DNA of 45,487 nt from positions 1-45,487 of the forward strand of contig JASFTV010000002.1 in NCBI GenBank assembly GCA_050050615.1, written 5' to 3'. Of the stretch, positions 1-45,487 are shown in pieces. Origin of the DNA: Desulfobacteraceae bacterium (GTDB lineage: Bacteria > Desulfobacterota > DSM-4660 > Desulfatiglandales > HGW-15). Made by a program: the position numbers and the translations under genes. Under the pieces are notes generated by a model. That model saw only the letters and a list, made by a program, of their open reading frames with translations, made no database searches and was not told the DNA's origin. Within the stretch, counting starts at the first letter, position 1, and every line of letters starts with the position of its first letter.

Positions 1-822
1 TTTGGCCGGAATTTCAAGGAGGGCTCCATTCTCATCAATGTATTTTGCTTCATAGGAATAGAACTCGTGTTGGGGAAGGATTTCACCTGGAACCGACGCG
101 ATCGGGTTTTCGTTTCCCAAAATCGAACATTCGATTTCCCTTCCTTCGATAAACTCCTCGATCAGAAGCTTGCTGTCGAACTGAAAGCCGTCACGAATAG
201 CCGCCATAAACTGATCCTCAGTGCTTACTTTATGGACGCCTACAGATGAACCCAGGTTGGCTGGCTTAATAAAGAACGGCAAATCGAGGCGATCCTTCAA
301 TTCGTGAAAGCTCACTCGGTCAGTTTCATTCTTCATGAAAGTTATAAATCGGGCAATGGGTATGCCTGCATCTCTTAACAACCGTTTCATGACATCCTTG
401 TCCATTCCAATGGCTGAACCCAGCACACTAGCCCCTACGAACGGCACATTTGCTACTTTGAGCAATCCCTGAATCGTGCCGTCCTCACCAAATGGACCAT
501 GAAGAATGGGGAAAATGACATCAACGGGACCCACTGGCTCTTTGGTATTCAGGCGAACTAAGTGTTGCTTATCATCTCCGGGAATTATGGCGAGATAGTC
601 ATCGCTCTGAACTAACTTTATCAACTCCGGATTATCCGAATTCTTTAAGAACTCTGAAGCCTCAGCAAGGTGCCATCTTCCCTCCTTGTCTATCCCGATC
701 AAGACGACATCGTACTTTTCGCGATCAACCGCTTCGATCACGTTTTTCGCTGATTGGAGAGACACCTCGTGCTCAGCCGACTTCCCCCCAAACAAGACAC
801 CCAGGCGGATTTTAGTCTTCAC
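1..822 (-). CDS. ddl: D-alanine--D-alanine ligase (3' end lies beyond the window edge)
   Basis: Absent from the ORF track because it runs off the edge. My minus-strand translation from GTG at 820-822 reads VKTKIRLGVLFGGKSAEHEVSLQSAKNV...ILHGPFGEDGTIQGLL...FIKPANLGSSVGV, a typical Ddl ATP-grasp sequence. GGAGG is at 835-839. Confidence 0.85.
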   Translation of the reverse strand, partial: MKTKIRLGVLFGGKSAEHEVSLQSAKNVIEAVDREKYDVVLIGIDKEGRWHLAEASEFLKNSDNPELIKLVQSDDYLAIIPGDDKQHLVRLNTKEPVGPVDVIFPILHGPFGEDGTIQGLLKVANVPFVGASVLGSAIGMDKDVMKRLLRDAGIPIARFITFMKNETDRVSFHELKDRLDLPFFIKPANLGSSVGVHKVSTEDQFMAAIRDGFQFDSKLLIEEFIEGREIECSILGNENPIASVPGEILPQHEFYSYEAKYIDENGALLEIPAK

Positions 823-1003
823 TGAAAGTCCTTTCCTCCGTCATGCTTTTTCGCATCGTATGGGAATGCTTACTGAACAGTCCACTGCACCAGAAGCCCG
901 CGTTCCCACCATCACAGCCGGCCCGAACCGTTGAGTCCAGCCTTTCAGAGCATGCTGGACGTTCGCCCCCGGCAAATGCTTGTTGGAGACCCATGGGGCA
1001 AGC

Positions 1004-1465
1004 TCATTTCCGATATCCGACAGCATGCAGGTAATACGCTGCCGTGTAATTCCCCACGTGTCTAAACCGTTTTGTCAGCAACTCAATCAAACCCTCTTCC
1101 GTCATATCTCCCAATGACTTTAGGAAACCGGCGAAAGAGCCATACTCCTTCTTTATGCTTTTGAACTCCCGCGCGTTCTGTATGATAGCTTCAACCTTGC
1201 TTTTGTTTCTTAGCACATTCGGTTCTTCAAGTAAAAGGCTGGCTTCTGCTCTGGACAGCCGAGCAATGTTAAATCCGCAGAAGCCTTTGTGATACTTTCG
1301 CCAATTGCGTCTTATGACTCCCCAGTTCAGCCCGGCTTGTAAAATGCACAGGCAAAGAATTTCGAAATAGCCCTGGTCCGATTCAGGTTTTCTGCCTGGC
1401 CTGCACGCGTTTTCCTCCTCCTTGGCATAGACGCAGTCCCATGGCGCTCTATGTTGTTTCTTCAT
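1004..1465 (-). CDS. tag: DNA-3-methyladenine glycosylase I family protein
   Basis: 153 aa. FEILCLCILQAGLNWGVIRRNWRKYHKGF and KSKVEAIIQNAREF resemble E. coli Tag (FEMICLEGQQAGLSWITVLKKRENYRACF, RGKIQAIIGNARAY). Confidence 0.7.
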   Translation of the reverse strand: MKKQHRAPWDCVYAKEEENACRPGRKPESDQGYFEILCLCILQAGLNWGVIRRNWRKYHKGFCGFNIARLSRAEASLLLEEPNVLRNKSKVEAIIQNAREFKSIKKEYGSFAGFLKSLGDMTEEGLIELLTKRFRHVGNYTAAYYLHAVGYRK

Positions 1466-1711
1466 ATATGACCTTACCTGCTGGCCCTATCGACGCGCCC
1501 GCATGTCAAACCAAGCCCGGTTTGACAATGATCCGGGACACACATGCCGGGGCATAGCAACGCCAAGGATCAGAGACAATCCTTTCATAGCTCAGTTCTC
1601 TTTGTGCACAGGAATATGTAATCTCCGACCTTCTCACCATCAAACAAATTATCATAGCGATTTGCCGTGTGGCATTCCTAAACAGTATACTTCTCTCTCT
1701 GAGTTATCCCC

Positions 1712-2536
1712 TCAAATACTTTCGCTGCGGATTGCTCTAAAATCCTTCATGCCCTTTCGGGCTAGAATAGCAAAAATGCCGGGAAAATATTTGTACAACC
1801 TCCACAGCACATGCGCATGGGGGGTAACCACGACGATAGCCCGATTGCGGGAAACCCCTTCAAGGATAATCCGCGCCGCTTTTTGTGAATCCATGATCTT
1901 CACTCGAATTGACTGCAACAACTTCTCTCTGTCTGCGCCGAGCAGCGTCCCCGCATAATGAATGCCGGTTTGGATGAATCCCGGGCACACGACGCTTATC
2001 TTGACACCCAGTGCCTCACCTTCCGCACGCATTGCGGTAGAAAGTCCGACAACAGCATATTTTGTGGCAACGTAGGAACTTACAGACGGGAAGGGAGCAA
2101 GGCCCGCCAGGGAAGAAACGTTCACAATATGCCCGAAACCCTGCCTGACCATCACCGAATAAGCGGCCTTCGTTCCATAAATAACGCCCCAGAGGTTGAC
2201 ATCGACAATGCGACGCCAGTGCTCGAGATTCATGTCACGTACCTCGCCAACGATTGCGATACCTGCGTTGTTGAACATGTAATCGAGGCGGCCGTTTTCC
2301 TCTGCCGTCTCTTCAATGAGCTTTTTTACACTCTCTGCTCGGGTTACATCAAGGTTACTGGCGATTGCAAGTCCGCCAGTTGCAGCGATCTCATCTGCAA
2401 CCTGCCTCGCGCGTTCGGTTTCGATGTCTGTCACATGCACGATTGCGCCTCTTTTACCGAGCTCAAGGCAAATGGCTCGTCCGATTCCTGAAGCACCACC
2501 CGTCACAATAGCTGTTTTATCCCTGAAAATATTCAT
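1712..2536 (-). CDS. SDR family oxidoreductase
   Basis: 274 aa with the TGGASGIGRAI cofactor motif, NNAG, and a YxxxK active site (YVATKYAV). Confidence 0.85.
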   Translation of the reverse strand: MNIFRDKTAIVTGGASGIGRAICLELGKRGAIVHVTDIETERARQVADEIAATGGLAIASNLDVTRAESVKKLIEETAEENGRLDYMFNNAGIAIVGEVRDMNLEHWRRIVDVNLWGVIYGTKAAYSVMVRQGFGHIVNVSSLAGLAPFPSVSSYVATKYAVVGLSTAMRAEGEALGVKISVVCPGFIQTGIHYAGTLLGADREKLLQSIRVKIMDSQKAARIILEGVSRNRAIVVVTPHAHVLWRLYKYFPGIFAILARKGMKDFRAIRSESI

Positions 2537-2744
2537 GATAGCAATTCCCCACTGCTTAGCGTAGTCATCAAAGCCTTAATCGATTGTGATTGAAACCGAT
2601 TTCGAAAGAGGATATCTCATCAGCTGTGTCCGGTTAGAATTTTGCATAACCCCGTTTGATGGCAAATGGGTAGTCCGCGGAAATCTCTTTTCAAAAACGA
2701 AAAAGTCGGTGCCCGGGAGCCGGCATTTGCGTAACAGCCCATGT

Positions 2745-2958
2745 AGTAGAGCGTTTCCTTATTAACATGTCATTTCGACCCCTTCGAGTGCCTCAGAGCC
2801 TGCCCTGCCTATCGCCCTGAGTTCATCGAAGGGAGCCTGCCGAAGGGGTAAACTCCGGGAGAAATCTTGGTAACCCATTGGCATTGTAAGATTTCTCCCC
2901 CCGTTTGCACGGGGGTCGAAATGGCAGTATTGCCACAGTACTTAGGAAACGCTCTACT
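2745..2958 (+). repeat. MITE-like structured repeat, full-length copy 1 (214 bp)
   Basis: 17 bp terminal inverted repeats: AGTAGAGCGTTTCCTTA (2745-2761) and TTAGGAAACGCTCTACT (2942-2958), 16/17 complementary. Nested IRs: TCATTTCGACCCC / GGGGTCGAAATG, and GGGAGAAATCTT (2857-2868) / AAGATTTCTCCC (2888-2899). Related copies at 24814, 29629, 21134 and 43703. Confidence 0.75.
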
Positions 2959-2987
2959 GGGCCTGATACCCTTTCCAGGTACAGCCG

Positions 2988-3632
2988 CTACATCAAAATG
3001 GATTTTGCCAGATCCGCCCCCAGTTTCGAGGCCCTAACCAATGTTTTCTTTTTCTCCTTAACTTTCCCTCTGTCAAAGACGCCTAAAACAGCCAGCTCTC
3101 CTATTATCTCATACCCCAACGCTTTGATTGGAAGGCGCATAGCCTCGAGCGTAAACCCCATATCTTTTTTGTTTACCTGCTCACAAACCGCTATGATGGC
3201 CGCTTTTCGCCCCTGCCCTGCCAAACGGCTCGACCATCCTCTAGGGCGGTTGTCATCAAAAACATAAAAGCAATACAGACGGTCAATAAATGCTTTCATC
3301 CATGCTGTGACATTGTAGTTGTGAGTCGGACATACGAGAACGAGACCTTGAGATTCCATTATTTTAGGATACAATAGACTCATCCCGTCATTCAGGCCCG
3401 AACAGATTTTGTCTTTCCTGCATTTTTCACATCCTATGCAGGGTTGAAATTGATAGTCTCTAAGGTGAATCTTTTCGGTCAAAACGTTGCTCTCTCTGGC
3501 CCTGTCTAAGGCCTGCTTTAGGAGCACATCTGAATTCCCATTTTTCCTTGGGCTACCGCCAACCCCAATGATCTTGGGCTTTGGAAAATGACCGGAAAGA
3601 CTGTTTTGCTTTGTTTCATGCTTAGCATTCAC
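2988..3632 (-). CDS. iron-sulfur flavoprotein / NADPH-dependent FMN reductase family protein
   Basis: 214 aa. Flavodoxin-like N-terminus IIGVGGSPRKNGNSDVLL plus a cysteine cluster CIGCEKCRKDKIC. GTG start with GAGGAGGAAGAG upstream. Confidence 0.65.
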   Translation of the reverse strand: MNAKHETKQNSLSGHFPKPKIIGVGGSPRKNGNSDVLLKQALDRARESNVLTEKIHLRDYQFQPCIGCEKCRKDKICSGLNDGMSLLYPKIMESQGLVLVCPTHNYNVTAWMKAFIDRLYCFYVFDDNRPRGWSSRLAGQGRKAAIIAVCEQVNKKDMGFTLEAMRLPIKALGYEIIGELAVLGVFDRGKVKEKKKTLVRASKLGADLAKSILM

Positions 3633-3680
3633 GGTTTACTCTTCCTCCTCTGTTCCTGGAATAGATACATGCGTACACGA

Positions 3681-3929
3681 TCACCCACTCTTTTTTTTGA
3701 TGATGCAAAAAAGCTTGTGGGTGACTATGACGAGCACGTTTGACAAGACGATGAGCGTAAAACATGCAGCTACAATGACGCCTAGCCAGAAGCTAGCCGC
3801 TAACGCTAAATCATAACCCAATAGCCTGCCAAATATTACGCCCGCAAAGAATAGGACGAGTTCTGCCAGGAATAAGACAAACAGCAGTAATTTGAAATGG
3901 TCCCAGGTCGGATTAGTTTCCCTCCTCAA
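3681..3929 (-). CDS. hypothetical small membrane protein (TTG start, uncertain)
   Basis: 82 aa with three hydrophobic helices and no recognisable family. It overlaps the repeat-derived tail of the ogt ORF. Confidence 0.3.
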   Translation of the reverse strand: MRRETNPTWDHFKLLLFVLFLAELVLFFAGVIFGRLLGYDLALAASFWLGVIVAACFTLIVLSNVLVIVTHKLFCIIKKKSG

Positions 3930-4644
3930 GATACCTGAAATCCTTTCTTGAGTGAATCTCCCCGCCCACAGGGCCGTGCATCTTCACAACCGGAACATGC
4001 CGCGCATTTTCCGGAAAGCGGCCATCGGCGGCCCACCCCCACCCTTCCGGACGGGGCCCTCTGCGGCGGTTTTTGTAGAAAAGGTTCTCTGCTGTTATCC
4101 GCCCTTTATCATCGAAACGAACACCTTCCATCTCGAGCAGGGCTCGCTTCATTTTGAGCCCGCCCTGATATCCGCCGAGGGTTCGATCGGTGCGTATGGC
4201 TCTGTGACATGGGATGATGATTGGAAACGGGTTCCTGGCCAGTGCGGTGCCAACAGCCCGAGCAGCCAATGGCTTGTGCAAATACCTCGCGATTCGCTGG
4301 TATGTGCTCACGTACCCGCGGGGGATGCCGTGCTCGGCACGCAGCACCTTCTGCTGGAAGTCCGAGCATAGATCCAGACGGACAACATCGAGAGCGAAGC
4401 GAATGGCGGTGCCTTGCAGGAATGCCCCGATCTGGCCTGCGACCTCACTGATTTCAACACAAGACAAAGCCGTGGAATCGGCGAACGAGGCTTCGATCCT
4501 CTGCTCAGCCGTGATTTTCGGTCTCGAAAGGAGGACTCTAAGAACCTTAGGCTGTTTTTCATGAACTGACCAAATCACGGCAAACGACCCAAAAGGGCTC
4601 GAGCGAAGGCAGAAGAACGCCTGTGATGGTCCTTTTCTCTTCAT
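3913..4644 (-). CDS. ogt: methylated-DNA--protein-cysteine methyltransferase with a repeat-derived C-terminal extension
   Basis: Active-site IIIPCHRAI and GGYQGGLKMKRALLEMEG match Ogt/Ada C-terminal domains. Homology ends near residue 190 (ENLFYKN). The last ~50 aa are read through the 4033-4080 repeat. Confidence 0.8.
   Translation of the reverse strand: MKRKGPSQAFFCLRSSPFGSFAVIWSVHEKQPKVLRVLLSRPKITAEQRIEASFADSTALSCVEISEVAGQIGAFLQGTAIRFALDVVRLDLCSDFQQKVLRAEHGIPRGYVSTYQRIARYLHKPLAARAVGTALARNPFPIIIPCHRAIRTDRTLGGYQGGLKMKRALLEMEGVRFDDKGRITAENLFYKNRRRGPRPEGWGWAADGRFPENARHVPVVKMHGPVGGEIHSRKDFRYLEEGN
4033..4080. repeat. GC-rich ~47 bp dispersed repeat (REP-B), copy 1
   Basis: CCCACCCCCACCCTTCCGGACGGGGCCCTCTGCGGCGGTTTTTGTAG is near-identical to 6334-6380 and 29588-29634. 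It contains the hairpin CCCCG...CGGGG. Confidence 0.7.
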
Positions 4645-4646
4645 GC

Positions 4647-4782
4647 GTTGAACGTGTCGGGATGAAGTCCAAGCGGCGGGGTTTTCGAAACCCTAAAGCC
4701 TTTATAGTGAAGCCCCTTAGCATTTCTCCCTGTCAGCCCCCCCCACCGGTTAGCGGGGCAACTCCCTGCGCGGACGTTATCT
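4647..4782 (-). other. candidate attC (136 bp) after the 124-aa membrane-protein cassette
   Basis: Minus strand reads AGATAACGTC...GACACGTTCAAC, with an R''/R' pairing AACGTC / GAC(A)CGTT. The R' box abuts the ogt ATG. Internal palindrome GGGTTTCGAAAACCC. Confidence 0.4.
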
Positions 4783-4795
4783 ATGATGGCGAGAA

Positions 4796-5170
4796 CTAAA
4801 CATACATTCCTAGCAGCACCAAAATAGAAGAGGTCGTGAAGATCACCGGGCAAAGCTTAAACGGCAAAAAGCTGATTTTGAATCCTGTCAACAGAGAGAT
4901 CCCTGACAGTGTGTTGAGCATTATGAAGCAAGTCCAATAGATGGCTTTCGAAATCATAGTGGTATGGTCTATGTATGTTACGGAAGCAATGATAGCTCCT
5001 ACGAAGACGAGGGAGATACCTTCGATGATCCATTCCATAGTGATGATTCTTCGATTATCGAGAGAAATGTCTCCGAAATCTCTAACGACAGATCTCGTTG
5101 GGAATAGGTGAGCCACTCCCCAGAAGAGGCAAAGGGCAGCACCCAGGTAAAGCAAGATTTGATTAACCAT
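4796..5170 (-). CDS. hypothetical integral membrane protein (cassette-borne)
   Basis: 124 aa with about 4 predicted TM helices and no recognisable family. Confidence 0.5.
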   Translation of the reverse strand: MVNQILLYLGAALCLFWGVAHLFPTRSVVRDFGDISLDNRRIITMEWIIEGISLVFVGAIIASVTYIDHTTMISKAIYWTCFIMLNTLSGISLLTGFKISFLPFKLCPVIFTTSSILVLLGMYV

Positions 5171-5357
5171 GAAGACCCCCGGAGTGTCGATGGATTTCGC
5201 TTAGCATGATCCACTATCCCTATCACCCGGCACCGCCAAAGAAAAGATCAGCCGCCCCGAGCCTGTCGAACGATCGGCTGCATCGGATGGCAGAGAAAAT
5301 TATGAATAAAAAATGCTTATTCTACGGTTCAAGGGGAGACGGCATGTAGGTTACATG

Positions 5358-5468
5358 CCCTAACCAGGCAAAAATGTCCCTTTTCGAGGGTGGACCTCGA
5401 TTTTATTGCTGCTGGCCAATTGATTGAAAATAGGCGAAATGCCGAAGAATACGCCCTATCTGTTTCGG
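5358..5468 (-). other. weak candidate attC after the histone-fold cassette
   Basis: Minus strand CCGAAAC...GTTAGGG with 5/7 end complementarity. Inner arms pair poorly. An ATAGGGCG/CGCCTAT hairpin plus a T-run could equally be a terminator. Confidence 0.25.
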
Positions 5469-5478
5469 ATATGATGGC

Positions 5479-5676
5479 CTACATAAAGTCTCTATCCATT
5501 ACGGTCTTGCGGCCATCAGCTTTTGCTTTCTCGATTGCTTGATCGCACAAATTGCGAATGGTGTCCGATAACGCCGGTGCAACATTGCCCGCCGTATTCA
5601 TTCCGGACACCGAACGGATATACTTCTTGAGTTTGGATACAACCACCAGTACCTCTTTTTCGCCGTGAGAGCTCAT
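5479..5676 (-). CDS. bacterial histone-fold protein (DUF1931 / HBb-like singlet histone)
   Basis: 65 aa: VLVVVSKLKKYIRSVSGMNTAGNVAPALSDTIRNLCDQAIEKAKADGRKTVMDRDF. This shows the helix-loop-helix-loop-helix pattern ending in the histone-fold hallmark A..GRKTV...D. Perfect AAGGAGG RBS upstream. Confidence 0.7.
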   Translation of the reverse strand: MSSHGEKEVLVVVSKLKKYIRSVSGMNTAGNVAPALSDTIRNLCDQAIEKAKADGRKTVMDRDFM

Positions 5677-5710
5677 CGTATTCCTCCTTTTCTGTGTTGT
5701 TAACGAAAGC

Positions 5711-5783
5711 AGCTAACGATCGAACGCAGCTGTGGGCAACCAGCGAAGTTGTTTGCGCTTCGGACCGCAGCGAGTGGTTAAAC
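5711..5783 (-). other. attC, CCACTCGCTGC family (73 bp)
   Basis: Minus strand GTTTAACCACTCGCTGCGG...CACAGCTGCGTTCGATCGTTAGCT. R'' GTTTAAC fits RYYYAAC. Central stem CGAAG/CTTCG. Confidence 0.55.
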
Positions 5784-5843
5784 ATCCCTGTGTTTTCTTA
5801 ACCACCTCCGCCGATCCTTGGCGCCCATTTCCTTGTTCTTTGC

Positions 5844-6050
5844 TCATAGCTCAAGCTCTTTCATCGTATCAGCCGTCGTGAGAATAGGACCTGATGTATC
5901 CTGCAACTTATGCAGTGCCACATCCAAGTCAGGTGATTCGGACAGATATGGTTCCAAAGCCCTTTGAACACGGTGAGACTTGGGGCTCTCTGTTTCTTTA
6001 GCGATATCAAAGAGTTTTGAGGCTATCTCGTCAGGGATCCTTATGCAAAT
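5844..6050 (-). pseudogene. ribbon-helix-helix antitoxin-like ORF lacking a canonical start codon
   Basis: My translation: (I)CIRIPDEIASKLFDIAKETESPKSHRVQRALEPYLSES..., an RHH beta-strand plus two helices. The frame is open from 6089 but has no ATG/GTG/TTG before codon 32. An ATGA-overlapping 20-codon stub follows and runs into the attC at 5783. Confidence 0.4.
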
Positions 6051-6145
6051 AGCCTTGCTCCTACGCGGCCTCCAATTTATTTTCTTGTATTACCTTGTAG
6101 TCGTTGTGAGTAGGAAATGCAAGGTGTTTTTCGAAGGCTACAAAA

Positions 6146-6252
6146 CGCCAACGTTCAGCCGCACACCAAAGCCCGCTGTAGCCCCGGCGAAAGCGGGCCT
6201 GTCTCGCCATAGCTTCAGCGATGGCGGATCCCGCTGCAGAGTGTTGTTGGTA
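6146..6252 (-). other. attC, same family (107 bp, branched)
   Basis: Minus strand TACCAACAACACTCTGCAGCGG...GCGGCTGAACGTTGGCG. Two internal perfect hairpins: GCCCGCT/AGCGGGC and CGCCAT/ATGGCG. Confidence 0.45.
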
Positions 6253-6333
6253 CGTTTCATCTTAGATGATAAACTTCACCTATCCCTAATGGCGCAACCT
6301 TGATATCTGATTCTGCAAAAACCACGCGCCATT

Positions 6334-6380
6334 CACCCCCGCCCTTCCGGACGGGGCTCTCTGCCGCGGTTTTGGCAGAT
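6334..6380. repeat. REP-B copy 2 (inside an ORF-less cassette)
   Basis: CACCCCCGCCCTTCCGGACGGGGCTCTCTGCCGCGGTTTTGGCAG matches 4033-4080 and 29588-29634. Confidence 0.7.
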
Positions 6381-6496
6381 TTCGAACCTCTCTGGTAAAA
6401 ATGGGCGTTTCTATGAAGGAAGCGCATGGCTATAGGCCAATGGCGTATAGCCATCAAGATATTTTCTAGGAGATTGTAAACTGAAGGAATTCATCT

Positions 6497-6613
6497 GGCT
6501 AGCGGCCGAGCTCAGCGGCGGGGCACGTGCGTGGCTAATAATCGCGCTTTCGCGATCAGTACTGAAAAACGAAAAAACTGTTTGCGCCTTCCGACTGCAG
6601 CGAGTGGTTAGAC
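6497..6613 (-). other. attC, same family (81-117 bp, R' end ambiguous)
   Basis: Minus strand GTCTAACCACTCGCTGCAG starts 5 nt after the TfoX stop codon. R' is either ATTAGCC (6533-6539) or GCTAGCC (6497-6503). Confidence 0.5.
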
Positions 6614-6618
6614 CGGAT

Positions 6619-6948
6619 TCACTTCGGTGGTAGAGAACTTGCGAATTCCCTGGCCTGATTCAGCCAACTCGCTAAGTCATGATCTGCCCGGAATCCATCC
6701 TGCTCCACCATGACCCATCCTTTCATTGGTTTCCCGGTGATGTCAAATGGCCTCACATGTGGCAATGCTAGAGCCTTATTGCCGTTTTCCTCGCCAAGTC
6801 GAAGGATGAGGAAGTCTTTGTAGACACCGCAGAACATATTTCCATTCAAAAGGTGGCACACGCCCCCGAACATACTCTTGTGATCGGTATTTTTCCAGCT
6901 CGATATCATTTTCTTTATTCTAGTTTCAATTTGTTTATTGTACGGCAT
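6619..6948 (-). CDS. TfoX/Sxy N-terminal domain protein (cassette-borne)
   Basis: 109 aa. MFGGVCHLLNGNMFCGVYKDFLILRLGEE is the TfoX_N pattern. GGGAGG RBS. Confidence 0.7.
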   Translation of the reverse strand: MPYNKQIETRIKKMISSWKNTDHKSMFGGVCHLLNGNMFCGVYKDFLILRLGEENGNKALALPHVRPFDITGKPMKGWVMVEQDGFRADHDLASWLNQAREFASSLPPK

Positions 6949-6976
6949 GCTCTAACCTCCCGAGTTAAATTCAGAT

Positions 6977-7066
6977 CTTCAACAGTTTCGAGCTGATCGG
7001 CCCCGCAGAGTTACCCCACTTGATTTTCGCTCCTCACGCGGGGTCCACTCCAGCGAGTGGTTATGC
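6977..7066 (-). other. attC, same family (90 bp)
   Basis: Minus strand GCATAACCACTCGCTGG...CAGCTCGAAACTGTTGAAG. The TAA stop of the hydrolase gene lies inside R'' (7061-7063). Confidence 0.55.
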
Positions 7067-7981
7067 CGATCCATTCCCCGAAGAATATTTCGTCCAATGT
7101 TTGAGCAGACAAGTCGCCACTTGCTCTGGCTGTTCCTCTTGAACAAAATGGCCAGAATCAGCAATTAGATTAACGGATACCGTTGCCCCTCTCTTTTCTA
7201 GCTGTTTTTCCAAATCCCTGCAAATCCATGGGGGATTAAAGCGATCATTCTCCCCCCAGATGAGACAGATGTCATTCCGATATGCATGGTCTGAACGAAT
7301 GGGGAGTTTGATTTCCCTGGAGGAACTCACCCCTCTTAGAACTCGGGTTTTCTGACTGATGAGTGACCGTCCCATATTGCGATAAAGCTTGGTCCAATAG
7401 CGCGTTGTCTCCTGATCCCGAAACATCTGAAGATATAAATCTCTGGCCTCTGGGGCGAGACTCATTTTATTCACAAACGCCCCCAACATACCAAACTTGA
7501 AAAATCTGTCAGGGATCAGGCGGAAGACAACTGTGGGCACAAATGGAATATTGAAGAAAATCATGTGCCACATCCCAAGCACATCGGTCTTCCAGTAATT
7601 CGTATTCATTATTGCCAGAGATATCAATGTCTCAGGCCTAAACCGGGATACATGCAGCGCGATTGCACCTCCCCAATCATGACCTACCAGATGGTATCGC
7701 TGCAGCTGGAGTTTCGAGATGATCGTGTCATGATCGTAATAGAACCGATTTAGGGAGGCCTCTCCAGCCCTTGAACTCTCACCAAATCCACGCAAATCAT
7801 ACACAATTAGCCTGTAGGGCTGGATTTCATCAGAATCAAATGCGGCAATCACGGGGTGCCAGCATATGTGTGTTTCAGGGAAACCATGAACAAAGACGAT
7901 TGGCGTCCCTGACGTGCAGTTATCCCAAACAACCAGCGTTGCGCCGTCATCAGTTGTTATTGCTTCTCTGGTGAATTCCAT
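7061..7981 (-). CDS. alpha/beta hydrolase, epoxide-hydrolase-like
   Basis: 306 aa with the HGFPETHICW and GHDWGG motifs. Confidence 0.8.
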   Translation of the reverse strand: MEFTREAITTDDGATLVVWDNCTSGTPIVFVHGFPETHICWHPVIAAFDSDEIQPYRLIVYDLRGFGESSRAGEASLNRFYYDHDTIISKLQLQRYHLVGHDWGGAIALHVSRFRPETLISLAIMNTNYWKTDVLGMWHMIFFNIPFVPTVVFRLIPDRFFKFGMLGAFVNKMSLAPEARDLYLQMFRDQETTRYWTKLYRNMGRSLISQKTRVLRGVSSSREIKLPIRSDHAYRNDICLIWGENDRFNPPWICRDLEKQLEKRGATVSVNLIADSGHFVQEEQPEQVATCLLKHWTKYSSGNGSA

Positions 7982-8002
7982 GGATTGGCTTCAAAAAATG
8001 CT

Positions 8003-8052
8003 CTAAATAAAGAAAGTTAAGAGTGCCCAAATGTTTGTAAAACTGAGCACCC
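8003..8052 (-). terminator. putative rho-independent terminator downstream of the PD40-like gene
   Basis: Minus strand GGGTGCTCA-N14-TGGGCACTC (7/9 pairs) followed by TTAACTTTCTTTATTT. Confidence 0.45.
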
Positions 8053-8087
8053 TTTGACCCAAACCTTCAGAGTTTCTAAAACTTACC

Positions 8088-9752
8088 TTATTCCAATTCC
8101 ATAACCCTCCACCGCAGCTTTCTTCCGACTCTTACCCCAAATGCTAATTTTGTACCATCGTTATTAAGAGTGATTATGGGGTCATTGGTTACATAGGTAG
8201 TTTGAGATGGACCCAATTTAACAGAAAGTCCGCTAATCAGCTTTAAACGGTCCGTTAGCCTGACAGCCAGCCTTCCGCCTAAACAAACTGCGATACCACC
8301 TACAAAATCATATGGTGGGCTGATTTGATCATCCACGACCACATAGGCTTTGTCGTCTTTATATCCAACATAGGCAACTTTCTCACCATCGGGACTGAAA
8401 ACCAGGGTAGGATTTTTTCGCTTAACCGTGAGTTTAAGTCGGCCTAAGTTGATATTCGATAGAGCAATCTCGTCGAATGCCTCGCCCTTGTGGCCGTCAA
8501 CAACGACAAACCTCTTGTCCCCTTGACGGGCAATATAGGCAACATGTTCGCCATTGGAGCTAAAAACCGGGGCCCAAACCCCATCAAACAATTCACCTTT
8601 CTTATCGCCTACGACAATGAAAACCTTATCATTTTGCTCGGCACAATAAGCCACGGTTTTCCCATTTGGACTGAAAACAACGGACCATATATCATCAAAT
8701 GCTTCGCCCTCTTTATTTCCTACCACAACAAATTCCTTATCATCCTTTTCAGCGCCATAGGCTAGAGTTTTCCCGTCCGGACTAAACACCAGCGGCCAAA
8801 CATCATCGAATGCTTCGCCTTCCTTGCCGTCGATAACAACAAACTGGTTATCCCCTCGACGGGCAATATAGGCAACATGTTCGCCATCGGGGCTAAAAAC
8901 CGGGGCCCATATATAGTCATACTTTTTCCCCTGATGATTACCCACTACGACAGACATTTTTTTGTTTTTGGTGATACGATAGGCGACCTTTTTGCCATCG
9001 GGGCTAAACACTGGTGACCATGACCTTACATTGTCGAATGGCTTCCCCTTTTTATCTCCCACCACTACGAAGCATTTCTCGCCTTCTTTACCAAAATATG
9101 CTACCGTACTCCCAATGGGACTGAATACCGGAGGCCATACATAATCAAACATCTCGCCTTTCTCATTGTCTACCACAACACACCATTTTTTGCCTTGTCT
9201 TGCCGTATAAGTGAAATGACTACCATCAGGACTGAATAAAAAGGAATAAACTTCATCAAATTGTTCACCAGTGTTATCTCCGACGATGACAAATTCCTTT
9301 TCCCCCTGTTTGGCGGAATAAGCCACTGTTTTTCCAGTCGGGCTAAAGACTGGAAAAGATACCTTATCAAATTTCTTGCCCTTTTTATCACCCCATACGA
9401 CAAATTCTTTCTCCCCTTCCTTTCCGACATAAGCTACAGTTTTGCCATCTGGACTGAATACGTGAAAATCAAGTTGAACCCCTGAAATATTTTCCGGTAA
9501 TGTGGCTAATAAACTTTCTTGGAAGCTGACCTCTGTCTCCTGGTTTTCTGGATAGGCTTTTCGCCCGCAAGATATTTGCAATACTAAAATTATTCCCAAA
9601 AGCACAAAGGACAATTTCCCAATTGATCTAGCAAAATTTGGCTTTTTTCCATTTTCAGCTTTAAGGAAATTGATAGAGTTACAATTAGCCTTTTCCTCGT
9701 CTTTAACTTTTCGAGATTCTTTCTGCGAAAGATAAGATTGATCGTATTGCAT
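8088..9752 (-). CDS. PD40/beta-propeller-like repeat protein with N-terminal membrane anchor
   Basis: 554 aa. Contains ten tandem ~37-aa units of the form VFSPDGKTVAY-x6-KEFVVVGDKKGExFDxVW. Hydrophobic segment LSFVLLGIILVLQISC near the N-terminus. Confidence 0.75.
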   Translation of the reverse strand: MQYDQSYLSQKESRKVKDEEKANCNSINFLKAENGKKPNFARSIGKLSFVLLGIILVLQISCGRKAYPENQETEVSFQESLLATLPENISGVQLDFHVFSPDGKTVAYVGKEGEKEFVVWGDKKGKKFDKVSFPVFSPTGKTVAYSAKQGEKEFVIVGDNTGEQFDEVYSFLFSPDGSHFTYTARQGKKWCVVVDNEKGEMFDYVWPPVFSPIGSTVAYFGKEGEKCFVVVGDKKGKPFDNVRSWSPVFSPDGKKVAYRITKNKKMSVVVGNHQGKKYDYIWAPVFSPDGEHVAYIARRGDNQFVVIDGKEGEAFDDVWPLVFSPDGKTLAYGAEKDDKEFVVVGNKEGEAFDDIWSVVFSPNGKTVAYCAEQNDKVFIVVGDKKGELFDGVWAPVFSSNGEHVAYIARQGDKRFVVVDGHKGEAFDEIALSNINLGRLKLTVKRKNPTLVFSPDGEKVAYVGYKDDKAYVVVDDQISPPYDFVGGIAVCLGGRLAVRLTDRLKLISGLSVKLGPSQTTYVTNDPIITLNNDGTKLAFGVRVGRKLRWRVMELE

Positions 9753-9833
9753 GACTCTATCCTCCTATGCATGTTGGTTTGGCCGGCGTTTGGGCCGCGT
9801 CGGACGAAGCTAATCTATTGATATTCAAATCTA

Positions 9834-9869
9834 TTCGAATAAAACCTTATGAGTAAAGGCTTTTTCGAA
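9834..9869 (-). terminator. imperfect palindrome / weak terminator after the SnoaL-like gene
   Basis: TTCGAATAAAACCTTATGAGTAAAGGCTTTTTCGAA. On the minus strand the stem is followed by TTTTATT. It lacks AAC...GTT ends, so it is not called attC. Confidence 0.3.
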
Positions 9870-10406
9870 CTATCGAGAAGACCTTCTAACAAACCATGCA
9901 ACAAATCGCTGTACTGAAACTCCGATTCGACCTTTTAAAGTACCCGAGACGGGCTTAGGGGGGAGAAAACCGAGCTGCTGAGCCAAATGCATTCCATCAA
10001 AACGAGTAATACAACGGCATAGTTTTCCCTCACGAAATTCCATAAGGTCAAACCCGTTGATTTCAAACCTTCTCCCTGTAGGGGCAAATCCTGGCGGATC
10101 GAGAGGGCCAAGCATCGTACCTGAAATTTTCCAGGGCTGGATAATCTTTGTCGGGTCTGTGGATATGAATGGTTCACCTGTGGGAATATATTGAAAGTCA
10201 GGAATCGCTCGCCATAGGGAAAGGGCAAATTTTTTCACGGCATCATGACCACATGCAGGTTCTTCCATTGCAGGATCATCCCAGAATATATCTTCTGTGA
10301 GGTATGATAGAAGTTTTTCGAGGTTTCTTGCATTCCAGGCTTCCGAAATCATGCGGACATGATTGCTATATTTTTCAATTGCCTTAGGATAAGACATATC
10401 AGTCAT
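9870..10406 (-). CDS. SnoaL-like / ester cyclase family protein
   Basis: 178 aa. NTF2-like pattern: ISEAWNARNLEKLLSYLTEDIFWDDP ... GRRFEINGFDLMEFREGKL. Confidence 0.65.
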   Translation of the reverse strand: MTDMSYPKAIEKYSNHVRMISEAWNARNLEKLLSYLTEDIFWDDPAMEEPACGHDAVKKFALSLWRAIPDFQYIPTGEPFISTDPTKIIQPWKISGTMLGPLDPPGFAPTGRRFEINGFDLMEFREGKLCRCITRFDGMHLAQQLGFLPPKPVSGTLKGRIGVSVQRFVAWFVRRSSR

Positions 10407-10445
10407 GGGATGCCTTTAAGATATATTGCCTTGAAGATTTACCTC

Positions 10446-10507
10446 ACATAACGGTCGGCATAAGGTGCGGCGGTTTTCTGCCGTCGCCCTTAATGCCGTT
10501 GTTATGC
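10446..10507 (-). other. attC (62 bp, canonical)
   Basis: Minus strand GCATAACAACGGCATTAAGGGCGACGGCAGAAAACCGCCGCACCTTATGCCGACCGTTATGT. R'' GCATAAC and R' GTTATGT with paired inner arms. The TAA stop of the upstream ORF lies within R''. Confidence 0.8.
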
Positions 10508-11233
10508 GGCATCATAGAAGGAGAATCTTATAACGTTGAACTCACAACCATCAATGCAAGTACCACAGAGAATGCATTCAGTATTTTCCATTTTGTTGGT
10601 CTTTACCATCCTTTCAACAGGAAGGCTCATTGGGCAGTTTTGGGTACATGTATGACAATGGTTGCATTTCTCGGAATCCGCTTTTAGGTGTAGTGAAGCC
10701 CACTTTAAACTATTCCTTATTTTTCTCCCTAATATCATAAATGGAGCCATCCAACATAAATGATGGCAGAATGACCTATTCCCAAAAACAAAAGAGGGTA
10801 TTACTATTAGGAAGATAAGAACGCAAAGATAAGCTATGAGAGCGCTTACATCTCCTATTGAAAAGCCGTATCTAGTCTGGTAAAGAAAATCTATTTTCTC
10901 ATAACCACCACGTCTGATTGCTAATAGCACGATAGCACTGATCCACGGGACCCAAATTATCCATTTAATATAATCGCCCTTTGTTACTTTTGTATTTCTT
11001 GCCAAAAAGATTGCCTCCTGACACCCTGCACCAGGACAAACCCATCCACAGTATGCCCTGCCAAGAACAAAAGCACTAATAAACATAAGCAAGAACATAA
11101 TAAAGCTACCATTTATAATACCATTTATGGTGGATTGAATGATGACAACAGGCGACAGATAATAGAAAATTGCAGGAAATAGAAAAAATGAGGATAGAAT
11201 CATTCCCTTTCTCAATTTTTGTCTGGTTTTCAT
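10502..11233 (-). CDS. 4Fe-4S-binding polytopic membrane protein (NapH/YccM-like)
   Basis: CGWVCP motif, two CxxCxxCxxxCP clusters (CNHCHTCTQNCP, CILCGTCIDGC) and several TM helices. I start it at MKTRQ (11233) because the upstream 26 codons overlap the attC. Confidence 0.7.
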   Translation of the reverse strand: MKTRQKLRKGMILSSFFLFPAIFYYLSPVVIIQSTINGIINGSFIMFLLMFISAFVLGRAYCGWVCPGAGCQEAIFLARNTKVTKGDYIKWIIWVPWISAIVLLAIRRGGYEKIDFLYQTRYGFSIGDVSALIAYLCVLIFLIVIPSFVFGNRSFCHHLCWMAPFMILGRKIRNSLKWASLHLKADSEKCNHCHTCTQNCPMSLPVERMVKTNKMENTECILCGTCIDGCEFNVIRFSFYDAA

Positions 11234-11263
11234 TTTCTTCCCCAGTAAAATGATAAGATCTAA

Positions 11264-11338
11264 GCATAACGTATGAGCTAAGTGGCGTTTGCAGAAGCGC
11301 AGCGGATGCAAACGCCCAACTTGAGCGAATTGTTAGAA
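11264..11338 (-). other. attC (75 bp, canonical)
   Basis: Plus strand GCATAAC-gtatgagctaagt-GGCGTTTGCA-N13-TGCAAACGCC-caacttgagcgaatt-GTTAGAA. It has a 10 bp perfect central stem and paired imperfect arms. Confidence 0.75.
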
Positions 11339-11570
11339 ACCCCAAACCATCCAATTTACACAATCGATCAAAACATCATTCAGATTGGCAATGATTCCGA
11401 TTCAATATCTTTCTTAAGCAGCACAGATTGTATACAACCGATAAACTTGGAATTCTCTAAAATAGGCGTTTTCAGGCCCTATATCGCCCTTTCTAACCCC
11501 AGAATGGCCTTCATAAGGAAAAACTGCTCTTATCGATTAATTTGAATAATGCTCTTTTTGCCCCAAAAAA

Positions 11571-11636
11571 GCTCAATATACAGCCTAAATAAGGGCGCTT
11601 TTCTGCTTTTTCTTCAATAGTTTTATATAGTTAGCG
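11571..11636 (-). other. candidate attC (66 bp) after the MBL-fold gene
   Basis: Minus strand CGCTAACTATATA...TATATTGAGC. The ends pair, R' is degenerate (ATTGAGC), and the inner arms are weak. Confidence 0.3.
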
Positions 11637-11662
11637 TGGCCTGACCCCATCTCCTCCATCTC

Positions 11663-12397
11663 CTAAGGTGGTCCCCCTTTTAGGTCCTCCAGGCAGTAGG
11701 TTTCGCCGATATCCAATGGTATCAGCTTGATATCCGATCTTGTTTCTATTTCGTCTGCGAGCTTTAGAGGATCGACCTCGAATCTGTGCATAGGAATCAA
11801 AACCTTAGGGTTAATCGCGATGGCTGCCTCCGCTGCCTCCCCAATATCCATCGTAAATGTCCCGCCGATAGGAAGCAATGCTACATCTACGCCCCCGAGT
11901 TCTCGCATCTCTGGTATGAAATCGGTGTCCCCCGCGTGATAGATCGTCTTGCCGTCTATCACAATCAAATAGCCAATTCCTTCTCCTTTGCGATGCTGCT
12001 TTCTGGTAGAACTCCCTTGTTCGGTGTTGTAGGCTTGCACCGCCTCTATGACCATGTTATCAAGACTTAACCTCTCTCCTGGCTTAATCGTTTTGATGTC
12101 CTTGCTCAATTCTTTAGTGCAGCGCTTGGGAGCTATAACCAACGTGTCTGGGCGCCTGAGCCTCTCTACTGTAACGCGTTTACAATGGTCTTTATGGTGG
12201 TGTGTCACCAGAATCAAATCAGCCTTCTCCAGCTCACCAGGCAGTCCATCAATTGGGTCAGGCCACGAGGAAAACTCGATTCTCTTTGGGTAATCTTTGA
12301 AGTAGGTCTTTAAGTAGGCCGGATCAATAAATATGAGCTTGTTCTGAGCGCTTATTTGAATCCAAGAAGGTGGGAACCATTTGATGGATATTGGCAT
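11663..12397 (-). CDS. MBL-fold metallo-hydrolase
   Basis: HHHKDH (HxHxDH) motif. Start set at MPISIK (12397), which is preceded by AGGAGGAAGAG. Confidence 0.8.
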   Translation of the reverse strand: MPISIKWFPPSWIQISAQNKLIFIDPAYLKTYFKDYPKRIEFSSWPDPIDGLPGELEKADLILVTHHHKDHCKRVTVERLRRPDTLVIAPKRCTKELSKDIKTIKPGERLSLDNMVIEAVQAYNTEQGSSTRKQHRKGEGIGYLIVIDGKTIYHAGDTDFIPEMRELGGVDVALLPIGGTFTMDIGEAAEAAIAINPKVLIPMHRFEVDPLKLADEIETRSDIKLIPLDIGETYCLEDLKGGPP

Positions 12398-12436
12398 TCT
12401 CTTCCTCCTCATATTCGATCCCTTGGACAAGCGGCC

Positions 12437-12555
12437 GCCCAACGTCAGAGATCAGCGGCGGCTACGGGACGTCCGCTGGGGTGATTTGGTTGGGCGGCGA
12501 ATTCCTTTTTTCTCATCTTTTTTCGCCAACCCCAAGTTTAACTTCGTCGTTATTG
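12437..12555 (-). other. attC (119 bp)
   Basis: Minus strand CAATAACGACG...CTGACGTTGGGC. R' GTTGGGC fits GTTRRRY. The TAA stop of the CocE/NonD gene lies inside R''. Internal stem CAGCGG/CCGCTG. Confidence 0.5.
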
Positions 12556-14499
12556 GGCAACTGGGAGTTGGATGAATGATGGGTGATTCATGCTTCTCAG
12601 CAATTGGAGCCTTGGCGCCGGATCGATGACTGGCGTATCGAAGTTGTCGGCATCCGCGCAAACAAGCGAAATGCGTATCCTGCTTCCCTTATCAAACCGG
12701 TACGAGGTTGGCAGCAGGCTGAAGGCCAACTCAACCGGTTCCCCGGCCGGGATTGGCGCCAAGTCACTCTGATAATGAGAGTGATAGGGTAGCCCCAGAT
12801 TATCGAAAGGCGCCTGGCATAGCTTGCGATGAGAAGACCGGAGCGTCCCTTCGGTGACGTAGGTGGACTTGCCATCGCGATCCACTTCTTCCAGATACAC
12901 GAATACATCCAGGTCCGGAGCATCGGTCGTGAGCCAAATGTGCGCCACTGGATGCCCCGTGACCTCCACGTCAGTCTCCAGGGGAGAAGTGGTATAGGTC
13001 AATGCCTTTTCGTCATTGGCGTGCATATCGGGATAATCATGTACCTCGTCGACAGCAACCCAACGCGACTTCTTGCCGCTCGTTGTTGTATAATCCACAG
13101 TGTAAACATCAAAGGCATCGGGCGCCGGTGGAGATTCTGTGCTCAGGAAGCCGTCATTGACCGAGGCGACGCTCCTTGTCTTTCCTTTGCTGAAATAGAA
13201 TGGCTTCATTTTCTGCTTTGCCAGCGGCCATTGGTTGGAATTCTGCCAGGCTTCTTTTTCAGGTGCCCCTATAACGTAATAGTGAATCGGCGGTTCATCC
13301 ATAATGCCATTGTCAATGCCCTTTAGCCAGTAGTCGAACCAGCGCTGTGCTTCAGCCTTGTAGTCCAGGTCGAATTGACTTGCGTCCATGCCGCTGTGAT
13401 CCAGCGGGCGAACAGTCAACCGCTTGGGCACGGTGAGATTGTGGTACCACAAAAACACGTCACCCAAGAAGATGTCATACCAGCCGGTCGTCATATAGAC
13501 GGGTATGCCTGACCGGTTGACGCGTTCTATGAACGGGTAAAGCGATATTAACTTCCAAAGACGCATTCCGTTCGGCAAGATACTGTCGCGGAACGGGTAT
13601 TTCGCGGCCTGTGTGGCCATTGTTTCCCCGTCAGCCGAACCGCTGCGTCCCTGACGGGCCTGGGCCAGCAATGCGCCATCCTTATCGCTGTCGACGGGTG
13701 TAGCAAGTTTCTCGAGATATGGGACCACCCTAGCGAAAAAAGAGTTGAAGGCTTTGTTGTATACGCCACCCCGATACTCCAAGGCTTCGTACAAATCCAA
13801 CTGGCTTGATGCGGGAAAGATCGCTTTCAGGTGCGGGTTGCCCGTGCTGGCAGCGGTAAATTGACACCAAGCTTGCTGGGATTCCCCGTACATGCCGATG
13901 TTTCCGTTGCACCAGGCCTGGGATGCGATCCAATCCAGGATTTCGTTCTCCTCCCTGGCTATTGCCTCCATGCTTTGCTTAGCAATGCCGAAGGAAGCGC
14001 CTGTTCCGGGCCGCTCTACGACGATGACGGCATAGCCATGCCTGACCATGTTTCGCAACCACTTGGTTCTCATGAGGGGATCCATCAAGTGCCCCTTGTC
14101 GGAAAGCCAATAGCGGATGCGGAGCGCGGCCTTTTCATACCACTTCAAGTCTATAAAAAAGGTAATAAGGTTTTTTCCGTCTTTGTCGAAGATGGTAAAG
14201 GTGCGCAGGTAGGGTGTGTATTTGAAGAGAACGGGTAAAGGCTCGCTGGCCGGAACACCTTTTTTGGTCGGGAGAATGAGGTCGTATGCCAACCTCGTTC
14301 CATCTGACAGCGTCAGATAATCGGAAATGCGCTTGTTGCCATCATAAATTGCTTCGGAATAACCTTGATATTTCCCAAATTCTGACATTTTCCCTTTCCC
14401 GACTATTTTCTTAAAAGTGAAGAAGAGCGCGATCACCAAGATGACTGCAATAATGGGATACTTCATTTTCGCCCTGATCAGTTTGCCCATTTCTTTCAT
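12550..14499 (-). CDS. CocE/NonD family hydrolase (S15 X-Pro dipeptidyl-peptidase-like) with N-terminal TM anchor
   Basis: 649 aa. Nucleophile region IGMYGESQQAW, and a PepX_C-like tail DLDVFVYLEEVDRDGKSTYVTEGTLRSSHR. Confidence 0.75.
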   Translation of the reverse strand: MKEMGKLIRAKMKYPIIAVILVIALFFTFKKIVGKGKMSEFGKYQGYSEAIYDGNKRISDYLTLSDGTRLAYDLILPTKKGVPASEPLPVLFKYTPYLRTFTIFDKDGKNLITFFIDLKWYEKAALRIRYWLSDKGHLMDPLMRTKWLRNMVRHGYAVIVVERPGTGASFGIAKQSMEAIAREENEILDWIASQAWCNGNIGMYGESQQAWCQFTAASTGNPHLKAIFPASSQLDLYEALEYRGGVYNKAFNSFFARVVPYLEKLATPVDSDKDGALLAQARQGRSGSADGETMATQAAKYPFRDSILPNGMRLWKLISLYPFIERVNRSGIPVYMTTGWYDIFLGDVFLWYHNLTVPKRLTVRPLDHSGMDASQFDLDYKAEAQRWFDYWLKGIDNGIMDEPPIHYYVIGAPEKEAWQNSNQWPLAKQKMKPFYFSKGKTRSVASVNDGFLSTESPPAPDAFDVYTVDYTTTSGKKSRWVAVDEVHDYPDMHANDEKALTYTTSPLETDVEVTGHPVAHIWLTTDAPDLDVFVYLEEVDRDGKSTYVTEGTLRSSHRKLCQAPFDNLGLPYHSHYQSDLAPIPAGEPVELAFSLLPTSYRFDKGSRIRISLVCADADNFDTPVIDPAPRLQLLRSMNHPSFIQLPVAQ

Positions 14500-14544
14500 C
14501 CTTTTTAGCTCTTAGTAATGCCGCCTGTTCGTGCCGCGCAGCAG

Positions 14545-14616
14545 CGCGAACGCTGCCCTTAACCATCAGGGGGGAGCGGCAGCGAAACCCAGTCTGCGTT
14601 CAGGGGTTTGTTCGAT
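14545..14616 (-). other. candidate attC (72 bp, branched) of the vapBC cassette
   Basis: Minus strand ATCGAAC...GTTCGCG (5/7 complementary ends) enclosing two hairpins: AAACCC/GGGTTT and CGCTGCC/GGCAGCG. Confidence 0.4.
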
Positions 14617-14634
14617 GTAGCGCTCCTATAGTAG

Positions 14635-15042
14635 CTACGGGCTGATCAATCTGACTGACGGAAAATAGGTACGATATCTGGATACGTCTCGTGTGATTAA
14701 CTCCATATCAAGTATGGCCGCTTGTGCTCCAATATAGAAATCAGGTGAGGGGGACCCCTTTATTCCTCTACCCCTCCTGTGCTTTAGAAAAGCTTTTCCA
14801 GCCAAAAACAGAGCCTCTTTGGGAATTTCCAGCATCTGGAGACCGCTTTTGTTCAGAGCTGACTCCAAATCCTCTATCTTTTCAAAACCAATTGAGACTT
14901 CAGTATACACAATTGAGTTAATGTAGAGATCGGTATCAACGCTATATTCTGCCAATGCTGATTCCGACCAATCTGCCCAATTGGGATCATCAAGGAAAAT
15001 GTCGAGAATGACATTAGAGTCGACGAGAAGGCCCTTCATCAC
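14635..15042 (-). CDS. vapC: type II toxin VapC (PIN domain)
   Basis: 135 aa. LLVDSNVILD N-terminus typical of PIN toxins. 4-nt ATGA overlap with the upstream antitoxin. Confidence 0.8.
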   Translation of the reverse strand: MMKGLLVDSNVILDIFLDDPNWADWSESALAEYSVDTDLYINSIVYTEVSIGFEKIEDLESALNKSGLQMLEIPKEALFLAGKAFLKHRRGRGIKGSPSPDFYIGAQAAILDMELITRDVSRYRTYFPSVRLISP

Positions 15043-15266
15043 TCTGCCCTCGTTAAAGCCATAATCTCATCTGTTGTCATTTTGACGGTTGCAATGCCAC
15101 GTAATTTTTTGAATTTACGCGTTGCGATTTTACCCCCCTTTTTTTTCACTAAATATACACGGCCCCCCTTCTCAACAAAATCAATTTCTGTGGACGGCGT
15201 TATACCCAATTTTTCGCGAATGTGCTGAGGGATTGTGACTTGGCCTTTTATAGTGACTCTCATCAT
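15039..15266 (-). CDS. vapB: AbrB/SpoVT-type antitoxin VapB
   Basis: 75 aa. VTIKGQVTIPQHIREKLGI is the SpoVT/AbrB swapped-hairpin motif. GGAGG RBS. Confidence 0.8.
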   Translation of the reverse strand: MMRVTIKGQVTIPQHIREKLGITPSTEIDFVEKGGRVYLVKKKGGKIATRKFKKLRGIATVKMTTDEIMALTRAE

Positions 15267-15283
15267 TCAACCTCCAGTACTTG

Positions 15284-15299
15284 GTATTACTGGTAATAC
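15284..15299. promoter_or_regulatory. palindromic candidate VapB operator
   Basis: GTATTAC-TG-GTAATAC, a perfect 7+7 palindrome 18 nt upstream of the vapB ATG, flanked by further TATTACT repeats. Confidence 0.45.
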
Positions 15300-15551
15300 T
15301 ATTACTTATGCGGGGTAATGTCAATGCCAATTTGAGCCATCAACAATTACTATACAGAAAAATCTCTGTGAAAGACCATATATATTGCTTTTTACAGAAT
15401 TTTGCTCTATTGTTGTTGTATCACTTCGGCTGAATGATTTTGATCAACAGCGGAAAGAGTAAATGCGATCTATGTCGAACGGAATTTTCTGACCTTTAAC
15501 TTAATTTTATCTAAAATAATAAAATATAACTTATTAAAAATCAATCGAAAA
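15300..15551. promoter_or_regulatory. attI / divergent promoter region of the integron (exact crossover point not resolved)
   Basis: AT-rich 250 bp between the first cassette and intI. The minus strand has GTTATAT (15534-15540) and GTTAAAG (15494-15500), which resemble the GTTRRRY core and integrase-binding repeats. Confidence 0.4.
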
Positions 15552-16520
15552 ATGGCAAAAAGCCCACCAAAACTGCTGAACCAGGTGCGGGAGAAAATCC
15601 GGCTAAAGCATTACTCCATTAGAACAGAGCGGGCCTACGTTGCCTGGATCAAGCGTTTCATCTTGTTCCACAAGAAAAAGCACCTCCTGAGCATGGGGAA
15701 ATCCGAGGTTGAAGCCTTTCTCACCTATCTCGCCGTAAAGCGCAAAGTTTCCTCATCCACGCAAAACCAGGCCTTTAACGCCATCCTTTTCCTCTACAGG
15801 GACGTATTGAACAAGGATCTGGAGGGCAACGTCGATGCTGTTCGGGCAAAGAAACCGAAGCGATTACCCACAGTCATGACGCGAGAGGAGGCCATGGCTG
15901 TCATCCAATCCCTGCCCGGTGTGTATCAATTGATGGGAAAGCTCCTCTACGGCAGCGGGCTTCGTCTTATGGAATGTATGAGACTGAGGGTCAAGGATAT
16001 CGATTTTCAAAGGAATCAGATCCTTGTTCGCGATACAAAGGGTATGAAGGATCGGATCACGATGCTCCCTGAATCCGTGAAACCTGCACTCAGGGAAAAT
16101 CTGGAGAGGTGCAGAAAAATCCATCAAAAGGACCTGGAGGATGGTGGGGGTCGCGTCTACATGCCCCAGGTTTTGGCCAAAAAGTATCCAAATGCTGCCC
16201 GGCAGTGGGCCTGGCAGTATGTCTTCCCGGCAAAGAGCCTTTCCCAAGACCCAAGGAGCGGTGAGAGGAGACGCCATCACGTGCACGAAAATGCGCTTCA
16301 AAAAGCCGTCAAGAAAGTGGTTCGGCTTGCGGGTATCCATAAGCATGTGACCTGCCGCACTTTCAGGCACAGCTTCGCTACCCATCTGCTCGAGGATGGG
16401 TATGAGATCCGGACGGTCCAGGAGTTGCTGGGGCACAAGGATGTGAACACCACGATGATTTACACCCATGTGCTCAACAGGGTTGCCAGGGCGGTGAAAA
16501 GCCCGTTGGATACCCCCTAG
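15552..16520 (+). CDS. intI: integron integrase
   Basis: 322 aa, collinear with IntI1 as I recall it: [33 protein letters not shown]. It carries the IntI-specific insertion [35 protein letters not shown]. Catalytic region [37 protein letters not shown]. Confidence 0.9.
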
Positions 16521-16611
16521 GGTGGAATACTGGAACAGTGGAATAGTGAGAAAGCGGGGAACAAAGGATACGGAGACGCGAGGCAAAAGGGAGAGGACAA
16601 ATCCGTCCCGG

Positions 16612-16632
16612 CTTCCCTTTACGAAAGGGAAG
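16612..16632. other. perfect 9-bp hairpin downstream of intI
   Basis: CTTCCCTTT-acg-AAAGGGAAG with no U-tract. Possibly a terminator or protein-binding site. Confidence 0.3.
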
Positions 16633-16811
16633 AGCCCATGCAAAAATAGAGCATGAAGCACCGATTCGTTTTTGGACAAGAACGAGAGCAGGGGAGGTTA
16701 CAAAACGGCGTGTGGTTGGATGGATCTAAGAGGGCGCAGAAAAATAGTGTAGCATGAGTGCGGATGCGTGGATGGTTAACCCAGATCACAATGACAAACG
16801 GCGAATGACTA

Positions 16812-17909
16812 ATGACAATTCTTGACTGGTCGCAGTTGCACGAAAAAAGCGTATTTACGCCTATGACCCCGCTCCTGGCCCTTTTCTCTTTTCTCTACGG
16901 TGTGGGAATCAGGATCAGGGTGAGGGCGTATGGCGGAGTCAGGCGGAAATCCCTCCCTGGTTTTGTTGTCAGCGTCGGCAATCTGACAGCCGGGGGAACC
17001 GGAAAGACGCCGGCAGCCTGCATGTTGGCTGAATGGGCCTTGGGCGAGGGATATGGCGTGGCTATTCTCTCCAGGGGTTATGGCGGCCACCCTATGAAAC
17101 AAGTTCTTGAGGTCACTGACGGACATGGCATAAACCCCACTCCGGCTGAAGCGGGGGACGAGCCTTTTCTCCTTGCACAAAGACTCCGGGGGGTGCCCAT
17201 ATTCATATCCAAGAGCCGCTACCAAGCCGGCTTGTTGGCTCATAAGAAATACCGAACCAACTTTTACATCCTTGACGATGGCTTCCAGCACCTGCCCCTT
17301 AAAAGAGACCTTGATCTGGTTCTAATGGATGCTAGAAGCCCGTTCGGAAACGGTCACCTCTTGCCATGGGGCCCCTTGAGGGAGCCTCCAAGCCATCTCA
17401 AGAGGGCGGATGCCTTTGTCATCACCCGATCCGGACAGCGTGCCTCTGAAGGCGTCCACGATTCGATCCGCTTCCTCAAACAGCGGTTCCCGGGCAAACC
17501 CGTCTTTGGGAGCGAGCACGTTCCTGAAAGCGTTGTTTTTCCGAATGAGGATACGGGTTACGATACCGGATTCTTAAAGGGAAAACGGGCCATAGCCTTT
17601 GCGGGGATCGCGCGACCTGATCTGTTCAAGGATACCCTGATCAATCTCGGAACTGATTTGGTGATGTTCAGGGGTTTCAGAGATCACCACCCGTTCACGC
17701 AGTCGGAGATCCAAGGCTTGGTCGCCGAAAAGGAGCGACTGAAAGCCGATTGCCTCCTGACCACTGAAAAGGACTGGGTACGACTGGAAAATCTCGCTGG
17801 GGAATACCCAGATCTGGGCTATCTGAGGATAAAGTTCAGCCTTCTGGATAGGGAGGAGGAATTTTTCGGAATAATCAAAGAAAAGGCCGGAAAAGCGCTG
17901 CGCGCTTAA
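16812..17909 (+). CDS. lpxK: tetraacyldisaccharide 4'-kinase
   Basis: 365 aa. P-loop VGNLTAGGTGKTP and overall LpxK architecture. Confidence 0.85.
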   Translation: MTILDWSQLHEKSVFTPMTPLLALFSFLYGVGIRIRVRAYGGVRRKSLPGFVVSVGNLTAGGTGKTPAACMLAEWALGEGYGVAILSRGYGGHPMKQVLEVTDGHGINPTPAEAGDEPFLLAQRLRGVPIFISKSRYQAGLLAHKKYRTNFYILDDGFQHLPLKRDLDLVLMDARSPFGNGHLLPWGPLREPPSHLKRADAFVITRSGQRASEGVHDSIRFLKQRFPGKPVFGSEHVPESVVFPNEDTGYDTGFLKGKRAIAFAGIARPDLFKDTLINLGTDLVMFRGFRDHHPFTQSEIQGLVAEKERLKADCLLTTEKDWVRLENLAGEYPDLGYLRIKFSLLDREEEFFGIIKEKAGKALRA

Positions 17910-17942
17910 ATGCCAAATGAATGACAGCGCTCAAAGCCAAGC

Positions 17943-18112
17943 AATGACGAAAAGACGAAAAGTCGAAAGCACGGAAGATGAGGGTACTTTGGAAGAATTC
18001 AGTTTCGAAAAAATAAAATTGTTACAAGATTTTATATAACGCGAGGTTATCGCTCCCATGGCGAGAGTCGTGAACTGATTTCGCGTTTTCTTAATTTCGT
18101 GCTTTCGTGATT
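17943..18112. repeat. IR-bounded ~170 bp element in the lpxK / acyltransferase spacer
   Basis: The left arm AATGACGAAAAGACGAAAAGTCGAAAGCACGG and the reverse complement of the right arm (AATCACGAAAGCACGAAATTAAGAAAACGCGAAA) share about 75% identity. This includes the perfect 10-mer CGAAAGCACG / CGTGCTTTCG. Confidence 0.5.
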
Positions 18113-18277
18113 AAGTTTTTCCTTTACGGGTTCTGGCATTTCATCTTTGGATTTTGACATTCATGTGGACTTTGAGCTTTGGAATTTGGAATTATCCTTG
18201 TACATCATGCTCTTGACGTTTTATGCTTCCGGGACCTCTGTGTTCCCGACTTCATGTAAGATAGAAACAAAGGCACT

Positions 18278-19210
18278 ATGATTTACAGATTGCTCCGTAC
18301 GATTGTTCTGTTGATATCCTACATACCTTTCCCGGTTGGCCAGTTTCTGGGAAGGATCTTGGGGACAGCCGTCTCTGTGGTTCCTATGATACGAACCGGC
18401 GTGGTGCTCGAAAATATCCAGCAAAGCTTTGACGGGTTGATGGGAAAGGGTGAGGCCAAGAAACTTCTTCGCAGGGTTTTTATGCACTTCGGCCAGATGG
18501 TATTTGAAGTTCCCCATGTCTTGAGGCTTAGCCCTGTGAACCTCGATAAATATGTCATCATTGACGGAGAAGAAAACCTGCGAGATGCGATCAAGAAAGG
18601 AAGAGGGGCTTTTGTCCTTACCGGACACTTCGGCAATTGGGAATTGATGTCCGGTGCCGTGGCGCTCCGTTTCGGGAATGCAGCGGTCGTTGCCAGGCCC
18701 TTTGATTTCAAGCCTCTTGATCGACTGATGCTTGACCTGCGTTCACGGTTCGACACAGAGGTGGTATACAAACACCGCGCCATGAGACGCCTTGTTCAGC
18801 TCGTCAAAGAAAAAAAGATGGTGGGCATTCTCCTGGACCAGAATGTGGATTGGTACGAGGGGGCTTTTGTGAATTTCCTGGGAAGGCGGGCCTGCACCAA
18901 CAAGGGCTTGGCTCTCATGGCATTAAGGTTTGGCACCCCAGTCGTCCCGGTCTTCTCGTTGAGGCAGAAAGACGGTCGCTATCGAATCGTTATTGAAAGA
19001 GAGGTAAACCTGATCATAACGGGTGACAGAACCCGGGACATAGAGGAGAATACGGCCCTTTTCACCGCGATCATCGAGGCTTATGTCCGGAAATATCCTG
19101 ACCACTGGTTCTGGTTCCACAGGCGATGGAAAACGCGGCCGTACTGTCCCCTGCCGGAGGATTTTTATTCCTCCTCCCCTAGCCCATCGCGGCAAGAGGC
19201 TGTGGCATAA
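18278..19210 (+). CDS. lipid A biosynthesis late acyltransferase (LpxL/HtrB family)
   Basis: 310 aa. LTGHFGNWEL (HX4-acidic motif) and genomic context next to lpxK. Confidence 0.75.
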   Translation: MIYRLLRTIVLLISYIPFPVGQFLGRILGTAVSVVPMIRTGVVLENIQQSFDGLMGKGEAKKLLRRVFMHFGQMVFEVPHVLRLSPVNLDKYVIIDGEENLRDAIKKGRGAFVLTGHFGNWELMSGAVALRFGNAAVVARPFDFKPLDRLMLDLRSRFDTEVVYKHRAMRRLVQLVKEKKMVGILLDQNVDWYEGAFVNFLGRRACTNKGLALMALRFGTPVVPVFSLRQKDGRYRIVIEREVNLIITGDRTRDIEENTALFTAIIEAYVRKYPDHWFWFHRRWKTRPYCPLPEDFYSSSPSPSRQEAVA

Positions 19211-19285
19211 TGTCATTGTGAGTCCCGCTCGGCAGGATCCAAGGGGAGCGGGTGGTGAGCGAACAAGATTTTCAATAAGACGAAT

Positions 19286-20359
19286 ATGATGAAGGTTTCA
19301 GGGCACTTACCCATCGATAAATTGAAGATTCATCGCATCCTCATCCGGGCTACGAACTGGGTGGGTGATGTGGTGATGACCATGCCAGCTCTCGAGGCTG
19401 TGAGAGAACATTTTCCAGATCGCTTCATAACGGTTCTGGCACGGCCGTGGGTAGTCTCCCTCTTTGAGAACCACCCCGCCGTCGATCAAGTGATTCCCTT
19501 TATGAAAGAAGGAGGATATCTAAAAGATCTTGTCAAAATCTTCAGGCAAGCTGCTCTGATTCGGAGGCTTCGCTTCGATCTTGCCGTGCTCTTCCAGAAT
19601 GCTTTTGAGGCGGCCATGCTCACCTATCTGGGTGGCATCAGATACAGGGTAGGCTATAACACGGATGGCAGGGGGTTTCTTTTGTCCCACGCCGTGGTCA
19701 GAGACAGAGAGACCCTGAGACAACATCAGGTGGAGTACTACCTCTCGATGCTGCGGGCCATGGGCTGGGAAGCGCGGAGCAGAGATCCTTCCCTTTTTGT
19801 AGCTGATAAGCATGTGGAGGCTGTCCAGTCGCTCCTTGAATCACACGGCATTCATCATGATGACCGCCTTCTGGGCCTGAGCCCTGGCGCCATCTTCGGC
19901 CCGGCCAAGCGCTGGCCCATTGAAAGATTCGCGGCCATAGGGGATTGGGCCGTTGAGAGATGGGGGACAAAGGTGCTTGTCATAGGGAGCGAAGCGGAGA
20001 ACGATCTGTGTGAAGCATTGGGCCGATCCATGAAACATAAGGCATTGAATCTTTGCGGAATGACGAACCTCGGGGAAGCGATGGCCCTCATCAAAAGATG
20101 CTACTTTTTTGTGTGCAATGATTCGGGGCTCATGCACGTTGCAACTGCTCTGAACGTGCCAACCGTCGCCATTTTCGGATCCACCGATCCTGTGGCCACG
20201 GGGCCCCGAGGCAAACACGCAAAGATTGTCAGAGAAGAGATGGATTGTTCCCCCTGTCTTAAACCTGAATGTTCCATCGGTTACCGCTGCTTGTTTGCCA
20301 TTGAGCCTGAAGATGTATGGAAAGAGATGGAAAACTTAAGAGAAAACCAAGTCCGGTAG
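19286..20359 (+). CDS. waaF: ADP-heptose--LPS heptosyltransferase II (GT9)
   Basis: 357 aa. ATNWVGDVVMTMPAL N-terminus and NDSGLMHVA motif of GT9. Confidence 0.75.
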   Translation: MMKVSGHLPIDKLKIHRILIRATNWVGDVVMTMPALEAVREHFPDRFITVLARPWVVSLFENHPAVDQVIPFMKEGGYLKDLVKIFRQAALIRRLRFDLAVLFQNAFEAAMLTYLGGIRYRVGYNTDGRGFLLSHAVVRDRETLRQHQVEYYLSMLRAMGWEARSRDPSLFVADKHVEAVQSLLESHGIHHDDRLLGLSPGAIFGPAKRWPIERFAAIGDWAVERWGTKVLVIGSEAENDLCEALGRSMKHKALNLCGMTNLGEAMALIKRCYFFVCNDSGLMHVATALNVPTVAIFGSTDPVATGPRGKHAKIVREEMDCSPCLKPECSIGYRCLFAIEPEDVWKEMENLRENQVR

Positions 20360-20544
20360 AGTCAAACGAACAGGTTGGCACTTTGACCGGAGGGTTCTAG
20401 AAATTGGCTTTTTATGAGTATAATTCAGGGATTGAGGAATTGAGGTATTCATTCATGGGTCAATCCGTAAGTTCCTGAATTCCCGTGTTCTTCTCGTGCT
20501 GATGCTGTGAAGAAAGACGAGCATTTAACCACTGAGGACGCAAT

Positions 20545-21123
20545 ATGAAAAAACCTGCTGTTTTTATTGATCGAGACGGCACCATCAACGAACAGATGGG
20601 GTACATTAACCATCTGAGCCGGTTTGTCATCCTTCCCGGTGTGCCTGAGGCCGTAAGGCTTTTAAATCAAAATGATTTTCTCGTTATCATTGTCTCCAAC
20701 CAATCGGGGGTGGCCCGCGGCTATCACCCTATTGACCTGGTTGACGAGGTGCACGCGTTGCTGCAAAATATCCTGAGGGAAGAAGCGGCTTTCATCGATG
20801 GCATCTTCTTCTGCCCGCATCATCCCAGCGGAATTGTCCCGAAATACACCGGCGAGTGTGATTGCAGGAAGCCTAAAACGGGTCTCATTGATCAGGCTTG
20901 TAAGGGCTTTGACATTGACCCTGTAAACTCTTATGCTGTTGGGGACCGGTACACCGATGTAGAACTCGCGCATCGTGCCGGCATGAAAGGGATTCTGGTC
21001 AAAACCGGCTATGGCTTGGGAGAAATAGCCCATGTTCTTCCTATCCAGTCCCGGCAGCCTGTTCACATTGCTCAGGATCTCCTGGATGCCGTTCAATGGA
21101 TATTGGGACGGGAGTCAGGATGA
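20545..21123 (+). CDS. gmhB: D,D-heptose 1,7-bisphosphate phosphatase
   Basis: 192 aa. HAD motif FIDRDGTIN, and CDCRKPKTG typical of GmhB. Confidence 0.85.
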   Translation: MKKPAVFIDRDGTINEQMGYINHLSRFVILPGVPEAVRLLNQNDFLVIIVSNQSGVARGYHPIDLVDEVHALLQNILREEAAFIDGIFFCPHHPSGIVPKYTGECDCRKPKTGLIDQACKGFDIDPVNSYAVGDRYTDVELAHRAGMKGILVKTGYGLGEIAHVLPIQSRQPVHIAQDLLDAVQWILGRESG

Positions 21124-21133
21124 AACCTCGTGT

Positions 21134-21198
21134 CAGATTTCTCGCGGCGTTTATCCCCTCGGCAGGCTCCAAGTGCATCCGAGGGCTCGAAATGACAC
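21134..21198 (-). repeat. MITE-like repeat, half copy
   Basis: The reverse complement TGTCATTTCGAGCCCTCGGATGCACTTGGAGCCTGCCGAGGGGATAAACGCCGCGAGAAATCTG aligns at about 75% identity to the left half of the 2745 element. Confidence 0.6.
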
Positions 21199-21276
21199 TT
21201 CATGCCGAAAACAGTGTTGTGACACAGTCTCTTTTGAAGGAGGAAGGGAGAGTGGGGAGGACGTGATATTGCCCGT

Positions 21277-22326
21277 ATGACAGAAAATCTGAAAAGCATT
21301 CTTATCATAAAACTGAGCGCGATTGGGGATGTGGTTCATACCCTGCCTCTTTTGGAGGTTCTCAGAAAGAATTTTCCTGATGCCCGGATTGATTGGCTTG
21401 TGGAAGAAGAGGCTAGCCAAATCATTGAGGGGCATGAAGCGCTCAATCACCTCATTGTCTCTCAGCGAAAATCCTGGCAGAAAAAGCTCCTCAGGCCGGG
21501 GGGGCAAGTATCGGCTCTCAAAGAGATAAGGCGGTTCCTCAAAGAGCTACGTTCAGAGGCGTACGACCTCGTGATCGACCTTCAAGGGCTCTTCAAAAGT
21601 GGTCTCCTGACAGGCCTTTCCAGGGGACGAAGAAAAATCGGGTTTACGTTCGGGAGGGAGGGTAGTTCCCTTTTCTTGACGGAAAAGCCGCTTGCCGTGA
21701 ACATTGACCAACATGCCATAGACCGGTATATGAAGGCGGTGGAATATCTCAACTGCAGCAAAGATTCATGGAAAGGGCATATTCCCATCCGGCCCTCTGA
21801 TAAACAACCTATTGATCGACACCTTGATGAAAACGGCCTGAGTGGAAAGGGCCTTGTGGCGATCAATCCCATGGCCCGGTGGAAGACAAAACTCTGGGAA
21901 CCCCAGCGCTTTGCGGCCCTGGCGGACAGAATACAAAAAGAGCTATCCTGCAAGGTCGTATTCACAGGGAGTGGACATGATCGCCTTGCTATTGATAGAA
22001 TAATAAGTTACATGAAAGAAAGGCCTCTTAACCTGGCTGGCAAAACCGGTTTAAGGGAGTTGGCCTATCTGTATTCCGCGTGCCCAATTGCCATCACGAC
22101 AGACACAGGGCCGATGCATATAGCAGCAGCCATGGGCACATCCGTTGTTGCCCTCTTTGGACCGACGGCCCCGCAGCGAACCGGCCCATACGGAAAGGGA
22201 CATCAAGTTATCAGGGAAGATATAGAATGCAGCCCTTGCTTCAAAAAGAGATGCGGCCACATGACGTGTATGAAGGAGATAACGGTAGAGAGGGTTTTTG
22301 AATCTGCTCGACAAATTATGATGTAA
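21277..22326 (+). CDS. waaC: ADP-heptose--LPS heptosyltransferase I (GT9)
   Basis: 349 aa. ILIIKLSAIGDVVHTLP N-terminus and TDTGPMHIAAA motif. Confidence 0.75.
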   Translation: MTENLKSILIIKLSAIGDVVHTLPLLEVLRKNFPDARIDWLVEEEASQIIEGHEALNHLIVSQRKSWQKKLLRPGGQVSALKEIRRFLKELRSEAYDLVIDLQGLFKSGLLTGLSRGRRKIGFTFGREGSSLFLTEKPLAVNIDQHAIDRYMKAVEYLNCSKDSWKGHIPIRPSDKQPIDRHLDENGLSGKGLVAINPMARWKTKLWEPQRFAALADRIQKELSCKVVFTGSGHDRLAIDRIISYMKERPLNLAGKTGLRELAYLYSACPIAITTDTGPMHIAAAMGTSVVALFGPTAPQRTGPYGKGHQVIREDIECSPCFKKRCGHMTCMKEITVERVFESARQIMM

Positions 22327-22338
22327 AGGAGAGCTGTC

Positions 22339-22512
22339 ATGGCGATCAGCAAAGAATTGCTGGATATTTTGGCATGCCCAAAATGCAAAGGCGATATCTA
22401 TCTGAATGATAGCGGGGACGGACTGATCTGTGAGAACTGCAAACTTCGCTACGAGATAAAAGACGATATCCCGATTATGCTCATTGATGAAGCAACGCCA
22501 ATCGACCTGTAA
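22339..22512 (+). CDS. Trm112/YcaR (UPF0434) family small protein
   Basis: 57 aa, below the ORF-track cutoff. My translation: MAISKELLDILACPKCKGDIYLNDSGDGLICENCKLRYEIKDDIPIMLIDEATPIDL. A CPxC...CxxC zinc-ribbon. ycaR sits beside lpxK in E. coli. Confidence 0.75.
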   Translation: MAISKELLDILACPKCKGDIYLNDSGDGLICENCKLRYEIKDDIPIMLIDEATPIDL

Positions 22513-22561
22513 GGCATCGGGTAAGTGTCTGCTAGTTGTTGTATTCACCCCAATCCTCTCG

Positions 22562-22590
22562 TTCGGCTGCCCTCGGCAAAGGCAACCGAA
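22562..22590 (+). terminator. hairpin after the LPS operon
   Basis: TTCGGCTGCC-N9-GGCAACCGAA (9/10 pairs) with a weak U-tract. Confidence 0.35.
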
Positions 22591-22626
22591 GGATTTGGAG
22601 GGTAAGTCTTACCTAGGAGCCACATA

Positions 22627-23658
22627 ATGAAATACAATAGGATTGCATTGATTTTTCCAGGACAAGGTTCCCAATACGTTGGCATGGGAAAAGAACTATA
22701 TGACGAATTCAAGGTAGCCAGAGATGTCTATGAGCAGGCGAGTTCCGTGCTGGGTTACGATATCGCTGAAAAATGCTTTAGGAAACCGATGCTTGGAAGG
22801 AAAATTATGCACAGGACAGATCTGGATAAAACCATCTTTACCCAGCCCGCTGTGCTGACTACCAGCTATGCATGTTACAAAGTCTTCGAGGAGATGTGTC
22901 GCAACAACGATATCGATCTAAATATTTGCCTCTTGGCGGGCCATAGCCTTGGAGAATATACAGCCTTGATGGTTTCAGGAGCACTGGATTTTGAAACTTG
23001 TGTACATCTTGTTCAGAAAAGGGCAACTTTCATTACAGACTTTAGTGTTTCTTACCCCCATGCAGGGCTCATGGCCATTGTCAACAGGGGCAAGGGGCTT
23101 GACTACCGTGAAATAGACAAACTATGTAAAGATGCCCAGGTGTATGTGACATTGATTAACACGAGAAGCCAGATCGTTGTCGGAGGATTCAAGAAAAACC
23201 TGGAAGACATGTCCAAGAAACTGAAGAAGGAAGGTATGATTGCAACGCATCTGAGGGTAGAAGGGCCTTTTCATACCCCCCTAATGAAGCCGGCCGCTGA
23301 CAAATTCAAGAAAGAACTCTACGGGAGTCATATCTCCATCGCCATGAAACCGGTCATAGCCAATGTGACAACAGAAGCTATCGTAGACCCCAGTCACATC
23401 AAAAACGAACTCTATGAGCAGATTTACACGTGTGTGGACTGGCGGCGTTCCGTGGAGAAGATGATCGAAAACGGCGTAGATCTGTTCATCGAGGTTGGGC
23501 CCAAAAAAGTTTTGAGTACCATGATCAAGGACATTGATCCTTCTGTGCCGAAACTAAACATTGAAGATTCGGCATCGCTCCGAAGCACAATGAAAGAATT
23601 GGGGGTCGAAATTAAGGGTGATGATAAGGCCCCTCAAGATCATAACAAGAAATCCTGA
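22627..23658 (+). CDS. ACP S-malonyltransferase family protein (FabD/MdcH-like)
   Basis: 343 aa with FPGQGSQYVGMG, GHSLGEY and HTPLMKPAADKF. No other fab genes are adjacent. Confidence 0.8.
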   Translation: MKYNRIALIFPGQGSQYVGMGKELYDEFKVARDVYEQASSVLGYDIAEKCFRKPMLGRKIMHRTDLDKTIFTQPAVLTTSYACYKVFEEMCRNNDIDLNICLLAGHSLGEYTALMVSGALDFETCVHLVQKRATFITDFSVSYPHAGLMAIVNRGKGLDYREIDKLCKDAQVYVTLINTRSQIVVGGFKKNLEDMSKKLKKEGMIATHLRVEGPFHTPLMKPAADKFKKELYGSHISIAMKPVIANVTTEAIVDPSHIKNELYEQIYTCVDWRRSVEKMIENGVDLFIEVGPKKVLSTMIKDIDPSVPKLNIEDSASLRSTMKELGVEIKGDDKAPQDHNKKS

Positions 23659-23668
23659 GATCGGAAGC

Positions 23669-23694
23669 CTCCTTTGATGCCACCTTCAAAGGAG
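23669..23694 (+). terminator. perfect 9-bp hairpin after the FabD-like gene
   Basis: CTCCTTTGA-N8-TCAAAGGAG, 11 nt after the stop codon, with no clear U-tract. Confidence 0.35.
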
Positions 23695-23820
23695 AGGGTG
23701 GTATCTATGTTATAAAAATATTTAGAAGACATTTTAATTAAACGGGTTATTCAGAAAGCCGTAAGATCCTCTCACGTCGGGACATGAAAGGAGTCTGCAA
23801 AAGGGTCACAAGGAATAACC

Positions 23821-24759
23821 GTGGGAAAGGAGACAGGCCATAGCGTCATCATAACCGATGTCACTCTAAGGGAGTACGGCCAGAATATACCATCCAAGTA
23901 CCTGCACATTTTTACCCCTCAAATTAGGGTGGAGATCGCCTTGAGACTGATAAAAGCGGGATTCACCCAGTTGGAAATCTTCTCCTGCGTTCACCCCAAA
24001 GTCGCTCCAGCCATGAACAAAGAGGCCTTGAACAAGATTTCGAAGGATTTAGGCTGGCTTGATGGCATCCATTTCATCACCCTTGTCCCCAATAAAAAGG
24101 GCTATGAAAACTTCATGGCCATGAGTCTTGGACCCGATGGTTATGAACACACCATGGGCGCTTTCTTTTCAGCCGTTGAGGCTCATAACAGGGCCAATCT
24201 AGGAAGATCCATCAGCGAAACGGTTCAAGAATACACCCCCATCATAAAAGACGCCGTGGCCAAAAACACAAGGGTTGTTGGATACGTCTCAGCAGCATTT
24301 GGATATGCTGAATCCGAAAACGGTGTTGTCCTAAAACCGGACCAGGACGACTTGAATGAGTACATCGATTTCTACCTTGATCTGGGCGCAGAGAGCGTAA
24401 CCCTTTCAGATCTTCAGGGTATTGCGGATCAAGATGAGACTGGCAGGGTTTTTGAGACGATCATAAATAAGAGGAAGGGGAGGGATGTGGAGAAGCTGGG
24501 CTATCACCCCCATCATATTTCAGGGGAAAAGGCGATAGCTAACAGCAAAGTGGCTTACGACCTTGGCATCAGGCGTTTCGATGCGTCCCTCGGGGGTACC
24601 GGGGGCTGCGTTACGGGCGCCCCCGGCAACCAACCAACCGAGGCGCTTGTTCATTTTATGAATGAATCGGGTGTTGAAACTGGAATCAATGAAGCAGAGG
24701 TATTTTTTCTGAGCGAAACGGTGCAAAAGGAACTTTACAGCAGGATTAACCTTTTGTGA
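23821..24759 (+). CDS. HMGL-like (DRE-TIM metallolyase) protein, HMG-CoA-lyase-like
   Basis: 312 aa, GTG start. ITDVTLREYGQN N-terminal motif and TIM-barrel length. Confidence 0.65.
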   Translation: MGKETGHSVIITDVTLREYGQNIPSKYLHIFTPQIRVEIALRLIKAGFTQLEIFSCVHPKVAPAMNKEALNKISKDLGWLDGIHFITLVPNKKGYENFMAMSLGPDGYEHTMGAFFSAVEAHNRANLGRSISETVQEYTPIIKDAVAKNTRVVGYVSAAFGYAESENGVVLKPDQDDLNEYIDFYLDLGAESVTLSDLQGIADQDETGRVFETIINKRKGRDVEKLGYHPHHISGEKAIANSKVAYDLGIRRFDASLGGTGGCVTGAPGNQPTEALVHFMNESGVETGINEAEVFFLSETVQKELYSRINLL

Positions 24760-24813
24760 AAAGGACTCCTTGATCGTAACCCCAAGAGCACTGCCGTCAT
24801 CTCTGGCAGAGCC

Positions 24814-24990
24814 TGGACAGCGTTTCCTTGTTCACATGTCATTTCGACCCCTTCGAGTAACTCAGAGCCTGCCGGAGGGGTAAACTCCGGGAGAAATCCT
24901 GGAAACCCATTGGCACTGTAAGATTTCTCCCTCCGTTTGCACGGGGGTCGAAATGACCGTATGGCCCCAGTACTTAGGAAACGCTCTGCT
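24814..24990 (+). repeat. MITE-like repeat, copy with a ~40 bp internal deletion
   Basis: Shares TGTCATTTCGACCCCTTCGAGT...GGGGTAAACTCCGGGAGAAATC...CCGTTTGCACGGGGGTCGAAATGAC...TTAGGAAACGCTCTGCT with copy 1. Confidence 0.7.
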
Positions 24991-25033
24991 ATTTCCCGCC
25001 CTTGCGAGCTTGAGAGTTATCCGCCTTGCGGAT

Positions 25034-26212
25034 TTATTTCCTCTTCAATACCTCTTTCGGCACCTCCGCCTTTTCCGGCCATCCCTCGGGGATGATCTGG
25101 CCGGCTTTTTCTTTGAACTTGTCTTTGAGTTTATCCAGCTTGGGCCGCTTGAATTCCTCTCGGGGCTCCTTAGGGATCCTGCCGTTCAGGATCGCTTCTG
25201 AACGCAGTCTTCTGCCGATGGTCCTCTCCATCAGTGTGCCGAGCTCCAGGATCCGATCGATATCAATGGCTCCGACATTCACGCCCATCTCGTCCAACAT
25301 GACACACATATCCTCAAAGGTGACCAGCCCAACCACGTTCGGATCTCTATAATAGTAGGACCCTGTACCCGGAACAGGCGTTCTGTCGAGGAAATTCGCC
25401 GGCTGCCCACCGAGCCCACCCAGCGTGCCTTCAAAGATCTCGATGCCCGTCTGAAGGGCGGCAAGCACATTGGCCAGGCCCCAACCCCTGGTGACATGGA
25501 AATGGGCCACATGCAAATCCGGATTGGGAAGCTCGTCCAATATCATGGAATAATACCGATATACCTGGTTGGGAGGTGCAGAGCCGTCATGGTCGGCATG
25601 TTCAATATCATCGGCACCGATGCTCAGCCACCGTTTTGTGAATTCTACGGCCTCCTCCAATTTTGTGGGCCCGGATATGGGGCTTCCCCAGATCGTACTC
25701 ACTGTGCCGCACATTTTAATGCCTGCATCCTTGCATTTTTTGATGCATCGCTCCGCCTCTTTCCAGTACTCGGGCAAGGTTGTGCCGCTGTTTGCAAAAT
25801 GATGCTGCTCATCGGTTGAAACCATCATCAAGACGCGATCCGGGCCGTATCCCTGCTCCTTAAGTCTAATAGCCCGGTCCACAGAAGGCTCTCGGATGGT
25901 TATGGCCGTCCACTCGATATCCTCCGGATTGATACCCTTCCTGGCCAGTCTCTTGGCAAAATACTCATCCTGTTTGATCCCCTTTAACACCTCTTCAGCG
26001 TCCTTGAACTGGGGCATGATCCGGGGATTCCCCAGATTGGTCGCCTCAACTCGCTTCACACCTGCCAAGGCCAGTTCCTGGAGGTAGTATATCTTGGCAT
26101 CTGTGGGAATCCATGATTCCTCGTGCTGAAACCCGTCCCGGATGGTTATATCCGCCAGTCTGACCTTTTTGGGCATCTTTGGATGCACCTTAAAGATATC
26201 GTATTCACTCAT
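25034..26212 (-). CDS. HMGL-like (DRE-TIM metallolyase / carboxyltransferase-fold) protein with lysine-rich tail
   Basis: 392 aa. ADITIRDGFQHEE motif, HADHDG and HFH metal-ligand-like motifs. The C-terminal ~45 aa is K/E/P-rich. Confidence 0.65.
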   Translation of the reverse strand: MSEYDIFKVHPKMPKKVRLADITIRDGFQHEESWIPTDAKIYYLQELALAGVKRVEATNLGNPRIMPQFKDAEEVLKGIKQDEYFAKRLARKGINPEDIEWTAITIREPSVDRAIRLKEQGYGPDRVLMMVSTDEQHHFANSGTTLPEYWKEAERCIKKCKDAGIKMCGTVSTIWGSPISGPTKLEEAVEFTKRWLSIGADDIEHADHDGSAPPNQVYRYYSMILDELPNPDLHVAHFHVTRGWGLANVLAALQTGIEIFEGTLGGLGGQPANFLDRTPVPGTGSYYYRDPNVVGLVTFEDMCVMLDEMGVNVGAIDIDRILELGTLMERTIGRRLRSEAILNGRIPKEPREEFKRPKLDKLKDKFKEKAGQIIPEGWPEKAEVPKEVLKRK

Positions 26213-26479
26213 CCTATCCCTCCTTGGACCCTCGGGTTCACCGGGGGCAAATAATATACCTGGATTCCGAAATTCGACAAATGGACCTCCCGCCCGCTTC
26301 AGCGGGGAGATGGCCGTCTTTCACCACCCTGCTTGAATCTAACCCCTTGGTAACTTTCAAAAGTGTTCCCATGGCTGAGGCCTTATGTCTCCATCGCTTT
26401 GCCTGCCTAGGGAGGCCATGATCTTTTTCGAAAGGGGATATCTCATAAAAAGAATCCCGCCGGACCTTGCCGTGGCCGA

Positions 26480-26503
26480 CAAAAGGCTTCCCGCAAGGGA
26501 AGG
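26480..26503 (-). terminator. rho-independent terminator after the gcdA-like gene
   Basis: Minus strand CTTCCC-ttgc-GGGAAG followed by CCTTTTGTC. Confidence 0.5.
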
Positions 26504-26532
26504 ATAGTCGATGCGAACACTTTTGAACATCA

Positions 26533-28272
26533 CTAACCCTTAATGGACCTTGGAAGCAGCATCTGATGGTGCGGGCAGATACTCGTTGGATTTTGATAGC
26601 AGGCTCTCGCAAAACCCACAAAATAGTCCCTCAGCTTTGCCATGGGGACAATCTCATCCACCAGACCCGCTTTTGCACAGTATATGGGCCTTGATTGATC
26701 ATTGTACTGTTGGGCAAGAACATTCATTTTGTCAATCACGGGATCAAGGGGCCTGGCCGCATCCTGTTCTTTAACCAACCGCCGTGCAAAAGCAGCCGCA
26801 GCAGCCGTCTCCCCATGCATGACATAGATCTCCGTGGTCGCCACGCCCAAGGTAAAGGCATTGTTCCTGGTTGCCTGAGGCCCGCCCATGATATAGTGAG
26901 CCGCAGCCGTCCCTTTTCTCAAAACAACGCACAGCATGGGCAAATGTGAGCACTCAATGGAGTAAATCAGAGATTGCCCGAGGCCGAGAAGCTCCGCCTG
27001 CTCAGCAATATCCCCCACGTCAATGCCACTGGTATCCTGAAACCATATCATGGGGATCTTATCCCGGCTGCAGAACATGACCATTTCGTTCATCTTTATA
27101 AGCCCTTCCCTGTAAAGCTTCGCACCAATACCCATGTAATGACCTTTCGCGTATCCGGGATAGTCTTTTCCCAAGAACCCCTGGCGATTGGCAATCACCC
27201 CGATCGGAAAACCGTCTATCTTGGCAATGCCGCAGTAGACTTCAGGCCCGTAGTCCGGCCTGTATTCCATGTGTTCGCTTGCATCAAAAAGCCTGGCCAG
27301 CACCTGTTCAATACTGTAAACCCTTTTCTGATTGAAGGCGACGATGCGGTTCAGCTCCTCCGGCGGATACGCCGGGTCGGCAGGTTGGGCTACCCTGAAC
27401 GTTGATGGGTCATAACAGGGCATCCCTGCCATGCAGTTTCTCAGGGCGTCGAGAACGCCCTCTTCCGTGTCGAACACCTCCCGCATAAAACCGGTCTTGT
27501 CATAGTGAATCCTGACGCCTCCGGGAGGCGCCTGTTTGAACTTTCTTGTGGCGTCAATGAGCGTCTCCGCACCCTCGAGATCAAAGTATCCTTTGGGAGA
27601 CATGCCGCTCACAATCCCTCCGCCGCCCACCGCCATGTTGGATTTCTCATGGGCAAAGATGATGGCCGGGCTGATGGCATGATACCCACCACCAGCCGGA
27701 TTTGTGCCGTACATGCCGACGATCACCGGTATGCCCTTTTCAGCCAGCTCGGAATGCCTGAAAAACGTTCTTCCCCCGGAGCGTCTGCCCGCATAGACCT
27801 TCTCCTGCTCTGTGAGCTTGACCCCACTGCAGTTGAGGACCCAGACGAGGGGAATATTCAGGCGCTCGGCAATGTCCTGGGCCCGAAAAACATGCTCTCG
27901 CTGACCCGCAATCCATGCCCCGGCAAGAACTTTGTTATCCGAGGCAATGATCACGGCGTACCGACCCGATATCTTGCCCAGACCGGTGATAACCCCGGTC
28001 GTTCTCTCCTCGTTGAACTCCGGGTCATAAAGGGTGTCCAATGGCAAAAACGTACCCGGGTCGACCAAGAGATCGATCCGTTCCCAGGCTGTCTTCTCTC
28101 CCCGCTTGTGGAGCTTTTCAGAAGGAATTCCCGTCTTCTTCCTCTCCTCTGCGGCTTCGGCTATTTCTTGGTCCACCTTGGATATCTCAAGGGCATTCGC
28201 CTCTCCCTCCGCTTTTTCCTTTTCACTCAGTGCCCTGCCTATGGGGCTCATTTTTTCGAAATACGGTCTCAT
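26533..28272 (-). CDS. gcdA: glutaconyl-CoA decarboxylase alpha subunit-like carboxyltransferase
   Basis: 579 aa. ASDNKVLAGAWIAGQ, VLNCSGVKLTEQEKVY, GMYGTNPAGGGYH, TGFMREVFDTEEGVLDAL and C-terminal ICPHHQMLLPRSI track GcdA of Acidaminococcus as I recall it. Confidence 0.7.
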   Translation of the reverse strand: MRPYFEKMSPIGRALSEKEKAEGEANALEISKVDQEIAEAAEERKKTGIPSEKLHKRGEKTAWERIDLLVDPGTFLPLDTLYDPEFNEERTTGVITGLGKISGRYAVIIASDNKVLAGAWIAGQREHVFRAQDIAERLNIPLVWVLNCSGVKLTEQEKVYAGRRSGGRTFFRHSELAEKGIPVIVGMYGTNPAGGGYHAISPAIIFAHEKSNMAVGGGGIVSGMSPKGYFDLEGAETLIDATRKFKQAPPGGVRIHYDKTGFMREVFDTEEGVLDALRNCMAGMPCYDPSTFRVAQPADPAYPPEELNRIVAFNQKRVYSIEQVLARLFDASEHMEYRPDYGPEVYCGIAKIDGFPIGVIANRQGFLGKDYPGYAKGHYMGIGAKLYREGLIKMNEMVMFCSRDKIPMIWFQDTSGIDVGDIAEQAELLGLGQSLIYSIECSHLPMLCVVLRKGTAAAHYIMGGPQATRNNAFTLGVATTEIYVMHGETAAAAAFARRLVKEQDAARPLDPVIDKMNVLAQQYNDQSRPIYCAKAGLVDEIVPMAKLRDYFVGFARACYQNPTSICPHHQMLLPRSIKG

Positions 28273-28286
28273 ATTGCGGCACCCCC

Positions 28287-29510
28287 TTATGATCTGTAGT
28301 CTGCGACCCGCTGTTCGAGCGTTGCAGTCAAGCCTGCTCGGAATCTCGGATCTCTGTAAAGCCTGGCATCCGCCTCCATCTCCATTTCAACGAATGATGT
28401 TTCATCAAATGTGGATGGATCGTAACCCTCGAGAAGGGTGCGTAGCCCCTCAATGGACTGCGGTGCCAGAGGTCTTCCCATCTCAGCAATGCTCTCTTTC
28501 ACCTCTTTTAAGGCTTTTCCCCAGATTTGGGAATAGTTCTCCGGATTTTTTCTCCTCTCCACTTCTTGGTAGATGTCCTCCTTTTTGGCCAGAGTGGGCC
28601 GATCCTTTTCATTCACCACTGGGATCTGCTCTACGGCACATGTTGCGATTTCCAGCCCTTTGGGAAGCAGAAGTATCCCTGTCTCATCATTGTGAGCTTC
28701 CAAAGCTTCCAAGTACGCCGCTTTATCAGTCTCAGGATCATCGGTCTTCTGCCGTTTTGGAAAAGGAAAGGGCACATCCACCACGACGTTGTAGATTCCG
28801 ATATCTCTCAGCTGATTCGCCTTTACCTCCTTAGAGGTCATGGCCATATACGCTGCATTGGTGAGACCCGCTTTAACCAGCGTTCTGGCGATCCCTGACC
28901 AACCCGGCATTAAACCGATCATCGCCTCGCTAAAACACAGGCCGCTTCTGGAATCGCCCACCAAGAAATCGGCCATCAGGGGGATCTCCGCCGAACCACC
29001 GAACCGTGTTCCTCCTCCACAAACAGCAACGACCCTCAAATATCGAGCCATCTTTCTGATAAACCCGTGAAGGGCAATGCCCTTCTTCAACCGATTGTCT
29101 GCCCAATCAAAGAGCTGGTCTACCTCCTTTGCTGAGGCTCCGGCACCCTCCTTCTCCTTTTTCATCTCCAGGGTCTTATCCAGTCTGTTCAGGCTTTCCT
29201 TGAGATCGCCCCCCGCATGCACGGGATCATTGGCACCGTAAAGGACAAGAAATTCGAGCTTATCCTTTTTCTGAAAAACCTTGTCCAAGCCTTCTAAATA
29301 AGCATCCAACCCTGGATTTCCCACCTGATGAACCGGTGGATTGTAGTAGCAGAGAATAGCACCGGTCTGGCCTCTGAAGTTCACCTGGTCAATGAAAAGA
29401 TAGGCCTTGCCTTCTGACCACGCATAGATCGGTCCCTGATTTTCATATCCTTGGATGTTGCTGGATCTGATCAACCCTATTGGACCCTTCATAACATACC
29501 CCCTTATCAT
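28287..29510 (-). CDS. long-form enoyl-CoA hydratase/isomerase (crotonase) family protein
   Basis: 407 aa. Oxyanion-hole region CGGGTRFGGSAEIPLMADF...FSEAMIGLMPGWSG. About 140 aa longer than classical hydratases. Confidence 0.7.
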   Translation of the reverse strand: MIRGYVMKGPIGLIRSSNIQGYENQGPIYAWSEGKAYLFIDQVNFRGQTGAILCYYNPPVHQVGNPGLDAYLEGLDKVFQKKDKLEFLVLYGANDPVHAGGDLKESLNRLDKTLEMKKEKEGAGASAKEVDQLFDWADNRLKKGIALHGFIRKMARYLRVVAVCGGGTRFGGSAEIPLMADFLVGDSRSGLCFSEAMIGLMPGWSGIARTLVKAGLTNAAYMAMTSKEVKANQLRDIGIYNVVVDVPFPFPKRQKTDDPETDKAAYLEALEAHNDETGILLLPKGLEIATCAVEQIPVVNEKDRPTLAKKEDIYQEVERRKNPENYSQIWGKALKEVKESIAEMGRPLAPQSIEGLRTLLEGYDPSTFDETSFVEMEMEADARLYRDPRFRAGLTATLEQRVADYRS

Positions 29511-29587
29511 TGCCTGTGGTGATTTTTGTACCTTTTCCTTGTCGGCCTCACTGCCATTGGGTTCCAGCCAAAGTTAACTAATAGTGA

Positions 29588-29634
29588 ATCTCCCCGCCCT
29601 TCTAGACGGAGCTCTCTGCCGCGGTTTTTCTACA
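29588..29634. repeat. REP-B copy 3, fused to a MITE copy
   Basis: ATCTCCCCGCCCTTCTAGACGGAGCTCTCTGCCGCGGTTTTTCTAC. Confidence 0.65.
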
Positions 29635-29842
29635 GCGTTTCCCAGGTCGTGTGGCAATACTGTCATTTCGATTCCCGTGCAAACGGCTGGAGAAATCTTA
29701 CAATACCAATGGGTTGCCAAGATTTCTACCGGAGTTTACCCCTTCGGCAGGTTCCCTTCGGTGAACTCAGGGCCAGAGGCAGGGCAGGCTCTGAGTCACT
29801 CGAAGGGGTCGAGATGACATGTTCATAAGGAAACGCTCTACT
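29629..29842 (-). repeat. MITE-like repeat, full-length copy (inverted orientation)
   Basis: The reverse complement is collinear with 2745-2958, including the ~40 bp segment missing from the 24814 copy. Intact TIR TAAGGAAACGCTCTACT at 29826-29842. The other TIR is degenerate (CTACAGCGTTTCC). Confidence 0.75.
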
Positions 29843-30329
29843 AGGCGTAAGGGAAACCTTTCCAAAACTCCTTGTCTTTGTACTGCCAATCCTTCTCGAA
29901 TTTCTCGTCATAGTAGGCACCGAACCTCTCAAGCCAACGCCACCAGGTGCTCTTGCTCTTCTCTTTCGCCTCCAGGACATCCTCTAGGTAGGTGGTGATT
30001 TCAACGATTTTATCTTTGGGCACGTACAGGGCGGCGCCTTCCTTGTGCGACTTGACCGTGTTTTCAGGACTCAGAGCATGGGCGGTCAGCATCACGGCTG
30101 TTACTTTTTTCTGATTCGCAATTTTCAACAGCTCATAACCGTCAACGCCCATGATGTCCAAGATAGCGATATCGAGCTTTTCGGTAGCCAATAGCTTTTT
30201 CGCTTCCTCAAATGTGCTCGCTTTGGAGATTTTGCACATCGTCAACAGCTCTTCCAGGGTTTCCAACACATCAGGCTCATCATCAACGATGAGAATTCTT
30301 TTGCCTTCTAACAAGCTTTTCTTTTCCAT
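29841..30329 (-). CDS. stand-alone response-regulator receiver protein
   Basis: 162 aa. ILIVDDEPDV...DIAILDIMGVDG...MLTAH receiver motifs, plus a ~40-aa W/K-rich tail and no output domain. Confidence 0.8.
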   Translation of the reverse strand: MEKKSLLEGKRILIVDDEPDVLETLEELLTMCKISKASTFEEAKKLLATEKLDIAILDIMGVDGYELLKIANQKKVTAVMLTAHALSPENTVKSHKEGAALYVPKDKIVEITTYLEDVLEAKEKSKSTWWRWLERFGAYYDEKFEKDWQYKDKEFWKGFPYA

Positions 30330-30532
30330 GTTACCTCCCTTCCTCTTTTCAACTGGTCTCGGACTTCATAGAGCTAAACTGTTACAAAATCTCTAATAAA
30401 AATGTAAACAGTTATATGCAGACCATATTCTAGAAAATATGTCCTTTTAGGGCCTTTTTCAAAGCCAGGAATTTCTTCTTTTATGATTGGCTTTCACAAG
30501 TGTCCAGAATCCTAATTCTTTGTTCAGGTAGC

Positions 30533-30793
30533 CTACCAGTTTGGCCGGGAGTTCACAATGATGATGACGTTCTCAAATTTGCCGGGATTGTACCAGCTGT
30601 GAAGGGCCTCACTGCGATAGTGCATCAAGTCCCCCTCCCTCAAGTGATATTCCTGGTCATTCAGATAAAAGATTAACTCGCCCCGGATGACATAAACGAC
30701 TTCCTCCCCGACATGGCTGATCGGGCCTTTTCCTCACCCTAGGTTTCGCGACCTTTCCGAGACGTTTATGCGACCGTCCTGAATTGTAGTCAT
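30533..30793 (-). pseudogene. cupin-domain ORF interrupted by an in-frame TGA at codon 20
   Basis: My translation: MTTIQDGRINVSERSRNLG-TGA-GKGPISHVGEEVVYVIRGELIFYLNDQEYHLREGDLMHYRSEALHSWYNPGKFENVIIIVNSRPNW. Cupin motifs GEEVVYVIRG and H-x3-N are present. TGA is at 30734-30736. Confidence 0.55.
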
Positions 30794-31016
30794 GCCGACT
30801 CTGATTGTCAAATCGGTAAGTTGAGTTCGTTCCAGCAGGGAAGCAGGCGTGGTTAGAAACTAACAACTATCATATAGTACTCGGGAAATAAGAAATGTAT
30901 TGATCTACTTTTTCAGTATATCGAAGAATTCTTGATCATTTTGTTGTAGGGATGCTAGTATGCATGATGATTTCCTTTTTAGATAGAATCGATCAGTGTC
31001 AACAAAGGGGTTTTCG

Positions 31017-31292
31017 ATGGTTAGACTCAAAGTGACGGTTGAGAGGATTGACGGCTATTGTAATCAGCCCATGTTGGTGGGAGATAACTTCATAGTGGAA
31101 GGTGGGAAGATCATGATTCCTGAGGGTAAGCACATTTGCATGTGGGCCCTGCAGAGTATGATGCCTATCTTCCCGCTTCTACAACGGGTTGAGGAAGAAA
31201 AGGGGGATTGGACCAGCAAAGTCAACCAGTTCTGTTGTCCGGACCCCAAGGGACAGGTTCATTACCGCATAGAAAGGATCAAGGAGAAATGA
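31017..31292 (+). CDS. TIGR04076 family protein
   Basis: 91 aa from the ATG preceded by AAAGGGG. The pattern KVTVERIDGYCN...VGDNFIVEGGKI..PEG..IC.WAL.S..P...L......W......CCPDP matches my memory of TIGR04076. Confidence 0.6.
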   Translation: MVRLKVTVERIDGYCNQPMLVGDNFIVEGGKIMIPEGKHICMWALQSMMPIFPLLQRVEEEKGDWTSKVNQFCCPDPKGQVHYRIERIKEK

Positions 31293-31810
31293 TCACAATC
31301 AATCCCAAGAATTGCTCTGGATGCATCCGCTGCGAGGTCAACTGTTCATTCTTCCACACGGGCAGAGTCGGTCGAAGTCGGGCTCGAGTCAAGGTGGTCA
31401 AGATCGAGGATATCGGGATTGACTACCCTGTCATCTGCCGGCAGTGCGAGGAGCGTTACTGCACAAAGTGTCCCGAGTCTGCGATCGAGATCGGTCCAGA
31501 AGGCCAAATGATCGTGACCCCGACGTTATGCACCTCCTGTGGCACCTGCGAGACCCTCTGCCCCATCGGTGCCATCGAACTCTACGAAGGGATACCGTAT
31601 GTCTGTGACCTATGTGGCGGTAAGCCGAGGTGCGTTGAGCAATGTAACATGGGAGCCATCAATTACGAATCCGAGCATGACGAACCCGCCAGCCTCAAGA
31701 CATTCAAGAAGAGTAGCAAAGGGCTGAATCCAGAAGAAAAGAGGGTTCTGTATGCTCTTGACAGAGCAAGAGAATTGCTGGATCAATGGAAATCAACGGT
31801 AGGGGGTTAG
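31289..31810 (+). CDS. 4Fe-4S dicluster electron-transfer subunit (AorA-like)
   Basis: Four Cys clusters: CSGCIRCEVNC, CRQCEERYC, CTSCGTCETLCP, CDLCGG..RCVEQC. ATG at 31289 follows AAGGAG and overlaps the previous stop (ATGA). Confidence 0.8.
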   Translation: MITINPKNCSGCIRCEVNCSFFHTGRVGRSRARVKVVKIEDIGIDYPVICRQCEERYCTKCPESAIEIGPEGQMIVTPTLCTSCGTCETLCPIGAIELYEGIPYVCDLCGGKPRCVEQCNMGAINYESEHDEPASLKTFKKSSKGLNPEEKRVLYALDRARELLDQWKSTVGG

Positions 31811-31811
31811 A

Positions 31812-33620
31812 ATGCTTTACGGATATGGCGGGCACAATTTGCGTGTTGATCTGACCAGTGGCAAAATCTTGCGGGAAAAAAGTGATCCCCGGTACATGAT
31901 CAGGGCTATTGGCGGTCGCGGATTGAATTCCTGGCGTCTTTATGATGAATTAAAAAGAGATATCGATCCTCTCTCGCCCGAGAACATGCTTCTCATCGGT
32001 GTCGGTCCCTTGACCGGTTCCTTCCTCAGCGCCTCGGCCTACATGACCATCTCAGGAAAATCCCCTCTGACCGGCATACTGGGGGATTCGGCCGCCGGCG
32101 GGTTTTTCGGTCCTGAGCTGAAACAAGCCGGTTACGATCAAGTCATCATTGCCGGCAAAGCGGACAAGCCTTCTTATCTGCTCATCGCTGATGACCATGT
32201 AGAGATCAAGGATGCATCCCACTTGTGGGGACTGGATCTTTGGCAGGCGACATCTGCAATCCGCCGGGAGCTTGGAGACAATGCCGTCCAGGTCGCGGCC
32301 ATTGGACCTGCCGGCGAGAACCTCGTCAAATTCGCGACCGTAGCGTGTAACAATTCCCGGATGTTCGGACGTACGGGCATGGGCTGCCTCTTCGGTTCTA
32401 AAAACCTCAAAGCCGTGGCCGTGCGAGGCACCACCCCTGTGTCTGTGGCCGATCCCTTGGCCTGCTTGGATCTGTGCCGGGAACTGGACCGCCGAATCAT
32501 GACCCATCCGGAGTGGGACCGGCGCCATGACATGGGCTCCACCCTTCTGATGAAGGCCCTGAACGGTATCGGTATTCTGCCCACCAATCACTTCCAGAAA
32601 GGCATTTGTGATTACGTGGACAAAATCAGCGGGGAAACGCTGGCCGAAAAATACAAGGTCAAGAACAAGAGTTGCTTCAATTGCAACATCCACTGTTCCC
32701 GGTACTATATTACCGATCAGGTGGAATCCGAAGGCCCGGAATTTGAGACCCTCTGCAGTTATTCGTCCCGAATCGGCATCGATGATCTCAAATTCACGCT
32801 CAGAATGAATGCATATCTTAACCGCATGGGAATGGATTCCCTCAGCAGCGGGGAGACCATCGGCTGGGCCATGGAATGCTTTCAGAGGGGGCTGTTGAAC
32901 CGGGACGACATGGACGGCGTGGACTTCACTTGGGGCAATAAAGAAACCATTGAAAAAATCCTGGAACTTATTGTCCACCGGGAAGGTATCGGAGATGCCT
33001 TTGCAGAAGGGACCCGGTCATTGGCCCGGCGGTTCGGCCGCGGAACCGAAAAGTACGCTTTTCAGGTCAAGGGGCTCGACGTCATCTGTGGAGACCCGAG
33101 GGGCATCAAGGCCTTTGGTCTCACCTACGCCATCGCTTCTCGGGGAGCGGACCATCTGAGAGCCGAGCCTTTCTTCGAGTTGACCGAACGATACGACGAG
33201 GCGGAAAGGCGGTGGGGAATTCGCGACATCGCCAACCGGCTCTCCAACAATGGAAAGCCTGTCCTCGTCGAGCACACGGAACGTCAGGCGCTCCTCACCG
33301 ACTGTTTGACCATGTGCAAGAATATCGGCCTCTCCATGGATGTCCTGGACTTCGATTTGGCCTCAAAACTGTTGGTCGCCGGTACAGGGTTGGATTTCAA
33401 CCCCGACCGGATGGACCGAAGCCTTCGCGGTATCATTGATGCTGATCGGAAAATGAACATCGATTTCGGAATCAACGCCTCTATGGACACGTTGCCCCAT
33501 CGCTTCACCCATGAACCCCTGGAGGAAGGCCCCTCAAAAGGTCAAGTGGTGCCCGTGACGGAAATGGTCAAGGAATATTACAAGCTTCGAGGTTGGGACG
33601 ACCAGGGCAGACCCCGGTAA
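31812..33620 (+). CDS. aldehyde:ferredoxin oxidoreductase family tungsten enzyme
   Basis: 602 aa. The N-terminus YGGHNLRVDLTSGKI and the overall length and motifs are typical of AOR. Confidence 0.85.
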   Translation: MLYGYGGHNLRVDLTSGKILREKSDPRYMIRAIGGRGLNSWRLYDELKRDIDPLSPENMLLIGVGPLTGSFLSASAYMTISGKSPLTGILGDSAAGGFFGPELKQAGYDQVIIAGKADKPSYLLIADDHVEIKDASHLWGLDLWQATSAIRRELGDNAVQVAAIGPAGENLVKFATVACNNSRMFGRTGMGCLFGSKNLKAVAVRGTTPVSVADPLACLDLCRELDRRIMTHPEWDRRHDMGSTLLMKALNGIGILPTNHFQKGICDYVDKISGETLAEKYKVKNKSCFNCNIHCSRYYITDQVESEGPEFETLCSYSSRIGIDDLKFTLRMNAYLNRMGMDSLSSGETIGWAMECFQRGLLNRDDMDGVDFTWGNKETIEKILELIVHREGIGDAFAEGTRSLARRFGRGTEKYAFQVKGLDVICGDPRGIKAFGLTYAIASRGADHLRAEPFFELTERYDEAERRWGIRDIANRLSNNGKPVLVEHTERQALLTDCLTMCKNIGLSMDVLDFDLASKLLVAGTGLDFNPDRMDRSLRGIIDADRKMNIDFGINASMDTLPHRFTHEPLEEGPSKGQVVPVTEMVKEYYKLRGWDDQGRPR

Positions 33621-33764
33621 CCAGTTCAGAGAGAATTCTAACCCATCTGCAGTGCTCAAGAATATTTGTTTCTTTTTTCCCGAGTCATTTGCTGGATTTT
33701 ATTCTAAATGCCTGATAGTGTGATTATTTGGGAAAAATGAATCGGTGCTTCATGCGAGGTGCCC

Positions 33765-33872
33765 ATGGGAGCCTGATTTTCGGGAACCGTGGTGCATCCT
33801 GTAAAAACAGGCATTGAACTCGTTGAAAAGCGTGTTTTCGATTTATTTTGGACAGCAGTATGATAGTATAGG
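33765..33872 (+). promoter_or_regulatory. ~107 bp promoter/leader repeat, copy 1 (upstream of the binding-protein gene)
   Basis: About 80% identical to 35243-35350. Contains the CCTGT-aaaa-ACAGG hairpin and a TTGAAA ... TATTTT sigma70-like pair. Confidence 0.5.
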
Positions 33873-34009
33873 CCCCCTGGTGACTGTACGACTCCTCGGT
33901 CTGCGCGCTTTACGAAAATACCCATACGTGAAGCATGATAGACAAGCTAACGACTAACTGTCAGCTATGATCCATTAACCATTAAGCATTAAATAGAGGA
34001 GGGGAGACG

Positions 34010-35170
34010 ATGAAAAGGTCACTGATAATATTTTTCTGGATAGGTGCCATGGTTCTGTTTTTCTCAGGGACCGGGCTTGCTGCAGATGTAACTGAAGGCA
34101 TCCATGTAGGAAATGCCGGCGCATTCACAGGAGATGCAGCCGCACCGTGTATGGAAATTTTTAATTCTGCTCAGCTGGCGGTGGATGAGTGGAACAAGAA
34201 AGGCGGCATCCAGGGTGTCAAAATCAAACACATCATGGGCGATGATGCTATGGACCCGGCTCAGGGCGTCAACGTGGCCCAGAAATTCGTCGCTGACGAA
34301 TTGATGTACGGCGTCATCGGCCCGCCGATGAGCCACATTGCTCAAGCCACCATGAAAATTTATGGCAACGCCAACCTCGCCTGCATTACAAGCGCGGCCT
34401 CAAAACCGGATCTGACCGAGCAGGGGTACGAACACTTTTTCAGGGTGAATGCGAGAAACGATGCCCACGGATGGAACTGCGCCCTTTTTATCCAGAAGCA
34501 CCTCAACGCCGGGAATGTGGCTATCCTCAACGAGAAGGTCGCATATTGTGAGAACCTCGCCAGTGAAACCATTAAGGGCCTGAAGAAATTAGACATATCG
34601 GATATTATGCAGGACACCATTGTCGGTGGATCAAAGGACTTTTCAGCTGTGATGACGAAAGTGAAGGCCTACAAACCCGATGTTCTTTTCTTTGTGGCCA
34701 CCGCTGCTCCGGATCAGGCGATCGGCGTCCGACAAATGAAGGAGTTTGGTATTGACGCCATCTTTTTTGGAACGGAGGGGGCAAGAGACAAGAAGGATTT
34801 TATTGAGGCGTCTGAGGGTGCCGCTCAGGGTGCCTACGTATATCATTTCTCCCCTGACATCTTTGCCATACCGGAAGCGGCCAGTTACATCAAGAATTTT
34901 GAACGCAAGTATGGAACCATCAGTGGGTTCGGTCCACCCGCTTACGAGGCGATGAATATCTTACTAACCGCCATCGACAAAGCAGCGAAGGACGGACAGA
35001 TCACCCGCAAGGAAGTCGTAAAATACGTATCTCAGACCAAGAACTATAGGGGCATCCTCGGGTTCCCCGTGACCTTTGATGAGAAAGGTGACCTGAAAGG
35101 AGGCGCCACTTACTTCTTTCAAGTGGCCGGAAAGGACTTCAAGCAGATAACGGTTATGACAGGAAAATAG
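34010..35170 (+). CDS. ABC transporter substrate-binding protein (Leu/Ile/Val-binding, type I PBP)
   Basis: 386 aa with a signal peptide and LivJ-like architecture. Followed by livHMGF homologs. Confidence 0.8.
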   Translation: MKRSLIIFFWIGAMVLFFSGTGLAADVTEGIHVGNAGAFTGDAAAPCMEIFNSAQLAVDEWNKKGGIQGVKIKHIMGDDAMDPAQGVNVAQKFVADELMYGVIGPPMSHIAQATMKIYGNANLACITSAASKPDLTEQGYEHFFRVNARNDAHGWNCALFIQKHLNAGNVAILNEKVAYCENLASETIKGLKKLDISDIMQDTIVGGSKDFSAVMTKVKAYKPDVLFFVATAAPDQAIGVRQMKEFGIDAIFFGTEGARDKKDFIEASEGAAQGAYVYHFSPDIFAIPEAASYIKNFERKYGTISGFGPPAYEAMNILLTAIDKAAKDGQITRKEVVKYVSQTKNYRGILGFPVTFDEKGDLKGGATYFFQVAGKDFKQITVMTGK

Positions 35171-35183
35171 CCGTGTACGAATG

Positions 35184-35223
35184 AAGGCCCTAATCAACAA
35201 CTCGGTTAGGGCCTTCCGTTTTT
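35184..35223 (+). terminator. rho-independent terminator after the binding-protein gene
   Basis: AAGGCCCTAA-N12-TTAGGGCCTT (perfect 10 bp stem) followed by CCGTTTTT. Confidence 0.7.
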
Positions 35224-35242
35224 GAGTCGCGGCTGGTTTCTT

Positions 35243-35350
35243 ATGGGAACCTGAATTTTGGGCAGTGCGGGGCATCTTGTAAATACAGGCATTTAGCTCG
35301 TTCAGAAGCGTGTTTTCGATTTATTTTGTACAACAGTGTATTGTGGTATT
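35243..35350 (+). promoter_or_regulatory. ~107 bp promoter/leader repeat, copy 2 (upstream of livH)
   Basis: ATGGGAACCTGAATTTTGGG...CTTGTAAATACAGGCATTTAGCTCGTTCAGAAGCGTGTTTTCGATTTATTTTGTAC aligns with copy 1. Confidence 0.5.
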
Positions 35351-35391
35351 CTTCCTAAACAATTCCGGTTACGTCAATCCGTACACACCTC

Positions 35392-36324
35392 ATGGGAATA
35401 TACCTCGAGCAATTACCTCAACAACTGGTCAATGGTCTCACCTTGGGAGGCGTTTATGCGCTGATTGCCATCGGTTACACCATGGTTTACGGCATCCTGT
35501 TCATGCTGAATTTCGCCCATGGTGAGATCTACATGATAGGTGGGTTTGCCGGGTGGTGGGTCCTTAACCTCTTGAGCAGCAATAACCAGCCCATCATGAA
35601 CGCCACCCTCGTCATAGCTTTGATGATCATCGTGGCCATGGCGGCTTCCGGCTTGCTGGGCATGGCAGTAGAAAGATTCGCCTACCGCCCTTTACGACAA
35701 GCCCCTCGAATGAATCTGCTTCTCAGTGCTCTCGGAGTCTCCATTTTCTTGCAAAACCTGGTCTTAAACTTTCAAGGCGCAAAACCTCGCTTTTTTCTTG
35801 TTTCCTCACTGATCCCTCCTGGCTTCCGCGTTTTTGAAATAGGCAATGTGGTCTTCTCCTTCATGCGGATTCTGGTCATCGTAGTCTCTTTCATGCTCAT
35901 GGCCCTTTTAACCTATGTGGTAAAGAACACGAAGGTGGGAAAGGCGATGCGGGCCACTGCCCAGGATATCGAGGCAGCATCGTTCATGGGGATCGACACG
36001 GACCGCATCATTGTTTACGTCTTTCTTATCGGGTCCGCCCTTGGAGGAGCAGCCGGAACTCTCGTGGGCCTACTCTTCACGCAGGTCGATTACTATGTGG
36101 GATTTCAAGCCGGATTGAAGGGATTTACAGCCGCTGTGCTGGGAGGCATCGGAAACATTTTCGGTGCCATGCTCGGCGGTATCATCCTCGGTTTGCTCGA
36201 ATCTCTGGCGACCACTTTCTTTCCCTCTGCATACAAGGATGTTGTCGCTTTCACCGTCCTTATCGTCGTCCTCATATTCCGGCCTTGGGGATTGATGGGC
36301 GAAAAAATGCCTGAGAAGGTATGA
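35392..36324 (+). CDS. livH: branched-chain amino acid ABC transporter permease
   Basis: 310 aa, LivH-like: LVNGLTLGGVYALIAIGYTMVYG. Confidence 0.85.
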   Translation: MGIYLEQLPQQLVNGLTLGGVYALIAIGYTMVYGILFMLNFAHGEIYMIGGFAGWWVLNLLSSNNQPIMNATLVIALMIIVAMAASGLLGMAVERFAYRPLRQAPRMNLLLSALGVSIFLQNLVLNFQGAKPRFFLVSSLIPPGFRVFEIGNVVFSFMRILVIVVSFMLMALLTYVVKNTKVGKAMRATAQDIEAASFMGIDTDRIIVYVFLIGSALGGAAGTLVGLLFTQVDYYVGFQAGLKGFTAAVLGGIGNIFGAMLGGIILGLLESLATTFFPSAYKDVVAFTVLIVVLIFRPWGLMGEKMPEKV

Positions 36325-38198
36325 TGGACAACGTTTTCGCGGTTAGCTTAATCAGTAAGAGAAATAGGTCCATGCTCTATGCGGCCATGGGTGTCCTTCT
36401 GGTCTTCATCCCCCACATGATGCCAAATAATTACTGGCTGAGGATTTACACCATGACGGGTATTTACGTCATGCTCGCCCTCGGCCTGAATGTGGTGGCC
36501 GGATTTGCCGGTCTCTTGGATCTAGCATACGTCGCCTTTTTCGGCATCGGAGGATACACATTCGCCCTCCTGTCTTCGAGGCAATTTGATATACACCTCC
36601 CATTTCTGCTTGTCTTGCCCCTTGCCGCATTGATCACCATGGGCTTTGGATTCGCTTTGGGCTCAACCAGTATGCGCTTAAGAGGTGATTACCTGGCGAT
36701 CGTCACCTTGGCGTTCGCTCAGATTTTCAAGCTTTTGTTGCTCAATCTTGACCGTCCCATCAACATTACCGGCGGTGTCAACGGTATCTATAATTTTGAT
36801 CCCATTGAGATCTTCGGTCTTAGAATTATCTCGCCCACAGCCTACGCCTATCTCATCTGGTTTTCGGCAATCCTCGTCCTTATCGGATGCTCACGCCTCA
36901 AGACTTCACGCTACGGCAGGGGTTGGGAGGCCATCAGGGAAGACGAACTCGCAGCAGAGACTTTGGGCGTCAACACGACTTGGATGAAGCTCAAGGCCTT
37001 TGCCGGTGGGGCATTTATTGCCGGTGGAACGGGTGCCCTCTTCGCATCGTTTCAGGACTCTGTCTTTCCCAACAACTTTGATTTTCCGCAGCTCGTAATC
37101 GTTTACTGCATGGTCATTCTTGGCGGTCTGGGCAACATTTTGGGCGTCATCCTTGGCGCGATCCTGCTTTCCATACTCCCTGAGTTTCTCCGGGAGTACG
37201 GGGCATACCGCATGATGTCCTACGGCCTTATTCTTATTGTTCTGATGGCCCTGAGGCCCCAGGGCCTTCTCGGCTCCATAGGGTTTTTGATCAAGGAGGA
37301 GAAAAGACCGGGTAAGGACGAGACCGGGCTCCTCAAAACATCGACCGAGCTTTACTACGACGAGGAACAGAGGGCAGCCGCTGAAAAGCCAAAGTATACT
37401 AAAACAGATCGGGTTGTGCTTGAGCTCAAGGATGTAAACATGAGTTTTGGCGGGCTTGTGGCCGTCAACAACCTAAGTTTTCGGCTGTTTGACAGAGAAA
37501 TCCTGAGCATCATCGGGCCGAACGGGGCGGGAAAAACAACCGTTTTCAACCTGATTTCTGGAATATATCCGCCTAGCGTAGGCTCAATCACATACAATGG
37601 CTCTGAGCTCACAGGCCTGAAACCTCATCAGGTAGCAAAAGCGGGAATAGCGAGAACGTTTCAAACCCTCAGGCTGTTTAGTAAAATGACCGTTCTGGAT
37701 AACGCAAAAGTATCGCAATTTTGCCGGACAAAATCCGGCCCGATATCAATTCTTTCTCATTTTCCCCGTTTTCGAAGGGAAGAGTCTGAAACGGATAAAC
37801 GCGTTAAAGAGGTCCTGGGCCTTTTCGGCACCAGGCTTACAGGTTACCGCTACGATCAGCAGGCCATATTTCTTTCCTATGCCAACAGAAGGCGTCTTGA
37901 AATCGCTCGAGCGATCGCCACCGATGCCAAAGTCCTGATGCTGGATGAGCCGTCAGCCGGGATGAACCCCCAAGAAACCCTGGAGATTACCGATTTCATT
38001 AAAAAACTCAGGGACCTCTTCGGCTATACGGTCGTTGTCATCGAGCATAAGTTAAACGTTGTGAAAACGATTTCCGACAGGGTCATCGCTCTTGATTACG
38101 GAAGAAAGATCGCCGAGGGCAGCTATGACGAAGTAGCCGGTAACGAACAGGTTATCCAGGCCTATCTGGGAAGAAAGAGGGTGGGCGGAGCGGAATGA
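36321..38198 (+). CDS. fused branched-chain amino acid ABC permease (LivM-like) and ATP-binding protein (LivG-like)
   Basis: 625 aa. The N-terminal ~330 aa is polytopic and LivM-like. A linker follows, then Walker A GPNGAGKTT, signature region and Walker B LMLDEPSAG. Confidence 0.8.
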   Translation: MMDNVFAVSLISKRNRSMLYAAMGVLLVFIPHMMPNNYWLRIYTMTGIYVMLALGLNVVAGFAGLLDLAYVAFFGIGGYTFALLSSRQFDIHLPFLLVLPLAALITMGFGFALGSTSMRLRGDYLAIVTLAFAQIFKLLLLNLDRPINITGGVNGIYNFDPIEIFGLRIISPTAYAYLIWFSAILVLIGCSRLKTSRYGRGWEAIREDELAAETLGVNTTWMKLKAFAGGAFIAGGTGALFASFQDSVFPNNFDFPQLVIVYCMVILGGLGNILGVILGAILLSILPEFLREYGAYRMMSYGLILIVLMALRPQGLLGSIGFLIKEEKRPGKDETGLLKTSTELYYDEEQRAAAEKPKYTKTDRVVLELKDVNMSFGGLVAVNNLSFRLFDREILSIIGPNGAGKTTVFNLISGIYPPSVGSITYNGSELTGLKPHQVAKAGIARTFQTLRLFSKMTVLDNAKVSQFCRTKSGPISILSHFPRFRREESETDKRVKEVLGLFGTRLTGYRYDQQAIFLSYANRRRLEIARAIATDAKVLMLDEPSAGMNPQETLEITDFIKKLRDLFGYTVVVIEHKLNVVKTISDRVIALDYGRKIAEGSYDEVAGNEQVIQAYLGRKRVGGAE

Positions 38199-38927
38199 GT
38201 GATGAATAAAGCCCCCGTCCTAGAACTTGTCGGTGTTGATACCTATTACGGGAATATACAGGTATTGTATGACATCAATGTTGAGATCTTTGACGGCGAA
38301 CTGGTCTGTCTGTTGGGGGGGAATGCATCAGGAAAATCCACCACCCTGAAGACGATTCTGGGGGTTTGCAGGATCAAAAAAGGCGCGGTGAAACTCAGCG
38401 GCGAGAGAATTGACGGGAAACCCACAAGATACATCATATCAAAGGGTGTCTCTATTGTTCCTGAAAACAGGCGTATTTTCCCCAGGCTGACCGTCCTAGA
38501 GAACTTGGAGATGGGTGCATTCCTCAGGACGGATAAGGAAGAGATAGGAAAGGATATGGAGAAAATGTTGATCCTCTTCCCGGCTCTTAGGGAGAGAGTC
38601 CACAATCCAGGGATTACATTAAGTGGGGGTGAACAGCAGATGCTTGCAATGGCACGGGCACTTCTCTCAAACCCCAGTCTCCTTCTCATGGATGAGCCTT
38701 CAATGGGCCTTGCCCCGCTTCTCGTGGATCAACAATTCGAACTTATCCAGCAGGTCAATCAGAGAGGAACCACAGTTTTTGTAGTGGAACAGAACGCCAA
38801 CATGGCCCTCTCAGTTGCGGATCGAGGTTATGTCCTCCAGACAGGATACATCGTGCTGGCTGACAGTGCGACAAATCTTCTCAACAATGAAATGATGCAG
38901 AAGGCCTATCTCGGAGGGGAAGATTAG
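38199..38927 (+). CDS. livF: branched-chain amino acid ABC transporter ATP-binding protein
   Basis: 242 aa with GGNASGKST, LSGGEQQMLA and LLLMDEPS. Confidence 0.85.
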   Translation: MMNKAPVLELVGVDTYYGNIQVLYDINVEIFDGELVCLLGGNASGKSTTLKTILGVCRIKKGAVKLSGERIDGKPTRYIISKGVSIVPENRRIFPRLTVLENLEMGAFLRTDKEEIGKDMEKMLILFPALRERVHNPGITLSGGEQQMLAMARALLSNPSLLLMDEPSMGLAPLLVDQQFELIQQVNQRGTTVFVVEQNANMALSVADRGYVLQTGYIVLADSATNLLNNEMMQKAYLGGED

Positions 38928-39268
38928 GCTGCGGGTGAAGAAGAACTTGTAAGATTGGTGAAAACGCTTTCTTTCTAGGAGGCCCTAGGGGCCGGAAGCA
39001 AGGGGATACCTATTCGGCTCTTGGGCGGTGACCGGACATTCGGGGTCCAGCCTGTTCATGGGAGATCCCCAGGTGTTTCTGGGCGTAAACCCTTCGTTTT
39101 TAAAAAGAAATCCCCCCGGACTACAAAGACAGTATCGACAAATACTTGCAAAATCCTAACCGGAGGTTGCTGAAAAGAAATCAAAGTCTCAGCTTTCCCT
39201 CGCACTTTTTTCTTGACTAACAGAATATAATGTATTTTGTATATATTATTACTTCGAGGAACCATCCT

Positions 39269-39952
39269 ATGCAGAAAATCGAAATCAAACCCTTACCCCA
39301 GCAAGTCGCCGATCAGATCCGGGAAATGATACGAAAAGGCCGCTTAATAAGAGGCCAAAAGATTGACGAAAAGTTTCTTTGCGACTCCATGGGAGTGAGC
39401 AGAACGCCGGTAAGGGAATCGCTCCGAATACTGCATTCGGAGGGGCTTATCGATCTCATTCCCCATAAGGGCGCCTATATCAGCCAACCCCCTATTGAAG
39501 ACATCAAGGACATGTTTCAGGTCATGAGCGTCCTGGAGGGCATGTGCGCTCGGCTCGCCTCACAAAATATGAAGGAAAAGGAGTTCAAAAAGATCGAAGC
39601 GCTTCATGAAAAGTTGGAGTGCCATTACCGCAACCGGAATCACGAAGAGTACCTGGATATCAATAGTGTCCTTCACATGTTTATCCAGGAATTGTCCGGC
39701 AATAAGACGCTCAACGAAGTTATCACGGGTCTCAGGTACAAGATCCTGCTCTATCGTCACAGGCAACTCTATCATAAAGATCGCTTCGACCAATCTATGC
39801 AGGAACATAGAGGTATTTTGGAGGCATTTCGCAAAAGGGATGCAGACCTGGCGGAAGCCTCTATGAAACGGCATTTGCTTAAGCAATGCGAGGCCTTAAT
39901 GGACCTGTATACCAGCAAAGAGGGTCGAGATGGTGAACCGTTGGCGGCGTAA
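39269..39952 (+). CDS. GntR family transcriptional regulator (FadR/FCD subfamily)
   Basis: A wHTH (EKFLCDSMGVSRTPVRESLRILHSEGLI) plus an all-helical FCD-like C-terminus. Start set at MQKIEIK, preceded by GAGGA. Confidence 0.8.
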   Translation: MQKIEIKPLPQQVADQIREMIRKGRLIRGQKIDEKFLCDSMGVSRTPVRESLRILHSEGLIDLIPHKGAYISQPPIEDIKDMFQVMSVLEGMCARLASQNMKEKEFKKIEALHEKLECHYRNRNHEEYLDINSVLHMFIQELSGNKTLNEVITGLRYKILLYRHRQLYHKDRFDQSMQEHRGILEAFRKRDADLAEASMKRHLLKQCEALMDLYTSKEGRDGEPLAA

Positions 39953-39998
39953 CAAAACCGTCCAGATCTGATAACCTTCACAGGAAAAGGAGGAAGTA

Positions 39999-41021
39999 AT
40001 GAAGGGGTATACAAGAAAACTGGCTGTTATAGCAATTGTTTTGTCTCTAGCATTCGCTGTGCTCGCTTTGGGCGATCGGGCGGATGCCGGACCGATGGTC
40101 CTTAAAGTTTCTCATCAATTTGCGGCCGGTGATGTCCGGGACAGGATGGGGCGCGTTTTTGGAGACATGGTCACGGAAAGGACAAATGGACAAATCAAAT
40201 TCCGCCACTATCCTGCCAAATCGCTTTTCAAGCCAAAAGCGCAATGGGATGCAATGCGTAAGGGCGCACTGGATATGTCTTGTTTTCCTCTGGACTATGC
40301 CTCCGGAAAGGTCCCCCAGCTTTCCATTACCTTAATGCCATGTTCCGTGACCAACATCAAACAGGGACTGAGTTGGAGGAACAAACGGATAGGCAAGAAA
40401 ATCGACGCGATCATGGAGCAGAACGGCGTTAAGAACCTTGTATGGGCCTGGTTCGATGGAGGCATCGCCAGCAAGATAAGACAGATAAAAGTTCCAGCCG
40501 ACGTTGATGGAACAAAATTAAGGGCGGCTGGCAAGAAGTTTGAATTTATGATGCGGCAGGCCGGGGCCTCGATTACCAGCATGCCTTCCTCAGAAACCTA
40601 CCATGCCCTCTCAACCGGCGTTCTGGATACCATGATGACCTCTTCCGCTTCTTTTGTTTCCTACCGTCTCTATGAGGTACTCAATTACATCAACGCCCCG
40701 AGAGATTATTCCATCTGGTACATGGCTGAGAATCTATGTATCTCCATGAAAACCTGGAATAGACTCACGCCTGATCAGCAGAAAATCTTCTTGGACGTGG
40801 CGGAATGGATGCACGAAAACTGGATTTATGACAACTTCAAGACACTGGTGGAGAAGCTCATAGATGCTTACACCGAAGCCGACGTTGATATTCATTACAT
40901 GAACAAGGCAGAATTTAATGGATGGCTGGCCTTCGCCAAGAAGACGGCCTGGAAAAACTTCGCTGAGACTGTCGATGGTGGCCAAGAGCTCCTGGATATG
41001 GCTTTGGAAGCCATGGAATAA
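39999..41021 (+). CDS. dctP: TRAP transporter substrate-binding protein
   Basis: 340 aa with a signal peptide and DctP-family pattern. Followed by Q and M subunits. Confidence 0.8.
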   Translation: MKGYTRKLAVIAIVLSLAFAVLALGDRADAGPMVLKVSHQFAAGDVRDRMGRVFGDMVTERTNGQIKFRHYPAKSLFKPKAQWDAMRKGALDMSCFPLDYASGKVPQLSITLMPCSVTNIKQGLSWRNKRIGKKIDAIMEQNGVKNLVWAWFDGGIASKIRQIKVPADVDGTKLRAAGKKFEFMMRQAGASITSMPSSETYHALSTGVLDTMMTSSASFVSYRLYEVLNYINAPRDYSIWYMAENLCISMKTWNRLTPDQQKIFLDVAEWMHENWIYDNFKTLVEKLIDAYTEADVDIHYMNKAEFNGWLAFAKKTAWKNFAETVDGGQELLDMALEAME

Positions 41022-41091
41022 GGGGCTTCGATGACAGGCCGACCACGCTTAAGGTAGAAGACCCCACTGACAGCCTCAAGGCTGCCTTTCG

Positions 41092-41138
41092 CCAAGACAA
41101 GACGGCTCATCCCATGGCCTTCAAGTAAGGGTCATGGG
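41092..41138. other. long hairpin in the dctP-dctQ spacer
   Basis: GACGGCTCATCCCATG-N16-CATGGGAGAGCCGTC (about 15 bp stem). Confidence 0.5.
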
Positions 41139-41637
41139 AGAGCCGTCCTGATCTTTGCTCGGGCAATGTTGCTTGTTGTGGTGCAGTTGTACATGGGCTC
41201 TATTTAAGTAAAGCATGCAGGTTCACAGGAGCTCGTTTTGCCTTTGCCCTCTGGAAGAAGGCTTCAAAAGTCTCTTCGTAATTCAACGGTTCTCGGGAGT
41301 TATGGCGTACTGGAGTCATGGAAAATCTTATTTACTGTGACCTGAGACCAAAATAGGACGCTGGAAAGACTGCAAAGGCCAGATATCTTTCTCTCACACG
41401 GTGACCAACACTCCAATACCCCGATGCTGTTTTTCAGGCAAAGGCAATGATCTTCGACCACGCCTGTCGAAGATCCTGCCATGCGGGGAAGGATGGGGCT
41501 TAATCAGCAAGAGACTTAGTACTTACGAGCCTGTCTGACAGCGCGCTTAAGCAGTGCCTTTGTCCGAAGGGTTCTCGCAGGCGATTTGCTCTTCTAAATC
41601 CTCCCCTAGAAACTTTTGAAAGTATGAGGCATCTATC

Positions 41638-42216
41638 ATGAAACGGTTTGGTACTGTTTTGGCTTGGCTCATTAACGGATTGACCTACGTGACCGGGTGG
41701 ATCGCGGCGCTGTCCCTGATCGCTGCTGCCCTGATCGTCACGGAAGGTGTCATCGTCCGAAAGATATTCGGCGTTTCCACGATCTGGCAGATAGAAGCGT
41801 CTGTGTTTTTGCTCATTTTCGTTGTTTTTACTGGAGCTGCGTTTGTCCAGAAGAATGAGCATCATCTGAACGTGGATCTCGTTCTTATCCACCTCTCTCC
41901 GAGAACCAGAGAAACGATCCTTGTTGTCGTCTCCGTGATATCATGCATTCTAGCTGCCGTACTTGCTTGGTATGCATGGCCCATGTGGTGGGAATCTGTC
42001 GTAAAGAATGAACACTCTTATTCGTTGTGGGGGCCCCCGTTGTGGATTCCCTATCTCTTTCTCCCGCTTGGTATGACGGCCCTTTTCTTCCAATATATTG
42101 TACAGATACGGGAAAAAATCATCTCCCTGAGAAGAGGGGAATTCAGCAAAGAGAAGGAGCGCTTTGAATTAAAGGACATTGACCTATCCGAGACGGATTC
42201 AGGCCCAAAGGAATAA
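41638..42216 (+). CDS. dctQ: TRAP transporter small permease
   Basis: 192 aa with 4 TM helices, positioned before dctM. Confidence 0.75.
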   Translation: MKRFGTVLAWLINGLTYVTGWIAALSLIAAALIVTEGVIVRKIFGVSTIWQIEASVFLLIFVVFTGAAFVQKNEHHLNVDLVLIHLSPRTRETILVVVSVISCILAAVLAWYAWPMWWESVVKNEHSYSLWGPPLWIPYLFLPLGMTALFFQYIVQIREKIISLRRGEFSKEKERFELKDIDLSETDSGPKE

Positions 42217-42244
42217 TGCCTCAGGCTGGAAAGGGTGGCCCACT

Positions 42245-43582
42245 ATGAATGAATATGTACTGGCCGTACTTTTGTTTGGAAGTGCTTTCGGTTTGCTCAT
42301 CTCCGGTATTCCCATATGGGCAGGACTCGTCGGGATATCCCTTGCATTCATCGTCATCTTGTCACCCCATCTGTTGGAGACGGTCCCATTCGTGCTTCAT
42401 GGCAGCATGGATAATTTTGCGCTACTCGCCATTCCCCTGTTCATTCTTCTAAGCGCCCCCATAGCTGAATCAGATGCAAGCAAAGATTTATACGAAACAC
42501 TGCACAAATGGCTCTACAAGATTCCCGGAGGACTCGGCATTGCCAACATGGTCGGGTGCGGTATCTTTGCTGCCCTGTGCGGGTCGAGCCCGGCCACTGC
42601 GGCAGCCATCGGTGGCATCGGGATTCCGGAGATGAGAAGGCGCGGCTACTCTCCCGCTCTGAGCACAGGGCTCATTGCCCATGCAGGCACTTTTGGTATC
42701 CTCATCCCGCCCAGTGTCACCATGATTCTCTACGGGGTTGCGACCGAGACGTCCATTGGCAAATGTTTTATTGCCGGTGTTATTCCAGGTATTCTTGAAG
42801 TTCTCTTAAGCTGTATCTGGGTCGGGGGTATCTTTTACTACCGTAAACTCGTGCCTGCCAAGCGGGGGGCCATGTATTACATTGAAGACCGGGGAGTCGT
42901 GGAAAGTTACACCTGGAAAGAAAGATTTACTTCTCTTATCAAGGTCCTGCCCTTTGTTTTGATCATCATGGGCATCATGGGATCCTTGTATGGTGGCTGG
43001 GCTACCCCGAGTGAAGCGGGTGGATTGGGGGCTGTTCTTTCCCTTTTCTTTGTAATGACCATTTACAAAATCTACAGACCCAGCCAGCTGTGGCGGATAT
43101 TTATCAAAGCGCTTAACGAAAGCAGCATGATATTGATGATCATGGCCGCTGCTCTACTATTCGCCTACGTCTCTTCTGATATCTATGCGACCCAAGCCCT
43201 TGGGGAGCTGATTTTGAAGATCCCTATCGGAAAGTGGGGGATCATCGTCCTTATCAACTTCCTGCTCTTGATATTGGGGTGCTTTATCCCGCCAGCGGCC
43301 GTGATCCTCATGGTAGCGCCTCTTCTGCTGCCCATTATCCAAGGATTGGGATTTGATCCTATATGGTTTGCGGTTATCATGACGGTTAATCTCGAGATCG
43401 GCCTGGTGACGCCTCCTGTAGGACTCAATCTTTATATTGTAAAGAATATCGCGCCTGATATTCCCATGTCGCATGTCTTACTGGGGGTGATCCCATTTGT
43501 GATCATTGAAGGCATTGTCATTTTCCTTGTCTGTGTCTGGCCTGAGTTGGCCTTATGGCTTCCAAACAGGATGATAGGCTAA
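42245..43582 (+). CDS. dctM: TRAP transporter large permease
   Basis: Polytopic DctM-like protein. Start set at MNEYVLAVLLFG, because the upstream 22 codons overlap dctQ. Confidence 0.8.
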   Translation: MNEYVLAVLLFGSAFGLLISGIPIWAGLVGISLAFIVILSPHLLETVPFVLHGSMDNFALLAIPLFILLSAPIAESDASKDLYETLHKWLYKIPGGLGIANMVGCGIFAALCGSSPATAAAIGGIGIPEMRRRGYSPALSTGLIAHAGTFGILIPPSVTMILYGVATETSIGKCFIAGVIPGILEVLLSCIWVGGIFYYRKLVPAKRGAMYYIEDRGVVESYTWKERFTSLIKVLPFVLIIMGIMGSLYGGWATPSEAGGLGAVLSLFFVMTIYKIYRPSQLWRIFIKALNESSMILMIMAAALLFAYVSSDIYATQALGELILKIPIGKWGIIVLINFLLLILGCFIPPAAVILMVAPLLLPIIQGLGFDPIWFAVIMTVNLEIGLVTPPVGLNLYIVKNIAPDIPMSHVLLGVIPFVIIEGIVIFLVCVWPELALWLPNRMIG

Positions 43583-43702
43583 GACCACAATGCAGAATCG
43601 GTAGGAAATGGGCCGGGAACAGCCTATCGCACGTAACCCCATTCGCTGGCAGATGGGCATCTCAAAGGAACGAAGGGACTGAGAAATTTTTGAATTCATT
43701 CA

Positions 43703-43757
43703 GGGAAATTTTCTCCCGGAGTTTATCCTGAGGCACTCGAAGCGGTCGAAATGACAT
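43703..43757 (-). repeat. MITE-like repeat, short half copy
   Basis: The reverse complement ATGTCATTTCGACCGCTTCGAGTGCCTCAGGATAAACTCCGGGAGAAAATTTCCC matches the left arm of the 2745 element. Confidence 0.6.
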
Positions 43758-43822
43758 CATTCATCAGGCACGTAGTTACGCCACTGGATTTTCGTTGAGC
43801 GGGAACCATAGATACACTCTAA

Positions 43823-45364
43823 ATGGAGACCAAAATGGCTGAAATATCTCTAAGGGATTGCTTTGAAGATTCCTTCTTGGCGCAGGAAGAGAAGAAAGCG
43901 ATCGCCTTCCTTCGTGGAAGCCAGTTAGAGACTGAAATCTCCTATCTTGAATTGGCCCGGGATTCAAATCGGATGGCCAATTTATTCCTAGACTTGGGCG
44001 TCGAGAAGGGAGACAGGGTCATCCTCTTCTTCCCAAAGTCCTTGATGTTTGTCATGGCCCATCTCGCCCTTCAAAAGATAGGCGCTATCGCTGTTCCTCT
44101 CAATCCGGGATTCAAGAAGTCTGAAATGGAATACTTCATTCGTGATGCGAATGCGAAACTTGTGCTCTGCGGGCCTCAACAGGAGGCCATGATCAAGGAA
44201 ATCGATCCAAGAATGACGAATGTGGTGATCGATACGGAAAAGCCATACCAAGATATCGATTTTTTCAGGTCCGCCTCAGATGACCCCATCCAGGCCGAGA
44301 TCAAACCGGATGATCCCGGGCTCATCATTTACACATCCGGAACCACGGGAAAACCCAAAGGGGCGATTCTTACCCAGAAAAATCTTGTTCACGATGCCAA
44401 AAATATTATCAAGATATGGGAAATAACGGCATCCGATGTGCTGTGCCACGCCCTTCCTCTTTTTCACGTGCACGGCCTTTGCTTTGCCCTTCATACTTCC
44501 TTGATGGCCGGCTCCCATGTGCTCATGCTCGATGTGTTTTCTCCTGAGGCGGTCATCCAGGCTTTGGCAAACAAAGAGGGGGAGCGTGCCTGTACCGTGT
44601 TTATGGCGGTTCCTTCCATGTATGGTAAGATGATGGACTATCTAGGAGACAGGAGACTGGATTTTGAGCACATGCGTCTGTGGACCTCCGGTTCAGCGCC
44701 CCTCCTACCCAAGGATTTTGACAGGATAAAGAGCCTCTTCGGCAAGGAGCCCGTGGAGCGCGAAGGGATGTCGGAGACGGGGATGAATTTTTCCAACCCC
44801 GTAAGGGGCGTTCGGAAGCCTGGTTCTATCGGAGTACCCCTCCCCAATCTCGAAGTGAGGATTGTGGATCTCGAGACGCTTCAGGATGTGGCGCCCGGTC
44901 AGACCGGGGAGATCTGGCTTAAAGGCCCTGCAGTGACGCCAGGGTATTGGCAAAAGCCCGAGGAGACTGCCAAGACCTTTGAGGAGGCCTGGTTCAGAAC
45001 CGGGGATCTGGGCAAAATTGATGAGCAAGGGTATTATTATCTGACGGACCGCATCAAACACATTATTATCTCAGGGGGTGAAAATATCTCTCCCAAAGAG
45101 GTGGAAGTGGTGATCAACCGGATGGAGGGCGTTGCTGAATCCTCTGTCGTGGGTATCCCGGATGAAAAATGGGGGGAAAAGGTCGTTGCAGCCGTGGTCC
45201 CCAAGCCCGGATTTGATATTAAGCCGGATGAGGTTCAGGAGCAGTGCAAACAGCACCTTCACAAATGGAAATGCCCCAAGGAAGTGGTTTTTCTCGAAGA
45301 GCTACCGAAAAACACCATGGGCAAGGTGCTTAAAGAAGAGGTCAAGAAAGCCTTCGAAAGCTAA
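43823..45364 (+). CDS. AMP-dependent acyl-CoA synthetase/ligase
   Basis: 513 aa with YTSGTTGKPKGA, TGDLG and the GKVLK C-terminal lysine motif. Confidence 0.85.
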   Translation: METKMAEISLRDCFEDSFLAQEEKKAIAFLRGSQLETEISYLELARDSNRMANLFLDLGVEKGDRVILFFPKSLMFVMAHLALQKIGAIAVPLNPGFKKSEMEYFIRDANAKLVLCGPQQEAMIKEIDPRMTNVVIDTEKPYQDIDFFRSASDDPIQAEIKPDDPGLIIYTSGTTGKPKGAILTQKNLVHDAKNIIKIWEITASDVLCHALPLFHVHGLCFALHTSLMAGSHVLMLDVFSPEAVIQALANKEGERACTVFMAVPSMYGKMMDYLGDRRLDFEHMRLWTSGSAPLLPKDFDRIKSLFGKEPVEREGMSETGMNFSNPVRGVRKPGSIGVPLPNLEVRIVDLETLQDVAPGQTGEIWLKGPAVTPGYWQKPEETAKTFEEAWFRTGDLGKIDEQGYYYLTDRIKHIIISGGENISPKEVEVVINRMEGVAESSVVGIPDEKWGEKVVAAVVPKPGFDIKPDEVQEQCKQHLHKWKCPKEVVFLEELPKNTMGKVLKEEVKKAFES

Positions 45365-45457
45365 AGGGCTGAGAGATCGATTTTTCGAGACAGAAGTCTC
45401 CATTGCCTTTTTGCTCACCACCGGATATACTTCCATAGGTTTACTGGAGAATGAAAG

Positions 45458-45487
45458 ATGGATCCAAAGGAAAGAATTGCTGGGAAA
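45458..45487 (+). CDS. start of an unidentified ORF running off the window
   Basis: ATG preceded by GGAGA at a 7-nt spacing. Only 10 codons are visible (MDPKERIAGK). Confidence 0.25.
   Translation, partial: MDPKERIAGK

Follow-up and report, generated by a model that had tools for sequence, protein, structure and literature searches.

Evidence for a vertically inherited chromosomal integron, probably inactive or strongly impaired, in an uncultured Thermodesulfobacteriota-like host

INTRODUCTION

Many descriptions of chromosomal integrons exist, and IntegronFinder has found thousands of them. The superintegron of Vibrio cholerae holds roughly 180 attCs in ~126 kb, and the chromosomal integrons of Xanthomonas reportedly lie downstream of ilvD, a position that Gillings and colleagues are said to have described in 2005. 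Colombi et al. (2025; PMC12444791) describe lineage-specific inactivation or loss of intI in Xanthomonas, after which the arrays are stable. In the scheme of Cury et al. (2016; PMC4889954), a complete integron as called by IntegronFinder is an intI with at least one attC, a sedentary chromosomal integron has >19 attC sites or is present in 100% of a species' genomes, and CALIN and intI-pseudogene elements are integrase-less remnants proposed to arise by intI loss. One residue of the RHRY tetrad in the integrase IntI1 is H277, and replacing it reportedly abolishes binding to attI1 (PMC9229058, PMC3146285).

Here, we describe a locus within a window of 45,487 nt, the whole stretch of DNA that was analysed. 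The evidence strongly favours a vertically inherited chromosomal integron of an uncultured Thermodesulfobacteriota-like host that is probably inactive or strongly impaired.

MATERIALS AND METHODS

The attC sites were sought with a covariance model (R2) built solely from other genomes, first with 28 and then with 150 attCs. Seed sites in those genomes were gathered by a naive scan in which AAC...GTT pairs were folded as DNA under constraints. The scan was rejected as a detector, as it left long attCs inseparable from coding-sequence hairpins, and served for the seed harvest only. The model is self-built and differs from the curated one of IntegronFinder, and its E-values are rough. When its placement was checked on 80 intI loci, 128 of 154 matches fell on the plus strand upstream of intI and 24 of 154 on the minus strand downstream. 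R2 under-detects attCs in two related loci, L091 and L094, such that its sensitivity is limited in this clade. Scanning the full window against Rfam at gathering thresholds returned zero matches, which is uninformative, since Rfam to our knowledge has no attC family.

RESULTS

An integron integrase with a substituted catalytic histidine

15552–16520, plus strand: intI, integron integrase, 322 aa (profile search and VchIntIA alignment)

The preliminary description had taken this recombinase for an integron integrase with the characteristic extra segment, transcribed divergently from a run of minus-strand ORFs, and both points are confirmed. The product scores 476.7 bits against TIGR02249 ('integrase_gron', cutoff 265), and its alignment to VchIntIA (PDB 2A3V) spans IntI residues 9–320 (E 1.7e-92), the IntI-specific extra segment included; the recombinase thus has the additional domain expected of the integrase in a complete integron as defined for IntegronFinder. 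The XerC and XerD models fall far short (134 versus a cutoff of 335), and the class-1-type equivalog NF011946 stays under its cutoff (355 versus 435). Homologues of 55–66% identity are spread over many phyla.

The alignment to VchIntIA shows Arg, Lys, Arg, His and Tyr of the catalytic site unchanged. The His-II of the HxxR motif (His267 in VchIntIA, H277 in IntI1) is replaced by Arg269 (codon CGC, 16356–16358), and of the RHRY tetrad plus Lys and His (IntI1 R146, K171, H277, R280, H303 and Y312) the position of H277 is the one that departs. This position is His in 78 of 78 and in 116 of 116 homologues (194 examined overall). Further changes at conserved IntI positions are P45L and an ALER motif that reads VLAK. 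With three differences at highly conserved columns, the window IntI is no overall outlier, as other homologues have up to five. Arg269 was read from one assembly and from identical Logan contigs of a single run (SRR11696247), and may be an error of sequencing or represent a minor allele. An exact IntI look-up matched only one Logan contig, which is 1.5 kb long, does not differ from the window and therefore offers no population variation for comparison.

Six attC sites upstream of intI

14545–14616, plus strand: attC of cassette 1, 72 nt; R2 25.5 bits, E 5.6e-4; DNA fold z -2.5
12437–12495, plus strand: attC of cassette 2, 59 nt; R2 37.4 bits, E 8e-7; fold z -4.6
11264–11338, plus strand: attC of cassette 3, 75 nt; R2 39.2 bits, E 3e-7; fold z -3.2
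10446–10507, plus strand: attC of cassette 4, 62 nt; R2 53.4 bits, E 1e-10; fold z -5.5
6977–7066, plus strand: attC of unit 5, 90 nt, marginal; R2 19.7 bits, E 0.014 (0.003 within the array)
6497–6613, plus strand: attC of cassette 6, 117 nt; R2 42.5 bits, E 5e-8
6140–6251: attC-like hairpin in the distal tail; 5.7 bits
5711–5783: weak attC in the distal tail; 10.7–15.4 bits

R2 gave six matches in the window at E<=0.014 (five at E<1e-3 and one at 0.014), every one on the plus strand at 6.5–14.6 kb, 0.9–9 kb upstream of intI. Across the 45 kb window, no match with E<3 was found outside 5.2–14.7 kb and none on the minus strand; the matches thus lie near intI and on a single strand. A covariance-model search had been proposed as a check of the array, and these matches support it, with our own model in place of IntegronFinder's. 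In an alignment of the six sites, base pairing holds in 81% of cells, and 13 of 22 pairs vary at both of their positions; none of 500 shuffles equalled this pairing and covariation, and slid controls pair at 30–40%. On the plus strand, the bottom strand of these attCs, where extrahelical bases had been expected on folding, the T and G left unpaired in the consensus fall in the 3' arm. The sites share the architecture of attCs (R boxes that pair and bear AAC/GTT, L boxes that likewise pair, and bases that are extrahelical on the bottom strand), with the exception of 6497–6613, whose 5' box is GGCTAGC such that the conserved AAC triplet (the top-strand GTT of R') is AGC.

The R-box pair of 12437–12495 is GCCCAAC...GTTGGGC, with the extrahelical T and G on the 3' arm; an extension of this site to 12556 was rejected. 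The stop codons of the cassette 4 ORF (10502) and of the hydrolase of unit 5 (7061) sit inside the R'' boxes of 10446–10507 and 6977–7066 (GTTATGC in each), as had been noted earlier, whereas a third stop codon assigned to such a box, at 12550, lies 55 nt from the attC end at 12495. The ends of cassette 4, GCATAA+C and GTTATGC, are perfect complements, and there is an overlap between 11264–11338 and the TTG start assigned mechanically to the next ORF. In the distal tail, the 3' arm of 5711–5783 closely resembles that of 6497–6613 by eye, both containing the exact 13-mer CAGCGAGTGGTTA, and the hairpin at 6140–6251, with an attC-like 3' arm, is a possible remnant. A weak match at 5235–5291 was rejected as an attC, as it has an L-box-like stem without R boxes; it is read as a terminator-like hairpin downstream of a 65-aa gene because TTTTCTTT follows on the minus strand. 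An attC previously placed at 4647–4783 gave no covariance-model match and no end-to-end fold (z +1.6).

Cassette array and gene content

14551–15343, minus strand: cassette 1, toxin–antitoxin pair
15039–15266, minus strand: AbrB/MazE-type antitoxin (cassette 1)
14635–15042, minus strand: PIN toxin (cassette 1)
12443–14550, minus strand: cassette 2, S15/X-Pro dipeptidyl-peptidase family hydrolase (12550–14499)
11270–12442, minus strand: cassette 3, metallo-beta-lactamase (MBL)-fold protein (11663–12397, likely start ATG 12397)
10452–11269, minus strand: cassette 4, 4Fe-4S membrane protein (10502–11233, likely start ATG 11233)
6983–10451, minus strand: unit 5, three genes, 3.47 kb
9870–10406, 8088–9752 and 7061–7981, minus strand: SnoaL-like, PD40 beta-propeller and alpha/beta hydrolase genes of unit 5
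6503–6982, minus strand: cassette 6, TfoX_N-domain protein (6619–6948)
5702–6502, minus strand: decayed distal tail

The array of minus-strand ORFs spans ~5702–15343 (~9.6 kb). The reading as a complete sedentary integron stands; the ~11 kb array from 4647 originally drawn gives way to this shorter one with six supported attCs, about half as many as first counted. Likewise, real attCs separate its parts, and the ~12 ORFs each thought to have an attC between them are reduced to nine intact ORFs in six attC-delimited units, followed by the decayed tail, where an RHH-like ORF (5844–6047) is without a start codon. The start codons of the cassette ORFs lie 29–46 nt from the preceding box, in agreement with the short spacing after R' seen before.

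Cassette 1 has its own promoter-like site, TTGACA-17-TAGTAT, plus the palindrome GTATTACTGGTAATAC. Downstream of its MBL-fold gene, cassette 3 has an AT-rich non-coding stretch of 325 nt (11339–11662). No attC was found in the gaps of unit 5 at 7982–8087 (hydrolase/PD40) and 9753–9869 (PD40/SnoaL), both of which had been listed as attCs, so that the three genes share one 3.5 kb unit; the hairpins in both gaps appear terminator-like by eye. A search with PD40 for homologues in which the three genes travel together gave a best match of just 42% identity, which allows no inference on this point. GC content is heterogeneous among cassettes (0.41 at 9–11 kb versus 0.52–0.53 at 12–14 kb). A tblastn search of all window cassette proteins against the 80 other intI loci found no cassettes in common.

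The predicted attI region

15344–15551, no strand assigned: putative attI/promoter region, ~210 bp, conserved with L084 and L091

attI sites follow no general consensus. In a three-sequence alignment of the window with the related loci L084 and L091, conservation starts directly after a YAAC box (15339–15344), and the crossover is predicted between 15343 and 15344 (ATCAA↓C). Two other candidates, a first guess at TCGAA↓C (~15480) and GTTGAAT between the antitoxin SD and ATG, were dropped, as the three-way alignment favours 15343/15344. Promoter-like hexamers occur on both strands of the attI region; the promoter consensus matches at 15544–15516 and 15324–15296 (both minus strand) have a frequency that is not above shuffles.

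The locus and its relatives

The insertion lies between a conserved 65-aa histone-fold-like gene (5479–5676) and lpxK. Its placement before lpxK had been recognized earlier; the outer boundary is this 65-aa gene and not ogt, and the genes at 4796–5170 and 5479–5676 are outside the insertion. Homology to L084 ends at 5701 and restarts at 16793. In L091, L094 and L096, an orthologous intI (75% identity) occupies the same spot between the 65-aa gene and lpxK, with cassettes unrelated to those of the window (AF_1845, CGGC, glyoxalase and OsmC). In L084–L086, all that is left is the attI region together with codons ~5–18 of intI, and no attC is detectable in L084. LpxK is just 64–65% identical between the window and the relatives with orthologous intI/attI at the identical locus; an LpxK search of metagenome contigs returned only a 31% relative. 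The relatives thus keep the platform and not the cassette order, in line with the preliminary description and not with a conserved core gene order.

An orthologous intI at the identical locus with other cassettes, together with the intI remnant in L084–L086, directly supports the term 'sedentary'. The integron is chromosomal and at the same locus in its relatives; its 6–8 attC sites, in a lineage known from one sample, fall below the size of >19 attC sites, and the array is far smaller than those of classical sedentary integrons. Comparison of the loci indicates that the platform adjoined lpxK before related uncultured sulfate-reducer-like lineages split.

DISCUSSION

The data support a chromosomal integron that is complete, having intI, a predicted attI and attC-bounded cassettes. 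By analogy with known integrons, IntI would bind the folded bottom strand (here the plus strand) of the attC hairpins and cut at AA↓C, such that cassettes would leave as circles and could reinsert at attI at the predicted 15343/15344 crossover, where their expression would be driven by a promoter of the attI/intI region. The attI-proximal toxin–antitoxin cassette, with its own promoter-like site, would stabilise the array.

In its present state, this platform is probably either inactive or strongly impaired, as judged from an RHRY tetrad whose invariant catalytic His has become Arg, from one attC (6497–6613) that has lost the AAC triplet, from a unit whose three genes have no attCs between them, and from pseudogenised distal cassettes. 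A 'complete' integron with a substitution in the catalytic site of its integrase need not be an 'active' one. The contrary reading, in which Arg269 is tolerated or compensated, capture and shuffling are ongoing, and attCs that seem weak or missing represent atypical sites that our model fails to recognize, is a serious contender that we nonetheless hold to be unlikely. The ORF is intact at 322 aa with all other catalytic residues present, five attCs are canonical with good scores, and the model also under-detects attCs in L091 and L094, its sensitivity in this clade being limited; moreover, a cassette set wholly unlike that of the sister lineage means that turnover occurred after the split. 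Against full activity stand the invariance of the His in all 194 homologues, its place in the catalytic tetrad, the loss of attI1 binding reported for H277 substitutions in IntI1 (PMC9229058, PMC3146285), the additional P45L and VLAK changes, the AGC triplet and the pseudogenes in the tail.

That the locus is a mobile integron, or a piece of a recently acquired genomic island, is very improbable. Parts of the array differ in GC (0.41) from the flanks, and IntI homologues occur across many phyla, features that such an origin would share. The flanks, however, consist of housekeeping genes (ddl, ogt, lpxK, and lipid A and heptosyl transferases) with no transposase, Tn402-like or plasmid genes, no direct or inverted repeats of at least 9 nt were found at the two insertion junctions, and the sub-cutoff NF011946 score, with no mobility genes in the flanks, sets the locus apart from the mobile classes 1–5; orthologous intI and predicted attI also persist at the identical locus in relatives as distant as the LpxK identity implies. 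Finally, an Xer-like recombinase beside ordinary genes, with terminators or REP-like repeats as hairpins, would fit the segments at 7982–8087, 9753–9869, 4647–4783 and 5235–5291, which hold only terminator-like hairpins or nothing, but is effectively refuted by an integrase far above the integron-integrase cutoff and far below those of XerC/XerD, and by six matches to an independent model with strict strand and position bias and covariation.

Returning to the impaired platform, a bolder proposal, which we consider distinctly doubtful, is that either the Arg269 IntI still works without the canonical His-II, or the locus and its relatives capture, at one orthologous site, three different ways in which an integron begins to fossilise: substitution in the catalytic site while the attCs are intact (window), eroded attCs with intact intI (L091 and L094), and intI deletion (L084). 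If true, the series would be a natural sequence for cassettes becoming fixed chromosomal genes, and unit 5 might then be either a genuine multi-gene cassette or several cassettes fused through attC loss.

As chromosomal integrons are already well described, the present one brings no conceptual change. Its modest value is that of a clear case, from an uncultured lineage that has been poorly sampled, of a platform held at one locus across deep divergence (LpxK 64–65% identical), with complete cassette turnover and visible decay routes. The His to Arg change at an otherwise invariant catalytic residue poses a testable question on what IntI chemistry tolerates, and the cargo (S15 peptidase, MBL-fold, Fe-S membrane protein, SnoaL, PD40, hydrolase, TfoX_N and a VapBC-like toxin–antitoxin pair) adds to environmental cassette functions.

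As in the Vibrio cholerae superintegron, intI and array are divergent, the extrahelical bases lie on the bottom strand and a toxin–antitoxin cassette is present, and the integrase fold and IntI-specific insertion align with VchIntIA over the full length. Unlike that superintegron, the window has 6–8 attCs in ~10 kb; these are heterogeneous, only the three distal ones having a common 3' arm, in contrast to the near-identical VCRs, and the His267 position of VchIntIA is Arg. As the window keeps a full-length intI, it is a complete integron by the definition of Cury et al. (2016), unlike CALIN; L084–L086 illustrate a CALIN-type origin through intI loss, although L084, without detectable attC, is not even a CALIN. 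The closest parallel to Xanthomonas integrons is a platform that was gained once and has since been passed on vertically, always at the same chromosomal locus, with small to medium arrays of mostly uncharacterised cassettes. The host, by contrast, is of another phylum (Thermodesulfobacteriota-like) and metagenome-only, the anchor is lpxK and not ilvD, and inactivation here is probably a single catalytic-site substitution in an intact ORF, with no frameshift or truncation. The Xanthomonas pattern of integrase inactivation or loss is nevertheless matched, with intI substituted in the window and deleted in L084–L086, and with attCs eroded in L091 and L094.

The integrase

The 322-aa ORF at 15552-16520, whose translation is the protein quoted in the preliminary description, had been described there as an integron integrase with the IntI-specific segment, and profile searches bear this out. 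The protein scores 476.7 bits against the NCBIfam model TIGR02249 'integron integrase' (cutoff 265); the XerC and XerD models fall far short (134 bits against a cutoff of 335), and NF011946, the class-1-type equivalog, is missed (355 against 435). Residues 9-320 align with the Vibrio cholerae integron integrase VchIntIA (PDB 2A3V, E 1.7e-92), and this alignment runs through the IntI-specific insertion.

attC sites and organization of the array

An Rfam scan of the window gave no attC match, and we know of no attC family in Rfam. A substitute model was made independently of the window sequence from 80 loci in GTDB genomes of many phyla, obtained by an IntI scan (IntI 55-66% identical), where a crude AAC...GTT constrained-fold scan turned up many attC hairpins of textbook form on the upstream side of intI. 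For the first covariance model, R1, 28 clean attCs were aligned and the canonical structure was imposed, with an R stem, L stems and, in the 3' arm, two bulges of one base each. In the 80 loci, R1 gave 154 sites at E<0.01: 128 on the + strand, all of them upstream of intI, 24 on the minus strand downstream of intI, which is the known inverted arrangement, and 2 oddly placed. Because placement relative to intI is so consistent, we regard R1 as valid. The second model, R2, was rebuilt from the 150 best R1 matches, none from the window, and the entire 45.5 kb was searched with filters off. Six attCs were recovered, all on the + strand and within 6.5-14.6 kb. The next-ranked matches lie at 5235-5291 (E 0.32) and 5711-5783 (E 2), and no match with E<3 was otherwise found outside the array or on the minus strand of the 45.5 kb.

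Features of the integron, from intI outward (attC scores from R2; domain names are Pfam assignments)
15552-16520, +: intI, 322-aa ORF
15344-15551: attI region
14551-15343: cassette 1, AbrB/MazE-type antitoxin and PIN toxin
14545-14616, +: attC, 25.5 bits, E 6e-4
12443-14550: cassette 2, S15 peptidase-family hydrolase
12437-12495, +: attC, 37.4 bits; compact (59 nt), after the S15 peptidase gene
11270-12442: cassette 3, MBL-fold protein and 325 nt of non-coding DNA
11264-11338, +: attC, 39.2 bits
10452-11269: cassette 4, 4Fe-4S membrane protein; ends GCATAA+C and GTTATGC perfectly complementary
10446-10507, +: attC, 53.4 bits, E 1e-10
6983-10451: unit 5, SnoaL-like protein, PD40 propeller, alpha/beta hydrolase
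6977-7066, +: attC, 19.7 bits, E 0.014
6503-6982: cassette 6, TfoX_N-domain protein
6497-6613, +: attC, 42.5 bits
5702-6502: decayed tail

When the six sites are aligned, 81% of cells are paired and 13 of 22 pairs are changed on both sides, figures that are somewhat inflated as the alignment was fitted to R2; the pairing was matched by none of 500 shuffles, and slid registers are only 30-40% paired. The bulged bases sit on the 3' arm in + strand folds, and the + strand is therefore the recombinogenic bottom strand, consistent with the minus-strand orientation of the cassette ORFs. Three further attCs of the preliminary description were not recovered. That at 4647-4783 lacks an end-to-end fold (z +1.6) and has no covariance-model match even in local search, and none was found in the gaps 7982-8087 and 9753-9869, where, read on the minus strand, hairpins precede T-rich runs and look terminator-like by eye. 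Stop codons at 10502, 7061 and 12550 had been placed inside R'' boxes, which holds for the first two (GTTATGC boxes) and fails for 12550 because its attC is 12437-12495, 55 nt away. For both the Fe-S and the MBL ORF, the mechanically called TTG start overlaps an attC; translation probably begins instead at ATG 11233 (31 nt from the box) and at ATG 12397 (40 nt from it), respectively.

[quoted passage not shown] The decayed tail contains an RHH-like frame that lacks a start codon, an attC-like hairpin (5.7 bits) and the weak site 5711-5783, whose 3' arm is by eye close to that of 6497-6613; exactly three copies of the 13-mer CAGCGAGTGGTTA are present, at 5768, 6598 and 7051. Cassette GC is uneven (0.41 at 9-11 kb versus 0.52-0.53 at 12-14 kb). 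The 325-nt AT-rich segment 11339-11662, between the MBL-fold gene and its attC, has no minus-strand ORF of at least 50 aa and is dead space unusual for a cassette. In cassette 1, a perfect palindrome, GTATTACTGGTAATAC (15288-15303), overlaps a good minus-strand promoter-like site at 15296-15324 (TTGACA-17-TAGTAT, 10/12) just upstream of the antitoxin gene, and together they resemble the operator of an autoregulated toxin-antitoxin pair; compared with locus L084, this segment looks like an insertion of roughly 31 nt.

Boundaries and inheritance of the locus

The window organism has no close relative: its best LpxK homologues are 67% identical and are labelled Deltaproteobacteria, Desulfobacteraceae or Thermodesulfobacteriota, among others. 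Three lpxK-neighbourhood loci, L084-L086 (LpxK 65% and Ddl 76% identical), have, on the minus strand, ddl, ogt, a GNAT gene, TfoX_N and a 66-aa gene, followed by lpxK, and neither intI nor attC was found in them. The DNA match between the window and L084 ends at 5701, the end of the 65-aa gene (product 89% identical), and restarts at 16793, 19 nt ahead of lpxK. The insertion relative to the L084 backbone is therefore ∼5702-16792; the array does not extend to 4647 as first proposed, and the genes 4796-5170 and 5479-5676 are not cassettes. L084 is ruled out as a naive empty site, as it retains ∼200 nt homologous to the window attI region and, in the right place and frame, PPKLLVQVRNEIRL, matching residues 5-18 of the window IntI; this is what is left of a deleted intI.

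L091 and L096 (from two ENA samples) and L094 (from a JGI sample) share the same backbone and carry a full intI, with the 66-aa gene on one side of it and lpxK on the other. Their IntI is 75% identical to that of the window, above every GTDB match and comparable with Ddl. Their cassettes (AF_1845, CGGC, glyoxalase, OsmC) are wholly unlike those of the window, and L094 has a cupin at the place of a 174-aa ORF in L091. More distant relatives have a histidine kinase, waaA and lpxK, and no integron. With orthologous intI at one locus and other cargo, the platform is therefore older than the split of the window and L091 lineages. It has remained in place while its cargo turned over, in agreement with the sedentary chromosomal integron first proposed; the outcome that would have refuted that proposal, a gene order conserved as core genome, was not observed.

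In a three-way alignment, conservation starts directly after a YAAC box in the window (ATCAA/C, 15339-15344), L084 (CATAA/C) and L091 (GTCAA/C), and sequences to the left diverge; from these three sequences, the box edge is the predicted attI crossover point. On the cassette side of it, a 16-nt match, CATCATTYAACCTCCA (window 15261-15276, L084 9577-9592), with two start codons, a GTTRAAT box and an SD, is common to the otherwise unrelated first ORFs of the window and L084. That L084 ORF, beside the attI remnant (9240-9579, minus strand), looks by eye to be of CMD/AhpD type; its frame is broken by an in-frame TGA in C-Y-P-TGA, a possible CxxU motif, so that the two short ORFs called there may together encode one selenoprotein.

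State of the integrase and array

VchIntIA catalytic residues Arg135, Lys160, Arg270, His293 and Tyr302 are conserved in the window IntI, and VchIntIA His267 is aligned to Arg269 (codon CGC, 16356-16358), known from one assembly and identical contigs of one sequencing run. His occupies this position in 78/78 full-length homologues from the GTDB loci. Among the best 120 matches in a 5.8-billion-protein collection, 116 have the His motif, 3 have no recognisable motif and Arg is found only in the window protein; His is also present in the closest relative (81% identical). The corresponding H277 of IntI1 is named in PMC9229058 as one of four RHRY residues, and replacing it is reported to eliminate binding to attI1 (Messier and Roy 2001, as cited in PMC3146285). 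The window IntI also carries P45L and A207V, at two positions with at least 95% conservation among homologues, and VLAK for the ALER motif of close relatives. In the array, attC 6497-6613 has AGC in place of the conserved AAC triplet.

Taken together, Arg269, the AGC attC, the pseudogenised tail and the attC-less interior of unit 5 suggest, as the simplest reading, that the integron no longer shuffles, or barely does so. Pointing the other way, the intI frame is uninterrupted and five of the attCs are excellent. In the sister lineage the pattern is reversed, with His intact and attCs barely recognised by the attC model used here; its arrays are near-identical across three samples. An attC-like site at L094 3309-3394 (matching sequence at about L091 5415-5500), with the 5' box GCATAGC, likewise has AGC for AAC; that this arose in two independent cases within the clade may be chance, or the variant may be tolerated.

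Neighbouring genes

The 65-aa protein (5479-5676, minus strand) resembles a histone fold weakly and below the cutoff (PF00808, E 0.0023). With its 66-aa counterparts in L084 and L091 it shares 87-89% identity, versus 76% for Ddl and 65% for LpxK. The gene is thus a small core gene of unusual conservation and forms the integron's outer boundary; the integron-free lpxK-flanking loci L087, L089, L092 and L093 gave no homologue. Between ddl and ogt, which adjoin directly in L084 and L091, the window has a 3-methyladenine glycosylase, an SDR, an FMN reductase and an 82-aa ORF (1004-3929, minus strand), a second variable spot of the neighbourhood, with no attC sites. In four lineages a TfoX_N gene lies no more than a few kb from lpxK (window 6619-6948, L092 8464-8796, L084 8413-8745, L091 2941-3276). 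The window copy, flanked by attC on both sides, is 70% identical to that of L092, which has no intI or attC, but shares just 41% identity with the L084 and L091 copies, which lie outside the array; the gene may be an old cassette domesticated more than once. In three Acidithiobacillus loci (L060, L064, L068), lpxK lies within ∼3 kb of intI on the opposite strand, in unrelated integrons, probably by coincidence.

Relation to known integrons

By the IntegronFinder definition (Cury et al., PMC4889954), the window element is a complete integron. Its kind is already known and the window adds one more case, in which the mild surprises are limited to Arg in place of the invariant catalytic His and to the three genes of unit 5. 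The element does not belong to the class 1-5 mobile integrons, and it is far smaller than Vibrio-type superintegrons. Closest in behaviour are the ilvD-linked integrons of Xanthomonas (PMC12444791), with which it shares ancestral acquisition, vertical inheritance and repeated lineage-specific inactivation.

Follow-up and report, generated by a model that had tools for sequence, protein, structure and literature searches.

A histone gene of the 'bacterial dimer' class within the cassette array of a chromosomal integron

A contig of an uncultured, sulfate-reducer-like Desulfobacteraceae bacterium (JASFTV010000002.1, assembly GCA_050050615.1) carries a complete chromosomal integron, as called from an integron-integrase gene (intI) and at least seven well-folding attC sites. 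Within its cassette array lies a gene for a 65-amino-acid singlet histone of the HBb/Bd0055 type. The stretch of DNA that was analysed, 45,487 nt in length, is referred to here as the window. The most satisfactory account of this gene, and one that we consider probable, is that a genuine HBb-type histone entered as an integron cassette and is now an old, fixed resident of the chromosomal integron.

The histone gene is read on the minus strand, from an ATG at 5674-5676 to a TAG at 5479-5481. An original prediction, made from the sequence of the window, had placed an open reading frame for 65 amino acids at 5479-5676, naming no strand, and the frame was recovered at the same coordinates with an identical translation. 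Two further details of that prediction were likewise confirmed: the AAGGAGG ribosome binding site is present on the minus strand, with 6 nt separating it from the histone ATG, and the hallmark motif is found in the protein as GRKTVMDRD. The proposed identity, a singlet histone-fold protein of the Bd0055/HBb class, agrees with homology to PDB entries and to a family profile at levels far beyond chance. The PDB matches are the Bd0055/HBb structures 8cmp and 8fvx (phmmer, E 6e-13), with identity at 31 of the 58 aligned positions, over residues 7-64 of the window protein. A profile built from 35 relatives recognises the window histone with an E-value of 4.4e-18. Among these 35 relatives, S14-K15, K17-K18, and R56-K57-T58...D63 are invariant or nearly so. 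The features of the class that are seen in the window histone (S14-K15, K17-K18, and R56-x-T58-xxxx-D63) agree with its published descriptions (PMC10627809, PMC11390915).

The family label that had been suggested, DUF1931, does not apply. A Pfam search gave no DUF1931 (PF09123) match for the window histone at E<=1, and 3 of the 35 relatives match this family weakly (best E 0.011). Profile searches, which had been proposed as a check, thus gave a divided answer: homology to HBb was found, DUF1931 was absent, and CBFD_NFYB_HMF (PF00808) stayed below its gathering cut-off (18.6 bits against 21.4, E 0.0023, residues 33-63 only). All 35 sampled relatives match CBFD_NFYB_HMF, with a best E-value of 8.6e-5. 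No further domain was found in the 65-amino-acid protein in Pfam or NCBIfam. Both papers on bacterial histones set DUF1931 apart as a separate category (PMC11390915, PMC10627809), and one describes it as a category of its own that is without the usual DNA-binding residues (PMC11390915). The 'bacterial dimer' category, in turn, was defined through sequence clustering (PMC11390915). By its homology and its residues, the window protein belongs with the 'bacterial dimer', alpha3-truncated histones and not with Pfam DUF1931. It has K50 and D54 at the positions where face-to-face histones have the tetramer residues R48 and N52, according to our own mapping of the numbering. In the alignment with the face-to-face histone 9qt0, ...ALKRTESNKRTTV in 9qt0 stands opposite AIEKAKADGRKTV in the window histone, which gives K and D at these two positions. 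As a protein it is unremarkable within a family already known, and it implies no new mechanism.

Structure prediction contributed little to this assignment. An AlphaFold2 monomer computed from a 35-sequence alignment had a pLDDT of 67.5 and helices at residues 3-24 and 29-53 only, and a Foldseek search of this low-confidence model against the PDB gave no match. Consequently, the histone fold is assigned here from sequence homology only. By the same homology, two copies of the histone would associate as a histone-fold homodimer, which is predicted to contact DNA without sequence specificity via the Ser-Lys and Lys residues of alpha1 and the RKT loop of L2. Such a dimer would be expected to act as a nucleoid-associated protein. 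A role for the cassette histone as a xenogeneic silencer is pure conjecture. As for other functional readings, a PADLOC search for defence systems had no hits, and a search of PHROGs for phage functions gave a single weak match only (E 0.003).

A histone fold might also serve a job outside chromatin, with the protein acting as a small transcription factor or as a partner of a neighbouring product such as Ogt, TAG or TfoX_N. Not every prokaryotic histone-fold protein organises the genome (PMC11390915), and cassettes for DNA repair and DNA binding surround the gene in several lineages. We nevertheless regard this as very unlikely, given that the high identity to HBb extends to all DNA-contact motifs, that the neighbours vary between contexts, and that PADLOC found nothing.

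The intI alignment spans positions 1-313 of the 315 in the TIGR02249 model, and Pfam recognises both Phage_int_SAM_4 and Phage_integrase in the product. Starting from intI, the cargo comprises a VapB-like antitoxin with a PIN toxin, an S15 peptidase, a metallo-beta-lactamase-fold protein, a Fer4 protein, and SnoaL. These are followed by a PD40 propeller, an alpha/beta hydrolase, TfoX_N, units without an open reading frame, and the histone. Beyond the histone lie a 124-amino-acid membrane protein, an Ogt-like alkyltransferase, an 82-amino-acid protein, an FMN reductase, an SDR protein, and a TAG glycosylase. The array is flanked by lpxK and ddl (Table 1), and the named relatives of this lpxK belong to the Deltaproteobacteria / Thermodesulfobacteriota. 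The array was also found in two other assemblies and is identical in all three, including the histone sequence.

That the histone sits in an integron array, as had been predicted, is borne out by the integrase (TIGR02249, 476.7 bits) and by well-folding attC sites both nearer to intI and farther from it. The gene has the orientation of the array, with attC sites on its intI side (10446-10507, 11264-11338, and 12437-12495) and on its far side (2847-2909 and 922-967). Seen from intI, the site at 2847-2909 lies beyond the histone, which places the histone inside the array. The site at 922-967 falls in a segment (860-1003) with a fold z-score of -2.46. Sites were sought with our own attC detector, which combines R''/R' pairing with bottom-strand folding, recovers the obvious sites, and gives 0.1-0.4 background hits per kb. 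MAFFT aligned these variable-length sites too poorly to define the L-box pairs.

Table 1. Positions of the integron, the histone gene and associated features in the window.
Feature	Position	Strand	Basis or remarks
ddl (partial), chromosomal flank at far end of array	1..822	-	Translation; tblastn Ddl in related loci
Cassette array	920..15551	-	Every cargo gene on minus strand
Last attC, GGCGAAC GTCCAGC ... GCTGGAC TCAACG GTTCGGG, just before ddl	922..967	-	Sequence
Canonical short attC, farther from intI than the histone	2847..2909	-	z -3.5; strict detector
3' flank of histone gene	5350..5478	-	Conserved with L098 and L011 histone loci, partly with Scalindua and Brocadiales
Singlet histone gene, 65 aa, HBb/Bd0055 'bacterial dimer' class	5479..5676	-	ORF translation and homology
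Leader, 44 nt, GTTAGCTGCTTTCGTTAACAACACAGAAAAGGAGGAATACG	5677..5720	-	Shared by histone loci from several phyla
Shine-Dalgarno AAGGAGG	5683..5689	-	Read from sequence; 6 nt to ATG
attC-like site of preceding ORF-less cassette	5714..5783	-	R'' GTTTAAC 5777-5783; R' most likely GTTAGCT 5714-5720
attC after alpha/beta-hydrolase cassette	6977..7068	-	z -2.0; carries junction 13-mer
Canonical attC GCATAAC...GTTATGT	10446..10507	-	Bottom-strand z -6.3; R boxes pair 7/7
Canonical attC TTCTAAC AATTC ... GTTATGC	11264..11338	-	z -3.2
Canonical attC GCCCAAC...GTTGGGC	12437..12495	-	z -3.3
intI integron integrase, full length	15552..16520	+	TIGR02249 476.7 bits, cut-off 265
lpxK, chromosomal flank on intI side	16812..17909	+	Pfam LpxK 1e-87

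As a cassette, the gene is poorly bounded. The predicted attC at 5711-5783 does have heptamers resembling R'' and R', and its 5' half is an exact 13-mer, TAACCACTCGCTG, that is repeated at cassette junctions. All three copies of this 13-mer in the 45 kb are on the minus strand, and each marks a cassette junction (5780, 6610, and 7063). The folding of the bottom strand, however, is no better than that of shuffled sequences (z +0.47 for 5711-5783 and 0.03 for 5698-5783). GTTCGAT at 5719-5725 and GTTAACA at 5698-5704 are equally possible as R' heptamers, which makes three candidates. The site ends 38-48 nt 5' of the ATG. The second boundary that had been proposed, a weak attC at 5358-5468, was discarded: its R''/R' heptamers, CCGAAAC and GTTAGGG, pair at 3 of 7 positions in our reading, and its fold z-score is -1.26. 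Pattern scans, fold scans, and an inverted-repeat search found no attC 3' of the histone between its stop codon and the next gene (5171-5478), and likewise none after the gene that follows. Such inverted repeats as occur in 5150-5500 are short, and they exclude one another. Thus, the description of the gene as an integron cassette between two attC sites holds for its place in the array and fails for clean bounding, as only a repeated motif marks the upstream boundary and there is no downstream attC. With no 3' attC, and with an upstream site that folds as shuffles do, cassette status is assigned from position and context, and not from both boundaries.

In unrelated contigs, too, some histones of the same subfamily follow a canonical attC. 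At locus L011, the distance from such an attC to the histone gene downstream of it is 173 nt, and at L098 the canonical attC has a fold z-score of -4.8 and the histone copy is nonsense-mutated. A 126-nt palindrome after the L011 histone was considered as its attC; this is uncertain, as the palindrome can be extended to 199 nt and the resulting element is more MITE-like. Other close homologues occupy core-gene contexts, namely SIS-histone in Brocadiales and DUF456-histone-YggS-Maf in other Desulfobacterales. Across the flanks of 174 histone loci, hits of the attC detector were not enriched (0.32 per kb), and a tblastn search of these loci for IntI had matches in just two places, the species of the window itself (L088) and the L089 lineage.

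The locus between lpxK and ddl can be followed through related lineages. The histone is present there in four of them. Two of the four have an intact intI, one retains a remnant of it, and one has none, and the order of neighbours around the histone varies among the four. In L089-L094, the arrangement is lpxK-intI-array-ddl, and IntI and the histone are 76% and 87% identical, respectively, to those of the window. The order of TfoX_N and histone is reversed between the window and L089. In L182, the order is histone-TfoX_N-GNAT-Ogt-ddl, and a 90-nt stretch beside lpxK corresponds to the first 54 nt of the L090 intI together with 36 nt upstream of it. This match to the 5' end of intI indicates that the integrase was lost in L182, and was not missing from the start. 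L175 has the histone at the locus and no intI, and in this lineage a conserved, promoter-like TGGACA-17-TATGAT stands upstream of the histone gene. In L010, ddl comes directly after the histone. A more distant relative, L184, has neither ddl nor a histone island beside lpxK.

These comparisons bear first on whether the gene is still moving. The histone could be an actively mobile cassette, excised through an unorthodox but functional attC or as a unit with the 124-amino-acid membrane protein, and shuffled by IntI as a nucleoid modifier or xenogeneic silencer. The full-length intI, the reversed histone/TfoX_N order, and the arrays elsewhere that bear a histone beside a canonical attC are all in keeping with mobility. 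So are the nonsense-mutated L098 copy, which is the expectation for dispensable cargo, and the lack, in the window copy, of the promoter that the gene has in other contexts, which is typical of cassettes. Against mobility stand the lack of an attC 3' of the histone or after the next gene, the identical array in the three assemblies that have it, and the conjectural nature of silencing. Moreover, the two TfoX_N proteins are only 42% identical, and the apparent swap may therefore stem from independent cassettes. Active mobility is, on balance, quite improbable. The earlier description of the gene as horizontally shuffled is accordingly upheld in part, by the differing neighbour order and the other arrays that carry the gene, and is weakened in part by the stable lpxK-ddl locus of four lineages. 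Since these lineages have diverged and two of them have lost the integrase, long-term fixation looks likelier than active shuffling.

The same comparisons could be taken to mean that the histone was never a cassette, but a chromosomal gene of an ancestral lpxK-ddl island (histone, TfoX_N, GNAT, and Ogt) around which the integron grew later. The block exists without an integrase in L182 and L175, the L010 histone is immediately before ddl, and the integrase-less lineages provide the gene with its own sigma70-like promoter. The window histone has no attC of its own, and the Brocadiales and Desulfobacterales homologues described above are plainly core genes. Indeed, an own promoter and persistence without an integrase in sister lineages would also be expected of an ordinary chromosomal gene. 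We consider this origin unlikely even so: the intI remnant by lpxK in L182 points to a lost integrase, the histone of the window is separated from ddl by cassettes with attC (2847-2909 and 922-967) and has an attC-like junction motif immediately before it, and lpxK of L184 adjoins neither ddl nor a histone island.

In the window, the histone gene is about 9.9 kb from intI and has no recognisable promoter of its own, the surrounding 1.6 kb containing 2 promoter-like matches against 1.8 expected. Purifying selection is evident in comparisons with homologues, with dN/dS of 0.05-0.18, the dS estimates resting on 58 codons. The gene might, then, be a decaying or unexpressed remnant, too far from the cassette promoter Pc and without a promoter of its own. 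The distance to intI and the chance-level promoter matches are compatible with this, and L098 shows that such copies can decay. The frame, however, is intact and shows low dN/dS, its Shine-Dalgarno sequence is perfect, and its sequence is identical in three assemblies, which makes decay hardly credible.

Conservation extends beyond the coding sequence and across phyla. The histone open reading frames of different phyla are 75-87% identical in DNA, and pS is 0.43-0.46 against Brocadiales, Scalindua, and Nitrospinota, so that synonymous sites are unsaturated. By comparison, intI pS between the two integron lineages is 0.74 and thus saturated. The leader and the 3' flank are also conserved across phyla, and DNA homology of the leader to histone loci of other phyla begins at 5717-5721. 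GTTAG at the start of the leader was considered as proof of a universal cassette boundary and rejected, as the L011 attC is more than 120 nt farther upstream and the leader is common to histone loci in core contexts. The 3' flank (5350..5478) contains a small hairpin and no attC. The hairpin was set aside as a terminator or conserved RNA because its fold z-scores are unremarkable. An Rfam search over the whole window gave zero matches.

Taken as a history, the histone most likely reached an ancestor of the clade in the form of an integron cassette. It would then have been fixed in place, with its own attC decaying past recognition, and appears to have been retained by purifying selection at the lpxK-ddl locus in four diverged lineages. 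In the two of these that are without an integrase, the gene carries its own predicted promoter. The conservation across phyla suggests that leader, open reading frame, and 3' flank moved together between phyla fairly recently, and integron arrays may have been one vehicle. A wider reading, tentative and perhaps doubtful, is that the subfamily travels among Thermodesulfobacteriota, Brocadiales/Scalindua, and Nitrospinota as a cassette of leader, open reading frame, and 3' element, and that this clade may have acquired a chromatin protein in this way and then domesticated it.

Bacterial histones have been seen as major chromatin proteins only since 2023, and their patchy distribution still raises questions, as does their possible horizontal transfer (PMC10627809, PMC11390915). 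A histone in a chromosomal integron array suggests one route by which histones could have spread so patchily among bacteria. A full-text search of the literature found no paper connecting histone-fold genes with integron cassettes. The present locus contributes a clear HBb-type histone within integron arrays, in a phylum that is unnamed for this class in the two papers (PMC10627809, PMC11390915). It also contributes unsaturated synonymous sites with conserved non-coding flanks across phyla, and a set of related loci that range from an intact integrase through a truncated one to none. In combination, the three make the acquisition of bacterial histones directly testable. If the reading of travel by cassette is true, integrons would serve as a route by which architectural chromatin proteins are delivered, which would help to explain the patchy occurrence of bacterial histones.

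Nucleoid-associated proteins on mobile elements have a precedent in the H-NS-like 'stealth' proteins borne by plasmids. The window histone resembles these as a predicted architectural DNA-binding protein encoded on a platform for gene mobility. It differs in that it has a histone fold and not that of H-NS, and in that the platform is an integron and not a plasmid; any silencing by the window histone is conjectural. In its setting, the gene is comparable to the cargo of sedentary chromosomal integrons. The array adjoins intI, its genes are co-oriented, and the cargo is functionally unrelated and includes a toxin-antitoxin pair. As in such integrons, attC sites separate cassettes whose promoterless open reading frames have their own ribosome binding site near the junction. 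Unlike a typical sedentary cassette, the histone has no attC that belongs to it, the array contains attC sites of heterogeneous kinds, and the gene has persisted in the locus across lineages, even after integrase loss.

Among histones, the window protein shares an alpha3-truncated superfamily with the face-to-face alpha3 histones, represented by 9qt0 (65 amino acids, deposited as 'DUF1931 domain-containing protein', E 2.4e-7), and is distinguished from them by K50/D54 in place of R48/N52. From HBb/Bd0055 of Bdellovibrio bacteriovorus (8cmp, 8fvx), it differs in an N-terminus that is 6 residues longer and in the location of its gene in an integron array. Its host phylum, Thermodesulfobacteriota, is a further difference, as this phylum is not named for the class in PMC11390915. 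Nonetheless, HBb is its evident counterpart: both are singlets of about 65 amino acids with no extra domain, identical at 31 of 58 aligned residues, and they have in common the S-K motif and lysines of alpha1, GRKTVMxRD in L2/alpha3, and the lack of the face-to-face tetramer residues.

The histone gene lies within the array of an integron, 9.9 kb from the integrase gene (intI), as the original prediction held. The integrase matches the integron-integrase model TIGR02249 from end to end (476.7 bits; cut-off 265). To the right of intI are lpxK and other LPS genes, while the far left of the array is bounded by ddl, which runs off the window edge. All credible genes from about 15300 to 1000 are on the minus strand and have unrelated functions, and several intergenic sites resemble attC recombination sites when folded as bottom-strand DNA. 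Since such sites reach almost to ddl, the histone is placed inside the array. Named LpxK relatives are from Deltaproteobacteria/Thermodesulfobacteriota, and the rest of the gene content agrees.

Positions of features in the window and, where named, in related loci (z, bottom-strand folding relative to shuffled sequence; negative is better than shuffles)
Feature	Position (strand)	Remarks
intI	15552-16520 (+)	
Toxin-antitoxin pair	14635-15264 (-)	First cassette after attI; AbrB/VapB-like antitoxin, PIN-domain toxin
attC-like site	14545-14616	z -2.5
attC-like site	12437-12495	z -3.3
attC-like site	11264-11338	z -3.2; textbook attC
Fer4 membrane protein ORF	10502-11311	TTG start
attC-like site	10446-10507	z -6.3
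PD40/WD40-like beta-propeller cassette	8088-9752 (-)	554 aa; 111-nt (37-aa) tandem repeats
TAACCACTCGCTG	5780, 6610, 7063 (-)	
attC-like site	6977-7068	z -2.0
attC-like site	6316-6413	z -2.4
attC-like structures	6520-6615, 6140-6260	
Upstream attC candidate	5711-5783	z +0.47 (5698-5783, z 0.03)
Ribosome-binding site AAGGAGG	5683-5689	
Histone gene	5479-5676 (-)	65 codons
Rejected downstream attC candidate	5358-5468	z -1.26; R boxes 3/7 paired
DNA-repair/DNA-binding cassettes	3913-4644, 1004-1465, 6619-6948 (-)	Ogt-like, TAG and TfoX_N, in this order
GC-rich hairpin segment, 46 nt	4034-4079, 6334-6379	89% identity; within 3984-4100, 6316-6413
attC-like site	2847-2909	z -3.5
Imperfect palindrome, 214 nt	2745-2958	Arms 43 nt
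Textbook attC GGCGAAC...GTTCGGG	922-967	Just before ddl
L011 palindromic element, 199 nt	659-857	Core 693-818, z -5.1
L098 histone copy	1123-1323	
L012 SWIB/MDM2-domain gene	1404-1745	
L182 intI remnant	9809-9896	
L090 TfoX_N segment, 521 nt	6998-7518	

The array has several further peculiarities. The textbook attC at the Fer4 ORF overlaps it, and the true protein start is probably an internal methionine (MKTRQKL...). The 214-nt palindrome encloses the attC-like site at 2847-2909 and is possibly a MITE, or else an attC of unusual length. Near the histone are cassettes for an Ogt-like alkyltransferase (PCHR motif intact), a TAG 3-methyladenine glycosylase and a TfoX_N protein; the related L089 and L182 arrays likewise combine the histone with TfoX_N and Ogt. 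The Ogt ORF seems, from its length, to read on through the attC-like element at 3984-4100, which holds one copy of the GC-rich hairpin segment, because it has 243 aa and its relatives only 104-208 aa. PADLOC returned no defence-system match, and PHROGs a single weak one.

The histone's own cassette boundaries are weak. The site predicted downstream of the gene fell away, as its R boxes pair poorly and its fold is weak, and attC scans, which are crude (background 0.1-0.4 hits per kb), found no other attC-like site between the histone and the next gene or directly following that gene. The upstream site fared better in part. Its 5' start is an exact 13-mer, TAACCACTCGCTG, that occurs three times in the window, always on the minus strand and always at a cassette junction, and about 40 nt of homology link the site at 6615 to that at 5783; however, the site folds no better than shuffled sequence, and three different heptamers could serve as its R' box. 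The likeliest of these in the window is the GTTAG heptamer with which the histone leader starts. The coincidence is intriguing, but it is not diagnostic, because core chromosomal contexts and the L011 array share the leader, and the true attC of L011 is further upstream. The 830 nt upstream of the histone (5785-6615) have no convincing ORF; the 86-aa ORF that gene callers placed there is on the other strand. With two or three attC-like structures, the region probably consists of ORF-less or decayed cassettes.

The same lpxK-ddl locus, with LpxK 61-65% identical to that of the window, carries the histone in diverged lineages. In L089-L094 the order is intI (76% identical), six further cassettes, AF_1845, histone, TfoX_N, GNAT, Ogt and ddl. 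L182 is a degraded integron that has kept the block histone-TfoX_N-GNAT-Ogt-ddl: beside lpxK, 90 nt match the first 54 nt of the L090 intI and 36 nt upstream of it, with the coding part frameshifted in our reading. L175 (AF_1845-histone-GNAT-ddl) has no intI, and in L010 the histone immediately precedes ddl; in L184, which is more distantly related, there is no ddl and no histone island beside lpxK. Among 174 histone loci, IntI was found solely in the window's own species and the L089 lineage. Given the L182 remnant, and since L175 and L182 nest with L089 and not with the window, loss of the integrase is likelier than repeated gain. The lpxK integron with the histone in its array is therefore probably older than the split of these lineages.

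Histone and TfoX_N follow each other in a different order in the window and in L089. The TfoX_N proteins, however, are only 42% identical, and may thus be cassettes independent of each other. The L090 TfoX_N segment, which lies immediately behind the stop codon of the histone, is present or absent when compared with L175 (10298-10304), L010 and L102. Its flanks are a direct repeat, TCACATCG, and not GTT, so this indel is unlike a canonical IntI event.

The histone thus persists across lineages, and it is kept under purifying selection (dN/dS 0.08 for window vs L089, 0.05-0.18 overall). A promoter-like TGGACA-17-TATGAT is conserved upstream of it in the L089, L175, L182 and L010 lineages (10/12 matches), and CTGGACAAACC-N-TATGAT precedes it in L089 (9832-9860), L176 (about 7780-7810), L010, L102, L175 and L182. 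Several lineages also have a 5' UTR that is structured and about 140-200 nt long. The window copy has neither. Promoter-like matches near it are at chance level, and its homology to all other loci starts as late as 5717-5721, some 45 nt upstream of the ATG.

The family is large. A protein search gave 753 hits, and 337 of 600 candidate stretches from GTDB genomes and 258 of 600 from metagenome contigs were confirmed as members. The closest relatives (80-92% identical) are from Brocadiales and other Planctomycetota, Desulfobacterales, Nitrospinota and Nitrospirota, and their contexts are of four kinds: core, the lpxK-ddl locus, other arrays and one-directional runs of genes. Core contexts are RuvX-HAD-YggT-SIS-histone in Brocadiales and DUF456-histone-YggS-Maf, beside histidine-biosynthesis genes and dnaG, in other Desulfobacterales. 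In other arrays, a canonical attC (ATCTAAC AAATT ... TCAGTC GTTGAGG) lies 173 nt before the histone of L011, and in L098 another (z -4.8) precedes the histone by about 1 kb. L176 is a one-directional run of unrelated genes in which no attC was detected. Overall, the histone looks like an old cassette turned fixed resident, and would have originated as a cassette; the view of it as horizontally shuffled cargo, as first proposed, is only partly supported, since the gene seems fixed rather than freely shuffling. A less likely alternative is that an ordinary gene was engulfed by the array.

Some of these loci have features of their own. The L098 copy has a TAA stop at codon 7 and is either a pseudogene or encodes a 55-aa protein restarting at GTG. 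The palindromic element 3' of the L011 histone recurs in L100 behind a different 3' flank; it is a MITE or else an attC of large size. In L012, a Desulfobacterales MAG, the gene two upstream of the histone encodes a protein with a SWIB/MDM2 domain, another eukaryote-like chromatin-associated domain.

Sequence comparison is suggestive of a recent spread between phyla. The ORF DNA is 75-87% identical to copies in other phyla, and the proportion of synonymous differences from Brocadiales, Scalindua and Nitrospinota is 0.43-0.46, over 58 codons and with codon bias possible in a highly expressed gene; intI, compared between the two lineages with an integron, gives a saturated 0.74. Across the same three groups, the leader (G)TTAGRTACTTTRATTAACAAYATAGAAAAGGAGGG of about 45 nt can be aligned, as can roughly 100 nt of the 3' flank. 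The transferred unit would be small, comprising leader, ORF and 3' flank.

The protein adds to a known family, and what is of interest is where in the genome it is encoded; a full-text literature search found no link between histone-fold genes and integron cassettes. The gene is single-copy within the window. Its predicted translation is reproduced exactly, and the ribosome-binding site is followed 6 nt downstream by the ATG. The proposed assignment to the bacterial histones stands, except for DUF1931, whose Pfam model does not match. Pfam evidence by itself is not convincing: CBFD_NFYB_HMF reaches 18.6 bits (cut-off 21.4) over residues 33-63 only, and the NCBIfam archaeal histone model 18.8 bits (cut-off 50). 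At the level of sequence similarity, solved structures are decisive, with the Bdellovibrio histone Bd0055/HBb (8cmp, 8fvx) matching residues 7-64 (31/58 identical, E 6e-13). A profile of 35 relatives matches 8cmp at E 4.4e-18; all 35 match CBFD_NFYB_HMF, and 3 weakly match DUF1931. Membership of the family is thereby established.

AlphaFold2 modelled the monomer poorly (pLDDT 67.5, helices 3-24 and 29-53), and a Foldseek search with the model matched nothing, as expected of an obligate dimer with an alpha3 helix of 3-4 residues. By analogy with HBb, the protein would form a homodimer that binds DNA non-specifically. Similarity in sequence to HBb is what defines the bacterial dimer group, whose members have lysines in alpha1 and an RKT...D motif but not the tetramer residues R48/N52; DUF1931 is a category apart (PMC11390915; PMC10627809). 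The window protein shares the motif and lysines (S14-K15, K17-K18, R56-K57-T58...D63). It also matches 9qt0, a 65-aa chain deposited as 'DUF1931 domain-containing protein' (E 2.4e-7), but with K and D in place of the R and N of that chain, and is therefore a bacterial dimer histone rather than a DUF1931 protein.
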